A stretch of 32,000 nt of DNA from Desulfoscipio gibsoniae DSM 7213 (GCF_000233715.2 NC_021184.1:4015486-4047485); one strand, 5' to 3'. Counted from the stretch's first letter, positions 1 to 32,000 are shown. Notes: generated by a model from the letters alone, not told the origin. Numbers and translations are program-made.

Positions 1-630
1 GTAATTACCACGGGCAACAATGGCTTTTAGATTTTTCGAGCCCATAACTGCTCCTGTGCCGCATCGCCCGGCTGCATTTTTCACCCCTGACATTACAGAG
101 GAAAACCTGACCATGCTTTCACCGGACGGACCAATGCAACTTATTTCCACATCACTGCCCAGGTCAACCTTTAATTTCCTTTGTGTGTTTGAACAAGTTT
201 GCCCCCAATACGCTGAGGCATCCCTGATTTCTACCCGCCCGTTCTCCAGGTACAGGTAAACCGGGCTTGCTGCCTTGCCAGTTATAATCAGCCTGTCAAT
301 GCCCGCGAATCTCATTTCCGCCCCGAAGAATCCTCCTATATTGGCATCGCCGATTATGCCGGATTCAGGGGATATGCAGGTTACACTGTACCGCCCGCTG
401 TTAGGCGACAATGTTCCGGTGAGCAAACCGGTACCGATAATTAGCACGTTATCGGGAGACAGAGGGTCGGCATGGGGCTTTAAATACTTATACAGATAAT
501 ACATGTTGAGACCCCGGCCACCAACAAATTTCTTCAATATTTCTTGGGGGGTTTCCATATACTCAACTGTTTGTTCCGTTAAATTCACCACAGCGTTATG
601 ACAGATAGGCCTTGCCCTATCTTTAATCAT
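1..630 (-). CDS. aor: Aldehyde:ferredoxin oxidoreductase (tungsten AOR family), N-terminal 210 codons; gene runs off the left edge of the window
   Basis: Not in the ORF track because there is no stop in the window. Hand translation of the minus strand from the ATG at 630-628 stays open to base 1: MIKDRARPICHNAVVNLTEQTVEYMETPQEILKKFVGGRGLNMYYLY..PLSPDNVLIIGTGLLTGTLSPNSGRYSVTCISPESGIIGDANIGGFFGAEMRFAGIDRLIITGKAASPVYLYLENGRVEIRDASAYWG..CIGPSGESMVRF..AAGRCGTGAVMGSKNLKAIVARG. This is the characteristic AOR N-terminal domain pattern. A GGAGGTG RBS lies inside the end of the upstream gene, and the upstream stop abuts this ATG (TAAATG). Confidence 0.85.
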   Translation of the reverse strand, partial: MIKDRARPICHNAVVNLTEQTVEYMETPQEILKKFVGGRGLNMYYLYKYLKPHADPLSPDNVLIIGTGLLTGTLSPNSGRYSVTCISPESGIIGDANIGGFFGAEMRFAGIDRLIITGKAASPVYLYLENGRVEIRDASAYWGQTCSNTQRKLKVDLGSDVEISCIGPSGESMVRFSSVMSGVKNAAGRCGTGAVMGSKNLKAIVARGNY

Positions 631-2019
631 TTAAATCACCTCCTGATTACGCCACTTTCTTTCTCCGCGCTCCCGTTCAGTCCAGCTTTCCTCGTTAAAA
701 CTCTTAAGATAAGGAGTTTGTAACGTATATGTTTCGGGCCACTGGATAAAGCTGCTCTCAAGCTTAATTTGTCTTTGCTTACGTAAAAAGCTGTAAAATT
801 GATAGCCTTCACTTAATATTGAATTTTTAACGATTCCCACCAATGTTTGAGCCTTAATTAAATCTCTTACAGCTCCACAATAACCCAAGTCCCCAACAAA
901 AATGGCACCTTTTAAATAGTTATCTTTAAACACAAGCTTTTGATAAATATTTTGCTCAATATTTTTCCTAACTTTAGTTTCATATTTAAGACCGTCATCT
1001 TCAGCTTCAGGATCGGCAATGCCCATGGAAACTATAGGCACACTTGCTATGGAAATTACATTCATGCTGATGGACCCTTGATAGGGAACCCTTTTCCCGG
1101 CCATGTTCAGTCCTGCTATACGGCCCTGTTCATGAGCATTGGGCCAGTTAGCATTGGTAAATCCGTGTCCTCTGGGGATGTCGTAAGTCTCAGCAACATC
1201 ACCGGCAGCAAATACGTTGCTGTATGTTGTTTGCATATACTCGTTAACAACAATTCCACGGTTTGTTTTTAATCCCGAATTAGTGACCAATTCCAGGTTG
1301 GGGGCCACCCCTGTGGCCACCACCACTAAACCACAGGGTATTACACTTCCATTATCCAGCACCACGGCCGTGACTCTGTCATTTTCGCCCTTGATTTCCC
1401 GGACCCCGTGGCCCTTGATGATCTCAATACCCTCTTTCTGAAGCAGCGACTCCGCCATGGCTGACCCTTCCACATCTAAAACCCGGCGCATCACCCGGGA
1501 GCGAACCAGCATAACGACATCGACTCCGGCCTCCCTGAGGGATTGAGCGGCACGCAGGCCGATAAAGCCGCCCCCTATTACCACAACCTTTGATGCTCCC
1601 GATAACAGCTGTTCCTTGACGTAATGGGCATCTGCCATTTTCTGAAAGGTAATCACCCCCTCCATTTCAATGCCTTTAAGGTTTGGCATTGTCACAGTGG
1701 ATCCCGTGCAAATCAACAGCCGATCAAACTCCACTTGTGCTTCGTTTTCCGGTGACACTTTTTGCCCTATGAAGTCAATACCGACGGCCTTACAACCATA
1801 TTTAGTCTGGACCCCCATTTGCTGATAAAAATTGGCAGGCCGGTAAGATAGCTGGTCCTCACCGACGTCTTCCGCCACAAAATGGGCTATCATTGGACGG
1901 GAATAAACATGACAAGGTTCATCACCAATTAACATAATATCCCCAACCCGGTCCACTTCCCTAATGGACTCTACCGCCCCAACAGCCGCTGCGCTATTGC
2001 CGATAATTACATACCGCAT
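631..2019 (-). CDS. FAD/NAD(P)-dependent pyridine nucleotide-disulfide-family oxidoreductase; possible electron-transfer partner of the downstream AOR
   Basis: 462-aa ORF. N-terminal dinucleotide fold MRYVIIGNSAAAVGA, second Rossmann motif VVVIGGGFIGLRAA, and a late FAAGDVA motif. Translationally abutted to the AOR gene. Confidence 0.85.
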   Translation of the reverse strand: MRYVIIGNSAAAVGAVESIREVDRVGDIMLIGDEPCHVYSRPMIAHFVAEDVGEDQLSYRPANFYQQMGVQTKYGCKAVGIDFIGQKVSPENEAQVEFDRLLICTGSTVTMPNLKGIEMEGVITFQKMADAHYVKEQLLSGASKVVVIGGGFIGLRAAQSLREAGVDVVMLVRSRVMRRVLDVEGSAMAESLLQKEGIEIIKGHGVREIKGENDRVTAVVLDNGSVIPCGLVVVATGVAPNLELVTNSGLKTNRGIVVNEYMQTTYSNVFAAGDVAETYDIPRGHGFTNANWPNAHEQGRIAGLNMAGKRVPYQGSISMNVISIASVPIVSMGIADPEAEDDGLKYETKVRKNIEQNIYQKLVFKDNYLKGAIFVGDLGYCGAVRDLIKAQTLVGIVKNSILSEGYQFYSFLRKQRQIKLESSFIQWPETYTLQTPYLKSFNEESWTERERGERKWRNQEVI

Positions 2020-2213
2020 TTTAAAGCCCCCTTTACTTGAACCAGGATTTATTTGCGCTACAATAGTCCCGAGCTACAGCTAAATTAATTGAATATTGAA
2101 AAAATAGATGGAATAAATTTGTCTGCCAATTCCCCATAGTAAAATAAAACCGTTATATACATTTATATCCTCATCCGTTCTAAATACTGAACACTTCGTT
2201 CTGTATTATAATC

Positions 2214-2242
2214 ATTATCTATTACTTAATTTAACTTGTCAA
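2214..2242 (-). promoter_or_regulatory. Candidate sigma-A promoter for the FAD oxidoreductase/AOR operon
   Basis: Minus strand reads TTGACA (2242-2237), a 17-nt spacer, then GATAAT (2219-2214). It lies about 190 nt upstream of the ATG at 2019. Confidence 0.5.
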
Positions 2243-2340
2243 GGATTTTTTTGCTCACATATGTAATCGGGTCAAACAAAACTATTGTTTCTTCATTGTA
2301 AAAAGAGTACGGGATTATTGACACACCTTTGGCACACGTA

Positions 2341-2383
2341 AAAAAATCCCTACCAAAATGAATAATATCGGTAGGGATTTTTA
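2341..2383. terminator. Bidirectional rho-independent terminator downstream of the Mo-subunit gene
   Basis: Stem ATCCCTACC (2346-2354) pairs with GGTAGGGAT (2370-2378). An A-run precedes it and a T-run follows, so either strand gives a hairpin followed by a U-tract. It sits about 25 nt after the stop at 2406. Confidence 0.75.
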
Positions 2384-2405
2384 TTATAGCTTATTTTATT
2401 AGCAA

Positions 2406-4721
2406 CTAGTTAACTTTCTTTTGTTTTAAGGCCTTGAGCACCTTTTCCGGGGTAATGGGCAGGTCGGTAAACCTCACCCCAATCGCATCATACACAGCGT
2501 TGGCGATAGCCGGAATAGTGGGTTGAATGGGGCCCTCGCCGGATTCCTTTACCCCGAAAGGAGCTGTGGGATCATAACTGTCCACTATGGTGGAATCTAT
2601 TTCCGGAAGTTCCATAGCCGTTGGCAGCTTATAATCATGCAGGGATGGGTTGATAAGCTTTCCTTGTGGGTCCACTTTCATTTCTTCGTATAGGGCCTGC
2701 CCCATACCAAACAGTATGGAACCCTCCACCTGGCCTTCCACACTCATGGGATTAACTGCCTGGCCGCAGTCCCCGGCCTCGGTCACCTTAACCACTCTGA
2801 CCCTGCCGGTGTCTATATCCACATCTACCTCAATTATTTGACAGCTAAAACCAAATGTGGGTGAGTGACCAATGTTTGCGCCCTGAACTCGAACACCGCG
2901 GGTGAGATCGATCCCTTTGAGCCGTGGCGGAGAGAAGTGACCTATACCAGTTAATGTCCCGACAGCATTGGTATAGGCTTCAACAACTTTTTCCCACTCA
3001 ATGGCTTTTCTGGGTTCAAATTTGGAATAAAACCGGCGATCTTTTATTTCCAGTTGATCAGCCCGACATCCCACCATACCCGCAGCCACTTCTTTAAGCT
3101 TTTGATTTATTTCAGCGGCTGCCTCCTTGATTGCCGCCCCGGAGGCGTAGGTTACCCGGCTGGCGAAGCTGCCCAGGTCAAAAGTCCCCAGTTCCGTGTC
3201 GCCCGACACAACATGAACATCTTCGTAATGGACCCCCAGCGCCTCGGCGGCCATCTGGGCCATGACTGTGTTGCACCCCTGGCCGATATCAGCAGCCGCG
3301 CAATGAACGGTCACACCTCCCTCGGTGTCTACCCGGATCAGCACCGTAGTATGCGGCTTGTATGCCTGGTATAATGTATAAGCTGTACCGGAAATATAAT
3401 ACCCCCCTGACAGCCCGATACCTTTGCCGAAAGGCAGCTTACCGTGTTTATCAAGGTAGCCGGATTTTTCTACTGCAGTTTGTAGACATTTCTTGTACTC
3501 ACAATGCGGGACGTGAAGGTTGCTCACGCTGCGATAGCCGGATTCGACAGCGTTTTTCATTTTAAGTTCGTAGGGACTGACTCCCATCATTTCGGCCAAC
3601 TCATCCAGCATACACTCCATGGCAAACCTGGGCTGAACCCCGCCGAGGCCACGCATGGCGCCGCAGGTGGGCTTATTGGTATAAACACGTCTTACCCGGG
3701 CGCGGGCGTTGGGGACCTTGTAAGGCAGGTGGATCATGGATGCGGTGTAAAACATCACCACAATGCCCCAGCCTGCGTATGCACCGCCGTCCAAAGTATT
3801 GTTAAAATCCACAGCTTGAATATAACCGTCCTTGTCCAGGCCGATTTTCATTTTCATGTAACACGGGTGACGGCCTTTGTTCGTGGCAAATACTTCATTG
3901 CGCTCATAAGTTACTTTGACCGGCCTGCCAATTTTCCTTGACAGCAGAGCAGCGCAAAAATCGGCCGAACTGGCTTCCCCCTTACCCCCGAATCCGCCGC
4001 CAATGGCCGGAAGGGTTACACGAATTTTATTCATGGGCATCTCCAAAACGATGGAGAGCTGGCGATGCAGGTAGTGGGGCACCTGGGTGCTGGACCATAC
4101 CTGAAGTTGACCGCTTTGGGTATCGTAACTGGCCAGTGAGGTGTGCGGCTCTAAAAAAGCATGGTTAACATAAGAGGTTTGAAATTCTTTTTCCAATATA
4201 TAAGCACATTCGGCAAATGCCTTGTCAGGGTCGCCAAATAACTGTTCACCAGCATGCAATATATTATCAGAGGCATCTTCGTGTATACGCACTTCACTTG
4301 CCCGTCCTATGGATTCCTTGGGGTCCAGCAACACCGGTAGAGGTTCATATTCAACTTCAATTAATTCAAGGGCTTCCTCTGCGGTTTCTTCATCAATGGC
4401 GGCAACGGCGGCCACTCCCTCACCCCAAAAACGTACTTTGCCCACAGCCAGGGCCACTTCATTGGCGGTCTGGGGAACAATACCCCATTTGTTGGGGGCC
4501 TCCTCTCCGGTGATTACCGCCAGAACACCAGGCAGCTCAAGCGCTTTACTGTAGTCGATCTTTTTAATAATAGCATGTGCATATGTACTGCGCTTGATTC
4601 TTCCATAAGCCATGCGCGGCAGTACCATATCACCCGTATAAATGGCTTCACCTTTTACTTTTAAAGGACCATCCTTCCGGGGTACGCTTCTTCCCACCTG
4701 GTTAAAGTTTTTATTCATCAC
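2406..4721 (-). CDS. Molybdopterin-binding large subunit of a xanthine dehydrogenase/aldehyde oxidase-family enzyme (CoxL/HcrA-like), set 1
   Basis: 771 aa. N-terminal a/b-hammerhead pattern (GRSVPRKDGPLKVKGEAIYTGD), a GGGFGGK motif, and C-terminal GVKESGEGP containing the conserved glutamate. ATGA overlap with the upstream 2Fe-2S gene. Confidence 0.9.
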   Translation of the reverse strand: MMNKNFNQVGRSVPRKDGPLKVKGEAIYTGDMVLPRMAYGRIKRSTYAHAIIKKIDYSKALELPGVLAVITGEEAPNKWGIVPQTANEVALAVGKVRFWGEGVAAVAAIDEETAEEALELIEVEYEPLPVLLDPKESIGRASEVRIHEDASDNILHAGEQLFGDPDKAFAECAYILEKEFQTSYVNHAFLEPHTSLASYDTQSGQLQVWSSTQVPHYLHRQLSIVLEMPMNKIRVTLPAIGGGFGGKGEASSADFCAALLSRKIGRPVKVTYERNEVFATNKGRHPCYMKMKIGLDKDGYIQAVDFNNTLDGGAYAGWGIVVMFYTASMIHLPYKVPNARARVRRVYTNKPTCGAMRGLGGVQPRFAMECMLDELAEMMGVSPYELKMKNAVESGYRSVSNLHVPHCEYKKCLQTAVEKSGYLDKHGKLPFGKGIGLSGGYYISGTAYTLYQAYKPHTTVLIRVDTEGGVTVHCAAADIGQGCNTVMAQMAAEALGVHYEDVHVVSGDTELGTFDLGSFASRVTYASGAAIKEAAAEINQKLKEVAAGMVGCRADQLEIKDRRFYSKFEPRKAIEWEKVVEAYTNAVGTLTGIGHFSPPRLKGIDLTRGVRVQGANIGHSPTFGFSCQIIEVDVDIDTGRVRVVKVTEAGDCGQAVNPMSVEGQVEGSILFGMGQALYEEMKVDPQGKLINPSLHDYKLPTAMELPEIDSTIVDSYDPTAPFGVKESGEGPIQPTIPAIANAVYDAIGVRFTDLPITPEKVLKALKQKKVN

Positions 4722-5203
4722 TTCACCCCCTCTGTGGAGATGGTTTCGGCAGCAGCACCAATTGCTTCGACTATTTTCTTATAACCGGTGCAACGGCAAA
4801 TGTTACCGGCAATGCCGCGTTTAATTTCTTCCTCGCTGGGCCTGGGATTCTTGTCTAACAACGCTTTTGAAGTTAGAACCATACCTGGTGTGCAAAAGCC
4901 GCACTGTACCGCCCCGTGATCGACAAAAGCCTGTTGAATTGGGTGGAGTTTGCCATCATCAGCTACCATGCCTTCAATAGTGGTAATCTTTTTCCCCTGG
5001 CAGGCAATGGCCAGTGTAATACAGGAGAGCACCGGTTCACCATCAATTAATACAGTACACGCGCCGCAGTCCCCCTGTCCACAGCCCTTCTTGGTGCCGG
5101 TTAACCCAACTTTGTTTCTTATCACGTCAGCAAGCAAATCTCTGGGATTCACAGGTACTTCATAAACCCGGCCGTTTATTTCCAATTCAATCAACTGTTT
5201 CAC
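4718..5203 (-). CDS. [2Fe-2S]-binding small subunit (CoxS/HcrC-like), set 1
   Basis: 161 aa with CGQGDCGACTV, CGFCTPG and CRCTGY cysteine motifs, typical of the two 2Fe-2S clusters of this family. Confidence 0.92.
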   Translation of the reverse strand: MKQLIELEINGRVYEVPVNPRDLLADVIRNKVGLTGTKKGCGQGDCGACTVLIDGEPVLSCITLAIACQGKKITTIEGMVADDGKLHPIQQAFVDHGAVQCGFCTPGMVLTSKALLDKNPRPSEEEIKRGIAGNICRCTGYKKIVEAIGAAAETISTEGVK

Positions 5204-5205
5204 AA

Positions 5206-6093
5206 TTATACCCCCTTACCAGAAGCGGCGCCAAACGCTTGTTGAAGCAATCTACGGGCCAACACTGCGACTACTTCCCGCCGGTATTCGGCAGAAGCCC
5301 TGATATCGGAAATAGGCTGGGCTTCACCGGAAGCTGCCTCAGCTGCTTTTTGCACCAATTCGTCATTAAACTCACGTCCAACCAGGATACCCGGGACTTC
5401 GACCGATACTAAAGGCCGTGGAGAAACGGATCCCATTACAAGCCTTAAATCTTTAACCGTGCGGCTATCGTCCTCCAATACCAAATTAACCGCCATATTA
5501 ACAGCATCGATTTCCATGGCATCTCTAAGTCCACTGTACGCATAACAACTAGCTGACTTGGGAGCTGGCTCGGGGAGAACAAATTTAGTTAGCATTTCAC
5601 CTTCCGCAAGTACGGTTTTCCGGTTACCTAAAATAAATTCTTCCAGGGGCAGTTCTCTTTCCCCCGCAGCACTACTGATTACAACTTTTGCGCCCAGAGC
5701 AACCAAAGGTGGGGGTGTCTCCGCCGCAGGCGAAGCATGACAACTATTACCACCGATCGTAGCCATGGATCTTACCTGAACTGAACCCAGTTCACCCGCT
5801 GCCTGGTGAAGGGCAAAGTATTTTTCCCTAATTAAATCCGATTGCTCAATTTCTGAAATTTTAGTGGCCGCACCAATGACGGCACCCTTGCCCGGCTCGT
5901 AGGAGATACCTTTAAACTCTGCCACACCATTGATGTCAATCAAGTATTCCGGCTTGAGCATTTTTTCTTTCATCATAATAAGCAAGTCCGTGCCCCCGGC
6001 AAGGATTTTTGCTTTATCCCCCAGGCGACCAACCAAATCCAGCACCTCAACAGGTGTTTTTGGAGCAAAATATTCAAAGTGATTTAAAAACAA
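5206..6093 (-). CDS. FAD-binding medium subunit (CoxM/HcrB-like), set 1
   Basis: 295 aa with GGTDLLIMMK and TIGGNSCHASPAAE motifs of the molybdopterin-dehydrogenase FAD-binding domain. Confidence 0.9.
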   Translation of the reverse strand: MFLNHFEYFAPKTPVEVLDLVGRLGDKAKILAGGTDLLIMMKEKMLKPEYLIDINGVAEFKGISYEPGKGAVIGAATKISEIEQSDLIREKYFALHQAAGELGSVQVRSMATIGGNSCHASPAAETPPPLVALGAKVVISSAAGERELPLEEFILGNRKTVLAEGEMLTKFVLPEPAPKSASCYAYSGLRDAMEIDAVNMAVNLVLEDDSRTVKDLRLVMGSVSPRPLVSVEVPGILVGREFNDELVQKAAEAASGEAQPISDIRASAEYRREVVAVLARRLLQQAFGAASGKGV

Positions 6094-6122
6094 CTTAAGC
6101 CACCTCCTTTGTATCCTCTCAA

Positions 6123-6668
6123 TTACTGATGGATACTTGTAGACAGTTCTTGAATAATTTCTTGCAAGAATTTCTCCTCAGCTTCACGTAAATAAATCAG
6201 GCTTTTAATAACGGCATTTTTTTTAAATTTAGTATCGTCTTGAGATAAGTACATTTCTTTTAATTTTTTGATGTTTAACTGAACCTTAAAAAGCCTTTTT
6301 ATTAAACAGTTGGCTATTTCCTCCGGAGACAGAAGATCGGAAGTTTCAAAACCAATGTTCAGGTCCAGGTAATACCACTCAAGGCCGGAAAGAAGCCGCT
6401 TCGAAGCTTCAACCAGGGCTGCTTTTCCAGTGTCTGTGATATAATACCTTTTCCTATCAGGCATTCTACCCTCCTTTTCTTTTTTTGAATAAACAAAATC
6501 TTTTTCCTCCAACCTCTTTAATACCTGGTATATTGAGGCCACCCCGACCCTGACCCACCTCCTCATGTCCCGGTGATCAATTGCTTTATCAATTTCATAG
6601 GCATAAGAAGGTTTTTCATTAACAATGCTCAGCAATAAAACTTCCACATTGGACAACATCAGCATCAT
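6123..6668 (-). CDS. PadR-family transcriptional regulator
   Basis: 181 aa. Winged-helix pattern LLLSIVNEKPSYAYEIDKAI..ASIYQVLKRLEEKDFVYSKKEKEGRMPDRKRYYITDTGKAAL. Only 29 nt upstream of the set-1 FAD subunit gene, so probably co-transcribed. The true start may be any of the three N-terminal Met codons. Confidence 0.85.
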   Translation of the reverse strand: MMLMLSNVEVLLLSIVNEKPSYAYEIDKAIDHRDMRRWVRVGVASIYQVLKRLEEKDFVYSKKEKEGRMPDRKRYYITDTGKAALVEASKRLLSGLEWYYLDLNIGFETSDLLSPEEIANCLIKRLFKVQLNIKKLKEMYLSQDDTKFKKNAVIKSLIYLREAEEKFLQEIIQELSTSIHQ

Positions 6669-6685
6669 CCCTAACCACTATTAGG

Positions 6686-6727
6686 TATACTACTATGTTA
6701 TATACTACTATATTATATATTAGTAGT
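6686..6727. promoter_or_regulatory. Candidate operator region upstream of the PadR gene
   Basis: TATACTACTAT occurs at 6686-6696 and again at 6701-6711. An inverted copy of the core (TAGTAGT) lies at 6721-6727. All lie within 60 nt upstream of the padR-like start. Confidence 0.35.
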
Positions 6728-6897
6728 GTTAAAAAAAAAAGCATTATATTAGCGCAGTACCCCTTATATAACAAAATCTTTCTTATCGATTGACTATAGA
6801 CTAATTCCTCGCCGGTTGGTCTTTTATTCCGGTCAGCATAAATTTAAGATCTGATATTAAATTAATACGCCTGATATTGCAGCGAAAATCTTTTATT

Positions 6898-7057
6898 GAT
6901 CTACTGCTCGAGGACATTTTTCAATCATTTCCCCGTGATCGTTCTACTTTCTACTATTAACTTTCAAATTTCAAACTTTAACCTTCAACTATCAACTTTC
7001 AGCTTTCAACATTGACACCACTGGTTCAATCTTTCAACCTTTCAACACCTGGCACCA
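6898..7057. repeat. Composite dispersed repeat, copy 1: conserved arms flanking an AACTTTC-type heptad array
   Basis: The left arm (TCTAC..CGAGGACATT..CATTTCCCCGTGATCGTTC) and right arm (CTTTCAACACCTGGCACCA) match the copy at 20119-20202. The interior carries about 8-10 degenerate 7-nt units (aactttc aaatttc aaacttt aaccttc aactatc aactttc agctttc ...). Confidence 0.65.
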
Positions 7058-7083
7058 CTGGTTGGCACAACCGGTTGTTCTGA

Positions 7084-8103
7084 TTATTTTCCAAAAGGAC
7101 ACATGGGATACCGGCATTCTTGGCAATTCATGCAAAGACCACCGTGGCCCGTCATGGCTATATCTCTCTTGGTGATTCTTTCTCCAGCAAGCACCCTTGG
7201 CAACATCAAATCAAAGACTGTGGCTTTAAAAAACATAACACAGGCGGGCAGACCCATGATGGGAATGTCATCCAAATAGGCCAACAAAAACATAGCGCCG
7301 GGCAGCACCGGGGAACCGTAAGTTACCAACTCCGCACCGGTGGATTTAACTCCATTCGGGGTAACGTCATCAGGGTCTACAGACATCCCGCCGGTGGTTA
7401 TGATCATTTGGGCGCCCTGGTCACGCAAATTCAGTATTTGGTCCTTTATCTGAGCAGCATCATCAGGAAGCATAACATGCCATAATACCCGGCAACCAAA
7501 ACGTGAAAGCTTCTCTTTTACCACCGGGCCGAATTTATCTTGAATCCTCCCGTAGTAAACCTCATTTCCGGTGGTAATCAACCCCACCTTGAATTTTTGC
7601 ATCTCCTTGACTTCCAGCAATGGACCTCTGCTGCGACAGATTTCTTCAACCGCCTCTATCTGATCGTTCTTGATTACCAGCGGTATCACCCTGGTACCGG
7701 CCAGCGTTTCGCCCTTGGCCACCACCTGGTTGGTGTGCCGGGTGGAAAAGGAGATCTGATCAATTTCATTAACCTGGCAAAGACCTTCCACATCAATTTT
7801 GAGCAGACCATCCCTGGCAGCTTTTATGGTCACCTTGCCTTCAACAGGCTCGGCATAATCAACACCTTGTCCCATCGACGCTTTGGCAATCCTGAGAGCG
7901 GCATCATTTTCATGCAAAAGATCACTTCCGCATTCCCATATGTAAAGATGATCCTTTCCCAGTTTAAGCAATTCAGGAATATCTTCTTCTTTTACCACAT
8001 GGCCTTTTTTAAAAGCGGGCCCTTTGAATTCCCCCGGCACAATCCTGGTAATATCGTGACAGAGCACCATTCCCACGGCATCTTCCACTTTGACCTTACG
8101 CAT
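7084..8103 (-). CDS. Molybdopterin-binding (MoeA N-terminal-like plus MoaB/MogA-like) protein with a C-terminal Cys-rich tail
   Basis: 339 aa. The central GLITTGNEV..IITTGGMSVDPDDVTP pattern is typical of the MoCF-biosynthesis (MogA/MoaB) fold. The C-terminus is CMNCQECRYPMCP. Confidence 0.7.
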   Translation of the reverse strand: MRKVKVEDAVGMVLCHDITRIVPGEFKGPAFKKGHVVKEEDIPELLKLGKDHLYIWECGSDLLHENDAALRIAKASMGQGVDYAEPVEGKVTIKAARDGLLKIDVEGLCQVNEIDQISFSTRHTNQVVAKGETLAGTRVIPLVIKNDQIEAVEEICRSRGPLLEVKEMQKFKVGLITTGNEVYYGRIQDKFGPVVKEKLSRFGCRVLWHVMLPDDAAQIKDQILNLRDQGAQMIITTGGMSVDPDDVTPNGVKSTGAELVTYGSPVLPGAMFLLAYLDDIPIMGLPACVMFFKATVFDLMLPRVLAGERITKRDIAMTGHGGLCMNCQECRYPMCPFGK

Positions 8104-8155
8104 TAATATTTACCCCCCTGTTAATTTGAAGTACTAATAAATATCACCCGGATAG

Positions 8156-9250
8156 TTATTGCATTTTTTTCCTTTGTATACCGCCGCCCCGGTATACATT
8201 AACCACTTCGGCCATTATGCACAAAGCAATTTCCTCAGGTGTTTGCGCCCCTATTTCCAGTCCAATGGGTGAATATACAGCAGCCAGTTTTTCCGGAGGG
8301 ATGCCTTCTTCCGCAAGCTGTTGCATAATTGCTTTGACTTTTCTACTGCTCCCAATCATACCAACATATGCCCCGGGACGTTTTATAACCTCCCGCAAGC
8401 AGTCCCGGTCATATGCATGCCCTCTGGTAACTATTACCGTATAGGTGCCGGGGCCAATATCCATATCCGCCAGAGCCTGTTCAAAACCTGCGCAGACAAC
8501 CATGTACGCCTCGGGGAAACGGTTGTCATTGGCAAATTCCGGCCTGTCGTCAACAACAATTACTTTAAAGCCAAGAAGTGAAGCAATTTTTACCAGGGGC
8601 AGAGCAATATGCCCTCCACCGAGGATAAGTATTTCCGGATTAAGCACACCCGGATCGATAAAAAGCTGCATCTTGATATCTTGGTCCGGTGGGGAAACTA
8701 TCAACCGAGGGTTATTGTTTTTACCAGCGCCATATACGGAAGACACAGTAAAGCTGTTGATATGCCCGGACCCCAAATCACCAAGAACACTGCCATCGGG
8801 CCATACAACCATCATCCGACCCAATCGCGCATTATCTTCCCCGTTTATACCTGTTAAAGTAACCAGTGCAGGGTTTTCATCATTGAGGGTGGAATCGACA
8901 TACCGTGTTAGAACTTCCCGGGCATATTCATCATCCTTACTGACATAATTAATAAATATGTCCATATTGCCCCCGCAAATCATACCTTCATTGGCAGCAA
9001 CATTACCAGTAAGCTTAATTGTGTATTCAAATGAACTTTTCATTGCCAGTGCCTTAAGACACTCCCGCCTGACAATTTCCTCGCCGACCCCGCCGCCTAT
9101 GGTCCCGTAAATATTATAATCCGCTGTGACAATCATTTTAGTTCCGGCTTTCCGGGGAGTGGAACCCGTGGCACCGGTAATAACGGCCAAAACCCCGTCC
9201 TGCCCGCTGTCAAGTGCAAATATTAATTTTTTAATCATTTCAATACTCAT
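8156..9250 (-). CDS. xdhC: XdhC/CoxI-family molybdenum-cofactor insertion chaperone
   Basis: 364 aa. The N-terminal AVITGATGSTPRKAGTKMIV..GTIGGGVGEE pattern and the C-terminal Rossmann-like ILILGGGHIALPLVKIASLLGFKVIVVDDRPEF are both typical of XdhC. Confidence 0.85.
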   Translation of the reverse strand: MSIEMIKKLIFALDSGQDGVLAVITGATGSTPRKAGTKMIVTADYNIYGTIGGGVGEEIVRRECLKALAMKSSFEYTIKLTGNVAANEGMICGGNMDIFINYVSKDDEYAREVLTRYVDSTLNDENPALVTLTGINGEDNARLGRMMVVWPDGSVLGDLGSGHINSFTVSSVYGAGKNNNPRLIVSPPDQDIKMQLFIDPGVLNPEILILGGGHIALPLVKIASLLGFKVIVVDDRPEFANDNRFPEAYMVVCAGFEQALADMDIGPGTYTVIVTRGHAYDRDCLREVIKRPGAYVGMIGSSRKVKAIMQQLAEEGIPPEKLAAVYSPIGLEIGAQTPEEIALCIMAEVVNVYRGGGIQRKKMQ

Positions 9251-9251
9251 C

Positions 9252-10079
9252 TCAATTTACCCCCCATCTGTCCCGGCCAAGATAGAGCAATGCCTCAAGT
9301 ACTCCACCGGCTATGGCCCGGGATTTATCGGAAATGGTAAAACAGTTTTCCCTGGTTGCCCTGGGATCTATATCCCCTACCTTCATGCCTTCATGTACCT
9401 TGAGACCACTTTTCAAAAGACCCCTTAGTACTCCGTCGATAGTGGCTACCAGGGGAACATCATCAATTTTAGCCACCAACTCCCCTTTCACCACTTGGTC
9501 ACCTATTTCCTTTTCCCCATGAAATATTCCTTCGGCCGGCGCACGTAAAACACGTTCCTTACCGTAACCGCCTATAATGCCCGGTATCCCTGTGTTCGGC
9601 TCGGCGGTCCCCTTTAATATTACCCGGCCCAAATTATGTCCCCGCATGGTTTCCACCACTGCATGTACATCAACCCCCGCGGTAAATCCAGGTCCCAGGC
9701 CTATCACCACCGGCGCTTCACCAATACCGGTGCCCAGATTTTTTTTGGCCAGCACAGCATCTATCACCGCGGCGGGCTTTAATTTATCCACCAGGCTCCA
9801 GGCAGGGTCCACCGCCACCGCAATGTTACCTGCATTTACAATGGCCTGAACTTCATCTACTCCATGGGCCAGTTCAGCCGTAACACCTTCTACGCTGCAT
9901 TTTCCTTTGAATATAGCTTCAGCGTAAGATACCGTGCGTCTAATCACCGTGGGCTGTGCTATTTCCAGCATAACCAGCGTGAATCCACATCTGGCCAGCC
10001 TGTGGGCGGTACCACTGGCCAAATCCCCTCCGCCTTTGATAACCACCAGATTATTCAATAAAACCAACCCCCTGTTCAA
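9252..10079 (-). CDS. yqeB: YqeB/EF2563-family protein (selenium-dependent molybdenum hydroxylase system accessory protein)
   Basis: 275 aa. From memory, VVIKGGGDLASGTAHRLARCGFTLVMLEIAQPTVIRRTVSYAEAIF, ETMRGHNLGRVI..NTGIPG and ISDKSRAIAGGVLEA resemble the YqeB C-terminal family. It needs HMM confirmation. It overlaps the MocA gene end by 29 nt. Confidence 0.65.
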   Translation of the reverse strand: MNRGLVLLNNLVVIKGGGDLASGTAHRLARCGFTLVMLEIAQPTVIRRTVSYAEAIFKGKCSVEGVTAELAHGVDEVQAIVNAGNIAVAVDPAWSLVDKLKPAAVIDAVLAKKNLGTGIGEAPVVIGLGPGFTAGVDVHAVVETMRGHNLGRVILKGTAEPNTGIPGIIGGYGKERVLRAPAEGIFHGEKEIGDQVVKGELVAKIDDVPLVATIDGVLRGLLKSGLKVHEGMKVGDIDPRATRENCFTISDKSRAIAGGVLEALLYLGRDRWGVN

Positions 10080-10689
10080 ACTTGATCAGCTTGCTATAAT
10101 CCTCCCATGTATCAATATCAAAAACAACCCCTGCATCATCAACATCCACCCTGGCCAACTGATTTTTATTGAATTCAATAATTTTACGGGCCCCGGTATC
10201 GCCTGTAAGAGCAAATATCTCCGGAAAATATTTTTTATTGAACAACACAGGATTTCCCCTTTTGCCCCGGTAAAATGGAGCCACAATACCCTTTCCACCA
10301 AGCCTGTATTCTTCAATAATCCGGTTCACTGTCCGGGGCTTTAAAAGCGGCTGGTCACCCAGCACAAAAAGTGCCGCCCCGGCTGAATCCCCCAAAGCAT
10401 TAAGTCCGGCCCGCAGGGATGTACTCTGCCCACTGGCATAATCCGGGTTATGTACAAAATTAACATCATATTCTTTTAGTGTTTCTCTAACCTCTTCCGC
10501 CCTGTGCCCCAAAACCACAAACACTTTTTCCACACCGGTCCGGCATATTGTATCGACAACGTGAGCAACAAGGGGCCGCCCCTGGTAAGACAGCAATTGT
10601 TTAGGCGTTCCCAGGCGGGATGAGATGCCTGCGGCCAGTATCACTGCATAAATCAAATACCAATACCTCCCTGACCGGAACAGTTTCAT
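10051..10689 (-). CDS. mocA: Molybdenum cofactor cytidylyltransferase (MobA-like NTP transferase, MocA type)
   Basis: AVILAAGISSRLGTPKQLL motif. Its position in an XDH-family maturation cluster favours MocA. A more likely start is the TTG at 10656, preceded by GGGAGG with 9-nt spacing, which would give a protein starting (M)IYAVILAAG. Confidence 0.8.
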   Translation of the reverse strand: MKLFRSGRYWYLIYAVILAAGISSRLGTPKQLLSYQGRPLVAHVVDTICRTGVEKVFVVLGHRAEEVRETLKEYDVNFVHNPDYASGQSTSLRAGLNALGDSAGAALFVLGDQPLLKPRTVNRIIEEYRLGGKGIVAPFYRGKRGNPVLFNKKYFPEIFALTGDTGARKIIEFNKNQLARVDVDDAGVVFDIDTWEDYSKLIKFEQGVGFIE

Positions 10690-11425
10690 TGAGGGCGCTA
10701 ATTACTACACGCCCGGCACCCCCCTTGCACAGTGAAAACGCCACTTCCCGAGCGTTTTTCAATTCCTCCGGGGAATGCACCTTATTAATAAGAGGGACCC
10801 AGCGGCTATTTCGGGGGACGTCTTTACGATAGCCCAGGGGGTGCAGCAGTATACCTGCAACCATAGAAGGAGTAACCGGCTCTCCCTCCTCAACACCCAA
10901 CAGCCGGGAAACAACCTCAGGGCGGTGAATATACTCCTTAACGAGCGGTTTATACAGGCAATCAACCCCCACCACAGGAATTACCAGGGTAGACAGCCCT
11001 GGAATCACAGGTTCGCCTTGCCGGGGTGCTTTAAATGGTTTACGGGCCGCCCCGTCCGCCTCGACTAGCACTAAATCAGCCCCGGCCTGTAGTATTTGGC
11101 CAATTAAATCAGGGTCTATGCCAATAACTTTATTTTCTTGAGTAAAACCAGCACCAGCCACTACCATGGAACAGGTTTTGATTTTTTTCTCAATTCCCCG
11201 AAGAAGTTCCAACTCGTCCGGTTTCAACACAACATTAACTCCTGAAGCCGGAGCTGGCACATAAATACGGGTAGTGGTGGTTAAAACCACTTTATAACCT
11301 ATATTTAGCGCCTCATTCCCAATAGCAAACATAGCGGAGGTTTTTCCCCCGCCGCCCACCAGGGCTATGACATCACCTTTTTTTATTTGAAAAGCATCGA
11401 TTAATTTCATATCCGCAACCATCAA
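10601..11425 (-). CDS. yqeC: YqeC-family putative selenium-dependent hydroxylase accessory protein (P-loop-like)
   Basis: 274 aa with ALVGGGGKTSAMFAIGNE..VVLTTTTRI, the GGGGKT(S) signature I associate with the YqeC family. The 3' end overlaps mocA out of frame. Confidence 0.65.
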   Translation of the reverse strand: MMVADMKLIDAFQIKKGDVIALVGGGGKTSAMFAIGNEALNIGYKVVLTTTTRIYVPAPASGVNVVLKPDELELLRGIEKKIKTCSMVVAGAGFTQENKVIGIDPDLIGQILQAGADLVLVEADGAARKPFKAPRQGEPVIPGLSTLVIPVVGVDCLYKPLVKEYIHRPEVVSRLLGVEEGEPVTPSMVAGILLHPLGYRKDVPRNSRWVPLINKVHSPEELKNAREVAFSLCKGGAGRVVISALNETVPVREVLVFDLCSDTGRRHLIPPGNA

Positions 11426-12198
11426 TTCCTCAGTGATTCTTGTATATTACCAACGGCTTTCTTTAGGGACGTTATTGCCTTCTTCATTTTATCAGCGTTA
11501 AAAGTTTGCGTAAAGCCTACCATCCATAAAGCTGCCAAATTCCGGCCAGGCATATCGGGAATGGGAACACATACACCATTAACCCCCTGTATATATTCCT
11601 CAAAATCAGTTGCATAGCCCAATTTACGTGCTTTATCAATTTCTTTCAGTAATTGATAAGGATCAGTGATAGAGTTGGAAGTATATTGAGGAATTGACCT
11701 TGCTGCCAGTATGTTTTTTAATACAGGATCTTCAAGACCCGCAAGGAACACTTTTCCCGTAGCCCCGGAAAACAGGGGTATATTTGTACCAACCGGGGCA
11801 GTAATTTTCAAATCGGCTGGACTGTCTACCTTTTCAATAATAGTTATCCTTTGTTCGTCAAAGGTCCCTAAAAAGATGGTTTCTTTAAATTCTTCACAAA
11901 GTTCTTCCATAAATGGTCGAACTGTCATCCTTAAATCCACACCTGCCAGGGCCTTGTTTCCCAAATGAATAAGGGTGGGCCCCAGTCTGAATTTTTTGGT
12001 ATAATTATCCTGTCTGATTACTTCCAAGTCTATTAAAGCTTGAATAACACCATGCACTGTGCTTTTTGATATATTTAACTTGCGCGCAATGTCACTGATT
12101 CCCAGCTGGGACTGGGCGTTGGAAATTTCTTCGATTATGGCAAATGCCTTGTATAATATTGGCGCACTGTAGCCGCTGCTTGATTTTTTTTCGCTCAT
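11422..12198 (-). CDS. IclR-family transcriptional regulator
   Basis: 258 aa. N-terminal HTH (ILYKAFAIIEEISNAQSQLGISDIARKLNISKSTVHGVIQAL) plus a C-terminal IclR effector-domain-like region. ATGA overlap with the yqeC-like gene. Confidence 0.9.
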   Translation of the reverse strand: MSEKKSSSGYSAPILYKAFAIIEEISNAQSQLGISDIARKLNISKSTVHGVIQALIDLEVIRQDNYTKKFRLGPTLIHLGNKALAGVDLRMTVRPFMEELCEEFKETIFLGTFDEQRITIIEKVDSPADLKITAPVGTNIPLFSGATGKVFLAGLEDPVLKNILAARSIPQYTSNSITDPYQLLKEIDKARKLGYATDFEEYIQGVNGVCVPIPDMPGRNLAALWMVGFTQTFNADKMKKAITSLKKAVGNIQESLRN

Positions 12199-12243
12199 GT
12201 TCTCATTCCTTCGGAAATGTTAATGCCTTGGTTATGATAAATC

Positions 12244-12262
12244 GGGGGCGCAAAACGCCCCC
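12244..12262 (-). terminator. GC-rich hairpin between the set-2 Mo-subunit gene and the IclR gene (weak terminator or attenuator)
   Basis: GGGGGCG-CAAAA-CGCCCCC gives a 7-bp G/C stem. On the minus strand it is followed only by GATTTAT, a poor U-tract. Confidence 0.4.
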
Positions 12263-12278
12263 TTCCTTTATCTTCTAC

Positions 12279-14597
12279 TTATACCCCCACTGAAACCTTT
12301 TCCTTTTCCCTTTTTTCTTTCAGAGCACGCCATACTTTTTCATAGGTAAGGGGCAAGCTATTTACCCGGATACCCATGGCATCATAGATAGCATTGGCAT
12401 AGCAACCCATAGTGGGAATGGTGGCTCCTTCACCTACCTCTTTAACTCCCCAGGGACCCGCGGGTTCATAGCTTTCCACCAGCGCAGAGGTCACCTTGGG
12501 CATATCCATGGCTGTGGGCATCCGGTACTCACCCAGGTTGGGATTTAGTATTTTCCCTTGATCATCAAAGAGAACCTGCTCCCAAATGGACTCGCCCATA
12601 CCCATGAAAAGTGCCCCGTGCACCTGACCGTGCAGCAGGGATGGGTTAATTACCATGCCGCAGTCATGAACATCCCACACCTCTTGCACATCAATTTCAC
12701 CAGTTTCTTCATCAATTTGAACTTCACTTATCTGGGCTGCAAAACTGTAGGCCGGGGAAGTGCCCACCGGCGCCCCCTTAAATTTTCCTCCAAGTTTAGG
12801 TGGAGCATAAACTCCTTTACCCACCAGCGGTCCTTTACGGACAAAGAACTCCCTGGCTACCTCGCCAAAAGGCTTTGTTATTTCAGAATCTGATTTCACG
12901 AATATGGCGCTATCCCGGCAATCCAAATCGCTAACCTCAACTTCCATCATTTCCGCGGCCAGTTCCAACACCTGCTTTTTAACCTCTTCACCGGCTTGTT
13001 TTACGGCAGATCCCGACATGAGCGTCTGCCTGCTGGCATAGGCGCCGAAATCATGGGGGGTAGTTTCCGTATCAGCGGCGACAATCTTCATATTTTCATA
13101 TCTAAAGCCCATAGCTTCTGCAGCCATCTGGCATAGTACGGTATCGGAACCCTGCCCGATATCCGTGGCCCCGGTGTATAAAGTGGCTGCGGAGCCGTCC
13201 TCATGCACCTTTATTATCGCTGAGGCATGGGGAAGATTGGTGCGGTATATGGGGTAACCTGCACCGCTGACAAAGCTTCCCACGGCGATACCAATACCCC
13301 TGCCTTTGCCAAGTTTACCTTTTTTCTGTTGCCAACCCGAAATTTCCTTGGCTTTACTAATACACTCAGCAAGTTCACAGGAATTGACCTTAAATTCATT
13401 GGGTGTGATGGTATTGGGCTGGCGGGCGTTTACCTTACGAAGCTCAATGGGATCTATCCCCAAGTCCGTTGCCACATTATCCAGATGGCATTCAAAGGCA
13501 TACCTGGGCTGTGGGGCCCCGTGACCCCGCTGGGCACCACAGGCGGGTAAATTAGTATACGTCCTGATCATATCAAACTTGTAGTTAACAAAATCATAGG
13601 TAAGAGTCAGCATCGCCCCGGCATAATAGGCTGTGGCAATACCAAGGCTGGTATAGGCCCCGCCGTCCATAATAAAGTTAGCGTGCACCCCGAGTATTTT
13701 ACCGTTCTTATCCACACCGGTGGTAATTTCCATTATTTGCTTATGCCGGCCCCGGTTATGAGCAAACATTTCGTGGCGGTCGTAAAACATTTTAACCGGG
13801 CGCCCGGTGATTTTGGACAATACCGCTCCGCAGAACTCCAATCCGGTGGGTTCCAGCTTTCCTCCAAACCCACCGCCTACATATGTCTTAATAACCCGTA
13901 CATCCCCCATTTTCAAACCAAATTCACGGGCAATGTAATACTGAAAATAGTGGGGCGACTGGGTACTGGAATAAACGGTAAGCTTCCCACCCTCCCAAAT
14001 GGATATGGCCGAGTGAGGCTCAATAGGACACTGGTAGGTGCGGTTGCCCACGAAGCGGTCTGTGCGCACATGGTGTGCCTCGGCGAAGGCTTTTTCCACA
14101 TCTCCGAAATTCTGGTGGATTTCCGTATTGATGTTCCTGGGATACTCATCGTGTATCTGAGGAGCCCCTTCCTTAATGGCCTCTTCGGGATCAAAAACCG
14201 CAGGAAGAACTTCGTATTCAACTTTAATCAGTTTGAGGGCTTTATAAACGGTTTCCTCATCCACGGCAGCTATGGCGGCTACTTTATCCCCTACAAAGCG
14301 TACCTTGTCAATACAAAATATATTTTCATCCCAGCGGGCCGGGCTGATACCGTATTTCAAGCTGGGCACATCTTTATGGGTAATAACGGCCTTGACACCG
14401 GGCAGTTTTTCGGCCTCCGAAGTATCAATGCTGATTATCCTGGCATGGGCATGGGGGCTGGTAAGAATTTTGCCCACCAGCATGTTGGGAAATTTAAGGT
14501 CGCCGGTGTATTTAGCCTGGCCGGTAACTTTCACCCGGCCATCCATTTTGGGTACACTTTTGCCGATAACGGAATATTTATCACTCACAACGCTCAC
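12279..14597 (-). CDS. Molybdopterin-binding large subunit of a xanthine dehydrogenase-family enzyme, set 2 (paralogue of 2406-4721)
   Basis: 772 aa. Same motif set as set 1 (IGKSVPKMDGRVKVTGQAKYTGD, GGGFGGK, GVKEVGEGA) and collinear with the set-1 protein. Confidence 0.9.
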   Translation of the reverse strand: MSVVSDKYSVIGKSVPKMDGRVKVTGQAKYTGDLKFPNMLVGKILTSPHAHARIISIDTSEAEKLPGVKAVITHKDVPSLKYGISPARWDENIFCIDKVRFVGDKVAAIAAVDEETVYKALKLIKVEYEVLPAVFDPEEAIKEGAPQIHDEYPRNINTEIHQNFGDVEKAFAEAHHVRTDRFVGNRTYQCPIEPHSAISIWEGGKLTVYSSTQSPHYFQYYIAREFGLKMGDVRVIKTYVGGGFGGKLEPTGLEFCGAVLSKITGRPVKMFYDRHEMFAHNRGRHKQIMEITTGVDKNGKILGVHANFIMDGGAYTSLGIATAYYAGAMLTLTYDFVNYKFDMIRTYTNLPACGAQRGHGAPQPRYAFECHLDNVATDLGIDPIELRKVNARQPNTITPNEFKVNSCELAECISKAKEISGWQQKKGKLGKGRGIGIAVGSFVSGAGYPIYRTNLPHASAIIKVHEDGSAATLYTGATDIGQGSDTVLCQMAAEAMGFRYENMKIVAADTETTPHDFGAYASRQTLMSGSAVKQAGEEVKKQVLELAAEMMEVEVSDLDCRDSAIFVKSDSEITKPFGEVAREFFVRKGPLVGKGVYAPPKLGGKFKGAPVGTSPAYSFAAQISEVQIDEETGEIDVQEVWDVHDCGMVINPSLLHGQVHGALFMGMGESIWEQVLFDDQGKILNPNLGEYRMPTAMDMPKVTSALVESYEPAGPWGVKEVGEGATIPTMGCYANAIYDAMGIRVNSLPLTYEKVWRALKEKREKEKVSVGV

Positions 14598-14606
14598 CCC
14601 TTCTTT

Positions 14607-15098
14607 TTATTCACCGGCGGCAGCCAGAATAGCTTTGACAATATTCACATATCCCGTACAGCGACAGAGGTTGCCGGCTATGGCCTCCCGGATTTCCTCT
14701 TCTGTGGGATGGGGGTTTTTAGTAAGCAGTGCCTTGGCTGACATAATCATTCCCGGTGTGCAGTAACCGCACTGCACAGCTGCATTTTCGATAAAGGATT
14801 CCTGTATTTTGTCCAGTTTTTCACTTTGGGCCAAACCCTCAACAGTGGTAATTTCGCGGCCATCCGCTTCCACCGCGAGGACAATACAGGAATTAACGGG
14901 CTTGCCGTCCATGAGAACGGTACAAGAGCCGCAGTCCCCCAGCTCACAACCTTTTTTAGTTCCCGTTAAATCGAGCTCTTCTCTTAAAAAATTAACTAAT
15001 AGGGTGTTCGCCTTGACAACCCGGGTATAATTATCCCCGTTAACCTGAATGGTAACCAAATATCTTTTTACTCCGTTATTATCAATTATTGCCTGCAT
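14607..15098 (-). CDS. [2Fe-2S]-binding small subunit, set 2
   Basis: 163 aa with CELGDCGSCTV, CGYCTPG and CRCTGY motifs. Confidence 0.92.
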   Translation of the reverse strand: MQAIIDNNGVKRYLVTIQVNGDNYTRVVKANTLLVNFLREELDLTGTKKGCELGDCGSCTVLMDGKPVNSCIVLAVEADGREITTVEGLAQSEKLDKIQESFIENAAVQCGYCTPGMIMSAKALLTKNPHPTEEEIREAIAGNLCRCTGYVNIVKAILAAAGE

Positions 15099-15110
15099 AA
15101 TCCACCCCTC

Positions 15111-15980
15111 CTACACATGACCTTCATCTATGGCTTTACGGAGGGCACGTTTGGTAAATACTCTGACCATATCCCTCCGGTACTCTTCAGAGCCGCGGAT
15201 ATCCGAAATAGGCTTACATTCTGTGGATGCGCACACACCCACTTCTTCCAACAATTCCTCATTGACTGTTTTCCCTATGATCATAGCCTCAGCTTTTGGG
15301 GCTCTCATGGGAACCGGGCCCACGGCGCCGAGAGCAATCCTGGCATCCTTGCATACATTGCCCTCCATGGTAACCGCCACCGCTACTCCCACCACCGCCA
15401 GGGCACCCGAACGGCGCAGGCCGAATTTTATATAGGTGCTGCCTGTTAAGGGCTGGTCGGGAATTACTATTTCCGCAACTATCTCATCCTGAGCTATCCG
15501 GGTTTTACCGGGACCCACAAAGAAATCTTCCAGTGCCATTACCCTTTCACCCTGTCTCCCCACCAGGGTGATTGAAGCACCAAGTGCCATCAATATGGGC
15601 GGTAGGTCAGCAGACGGCACGGCGTTTACTATATTACCGCCTATGGTACCTACGTTTCTTATCTGATTATTCGCCATATGATGGGCAGCCTCACACAAAG
15701 AAAGATATTTTTCCTGGAGCAACAATGAATTGCAGATGTCATTGTGTGTGGCCCTGGCTCCTATTACCACGCCTTTGTCCGGTACGTATGCTATACTAGT
15801 TAGCTGGTCAAGTTGCTTGAGCGAAATAAGGACTTCAGGAGCTACCAGGCCATGCTTCATTTTATTCAAGAGGTCGGTACCCCCTGAAAGAATTTTGGCC
15901 GTTGGACCTTTTTCCGCCAGCAAGGCACAGGCCTCCTGCACGCTGGCGGGCATGTAATACTCGAAATCCGGTAAAAACAT
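15111..15980 (-). CDS. FAD-binding medium subunit, set 2
   Basis: 289 aa with GGTDLLNKMK and TIGGNIVNAVPSAD motifs. A GGAGG RBS lies upstream of the ATG. Confidence 0.9.
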   Translation of the reverse strand: MFLPDFEYYMPASVQEACALLAEKGPTAKILSGGTDLLNKMKHGLVAPEVLISLKQLDQLTSIAYVPDKGVVIGARATHNDICNSLLLQEKYLSLCEAAHHMANNQIRNVGTIGGNIVNAVPSADLPPILMALGASITLVGRQGERVMALEDFFVGPGKTRIAQDEIVAEIVIPDQPLTGSTYIKFGLRRSGALAVVGVAVAVTMEGNVCKDARIALGAVGPVPMRAPKAEAMIIGKTVNEELLEEVGVCASTECKPISDIRGSEEYRRDMVRVFTKRALRKAIDEGHV

Positions 15981-16051
15981 ACTCTACCTCCTCAAATAAA
16001 AAAATTGTCACCCATTGTAAACGCCGTTCTGTATTGTGTACTTGCACCTAT

Positions 16052-16080
16052 ATTATGAATTATCTGAAAGTTGCTGTCAA
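16052..16080 (-). promoter_or_regulatory. Sigma-A promoter for the set-2 molybdoenzyme operon
   Basis: Minus strand reads TTGACA (16080-16075), a 17-nt spacer, then CATAAT (16057-16052). It lies about 70 nt upstream of the ATG at 15980. Confidence 0.6.
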
Positions 16081-16243
16081 TATGTAAAACAGCTAAATCG
16101 CAAGAGAATTTGGGGAAGCAAGGGGACGGCTCTCATGCTTCCGTAGCTTAGAAAATTAATGGACGATCCTCTTGCTCCTCAGCTTACCTATGTTTGACCA
16201 AATTATTTTCATATTTTTAGTCTACATTGTCGGTTAAATGTAA

Positions 16244-16271
16244 TTGAATTTTTTTTTAAAAAATATACAAT
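16244..16271 (+). promoter_or_regulatory. Candidate sigma-A promoter of the RavA/ViaA-like cassette
   Basis: TTGAAT (16244-16249), a 16-nt T/A-rich spacer, then TACAAT (16266-16271). The -10 element overlaps the first 18-bp repeat. Confidence 0.45.
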
Positions 16272-16320
16272 AGTTAACTAAACAACAATAGTTAACCAAA
16301 CAACAATAGTTTAAAGATTA
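16267..16320 (+). repeat. Three tandem 18-bp direct repeats (iteron or operator-like)
   Basis: ACAATAGTTAACTAAACA (16267-16284) and ACAATAGTTAACCAAACA (16285-16302) match at 17/18. A partial third unit ACAATAGTTT.. starts at 16303. Unit 1 contains the perfect 10-bp palindrome TAGTTAACTA (16271-16280). Confidence 0.7.
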
Positions 16321-16327
16321 ATAACCG

Positions 16328-17644
16328 GTGCTTAGCGGAGGAGGTTTATATAAATTGATAAAACAAAACGATATTTTAAAGAAAATAGTTCACACGGAGG
16401 ATTACCTGAATAGTTTTTTTCTGGAAAGAGAAACTTTGATCTCTTTACTGCTATTAACTATATTTTCCAAGCAAAACATGTTTATTTTAGGCAAGCCGGG
16501 TGTGGCTAAAACAGAACTAGTTAACCAGGCCTCTTTAATGATTAAAAATGCCAGAATTTTTAGATACCTCCTCACAAAATACACCACCCCGGAAGAAATT
16601 TTCGGTTCAATATCTCTTGGCAAGCTGAAAGAGGATCGCTTTTATAGAAAAATTGATAACAAATTAGCTGACGTAGAAATTGGCTTTATCGACGAAATTT
16701 TCAAAGGAAACAGCTCTATACTGAACAGCCTGCTAATGATTGCCAATGAAAAGATTTTTATTAACGATAACGAGGTAGTTAATGTACCCCTGATATCCCT
16801 GTTCGGAGCCTCCAATGAAATCCCGGACGATGAAGAAATGGAAGAATTGCAAGCCTTGTACGACCGGTTTACAATAAAATACATCGCCGAGCCCATTAAA
16901 GATTTTAGAAACTTTTCCAGGCTTCTTTTATCCGGTGATAAGCCGGCACCGGTTGCTGACAGTATGCTTCTGGATCTAGATGAATTATCGATTATATACG
17001 ATGAATCACAAAACATTACACCCGACCAGGATATCTTAAACTTGATATATAAAATAAGGGAATATTGTTATGAAAATAATCATTATGTATCCGATAGAAA
17101 ATTTAGGAATACCGTAAAAGTACTAAAAGTTTGTGCTTATGTTAACGGTAGGTCAAGTATTATCGCCGAAGATTTATTTATAATGCCGTATATGATTTGG
17201 GAAAAGCCAGAGGACTTTTTAACCATTAAACAGGATGTACAGAATATCTTATTTGATCATATCTTCAATAGCATCCTCTCAAAAATATCCATTAGAGTTT
17301 CTGATTCCTTTGCCAAGTTTTTGGATGACTTAATTTTATCTTCAAATAATAATTACAATGAATATACTAAGTGCTACAGCTATTTAAAACCAAAACAAAA
17401 AGAAGACTTAATTATTCAATACCAACTAATAAGAGAATATTTATATAAAATAAGTAGAATTGTTGAGCATTTGGAGGCAGAGATACTATCTTATGAAGCA
17501 AAACAGTATCTTAGAGTTAACCGTTTAATTCACCAGCAAATTAACCTGACTATCAACAACAAATTAGCGGAATTTGTTAGCTATAAAAATAAACTTGATG
17601 GATTAAATGAAAAAATTCAGTCTACACTGCACGAGGGAGACTGA
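16328..17644 (+). CDS. MoxR-class AAA+ ATPase, RavA-like
   Basis: Walker A is GKPGVAKT, Walker B is IGFIDEIFK, sensor-1 is LFGASNE and the Arg finger is ALYDRF. The sensor-2 region VSDRKFRNTVKVLKVCAYVNGRSSIIAEDL parallels E. coli RavA as I recall it. The C-terminal part is coiled-coil-like rather than a recognisable LARA domain. The likely true start is the TTG at 16355, about 10 nt after GGAGGAGG (16337-16344). Confidence 0.85.
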   Translation: MLSGGGLYKLIKQNDILKKIVHTEDYLNSFFLERETLISLLLLTIFSKQNMFILGKPGVAKTELVNQASLMIKNARIFRYLLTKYTTPEEIFGSISLGKLKEDRFYRKIDNKLADVEIGFIDEIFKGNSSILNSLLMIANEKIFINDNEVVNVPLISLFGASNEIPDDEEMEELQALYDRFTIKYIAEPIKDFRNFSRLLLSGDKPAPVADSMLLDLDELSIIYDESQNITPDQDILNLIYKIREYCYENNHYVSDRKFRNTVKVLKVCAYVNGRSSIIAEDLFIMPYMIWEKPEDFLTIKQDVQNILFDHIFNSILSKISIRVSDSFAKFLDDLILSSNNNYNEYTKCYSYLKPKQKEDLIIQYQLIREYLYKISRIVEHLEAEILSYEAKQYLRVNRLIHQQINLTINNKLAEFVSYKNKLDGLNEKIQSTLHEGD

Positions 17645-17646
17645 TT

Positions 17647-19353
17647 ATGAACTATATAAAACATGATCAGTACGACCGGATGTATTTTAATTATCTTGAA
17701 CAAAAATATGATTTAACCAACCTTGTCCAGGGTAATAAAATGAAAATACTAGACAGAGATATGTTATTCGACCTGTACAACATACTTTTTAAAGAACATC
17801 TGGAAGTACTGGCACCTAACAAACGGCAAGTTTCACGTAATGATTATATTAGGTTTTTACTTATTAACAAGATCATGGAAAGCAACTATTTAAAAAAAAT
17901 TAAAAAGTATACTGTCTTTAACGAGCAAAATAGTTATTTATTTATTTCTCAGCTTCTCGATTCTTTTTCCACCTTTAGCATGTGGGAGGATGAAGATACC
18001 GGTGAGACCCAGGAACTTTTGGACTCAGTGGACCAATTGGCCAAAGAAACTAATGATAATTCCCCCGCTAAGTTAGATAACAGCAAAGAGAGAGATTCCG
18101 GGGCTGCCGGCCATGATGAAAATTTACAACAAGATACAAACAAACAATACAGTGACATAACTGATAAAATCTCTAAATATATAAACAACAACGCCACTTT
18201 TTTACAGACCCTTAACCAGTTAGGCTCATTACCCACTCCCGATAAAGTAAAAGGCATCAATACGGTTTATGATCTTAACCAACTTGCAGATAGCCTGGAA
18301 AAACTAAAAAAAGTGTTGACTATGCCCGGCTCAGGATTATCAGAAAGGCTGGAAAAAGATCTGCAAAAATTATCTTTTTATCACGGCGTACCGATAGAAA
18401 AAATAATCATCGATGAAATGGACAAATTTGCACGACAAGTCAGTCAGCAAGTAGAAAAAGATATTAACAAAAAAAAGCAATTATATGACAGTTTAAAGAA
18501 ATTAAGCTCCCACAGCTACTGGGATCTGACCCTGGGCAGCTTGATCCAGACCAACCCTGAATTTTGCTTTTATCTGGCGAACATCATAAAGAGACACCCG
18601 GAAATTTTAAGAATAACTAAATTAGTTGGCAATTTAAAAGAGATTCGGATTCATAAGCAAAAAAAATTACATAAATCCACTTATGAATGCAAAATGAACA
18701 TTTCAACCTCTAATGATATTACAAACCTGATACCCCTGGAGCTTTTGTATTTGGATGAACAACTGGAATATATCTTTTATAATAAATTAATAGAACAAAA
18801 GTTTTATACCTATGATTATAAATCCCGCAGCAACAAGGGCAAAGGGGGCATAATCATCTGCCTTGATACTTCCGGAAGTATGATTGGGGATAAACTTGAT
18901 CTCTTGAAAGCGATCATTCTAAATATCGCTCTGGGTGTGCTAAGACAAAAAAAATACTTTGCCTTAATCAATTTCAGCAGCTCGATGAAAGATGTTTTAC
19001 TGCTGCCCCACAGGCCTGACTTAAAAAAATTTATTAATTTGTTGACCTCTTCATTTTATGGCGGCACCAATTTTGACACACCCATCAAAAGAACGCTGGA
19101 AATAATCGAAAATCTCAAACATCATCGTGAATCAGATATATTAATTTTTACCGACGGTTTCGGTAAACTGAGCGACGAAGTACTAAACAAGCTGAAACGC
19201 AGCCAGAAAAAATATCGCTTTGGCCTGTTTGGTTTTTTAATCGACCATACTTCTAAAAGCAGTGACCTGGCAAATTGCTGCGATAGAATTTTTTATTTAT
19301 CATCCAGTAATTTACTCAAAGACATCCTGAACCAGCTTGGGAGATTGGCTTAA
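17647..19353 (+). CDS. von Willebrand factor A (VWA) domain protein, ViaA-like
   Basis: 568 aa. The C-terminal VWA domain carries MIDAS residues IIICLDTSGSM, ..GGTNF.. and ..LIFTDG. The preceding LEYIFYNKLIEQKFYTY segment resembles the ViaA pre-VWA region. The middle is acidic, low-complexity and probably disordered (about residues 115-170). The start is 2 nt after the ATPase stop, with a GAGGGAG RBS. Confidence 0.85.
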   Translation: MNYIKHDQYDRMYFNYLEQKYDLTNLVQGNKMKILDRDMLFDLYNILFKEHLEVLAPNKRQVSRNDYIRFLLINKIMESNYLKKIKKYTVFNEQNSYLFISQLLDSFSTFSMWEDEDTGETQELLDSVDQLAKETNDNSPAKLDNSKERDSGAAGHDENLQQDTNKQYSDITDKISKYINNNATFLQTLNQLGSLPTPDKVKGINTVYDLNQLADSLEKLKKVLTMPGSGLSERLEKDLQKLSFYHGVPIEKIIIDEMDKFARQVSQQVEKDINKKKQLYDSLKKLSSHSYWDLTLGSLIQTNPEFCFYLANIIKRHPEILRITKLVGNLKEIRIHKQKKLHKSTYECKMNISTSNDITNLIPLELLYLDEQLEYIFYNKLIEQKFYTYDYKSRSNKGKGGIIICLDTSGSMIGDKLDLLKAIILNIALGVLRQKKYFALINFSSSMKDVLLLPHRPDLKKFINLLTSSFYGGTNFDTPIKRTLEIIENLKHHRESDILIFTDGFGKLSDEVLNKLKRSQKKYRFGLFGFLIDHTSKSSDLANCCDRIFYLSSSNLLKDILNQLGRLA

Positions 19354-19377
19354 TTTTATTTATAAATTATAATAACC

Positions 19378-20023
19378 CGACATGGATCAGCAAAGGACAT
19401 TTTTTCCGATTGGCGCCACCGCCAACTGGCCAACAAGCTAACCCTGGAAAGGAGACCTGTCCTGCTGCCGGCAGAATCGCTACAAAATACATTTGCCAGG
19501 CTTATTTCTCCTATTATCATCGAACAGGATATACAGGGCTATGTTAGCTTTCTTAAAACATCAGGGGAGTTCAACGAGCTGGACCAGACAACTTTGAATC
19601 TGGCAGCCTCGGTTTTTGCCCTTAAAATGATGCAGACCCGGACTATAGCAGAAGTAGAAACCCGTCTCAAGGGCAACTTAATTAATGATTTAATTGCAGG
19701 TCACTTTGATTCTGAAAATTCCATCATTGAGAGGGCGACCTATCTGGGCTATAATCTTAACCATCGGTAAGTTGCTGGAGTACGACATTAAACACCAAAC
19801 CCATTTGGTAGAAAACCTGCATCTTTATTTTAATTATGGTGGAAGTATTCAAGATGCTGCTAAAGCTGCCGCTCTCACGCAAAGTGGCTTTAAATATCGC
19901 TTTAAAAAGATTTGTGAGGTGAGCGGCTTTAATTTAAAAGACCCGGATAAAAGATTTGATCTACAAATGGCTTTAAAAATATGGTGTATCACCAGGGGCA
20001 GCGAAAACTTGCCTAACAGCTAA
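19378..20023 (+). pseudogene. Decayed paralogue of the V4R-PucR regulator at 26233-28197: 5'-truncated, internally deleted and frameshifted
   Basis: Frame 1 (19378-19770) reads ..RHGSAKDIFSDWRHRQLANKLTLERRPVLLPAESLQNTFARLISPIIIEQDIQGYVSFLKTSGEFNELDQTTLNLAASVFALKMMQTRTIAEVETRLKGNLINDLIAGHFDSENSIIERATYLGYNLNHR*. This aligns to residues of about 280-409 of the 654-aa protein. Similarity resumes in frame 2 at 19766 (GKLLEYDIKHQTHLVENLHLYFNYGGSIQDAAKAAALTQSGFKYRFKKICEVSGFNLKDPDKRFDLQMALKIWCIT), matching residues of about 569-646. The tracked ORF 19694-20023 starts on a TTG with no RBS, and its first 25 codons are out-of-frame sequence. Confidence 0.8.
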
Positions 20024-20056
20024 ATAATTAACATTTGTATTTTATTAATTCCCCCT

Positions 20057-20095
20057 AAAAGAGAACGCTTCACCCAGTGAGGCGTTCTCTTTTTA
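20057..20095. terminator. Bidirectional rho-independent terminator
   Basis: GAGAACGCTTCAC-CCA-GTGAGGCGTTCTC forms a stem of about 13 bp. It is flanked by AAAA on the left and TTTTT on the right. It serves the plus-strand remnant and, in the opposite direction, the amidohydrolase transcript. Confidence 0.8.
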
Positions 20096-20118
20096 AGTAC
20101 AGCGAACATTACTTATTG

Positions 20119-20202
20119 GATTTCTACCCGAAGACATTCTCCATTTCCCCTGTGACGTTCAACGTTTAACTTTCAACTTTCAACTTTCAACACCCGGCAC
20201 CA
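20119..20202. repeat. Composite dispersed repeat, copy 2 (short form) with three perfect AACTTTC heptads
   Basis: Left arm TTTCTACCCGAAGACATT..CATTTCCCCTGTGACGTTC, then heptads aacgttt, aactttc x3 and aacaccc, then right arm ..CTTTCAACACCCGGCACCA. It ends 3 nt from the stop codon of the amidohydrolase gene. Confidence 0.65.
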
Positions 20203-20204
20203 AG

Positions 20205-21047
20205 TTAAGAAAGTTTAAGCCTGACCCCTAATAATTTTGCGGCATTTTGACCCAAGATTTTATCCTTTGCATCCTCAGCCAAGGGCAGCGCCCGGATGGT
20301 TTCAATATTTTTGCGAACATCCTTGATACTGGGCCAGTCGGAACCAAATATAACTTTATCGGCCACTCTTTCCAGCTCGGGAAAATAGGTAAGCAATTTT
20401 TGCGGCGGCAGCCCTGCAACTTCCATATATACATTTTCGTGGAGCCTGGCCAGGAAAAAAGCGTGTTGATACCAAAAACCCCTGCCGCTGTGCACAATAA
20501 CTATGGGCAGGTCGGGAAAGTCAACAGCCACATCGTCCAGGTAAAGAGGGTCACCGTACTTTAGTCGTGACCCTTTAAAAACTGAGGATCCGGTATGAAA
20601 CATAACCGGAATTCTTAGTGCCTCCGCCTCGGCATAAAGCGGGTAAAGGAAGCTGTCATTAGGATAAAATAATTGGTAAGTAGGATAGAGCTTAACACCC
20701 CGGAAACCGCCGGTCACCAGGCGCTTTAACTCACTTCTCGAATTCGGGGTCATATAGGGGTTAATACTAGCAAAAGGGATAAGCTTTTCTTGTCCCGCAC
20801 AGAACTGCATTACATACTCATTGGAACACATACCAGTGGCCGCAGGACACAGCTCAGCCAAAACAACTCCGTAATCCACACCATTTGCATCCATGTATTT
20901 AACGAACTGATCCGGATCGCAAAACTTGTTATAAAATTCCTGCCAGTCTTCCACTGATTGAGTGTTTTGTACAAAGTCAAGTGAGCTTTGGTTATAATAC
21001 TCATAGTGTATGGGGTGGATGTGAAAATCTATAACGGGATAACTCAT
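20205..21047 (-). CDS. Amidohydrolase_2-family metal-dependent hydrolase/decarboxylase (ACMSD/LigW/gamma-resorcylate decarboxylase superfamily)
   Basis: 280 aa. N-terminal IDFHIH (HxH metal ligands), an internal VMFHTG, IVIVHSG, and C-terminal FGSDWP with the conserved Asp. Confidence 0.8.
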   Translation of the reverse strand: MSYPVIDFHIHPIHYEYYNQSSLDFVQNTQSVEDWQEFYNKFCDPDQFVKYMDANGVDYGVVLAELCPAATGMCSNEYVMQFCAGQEKLIPFASINPYMTPNSRSELKRLVTGGFRGVKLYPTYQLFYPNDSFLYPLYAEAEALRIPVMFHTGSSVFKGSRLKYGDPLYLDDVAVDFPDLPIVIVHSGRGFWYQHAFFLARLHENVYMEVAGLPPQKLLTYFPELERVADKVIFGSDWPSIKDVRKNIETIRALPLAEDAKDKILGQNAAKLLGVRLKLS

Positions 21048-21486
21048 TATTAACCACCTGATTTCATAGTATTTTAAAGAATTTAATAATTAGGTAAACT
21101 GGCACTTGTTTGACAATAAAGGAGGCCTGTTCCCTATCTATAATTATTTATATCACTTTTTCCCGGTTTCCACCAGTGCCTTGCCAAATAGAGCTACCCC
21201 CGGCAACCGCTATTTACGTATCATGTTCGGGTTTTAAACATGCAATTAGCATCCAAACCTTTGTCTAATATTTTACCGGTATTTAAAAATGTCCTTCGCA
21301 AAAAATACTTGGGTTCGGTAAGAAAGAAAGGCCACTACTATCACCTTGTAGCGACCCCATCAATCAAGTTGTTCAAACCACAACCACTACACAGCCTAGC
21401 ACATTATATTCCCCAGCTAGCTGTTAACATTAATATTGCTTGGACAATATTCAATCCACATAAACACTAGCATTTGTGAACTATTT

Positions 21487-22062
21487 TTACATTTCCATTA
21501 TCCCTGGCCATCTTTTCACCAGAGAATTTTCTATCCCTAATTGGTCAAAAACTCGCCCCACCATTTGCTTCATCATATCCTCTATTGTTTTCGGGTGATG
21601 ATAAAAGGAAAGTACCGGGGGCATAATTATTACCCCGAGCCTGGCCAATTTCAGCATATTCTCCAGGTGAATAGGGCTTAACGGGGTTTCACGTACCAGC
21701 AAAATCAACTTACGTCTTTCCTTAATTGTTACGTCAGCAGCACGGTTAATTAAATTATCTGCATAACCGTTAGCTATAGCGGAAAGAGTTTTCATGCTGC
21801 AGGGAGCTATCACCATCCCCTGGTGTAAAAAGGAACCGCTGGCCGGAGGTGAGGCAATATCCCAGGAAGGGAACTGCTGGCTGGCCATTTTACTAATATC
21901 ATCTAATAAATAATCCGTTTCCAGGGCAATTGTTTTTTTAGCCGACTCACTTATGATTAATTGCGTTTCCACGTCAGCTTTATGAAATTCTTCGAGGAGT
22001 TTAATACCGTATATTGATCCGGTGGCACCCGATATCGCTAGAACTATTCTAGTCAAAGACAT
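21487..22062 (-). CDS. ubiX: Flavin prenyltransferase UbiX (prFMN synthase)
   Basis: 191 aa. The pattern RIVLAISGATGSIYGIKLLEE..VIAPCSMKTLSAIANGYADNLINRAADV is typical of the UbiX/Pad1 family. Confidence 0.92.
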   Translation of the reverse strand: MSLTRIVLAISGATGSIYGIKLLEEFHKADVETQLIISESAKKTIALETDYLLDDISKMASQQFPSWDIASPPASGSFLHQGMVIAPCSMKTLSAIANGYADNLINRAADVTIKERRKLILLVRETPLSPIHLENMLKLARLGVIIMPPVLSFYHHPKTIEDMMKQMVGRVFDQLGIENSLVKRWPGIMEM

Positions 22063-22172
22063 TCCCCCTTCTTCATCATAATAGGCCTATTAGCATAAAT
22101 CCAGCTAACCTGCCTTTAAAAGTTAGCAATGTGGAAAACGTTCATAAGCCGGGGAAAATACCGTTTTCGTTT

Positions 22173-22210
22173 GATAAGAAAATAGCCTTCCTGAAGGCTA
22201 TTTTCTTATC
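22173..22210 (-). terminator. Intrinsic terminator immediately after the UbiD-family gene
   Basis: Near-perfect 38-nt palindrome GATAAGAAAATAGCCTTC|CTGAAGGCTATTTTCTTATC. On the minus strand the core AGCCTTC-AG-GAAGGCT is followed by ATTTTCTTAT. It starts 3 nt after the stop at 22213. Confidence 0.7.
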
Positions 22211-22212
22211 AA

Positions 22213-23700
22213 CTACTGATTTTCAAACAACTCCGGGGCAAATTTACCAGGATCTATATCCTTGAACTTGGTTCTTTTAAATCTATCTTTTAAATTATAT
22301 GGTACTGTGCAGTCAAAAATAGTTTTACATGAAATGCCATGGTCCCTAATTAACGGGTTAAAATCAGCATCTTGTGAGGGATCCAACGGGTGACAACGCA
22401 CACCCGGAATAAATATTGTATCAATATCACCCTGGTAACGTGTATTTAGTGCCCACATGACATCGTTACTATCAAATGGATCTACATCTTCATCTACTAA
22501 AATCACATGCTTAAGTTCAGAAAATGCTGAGAATGCCAATAAAGCAGCTTGTCTTTGGCGTCCTTCATCACTTGGCTGGCTCTTTTTAAACTGTAAAACA
22601 GCCATGTATTTACCGCCGCCTGATGAATGTGAATATACATTTAATAATCTGCCCGGCATAGCCTTTTCCACCATTTGCAAGATACTTGCCTCTGTTGGAA
22701 TACCAGCCATATTCACATGTTCTTCACTTGGTCCTATACAAGTCTGCAGTATTGGATTTACGCGATGAGTAATAGCTTTCACCTTGATTACTGGTAACTC
22801 AGGATTAGCTCTCCCTGTGTAACCGGGGAATTCCGGCATTGCTTTTCCTGTATTTGTATTCTGGTCTTCCCTAACACGCACTCCGGGAATTAGTTCACCC
22901 TCTATAACGTATTCGGCATTAGCAATTGCCTTTTCATTAATTGTTAAACATTGAACCAATTCAACAGCTTCTTTCCTAATAGCTCCTGCAATACTTAATT
23001 CATTAAAACCAAGGGGAGTCGTCGGTGGTTCAAAACAAGCGGCAATTTCAATAGCCGGGTCAACGCCTATACTAATAGAAATCGGCAATGGTTTTCCGGC
23101 ATTTTCAGCCTTTTCACGAAATACTGTTAAATGACGGGCTCCTGGAACAAAGTACATGGATATTTCATCTTTGCTTTGTAAACATAGACGGTGGATTGTA
23201 ACATCAGATATTCCCGTTTCAGGATCAGATGCATAACACATACCCATAGTTATGTATGGGCCCGCATCTTCTTCTGTATTAGTGGGTGCAGGAACTAGTT
23301 TTCTAATATCAAAACCCGGCTCATCTGCATAATGAACTACTTCCTGACATTTAGCCTTATCTTTTGAAACTGTAATTGGTTGAATTGGATTTTGAACAGC
23401 ATCATTTAAAAGAAATCCCAGGCGTTCCGGTTTTGTGCCAAGCATCAGCCCTACCCTTTTACGACTTGCCAGTAGTCCTATAATTACTCTAGCACCTTCA
23501 TGACCCTTCACATTGTTGAAAACCATAGCAGGTCCAGTTTGGGTTGGACGCATTACTGTTCCACCAGCACCAACATGACGATAAACTCCTGATATTTCAG
23601 CATGCGGGTCCACCGGTTCGTTGGTTTCGATTAATTGTCCCGGGACTGTTTTTAATAGTTCTATCGCAGAACGTAAATCTTTTATTTTTTGTTCAGACAT
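22213..23700 (-). CDS. UbiD-family prFMN-dependent (de)carboxylase
   Basis: 495 aa, full-length UbiD-like protein (..GGTVMRPTQTGPAMVFNNVKGHEGARVIIGL.., ..EDAGPYITMGMCYASDPETG.., ..LAFSAFSELKHVILVDEDVD..). Adjacent to ubiX. The substrate cannot be told from sequence alone. Confidence 0.9.
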   Translation of the reverse strand: MSEQKIKDLRSAIELLKTVPGQLIETNEPVDPHAEISGVYRHVGAGGTVMRPTQTGPAMVFNNVKGHEGARVIIGLLASRKRVGLMLGTKPERLGFLLNDAVQNPIQPITVSKDKAKCQEVVHYADEPGFDIRKLVPAPTNTEEDAGPYITMGMCYASDPETGISDVTIHRLCLQSKDEISMYFVPGARHLTVFREKAENAGKPLPISISIGVDPAIEIAACFEPPTTPLGFNELSIAGAIRKEAVELVQCLTINEKAIANAEYVIEGELIPGVRVREDQNTNTGKAMPEFPGYTGRANPELPVIKVKAITHRVNPILQTCIGPSEEHVNMAGIPTEASILQMVEKAMPGRLLNVYSHSSGGGKYMAVLQFKKSQPSDEGRQRQAALLAFSAFSELKHVILVDEDVDPFDSNDVMWALNTRYQGDIDTIFIPGVRCHPLDPSQDADFNPLIRDHGISCKTIFDCTVPYNLKDRFKRTKFKDIDPGKFAPELFENQ

Positions 23701-23792
23701 TCAATTACCTCCGTTCAGCAAGTACTTAGCTGGCTCCTATCGACTAGCTGCCAGCGATTGTTTCAGTTGCCTGGTAACATGTTAAGTATTTA

Positions 23793-23852
23793 ACGGATCC
23801 CCTGGTGTAAGCGGCTCAAAGCATTTTCGAGTCATACCGCTTAGGGATCCGT
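23793..23852 (-). other. Long two-tier hairpin in the 200-nt spacer upstream of the UbiD-family gene
   Basis: The outer stem pairs ACGGATCCC (23793-23801) with GGGATCCGT (23844-23852). The inner stem pairs AAGCGG (23809-23814) with CCGCTT (23837-23842). No U-tract follows on the transcribed strand, so it is not a classical terminator. Confidence 0.45.
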
Positions 23853-23901
23853 CAAATAATGTTAAATTGCTAGAATAAACAAGGGCCGTGCGGACGATAG
23901 A

Positions 23902-24093
23902 TCAGGCACCCAGTATATCGGCGGCATCAGTAATATCAAGTTCCAACATTTTTATCATTGCAGACATTCTAACTACATTCATTTCTACGCATTTGATGTT
24001 GCTATTTTTGCCCAATTCTTTCAACTTTTCTGCATCTTGTTTAATATTTGCAATAAGATTGGCCATTTCACGGATGTTGGTTTCTCCTGCCAA
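23902..24093 (-). CDS. Small hypothetical protein (63 aa), helical/coiled-coil-like
   Basis: TTG start preceded by AAGGGGTGGGG with 6-nt spacing. It starts 19 nt after the ligase stop. Composition is charged and amphipathic (IANIKQDAEKLKELGKNSNI). No recognisable family. Confidence 0.45.
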   Translation of the reverse strand: MAGETNIREMANLIANIKQDAEKLKELGKNSNIKCVEMNVVRMSAMIKMLELDITDAADILGA

Positions 24094-24111
24094 TTATATC
24101 CCCACCCCTTT

Positions 24112-25443
24112 TTATAATTCTTTTCTGAGATCTTTATAACGCTTGGCCTTTACTAGATACCTAGGAAGTGACCCATATGGATGACTTTCATAAACATAGC
24201 CCAGGTTAGTCTTCACTCTTAAATTTCTGGCCAATTCGGCTTCCACTTCTTTTTCTTGACCCTCAAAACCAGGATTTAATTCATATTTTAAGATAATCTT
24301 ATCTATGTCGCCTTCCTTTTTGACAATTAATTCATACTCGTCACCTAATTGAGGCATACTGCGCACAACTTCTTCTACCGCAACGGGACTGAATAAAACG
24401 CCTTTAACTTTTGAGATATGGTCTGTACGTCCCTGGATTCCGCCTTTTAATACGCGGTATGTACGACCGCACTCACAATTTTTATCACTCCACATGGCTA
24501 CATCTTTACTATCGCAGCGGATACACGGCTGGGCCATTCGGTCAAAAGCGGTAATGACGATTCTGCCAAGCTTATTAGGCTCTTCAATAGGTTCACCGGT
24601 TTCCAAATCCAAGAGTTCAACCAGGAAAAATCCTTCGTTCACATGCAAACCACCCGGCTTAAATGTACACTCATATCCCCACGAACCCATCTCAGTTGCA
24701 CCGACATGGTCGTATACGGGACAACCCCAGGCTTCTTCCATCCTTCTTTTGGTAGTTGGAACACTTCCACCCGGCTCGCCTGCGCATAGGATTTTCTTGA
24801 TATGCAAATCCCTCGGATCCATGCCCAGTTTTCGACAACCGTCCGCCATTCCAAGAACATAAGTAGGCGTAGCCATAAAGGCAGTGGCCCTCAGGTCCTT
24901 CATCTTCATAATTCTTTCTTCGGTGTTAAGCATGGCCCCCGAGACAACCTCACAGCCGACTTTTTCGGCGGCATAGTGACCGGCCCAGTAGGCAATAAAT
25001 ACGTTGTAACCGAATGGAATAAAAACTCTGTCGGTATTTCTGAAACCCATCGCCCACAAGTAATGACTCCAAATCTCAGCCTGCCACTCCCAGTCCTGCC
25101 AGGTATCAGGCTGAAATACCGGCTGACCGGTGGTGCCACTGGTCTGGTGGTAAACTGTGACATCTTCTAAAGGTATGCACAGGGAATCGCCATAAGGCCA
25201 CGGCTCTTTATATTGGGCTTCGCGGTAACTTCCTTTATCAATAATTGGTACTTTCTTGATATCGTCCCATGTTTTAATATCTTCAGGCATTAATCCAGCT
25301 GCTTCATAAAGTCGACGGTAAAGTTTGGACCTCTCATATCCCCACTTTAATATCCTTTTGAACTTTACCAACTGCAACTCCCTCAACTTTTCTACCGGCA
25401 GGGTTTCCAAGGCTGGGTTCCAGTAAGTGTCTAAACTTTGCAT
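24112..25443 (-). CDS. Phenylacetate-CoA ligase-like (PaaK/F390-synthetase family) adenylate-forming enzyme
   Basis: 443 aa. The N-terminal WNPALETLPVEKLRELQLVKFKRILKWGYERSKLYRRLYEAAGL.. pattern and the YHQTSGTTGQP AMP-binding motif are typical of PaaK-like ligases. Confidence 0.85.
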   Translation of the reverse strand: MQSLDTYWNPALETLPVEKLRELQLVKFKRILKWGYERSKLYRRLYEAAGLMPEDIKTWDDIKKVPIIDKGSYREAQYKEPWPYGDSLCIPLEDVTVYHQTSGTTGQPVFQPDTWQDWEWQAEIWSHYLWAMGFRNTDRVFIPFGYNVFIAYWAGHYAAEKVGCEVVSGAMLNTEERIMKMKDLRATAFMATPTYVLGMADGCRKLGMDPRDLHIKKILCAGEPGGSVPTTKRRMEEAWGCPVYDHVGATEMGSWGYECTFKPGGLHVNEGFFLVELLDLETGEPIEEPNKLGRIVITAFDRMAQPCIRCDSKDVAMWSDKNCECGRTYRVLKGGIQGRTDHISKVKGVLFSPVAVEEVVRSMPQLGDEYELIVKKEGDIDKIILKYELNPGFEGQEKEVEAELARNLRVKTNLGYVYESHPYGSLPRYLVKAKRYKDLRKEL

Positions 25444-25560
25444 TAATTAATTTGCCACCTCCAACTTTATAGTCTTTAAGCGAAAATGATATATGGGTTT
25501 TTTCCCAATCCCATCTTTTGCTTAACGATATAAAAATACCATGTAAATATCCCTTTTTTC

Positions 25561-25584
25561 AATATTCCGACGTGTCAGAATATT
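25561..25584. promoter_or_regulatory. 24-bp palindrome, candidate regulator binding site upstream of the PaaK-like ligase gene
   Basis: AATATTCCGAC-GT-GTCAGAATATT has 11-bp arms with one mismatch. It lies about 120-140 nt upstream of the ATG at 25443. Confidence 0.4.
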
Positions 25585-25619
25585 TAGGAATATACTGTTC
25601 ATTTGGAAAGTTGGATAGC

Positions 25620-25648
25620 AAAAAAAAAGAATGGTTTAAACCATTCTT
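25620..25648 (-). terminator. Rho-independent terminator of the PNPOx-like gene
   Basis: Perfect palindrome AAGAATGGTTTAAACCATTCTT. On the minus strand it is followed by a run of about 8-9 T. It overlaps the stop codon at 25648-25650. Confidence 0.8.
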
Positions 25649-26112
25649 TAATAAGGTAATTTTAAAGTTTGTCGATTAAAATATCCGGAAGAATTATCAA
25701 TGTAACATATAGTTTCAGGTAATATCCGGTATACCTTTATTTCGGCCATTAACTTGGCAAGCCGCGGCGCGGCAAAAAAAGATTGCACAAACGGAAATTT
25801 TTTTATATACAGTGCCATAACCCTAGCCTTCCGGCCAGTTTCTTCAACCTTGAAAGCTCTACCTTCAACTTGAACACCCTTAATTTGCCGCCACTCACGA
25901 CTTTCATCGTGTATGGTTGCCGCAACTAGCGGATTTGTCGCAATATTGACACAATGCCTGGCTTCAGACTTGGAAAGAAAAAATAATTCTAAACCGTCGT
26001 TAACGTAAAACAGGTCGGCAGCCTGGGGTCGGTGTTCCGGAGATACTGTCCCCAGTGTCAGGGTGCTGTGTCTGCTAATAAAATCGATGATTTGATTTTT
26101 AAGTTCCTCCAC
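25648..26112 (-). CDS. Pyridoxamine 5'-phosphate oxidase-like (split-barrel) FMN-binding protein
   Basis: 154 aa. LTLGTVSPEHRPQAADLFYVNDGLELFFLSKSEARHCVNIATNPLVAATI..IKGVQVEGRA matches the PNPOx-like fold pattern. Confidence 0.7.
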   Translation of the reverse strand: MEELKNQIIDFISRHSTLTLGTVSPEHRPQAADLFYVNDGLELFFLSKSEARHCVNIATNPLVAATIHDESREWRQIKGVQVEGRAFKVEETGRKARVMALYIKKFPFVQSFFAAPRLAKLMAEIKVYRILPETICYIDNSSGYFNRQTLKLPY

Positions 26113-26232
26113 TAAACATACACACCTCCTAAAAAAGCATACTATTACACATGGTAATCATTTTCATAATTATTGTTTGATAATTGATATAATGAAGTGT
26201 ATTGGTGCAGGAAGTTTAGTGTAGTGAACCCT

Positions 26233-28197
26233 TTATATGTTTGGCTCATGATTACTACCTTTTGTTGTAATGCACCAAACTTTTAAAGCCATTTGTAAAT
26301 CAAATCTTTTATTAGGATCTTTAAAATCAAAGTTACCTACTTCACAAATTTTCCTGAGGCGATATCTAAACCCACTTGGTGTAACAGCCGCGGCAATGGC
26401 TGCCTTTTTAATATTACCGTCGTAACTAAAGTAAAGATTAAGAGTTTCAACTAGTTCGGTTTGATACTTGACATCATATTCCAACAACTTACCAAGCTGT
26501 TCCTTCATAAAAGCAAGAAGGTCTTTCTGATCAGCGGCATGAAAAAGTAGGCCGTAAGTACCCAAGCTGTCAAATGAAATCACAGTATTGCTCTGATTTA
26601 GCCCCTTCATTACTTTCAGTGCCCGCTGAGCCTCCTGGTAGGACAGGGGAAAATCCCTAAGGGCATGGCAAATCCGGCCTATGCCAATCGAAATATTAAT
26701 TTGCGGGAATTGCTGATTAAAACGTTCCCGGATACTCTTAGCCACTTCTATAATCTTAGAAGATGCTGTATTTGCTCCTAATGAGATGAATACGATAATG
26801 TTATTATTACTGTCGTCCGCAACTATACCTTGCCGATTACAATTATTAAGCGCTTTGTTAACCGCATCACAGATTCGCTCTTTAAAACGAATAATTTTTG
26901 TTTGATCACGTTTTAAGTGTTCAATCACACTCGTCAAGTTTTCTAAATTAATAATCATGACACTATGGGGCTGACTGATATTATAACCAAGGTAATTTGA
27001 CCTTTCTATAATATCCATTTCAGTGTTAAAATTACCCGCAATTAAATCCTTAACAAGATTACCACTAAGACGGGTTTCCACCTCTGCCACAGCCCGGGTC
27101 TGCATCATCTTTATAGCAAAAATTGAAGCCGCATGGTCTAAAGTTAACCGATCCAACTCAGTAAAATTTTCAAAAGTTTTAATAGTACTAACAAAACCCA
27201 GAACATCCTGACCGATTACGATCGGGGAAATAAGTCTGGAAAAAGGATTCCTGGAAGTTTCGACCAAAAGCTGGACCTGTCTTTTTTCCTGGATTAGCGT
27301 GGTGGAGAGGTCGCGATGGCGCGGATTACTAAAAATATCTTTTGCTGAACAAGACATATGCGTTGGAAAGTTATTTGCCACCAACGTTGTGGGTGTAAAA
27401 TAAGCAACTGGCCTAAAAAACAGGTCCTCAACAATCACCGTTCCTCCAATCATGCTACCTAAAGTTGCGGCTATGACTGACATATCCTTTCCATCTAACA
27501 CCAGTCTGTTTAGCTGTTTATGGATGGCCATCGATTGTTTTAATATATCATTTTGGGCACGCATCCTGACAAGGGCCTGATCTAATGCTTTATCTTTGTT
27601 AATATCCTTGTAGTATTGCAACTCAGGAAGTATTTCATCACCCCACGCAGCCAATGTCTTGCCGATATACCTGCAGTGCGGGTCACCTTTGGCTGAGCAA
27701 GATACTTCTTTAATAATTACCCGTTCACCCAATAGAGCCGACATACTACCACTGGCATAACCCACCAGCGTCCAGCATACCGGTTCTGTTGCGGGGCCGA
27801 AATGCTTCACATGATGTTCGGCTTCGTAAGAATCATGCCAGATACCTTCGCAACACCAATTGTTTTCGTCTTCATTAGAGTACATCTCTATCGGGGAGAC
27901 ACGGGCCATACCCACAAATGTATGAAAAAGTACGCTCAGTTGGTAGCTGTCAATTTTACCTTTTGGAGAGAAATCTTGCAGAGTGTTTACAGCATCGCGA
28001 TAACCGATGGCAAAACCGTAGCGAATCAACAACCCCTTTGCTTTTTCTGTATCCAAAGAGCTAATGAGGTCCTTGCGCAGAACTCCAATCGCCTCGGCAT
28101 TAAGAATTAGTACCCGCATGTTTTTAAGGTAGTTTTTCCCTGCCTCGGGCTGTAGGCTAAGCATTTTTTCAAGATGCAAGTCATTAATCTTGATCAT
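26233..28197 (-). CDS. Transcriptional regulator: XylR_N/V4R aromatic-effector sensor domain fused to a PucR-type middle region and C-terminal HTH
   Basis: 654 aa. Residues of about 25-180 resemble the DmpR/XylR A-domain (RVLILNAEAIGVLRKDLISSLDTEKAKGLLIRYGFAIGYRDA). They include the V4R Cys/Glu pattern PVCWTLVGYASGSMSALLGERVIIKEVSCSAKGDPHCRYIGK. The C-terminus (LVETLNLYFSYDGNIKKAAIAAAVTPSGFRYRLRKICEV) is a PucR-type HTH. No sigma-54 AAA+ module is present. Confidence 0.8.
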   Translation of the reverse strand: MIKINDLHLEKMLSLQPEAGKNYLKNMRVLILNAEAIGVLRKDLISSLDTEKAKGLLIRYGFAIGYRDAVNTLQDFSPKGKIDSYQLSVLFHTFVGMARVSPIEMYSNEDENNWCCEGIWHDSYEAEHHVKHFGPATEPVCWTLVGYASGSMSALLGERVIIKEVSCSAKGDPHCRYIGKTLAAWGDEILPELQYYKDINKDKALDQALVRMRAQNDILKQSMAIHKQLNRLVLDGKDMSVIAATLGSMIGGTVIVEDLFFRPVAYFTPTTLVANNFPTHMSCSAKDIFSNPRHRDLSTTLIQEKRQVQLLVETSRNPFSRLISPIVIGQDVLGFVSTIKTFENFTELDRLTLDHAASIFAIKMMQTRAVAEVETRLSGNLVKDLIAGNFNTEMDIIERSNYLGYNISQPHSVMIINLENLTSVIEHLKRDQTKIIRFKERICDAVNKALNNCNRQGIVADDSNNNIIVFISLGANTASSKIIEVAKSIRERFNQQFPQINISIGIGRICHALRDFPLSYQEAQRALKVMKGLNQSNTVISFDSLGTYGLLFHAADQKDLLAFMKEQLGKLLEYDVKYQTELVETLNLYFSYDGNIKKAAIAAAVTPSGFRYRLRKICEVGNFDFKDPNKRFDLQMALKVWCITTKGSNHEPNI

Positions 28198-28251
28198 CTT
28201 AACCCCACCTATACAAGAATTAGTAAAGCTTTAAAAAACCTAAGTGTTTCA

Positions 28252-29943
28252 TTATTTTACCCGGTATATATTTCCATTAACTTCCCTGGTTAACGTTTCA
28301 CGCAATTTATACTTTTGCACTATTCCACTAGTAGTAACAGGAAAAGATGGTACTATCTTAATCTTATCGGGAATCTTATATCCCACTATTTTATTCTTTA
28401 GGAAAGATACTATGTCTTCCAGTGTTATCTTTGTCACGCCTGCTTTGGGGATAATAAAAGCACATGTTTTTTCGCCCAGTTCATAATCGGGATATCCTAC
28501 AATGCTCGCTTCAGCTACCTTAGGATGAGCGTATAACAAGGATTCTATTTCGTCAGGGTAAATACTGGCACCCCCCCGGACAATAATATCATCAGTTCGC
28601 CCAACAACAGTTATATTTCCCTGTTCATCCATAAACCCCAGGTCATGAACGCGCACCCAACCGCACTCATCAAAGGAACTCTCCGTCCTGTCAGGATCCC
28701 TCCAATACCGCAAAGCACTACCAAAACTCCGGACAAAGATTTCGCCTACTTCCCCGTGCGAAACAATCCGTCTATTATTATTAACAATTTTTACTTCAAC
28801 GCCACCGTAAATCGGCTTGCCGGAGATCTTATGTATAACTTCCAGGGGATCGGTCAACTTTGTCATAGTGGCATGGCCGTATTCGGAAGCACCATAAGTT
28901 ATAGTAAGTGTGCACTTGAATTTATTTTGCAGTTCCACCAGTATCTCTTTAGCAGCAACAGCCCCACAAAAATAAATATTGCGCACCGAAGTAATATCAT
29001 AATCAAAAAAATTTGGGTGTTCTAATATTTTTATAAAAAATAAAGGCATACCCACTGGGGAAGTTACTTTGCACTGCTGAATTGACTTTAATACAATTTC
29101 TGGTGCATAACTTTCCGAAAGCACTAAAGTGGACCTGCTTATAATCGGGCAGGGTTCAACATATATTACCCCACAGGCTGAAGAAAGTGGCAACATCCCC
29201 AACCACACCTCGTTATCCCCGACCTCCCGCATATAATTACTTGAATAAGCAAGGCGATGGATCGTATTATGTGTATGTACTATCCCTTTAGGGATACCGG
29301 TAGTCCCGGAGGTATAAACTATTGCCGCAATATCGTCCGGTTCCACAGGGTGATCATGGATATATTTTTCAACCAAGTTTTTTGCATCATCATCACCTGC
29401 AAGTAACTGGCGCAGCGGAATCATTTCTGCTTTCGTCCTACCTTTAACTATTACATGTTCCAATGTGGGAAACTGAGAACGTAGACGGGCGATTAAATCA
29501 ACAAAAGAAAAGTTTTCAATGTTCGAAGTCATGATAATTGCCCGTGCTTTGCTATGTAACAAAGCGAATTTCAACTCTAATTCTCTAAAATTTATATGTA
29601 AGGGGACTTTAACTGCCCCAATTTTTAAGATAGCTTGACTGGCAATAATAAATTCCGGGCCGTCGGGTAAAAGGAGGGCAACTCGGTCACCATGTCTAAT
29701 GCCAAGATTCAATAATGACTCAGCCAACTGGTTAACTAAATTATACAGTTGCAGGTAAGTAATCTGGCGATCATTAAAAATTATAGCTGTTTTATTTGGC
29801 GCCAACGCTACGGCCTGATCTAAATAATCGCCAGCAGTCATACCAGCCGGTATAAAACCCTCTGACTGTGCATAGCTTTTCTTATTATACATGGTTTCTT
29901 CACCGTTCCCTTTCAGGCAATTAGCTTCTATTATCAGCTTCAA
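28252..29943 (-). CDS. AMP-dependent acyl/aryl-CoA synthetase (ANL superfamily)
   Basis: 563 aa with the IVYTSGTTGIPKGIVHTH AMP-binding motif and C-terminal GYKIPDKI. The likely true start is the ATG at 29892 (MYNKKSY..), preceded by GGTGAAG. Confidence 0.88.
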   Translation of the reverse strand: MKLIIEANCLKGNGEETMYNKKSYAQSEGFIPAGMTAGDYLDQAVALAPNKTAIIFNDRQITYLQLYNLVNQLAESLLNLGIRHGDRVALLLPDGPEFIIASQAILKIGAVKVPLHINFRELELKFALLHSKARAIIMTSNIENFSFVDLIARLRSQFPTLEHVIVKGRTKAEMIPLRQLLAGDDDAKNLVEKYIHDHPVEPDDIAAIVYTSGTTGIPKGIVHTHNTIHRLAYSSNYMREVGDNEVWLGMLPLSSACGVIYVEPCPIISRSTLVLSESYAPEIVLKSIQQCKVTSPVGMPLFFIKILEHPNFFDYDITSVRNIYFCGAVAAKEILVELQNKFKCTLTITYGASEYGHATMTKLTDPLEVIHKISGKPIYGGVEVKIVNNNRRIVSHGEVGEIFVRSFGSALRYWRDPDRTESSFDECGWVRVHDLGFMDEQGNITVVGRTDDIIVRGGASIYPDEIESLLYAHPKVAEASIVGYPDYELGEKTCAFIIPKAGVTKITLEDIVSFLKNKIVGYKIPDKIKIVPSFPVTTSGIVQKYKLRETLTREVNGNIYRVK

Positions 29944-30058
29944 GAACTTGGTTTATCACGTATTATAAGTTCAGTAATTATTGACTTGTCAAGTCCTTAA
30001 TCACTTTATCTGCCGGCTACATTACTATTTACTATTATTGTTTACTTTTATATATTAA

Positions 30059-30074
30059 AGCAATAATTATACCA
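30059..30074 (-). promoter_or_regulatory. Promoter upstream of the AMP-ligase gene, ambiguous between a sigma-54 -24/-12 element and a sigma-A extended -10
   Basis: Minus strand reads TGGTATAATTATTGCT. GG and GC have the exact sigma-54 spacing (consensus TGGCAC-N5-TTGCW). The same bases contain TGGTATAAT, which fits the extended -10 consensus TGnTATAAT. It lies about 115 nt upstream of the annotated start. Confidence 0.45.
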
Positions 30075-30126
30075 TGTTATTCTTTATGAAAACGCTGAAA
30101 ATACCGGTTATGCTCATAAATACATT

Positions 30127-30143
30127 TGTATGAAAATCATACA
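30127..30143. promoter_or_regulatory. Perfect inverted repeat TGTATGA-AAA-TCATACA, candidate activator (UAS) or operator site
   Basis: A 7-bp perfect inverted repeat lies about 55-70 nt upstream of the promoter element at 30059-30074. A related TATGAAAA motif also occurs at about 30084. Confidence 0.4.
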
Positions 30144-30221
30144 ATGTACTATATATAAACATAAAAATTAAACTATTCTGAAACTTCATATTAAAAAGGC
30201 AATAACAAAATTTTAAGCGCT

Positions 30222-31964
30222 TTAAAGGTTTTTTATCTCTTTTAATTTATCATACAAAGCAGCCCTGCTTATACCCAATATTTTTGCCGCCCTTGACTTA
30301 TTGCCCCCGGTAATTTCAAGAGCTTTCATAATTGCATCTTTTGTTACTTCAGATAAAGCCAGTCCATGAGGCAATTCATGCTTATTTTTCCGTTCTTTTG
30401 TATAAATTTCCAAATCATTTAATTCAATTATATTATTGTTACAGTAAATTACCGCCCTTTCAACCATATTTTCCAGTTCTCGTATATTTCCTGGCCAGCG
30501 ATGGTTCATTAAGAATTTCATAACATCTTCTGCTACACCTTTAATTTTTTTGCCGGACTCTTTGCTAAATTTACTAATAAAATAATCCAACAGCAGGGGA
30601 ATATCTTCAGTATGTTCCCTTAAGGGCGGTGCCGTAATTACCAAAACCTTTAATCTATAATAGAGGTCATTTCTAAATTTTCCCTCTTTAACTAGATTAT
30701 TTAAATTCCTATTTGTTGCAGCAAGAATACGGACATCAACTTTCTTGGTCTTGATTCCCCCTATCCGCTCCACTTCTTTTTCTTGGATCACACGCAACAA
30801 TTTACTTTGCAACGATAAGGGCATGTCACCGATCTCATCCAGGAAAATAGTACCTCCATCGGCAAGCTCAAACTTGCCGGGCTTTCCATGTCTCAAGGCT
30901 CCTGTAAAAGCTCCCCCTTCGTAACCGAACAATTCAGCTTCAGCAATATCTGCTGGTATCGCAGCACAATTAACCTTTATGAAAGAGCGTTTAGCGCGGT
31001 TACTTGCGTTATGAATAGCCTGGGCCAATAATTCTTTGCCAGTTCCACTTTCACCCGATATAAGGACCGTAGAAGAACTTGTAGCAACTTGTAAGGCCCG
31101 CCTTTTTATGTCTGCCATAACCGTGCTTTTACCAATAATACTCTCAATGGTATATTTGGTACCGTTTAACTTAAATAGCTCATCATAGCGTTCCATTTTA
31201 ACCTGGGGAACCAGCTCATTTTGGTTATAATATTTAGCTGAATCGATTTCTGCGGCATCCTGGATGATTAAAATTGCTCCTTTTGTTTTACCTGTATGAA
31301 TAATCGGAAGTCCGTTGACAATTAAATCTTTAGACAGACAATTTATTCTTTGGGGACCTGCCCATACCCCGTTGATAATCTTTTCAAAAGGCAGGTTGGG
31401 AATAAAGTCATTGATATGTCCTCCAACCTTGACATCCGGGAAAATACGGTTTAGGAAAACACTGACCAGATTTATTGTCCCCAACTCATCGGTGGCCACT
31501 ATCCCACATGGCACTTGCTGGAAAATATTGGATAGTTCCTCATATAGAATTTCAATGTGATCAAGCAGGTGATTAACGGCATAAGCCTGGTTGATAACAC
31601 CGCTTGGCCTGCCGCTTAGATCTACCACAGGGGTTTGGCCAATCCTGACGTTGCGCAACCAAAGGATCAATTCGGTAAGGTTGTTGAAGGTTTTGTTTTC
31701 GCGAAAATAAATAACATCCCGCAGGTAATAATCTTCTATACTAGTATCAAGGTTTGCTCCTTGGAGAAGGCAATCATATAGGTTGAAGCGGGTAAATATT
31801 CCGATTAATAGTCCATCCTTGTTAACTACAGGAATTCCTGTCAGCCTGGTTTTACGGAATATAACTAAAGCATTTTTTACAGTACTATCAGGACTAAGCG
31901 ATACCTTAACAGGAACCATGATTTCCTTCGCCTTCATATGTTCACCCCAAACATTATTAAGCAC
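30222..31964 (-). CDS. Sigma-54-dependent transcriptional activator with an N-terminal CBS pair, a central sensory region, an AAA+ domain and a Fis-type HTH
   Basis: GESGTGKELLAQAIH (Walker A), the GAFTGA loop (YEGGAFTGAL), ELENMVERAV, and C-terminal NKSRAAKILGISRAALYDKL. The N-terminus (IMVPVKVSLSPDSTVKNALVIFRKTRLTGIPVVNKDGLLIGIFT) is CBS-like. The likely start is the ATG at 31937 (MKAKEIM), preceded by GGGGTGA. Confidence 0.9.
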   Translation of the reverse strand: MLNNVWGEHMKAKEIMVPVKVSLSPDSTVKNALVIFRKTRLTGIPVVNKDGLLIGIFTRFNLYDCLLQGANLDTSIEDYYLRDVIYFRENKTFNNLTELILWLRNVRIGQTPVVDLSGRPSGVINQAYAVNHLLDHIEILYEELSNIFQQVPCGIVATDELGTINLVSVFLNRIFPDVKVGGHINDFIPNLPFEKIINGVWAGPQRINCLSKDLIVNGLPIIHTGKTKGAILIIQDAAEIDSAKYYNQNELVPQVKMERYDELFKLNGTKYTIESIIGKSTVMADIKRRALQVATSSSTVLISGESGTGKELLAQAIHNASNRAKRSFIKVNCAAIPADIAEAELFGYEGGAFTGALRHGKPGKFELADGGTIFLDEIGDMPLSLQSKLLRVIQEKEVERIGGIKTKKVDVRILAATNRNLNNLVKEGKFRNDLYYRLKVLVITAPPLREHTEDIPLLLDYFISKFSKESGKKIKGVAEDVMKFLMNHRWPGNIRELENMVERAVIYCNNNIIELNDLEIYTKERKNKHELPHGLALSEVTKDAIMKALEITGGNKSRAAKILGISRAALYDKLKEIKNL

Positions 31965-32000
31965 TTTGAATTACTATACCATATAAAGGCGACACCATCA

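Follow-up and report, generated by a model that had tools for sequence, protein, structure and literature searches.

The stretch of the Desulfoscipio (Desulfotomaculum) gibsoniae chromosome analysed here, 32,000 nucleotides long and referred to throughout as the window, contains two adjacent genes that encode a MoxR AAA+ ATPase and a VWA-domain protein. They are the only large plus-strand ORFs of the window with family matches (Table 1). The one other family match on that strand is a fragment of a PucR regulator; the remaining family-matched genes all lie on the minus strand. An earlier note on this DNA had presented the pair as the sole convincing plus-strand genes, which is right for large ORFs but leaves the PucR fragment out of account, and had placed the start of the cassette at 16100, a position that proves to be intergenic. 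The ATPase ORF spans 16328/16355-17644, with TTG 16355 as the probable true start, in agreement with the public 429-aa gene call and with the N-termini of homologs.

Table 1. Features of the window around the ATPase-VWA gene pair (positions counted from the first nucleotide of the window)
Feature	Position	Strand	Basis or remark
Molybdenum-cofactor accessory genes	7084-11425	-	co-occur with the pair
MoeA/MoCF-like	7084-8103	-	
XdhC	8156-9250	-	XdhC-related NCBIfam model, 308 bits vs 350
YqeB	9252-10079	-	
MocA	10051-10689	-	
YqeC	10601-11425	-	
XDH-family operon resembling 4-hydroxybenzoyl-CoA reductase	12279-15980	-	probable client
Mo subunit	12279-14597	-	TIGR03194, 1148 bits
2Fe-2S subunit	14607-15098	-	
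FAD subunit	15111-15980	-	
Divergent promoter-like site of XDH-family operon	16052-16080	-	TTGACA-17 nt-CATAAT; 11/12 consensus match
Putative sigma-70-like promoter of pair	16244-16271	+	TTGAAT-16 nt-TACAAT; consensus scan
18-nt tandem repeat ACAATAGTTAACCAAACA, 2.5 copies	16267-16311	+	TRF score 83; overlaps -10 element and 5' leader
Ribosome-binding site GGAGGAGG	16337-16344	+	10 nt before TTG start 16355; read from sequence
RavA-subfamily MoxR AAA+ ATPase, 429 aa	16355-17644	+	AAA+ module and lid, then three-helix C-terminal tail
ViaA-like VWA partner, 568 aa	17647-19353	+	Pfam VWA_2/VWA; invariant MIDAS residues
PucR-type regulator relic	19387-20017	+	tblastn against intact regulators, 60-69% identity; Pfam HTH_30 7.8e-14
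Hairpin, 17-bp perfect stem, A/T runs on either side	20057-20093		inverted repeat I5, 94% complementary

The operon to the left of the pair encodes the FAD, 2Fe-2S and Mo subunits of an XDH-family enzyme. Its Mo subunit scores above the cut-off of TIGR03194, the model for 4-hydroxybenzoyl-CoA reductase alpha (1148 bits against 994.55), and 1rm6_A is its best PDB match (E 1.3e-173). Among the molybdenum-cofactor (Moco) accessory genes lying beyond it, YqeB, YqeC and MocA score above their NCBIfam cut-offs (TIGR03309, TIGR03172 and TIGR03310); YqeB and YqeC mark selenium-dependent Mo hydroxylases (PMC2276186).

The ATPase is a RavA-type MoxR protein with all catalytic residues. Its Pfam matches are bpMoxR (1.2e-47; the best-scoring model, at 162 bits), AAA_5 (1e-23) and AAA_lid_8 (3.3e-24), and its sole PDB sequence match is E. 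coli RavA (E 7e-48, residues 13-304). RavA structures (4upb/3nbx/6q7l) also take ranks 1-4 when its model is compared by Foldseek (E ~1e-20, TM 0.64-0.66). The full set of MoxR/RavA catalytic motifs that had been claimed for it is borne out by a 42-sequence alignment, in which Walker A (G46/G49/K52), Walker B (D113/E114), sensor 1 (N154), the Arg finger (R171) and sensor 2 (R248) are invariant. The NCBIfam RavA equivalog profile (NF010054) covers it at profile positions 4-309 of 498 only, and the score of 198.3 bits is under the cut-off of 681. No LARA or RavA C-terminal domain was found in the protein, Pfam and NCBIfam being silent beyond residue ~305, and no lysine decarboxylase gene was found in the window. 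The 125-aa tail that had been said to stand in place of LARA is predicted to consist of three long helices (317-339, 342-379 and 387-426 in an AF2 model with a pLDDT of 91.9).

The ATPase gene is translationally coupled to the gene of its partner: the junction reads GAGGGAGAC-TGA-TT-ATG, which is the stop, 2 nt, ATG arrangement originally noted. The VWA protein begins with a conserved N-terminal domain (residues 1-112), followed by an acidic, low-confidence linker (~113-165), a long helical middle region, a conserved pre-VWA element (~350-395) and a VWA domain with its MIDAS (~400-565; VWA_2/VWA Pfam match at 402-562). MIDAS residues D407, S409, T474 and D503 are invariant and S411 is nearly so; the model has a pLDDT of 76.6 overall and below 50 at 142-153. 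A complete MIDAS behind an acidic linker, as first described, is therefore upheld. A word-indexed search of 5.8 billion proteins yields only 12 full-length homologs, and the N-terminal 250 residues are specific to this family. The distant relatives are ViaA-like, in that all 10 of the 10 best-scoring ones checked have ViaA as their top NCBIfam match. The ViaA model itself (NF008230) gives 85.2 bits over residues 257-525, against a cut-off of 500, and Pfam VWA_CoxE (PF05762) gives 19.5 bits against 26.4. Thus, profile searches place the two proteins with bpMoxR, AAA_5, AAA_lid_8 and VWA, but they return no LARA match and no score above the VWA_CoxE or ViaA cut-off, and the proposed RavA/ViaA identity holds at the level of the subfamily but not of the equivalog.

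The pair is predicted, from consensus and conservation, to have its own promoter: a TTGAA(A/T)...TACAAT element recurs at the equivalent place in the related loci L005, L014 and L010. The sequence around the divergent promoter-like site of the XDH-family operon is conserved in the same loci, and the left junction, both promoters included, is conserved at the nucleotide level and can be aligned across the loci of four lineages. Words resembling CAATAGTT reappear in the L005 and L014 leaders, and the 18-nt tandem repeat may be an operator. The scan located no terminator-like site on the plus strand between 19354 and 20056; the hairpin at 20057 is the first such structure 3' of the pair.

Relatives of the ATPase, 57-82% identical to it, occur in ~7 lineages of Desulfotomaculia, and every full-length relative pair either adjoins an orthologous XDH-family operon or sits within a Moco accessory operon. 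In one clade (ATPase identity 82% in L005, 70% in L014 and L016, 69% in L008 and 67% in L010) the pair is divergent from an orthologous FAD-FeS-Mo operon. In the other, represented by L012, L013 and L015 (57-58%), it ends a single-strand operon of the order YqeC-(MocA)-MoCF-YqeB-(XdhC)-MoxR-VWA, which an intact PucR regulator precedes; L012 has the order XdhC-MoxR-VWA, and the L013 ATPase gene shares 8 nt with a YqeB-like gene. In the window, as in L005, L008, L010, L012, L014 and L016, both an enzyme of the XDH family and a protein of the XdhC family cluster with the pair; in L013 and L015 the XDH operon is present and YqeB, not XdhC, precedes the pair. The link to the XDH enzyme family and to YqeC, MocA, MoeA-like, YqeB and XdhC genes holds without exception across ~7 lineages. 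When ranked by identity, the MoxR and VWA proteins follow the same order as the XDH and accessory genes at their flanks, a sign of co-inheritance.

Since the pair is constantly found beside a Mo enzyme and the genes that assemble its cofactor, it most likely helps to mature that enzyme and is not a recent foreign or defence cassette. Gene neighbourhood and analogy suggest that it is probably a MoxR AAA+/VWA chaperone dedicated to XDH-family molybdoenzymes resembling 4-hydroxybenzoyl-CoA reductase in aromatic-degrading Desulfotomaculia. The idea of a maturation or remodelling chaperone on the pattern of CoxD/CoxE, raised earlier for this locus, gains support from the XDH/Moco context of all full-length relatives. 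The parallel with NorQ/NorD, CbbQ/CbbO and CoxD/CoxE/CoxF suggests that the ATPase would form a hexamer and that the VWA protein would dock onto the ring. The MIDAS-bound metal of the VWA protein might hold on to an acidic patch of the apo-enzyme or of an XdhC/YqeB cofactor carrier, and ATP hydrolysis would open the folded apo-enzyme, into which the molybdopterin-cytosine-dinucleotide (MCD) cofactor, or a labile sulfur or selenium ligand, could be inserted, or in which it could be repaired. In CO dehydrogenase, it is in the already folded apo-enzyme that CoxD (MoxR), CoxE (VWA) and the XdhC-like CoxF bring the Mo site to maturity (PMC4240915). NorQ/NorD, the source of the mechanistic model, inserts FeB; the MIDAS is required with respect to the target, whereas binding to the ring does not depend on it (PMC9976466).

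The proven Mo-site system is homologous only at the superfamily level, since the ATPase is of the RavA branch and its partner's VWA domain stays under the CoxE Pfam cut-off. E. coli RavA-ViaA, the closest characterised relative, is not known to take part in Mo-cofactor insertion. It is possible, if somewhat doubtful, that a RavA-type ATPase and a ViaA-like adaptor were recruited independently of CoxD/CoxE as the ATP-driven maturation step and act with XdhC/YqeB/YqeC, opening the folded apo-enzyme of a Se/S-dependent Mo hydroxylase akin to 4-hydroxybenzoyl-CoA reductase for insertion of MCD or of the labile Se/S ligand. If so, the pair would give the RavA-ViaA family, which is still enigmatic, a tractable model with a defined client and would tie MoxR-VWA machines to the poorly understood accessory set of the selenium-dependent molybdenum hydroxylases. 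The pair is not generally required for the enzyme, as orthologous enzyme clusters do without it within 10 kb in L095 (Pelotomaculum sp. PtaB.Bin013), L096 and L097, and the enzyme family is far more widely distributed (1939 homologs vs ~12 for the pair).

These enzyme clusters that lack the pair also lend something to an unlikely alternative, in which it serves as a RavA-ViaA-type modulator of general scope, acting for instance on membrane, respiratory or Fe-S complexes as has been proposed in E. coli, and its proximity to the molybdoenzyme genes is due to co-regulation or to hitch-hiking in an aromatic-catabolism island. RavA is, after all, the nearest solved and characterised homolog, and in E. 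coli both fumarate reductase and NADH dehydrogenase I have been found in association with RavA-ViaA (PMC10585395, PMC3893208). However, the Moco/XDH linkage persists across two architectures, to the point of operon membership and the 8-nt overlap with the YqeB-like gene. Both proteins stay far below their equivalog cut-offs (RavA and ViaA), and genes for respiratory complexes are not conserved around the pair. A further, improbable reading makes the client another cofactor enzyme of the island in place of the molybdoenzyme, candidates being UbiD/UbiX-type (prFMN) carboxylases and the components of the Fe-S/ATP-dependent benzoyl-CoA reductase. Several loci do carry UbiD/UbiX, phenylphosphate-synthase-like and BcrAD/HGD-D genes no more than 10 kb away from the pair, but these neighbours differ from locus to locus, whereas each locus has the XDH operon or the Moco accessory genes as immediate neighbours of the pair, and the accessory genes share its operon in L012, L013 and L015.

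The AT-richness of the pair against the molybdoenzyme flank, first estimated by eye, is confirmed by computation: 33.3% G+C in the ATPase gene and 35.4% in the VWA gene, 46.7-50.7% in the adjacent molybdoenzyme genes (thus 12-17 points under the left flank), 40-45% in the right-flank genes and 45.49% in the D. gibsoniae genome (PMC4148979). AT-richness is common to all orthologous pairs, and while overall G+C differs from the flanks, that of four-fold-degenerate sites in the D. gibsoniae genome (GC4) matches them, at 0.49 for the pair vs 0.50. What lowers the G+C is a conserved protein composition rich in K/N/I/Y/F/L, and not recent foreign origin. No tRNA, meaningful flanking repeats or mobile-element mark was found at the pair, nor any plasmid or phage similarity. 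A recently acquired islet was accordingly rejected on the flank-like GC4, the lack of repeats, tRNA and plasmid or phage matches, and the retention of the junction in L005, L014 and L010.

The regulator to the right of the pair, previously said to lack its first ~280 codons, lacks 283 of them, as well as ~159 internal codons, and carries a frameshift. It begins 34 nt past the VWA stop codon; 19387-19761 corresponds to residues 284-408 of the intact paralogue at 26233-28197, and 19763-20017, in a shifted frame, to residues 568-653, HTH included. A recent insertion or replacement by the cassette is contradicted by the left junction conserved in four lineages and by the lost 5' part of the regulator, which was not found across the cassette, upstream of the pair. 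An intact orthologous regulator does exist elsewhere, in L012, L013 and L015, where it occurs together with the pair. The relic reflects debris of a local rearrangement to the right of the pair.

It is thus scarcely credible, and already largely refuted, that the pair is an NTPase-VWA module of the conflict or defence type, acquired horizontally and recently inserted between the enzyme promoter and the regulator gene so as to truncate the latter: the low G+C, the nearby relic, the patchy distribution among related enzyme clusters and a best Pfam match named after conflict systems are outweighed by the evidence just given, by the lack of any PADLOC defence family at the pair and by the absence, here and in all relatives' neighbourhoods, of the third component and effectors that define MoxR-vWA conflict systems (PMC7159879).

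Among known systems, E. coli RavA-ViaA has the same RavA-type AAA+ module and lid, the same translationally coupled order of ATPase and VWA genes, a partner that combines the ViaA middle region with a MIDAS-bearing VWA domain at its C-terminus, and a setting of anaerobic metabolism. Unlike RavA, the D. gibsoniae ATPase has no LARA domain and no RavA similarity past residue ~305; its partner is 85 aa longer than ViaA, with a different N-terminal 250 residues; the equivalog scores are 198/681 and 85/500; and its neighbourhood is made up of molybdoenzyme and Moco accessory genes, ldcI and respiratory-complex genes being absent nearby. MoxR-vWA ternary conflict systems (Kaur, Burroughs, Iyer and Aravind, eLife, 2020) share the MoxR-vWA core and the bpMoxR match, but neither the D. 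gibsoniae pair nor its relatives have a VMAP, iSTAND, beta-propeller or effector gene; conservation is limited to the two genes, their other neighbours being Moco/XDH genes, and the context of the pair is a housekeeping cofactor operon. NorQ-NorD and CbbQ-CbbO resemble it in the build of the partner, whose N-terminal domain is joined by a disordered linker to a C-terminal VWA domain with MIDAS, the VWA domain of NorD being among the fold matches (9qhe/9qhd); they differ in having a CbbQ/NorQ-type MoxR, a single AAA+ module without helical tail, and in their clients, cNOR and Rubisco. CoxD belongs to a MoxR subfamily other than the RavA type of the D. gibsoniae ATPase, the VWA domain falls short of the VWA_CoxE cut-off, no copper site is expected, and the accessory set here includes YqeB and YqeC. 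What CoxD-CoxE-CoxF of Oligotropha carboxidovorans nevertheless has in common with the D. gibsoniae locus is a MoxR AAA+ protein, a VWA protein with MIDAS and an XdhC-family protein beside an XDH-family enzyme, and a proposed action on the folded apo-enzyme.

The MoxR ATPase and VWA protein genes are invariably linked to a single enzyme family and the genes for its cofactor: wherever a full-length member occurs, its neighbours have the same functions, arranged in either of two architectures. In the first, at the relatives' loci L005 (82% ATPase identity), L014/L016 (70%), L008 (69%) and L010 (67%), the pair diverges from an orthologous FAD-FeS-Mo operon, as it does in the window, and the Mo subunits are 85-94% identical to the window's. 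In the second (L012, L013 and L015; 57-58% ATPase identity), the pair closes an operon whose genes all run on one strand, YqeC-(MocA)-MoCF-YqeB-(XdhC)-MoxR-VWA, and which sits behind an intact PucR-type regulator; at L013 the YqeB-like and ATPase genes overlap by 8 nt. Ranked by identity, the MoxR and VWA proteins of these loci follow the order of the flanking enzyme and accessory proteins, which fits a pair that has been inherited together with its neighbours while evolving faster.

The clade is narrow, about a dozen sequences among billions. There are ~12 full-length ATPase homologs (57-82% identity), the next matches being ~43% identical and confined to the AAA+ core, and a word-indexed search gave 12 homologs of the VWA protein. 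Searched with a profile, 1.84 billion cluster representatives yielded only two full-length VWA-family clusters and then a drop to E 1e-43; most of the next-best matches are proteins of 450-600 aa, and ViaA is the top NCBIfam model for each of the ten checked, at ~70-115 bits against a cut-off of 500. Among GTDB species representatives the VWA-family profile is matched at full length solely in Pelotomaculum terephthalicicum JT and a Desulfotomaculum MAG, the remaining 78 loci of that scan encoding generic ViaA-like proteins (20-32% identity). The enzyme family is far more widespread, and no MoxR-VWA pair was found within 10 kb of the orthologous enzyme clusters L095, L096 and L097; L095 (13905-20471, Pelotomaculum sp. 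PtaB.Bin013) has the same cluster of enzyme, YqeB-like, XdhC, IclR, YqeC and MocA genes, into which a ModABC-like transporter has been inserted. Thus, the pair is a lineage-specific helper, optional rather than a universal requirement.

The earlier note described two plus-strand genes amid minus-strand neighbours, translationally coupled (stop, 2 nt, ATG) and AT-rich, and the description holds in each respect. Apart from the pair and a regulator fragment, all ORFs with a family match in the window lie on the minus strand; the junction of the ATPase and VWA genes reads GAGGGAGAC TGA TT ATG; and the computed G+C of the two genes is 33.3% and 35.4%, against 46.7-50.7% in the adjoining molybdoenzyme genes and 40-45% in those of the right flank. 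(The D. gibsoniae Groll chromosome has 45.49% G+C and 314 pseudogenes; PMC4148979.) The ATPase, 100% identical to the publicly annotated 'AAA family ATPase [Desulfoscipio gibsoniae]', likely starts at TTG 16355, 10 nt downstream of GGAGGAGG, in agreement with the public 429-aa gene call and the N-termini of its homologs. The pair has its own promoter, divergent from that of the enzyme operon; the intergenic region can be aligned among the window, L005, L014 and L010, and both promoters lie in its common parts. An 18-nt tandem repeat overlapping the pair's -10 element and leader may be an operator; CAATAGTT-like words are found again in the leaders of L005 and L014. Rfam gave nothing credible for the whole window at gathering threshold or for the 5' region at E <= 1 (the sole match, isrJ, scores 19 bits against 37), and so there is no Moco riboswitch.

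Features of the gene pair and its surroundings (window coordinates)
Feature	Position	Strand	Basis or remark
XDH-family operon, second	2406-6093	-	
FAD subunit of second operon	5206-6093	-	
YqeB, 275 aa	9252-10079	-	TIGR03309, 374 bits vs cut-off 220; no Pfam match
MocA/YgfJ	10051-10689	-	TIGR03310
YqeC	10601-11425	-	TIGR03172
XDH-family operon adjoining pair	12279-15980	-	
Mo subunit of adjoining operon	12279-14597	-	NCBIfam 4-hydroxybenzoyl-CoA reductase alpha equivalog passed, 1148 bits vs 994.55; best PDB match 1rm6_A, E 1.3e-173
ORF, 352 aa	13683-14741	+	Antisense inside Mo-subunit gene; almost certainly spurious
FAD subunit of adjoining operon	15111-15980	-	
Enzyme operon promoter	16080-16052		TTGACA-17-CATAAT
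Promoter of pair	16244-16271		TTGAAT-16-TACAAT
18-nt tandem repeat	16267-16311		ACAATAGTTAACCAAACA, 2.5 copies
ATPase ORF	16328/16355-17644	+	ORF call
VWA ORF	17647-19353	+	ORF call
Regulator relic, first part	19387-19761	+	Residues 284-408 of intact paralogue; matches three intact regulators at 60-65% identity
Regulator relic, second part	19763-20017	+	Different frame; residues 568-653; 67-69% identity
Hairpin	20057-20093		
Heptamer tandem repeat	20158-20191		TTCAACT, 4.9 copies; between hairpin and Amidohydro_2 gene 3' end

The ATPase matches bpMoxR (1.2e-47), AAA_5 and AAA_lid_8 in Pfam, and among solved structures its sequence matches E. coli RavA alone (E 7e-48, residues 13-304). The full set of MoxR/RavA catalytic motifs claimed for it is indeed there: the residues of Walker A, Walker B, sensor 1, Arg finger and sensor 2 do not vary across an alignment of 42 sequences. 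To judge from its sequence, it is a catalytically competent ATPase of RavA type. Its AlphaFold model (pLDDT 91.9) finds RavA (4upb, 3nbx and 6q7l) as best structural match (E ~1e-20, TM 0.64-0.66), and has the C-terminal 125 residues as three long helices. Since Pfam and NCBIfam give no match to RavA past residue ~305, this helical tail means that the LARA domain is absent, as had been claimed. The VWA protein has the complete MIDAS VWA domain ascribed to it (residues 402-562, with D407, S409, S411, T474 and D503 conserved) behind an acidic linker (~113-165), a segment that is variable and of low model confidence; when its model was compared with the PDB by Foldseek, the N-terminal and middle regions found no match and generic VWA domains alone were matched. 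Profile searches thus place the pair in the MoxR/RavA branch and among VWA proteins, but short of the equivalog cut-offs for RavA (198 against 681 bits, LARA being absent), ViaA (85 against 500) and CoxE (19.5 against 26.4).

D. gibsoniae is a Gram-positive sulfate reducer noted for anaerobic breakdown of aromatic compounds. To the left of the pair lie two XDH-family operons, each with FAD, 2Fe-2S and Mo subunits, and, past an IclR-family regulator gene, MoeA-like, XdhC, YqeB, MocA and YqeC genes; to the right, past the relic, are genes for an Amidohydro_2 protein, UbiX, UbiD, CoA ligases and an intact XylR_N-V4R-GGDEF_2-PucR regulator. The window's two operons are distant paralogues (Mo subunits 42% identical), whereas the second operon at L005, L008, L010 and L014 is a closer paralogue of the pair-adjoining one (70-73%), and so the complement of such enzymes varies among species. 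The FAD subunit fails the beta-subunit model of 4-hydroxybenzoyl-CoA reductase (140 against 404 bits; 289 aa against a 321-position profile); it looks like an ordinary CoxM/CutM-type flavoprotein, probably without the extra [4Fe-4S] loop known from the Thauera enzyme. YqeB, YqeC and YgfJ/MocA have been proposed as accessory markers for selenium-dependent molybdenum hydroxylases (PMC2276186). The full proposed set sits here beside 4-hydroxybenzoyl-CoA reductase-like enzymes, a hint that the latter might use a labile selenium ligand. At L096 (3889-6960), an orthologous XDH operon (FAD subunit 74% identical) has cysteine-desulfurase-like, SelD-like (AIRS/AIRS_C), TusA and Se_S_carrier genes upstream, which is consistent with that hint.

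The position of the AT-rich pair between the promoter of the enzyme operon and a regulator gene said to lack its first ~280 codons had been taken as the pattern of a cassette that arrived by insertion or replacement. Overall G+C does differ from the flanks, but four-fold-degenerate sites are alike (0.49 in the pair, 0.50 in the flanks) in D. gibsoniae, which leaves no foreign mutational signature. At six of six other loci the pair's G+C is 13-20 points under its neighbours', a deficit that persists where the genes are co-operonic and also in a 57%-G+C genome; in relatives (L005, L008, L012, L013 and L014) it follows the host yet stays offset. The low G+C is driven mainly by protein composition, the F+L+I+M+N+K+Y fraction being 0.51-0.52 against 0.31-0.37 in the neighbours and the G+A+R+P fraction 0.12-0.13 against 0.24-0.33. 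Four-fold-site G+C at the other loci is 0.04-0.21 below the flanks (0.66 against 0.87 at L008), a residual offset for which weak expression or an ancient low-G+C origin is possible. A steep dip in G+C may thus be a trait that a gene family conserves through its protein composition, rather than evidence of recent transfer.

The regulator is truncated as described, and further: by the residue ranges matched, it lacks its XylR_N/V4R half (283 codons) and ~159 internal codons, and is frameshifted. That missing half is absent from the rest of the window, which rejects a simple gene-splitting insertion; with the left junction kept in relatives (the right one is different at every locus) and no foreign mutational signature, arrival in that manner is not borne out. 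The relatives do offer an intact regulator, at L012, L013 and L015, but there it coexists with the pair. The relic is 65-69% identical to the L013 regulator, comparable to the 63% of the accessory genes, and is probably what remains of the ancestral operon regulator, lost through a deletion or rearrangement on the right side rather than cut in two by an arriving cassette. Downstream of the VWA gene the hairpin is the first terminator-like site, and the pair's transcript probably continues through the relic.

Nor is a horizontally acquired module of conflict or defence type, the other origin that had been considered, borne out: PADLOC assigns neither protein to a family, depriving this reading of its chief possible support; the third component and effectors by which conflict MoxR-vWA systems are defined (PMC7159879) have no conserved counterpart near the pair in the window or its relatives; and a tRNA scan found none, repeats flanking the pair (direct or inverted, 15900-20300) are short AT-rich chance matches only, and plasmid and phage collections hold no match to the cassette DNA. 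The bpMoxR match on its own is not diagnostic of a conflict system, since RavA itself is the closest structure.

The reading as a RavA/ViaA-like chaperone for the neighbouring Mo enzyme gains from the conserved Moco/XDH context, the function itself being suggested by analogy. MoxR-VWA pairs are widespread and their known clients few: cNOR, Rubisco, CO dehydrogenase and Mg/Co chelatase. Which client the RavA-ViaA branch serves physiologically is a matter of debate. Here, conserved gene order ties the pair to a single family of enzymes and to the genes that assemble its cofactor, which makes for a clear testable client hypothesis: by analogy, it would be a client-defined RavA/ViaA-type system, and possibly an ATP-driven step so far missing from the maturation of these molybdoenzymes. 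Such a partner could account in part for the installation of a labile ligand, and co-expression of the pair may be needed when such enzymes of Gram-positive anaerobes are to be made in active form in another host. We found no earlier account that places a MoxR-VWA pair in clusters for 4-hydroxybenzoyl-CoA reductase or in those for accessory proteins of selenium-dependent hydroxylases; '4-hydroxybenzoyl-CoA reductase' and 'von Willebrand' come together in no paper of the library searched, and neither MoxR nor VWA is mentioned in the study of accessory genes for selenium-dependent Mo hydroxylases (PMC2276186).

With NorQ/NorD, the VWA domain sits as a plug in the pore of the hexamer, and the MIDAS is required for the client but not for binding to the ring (PMC9976466); with CoxD/CoxE/CoxF, the Mo site is matured inside the folded apo-enzyme by three proteins, namely an AAA+ ATPase, a VWA protein and one resembling XdhC (PMC4240915). 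By analogy with both, the ViaA-like protein would connect the ring of the ATPase with the apo-enzyme or with an XdhC/YqeB cofactor carrier, and hydrolysis of ATP would then make the enzyme open up, so that the MCD cofactor or a labile S/Se ligand can be inserted. It is thus in its presumed mode of action that the pair is likened to CoxD/CoxE/CoxF and NorQ/NorD; by homology it falls in the RavA/ViaA branch of MoxR-VWA systems.
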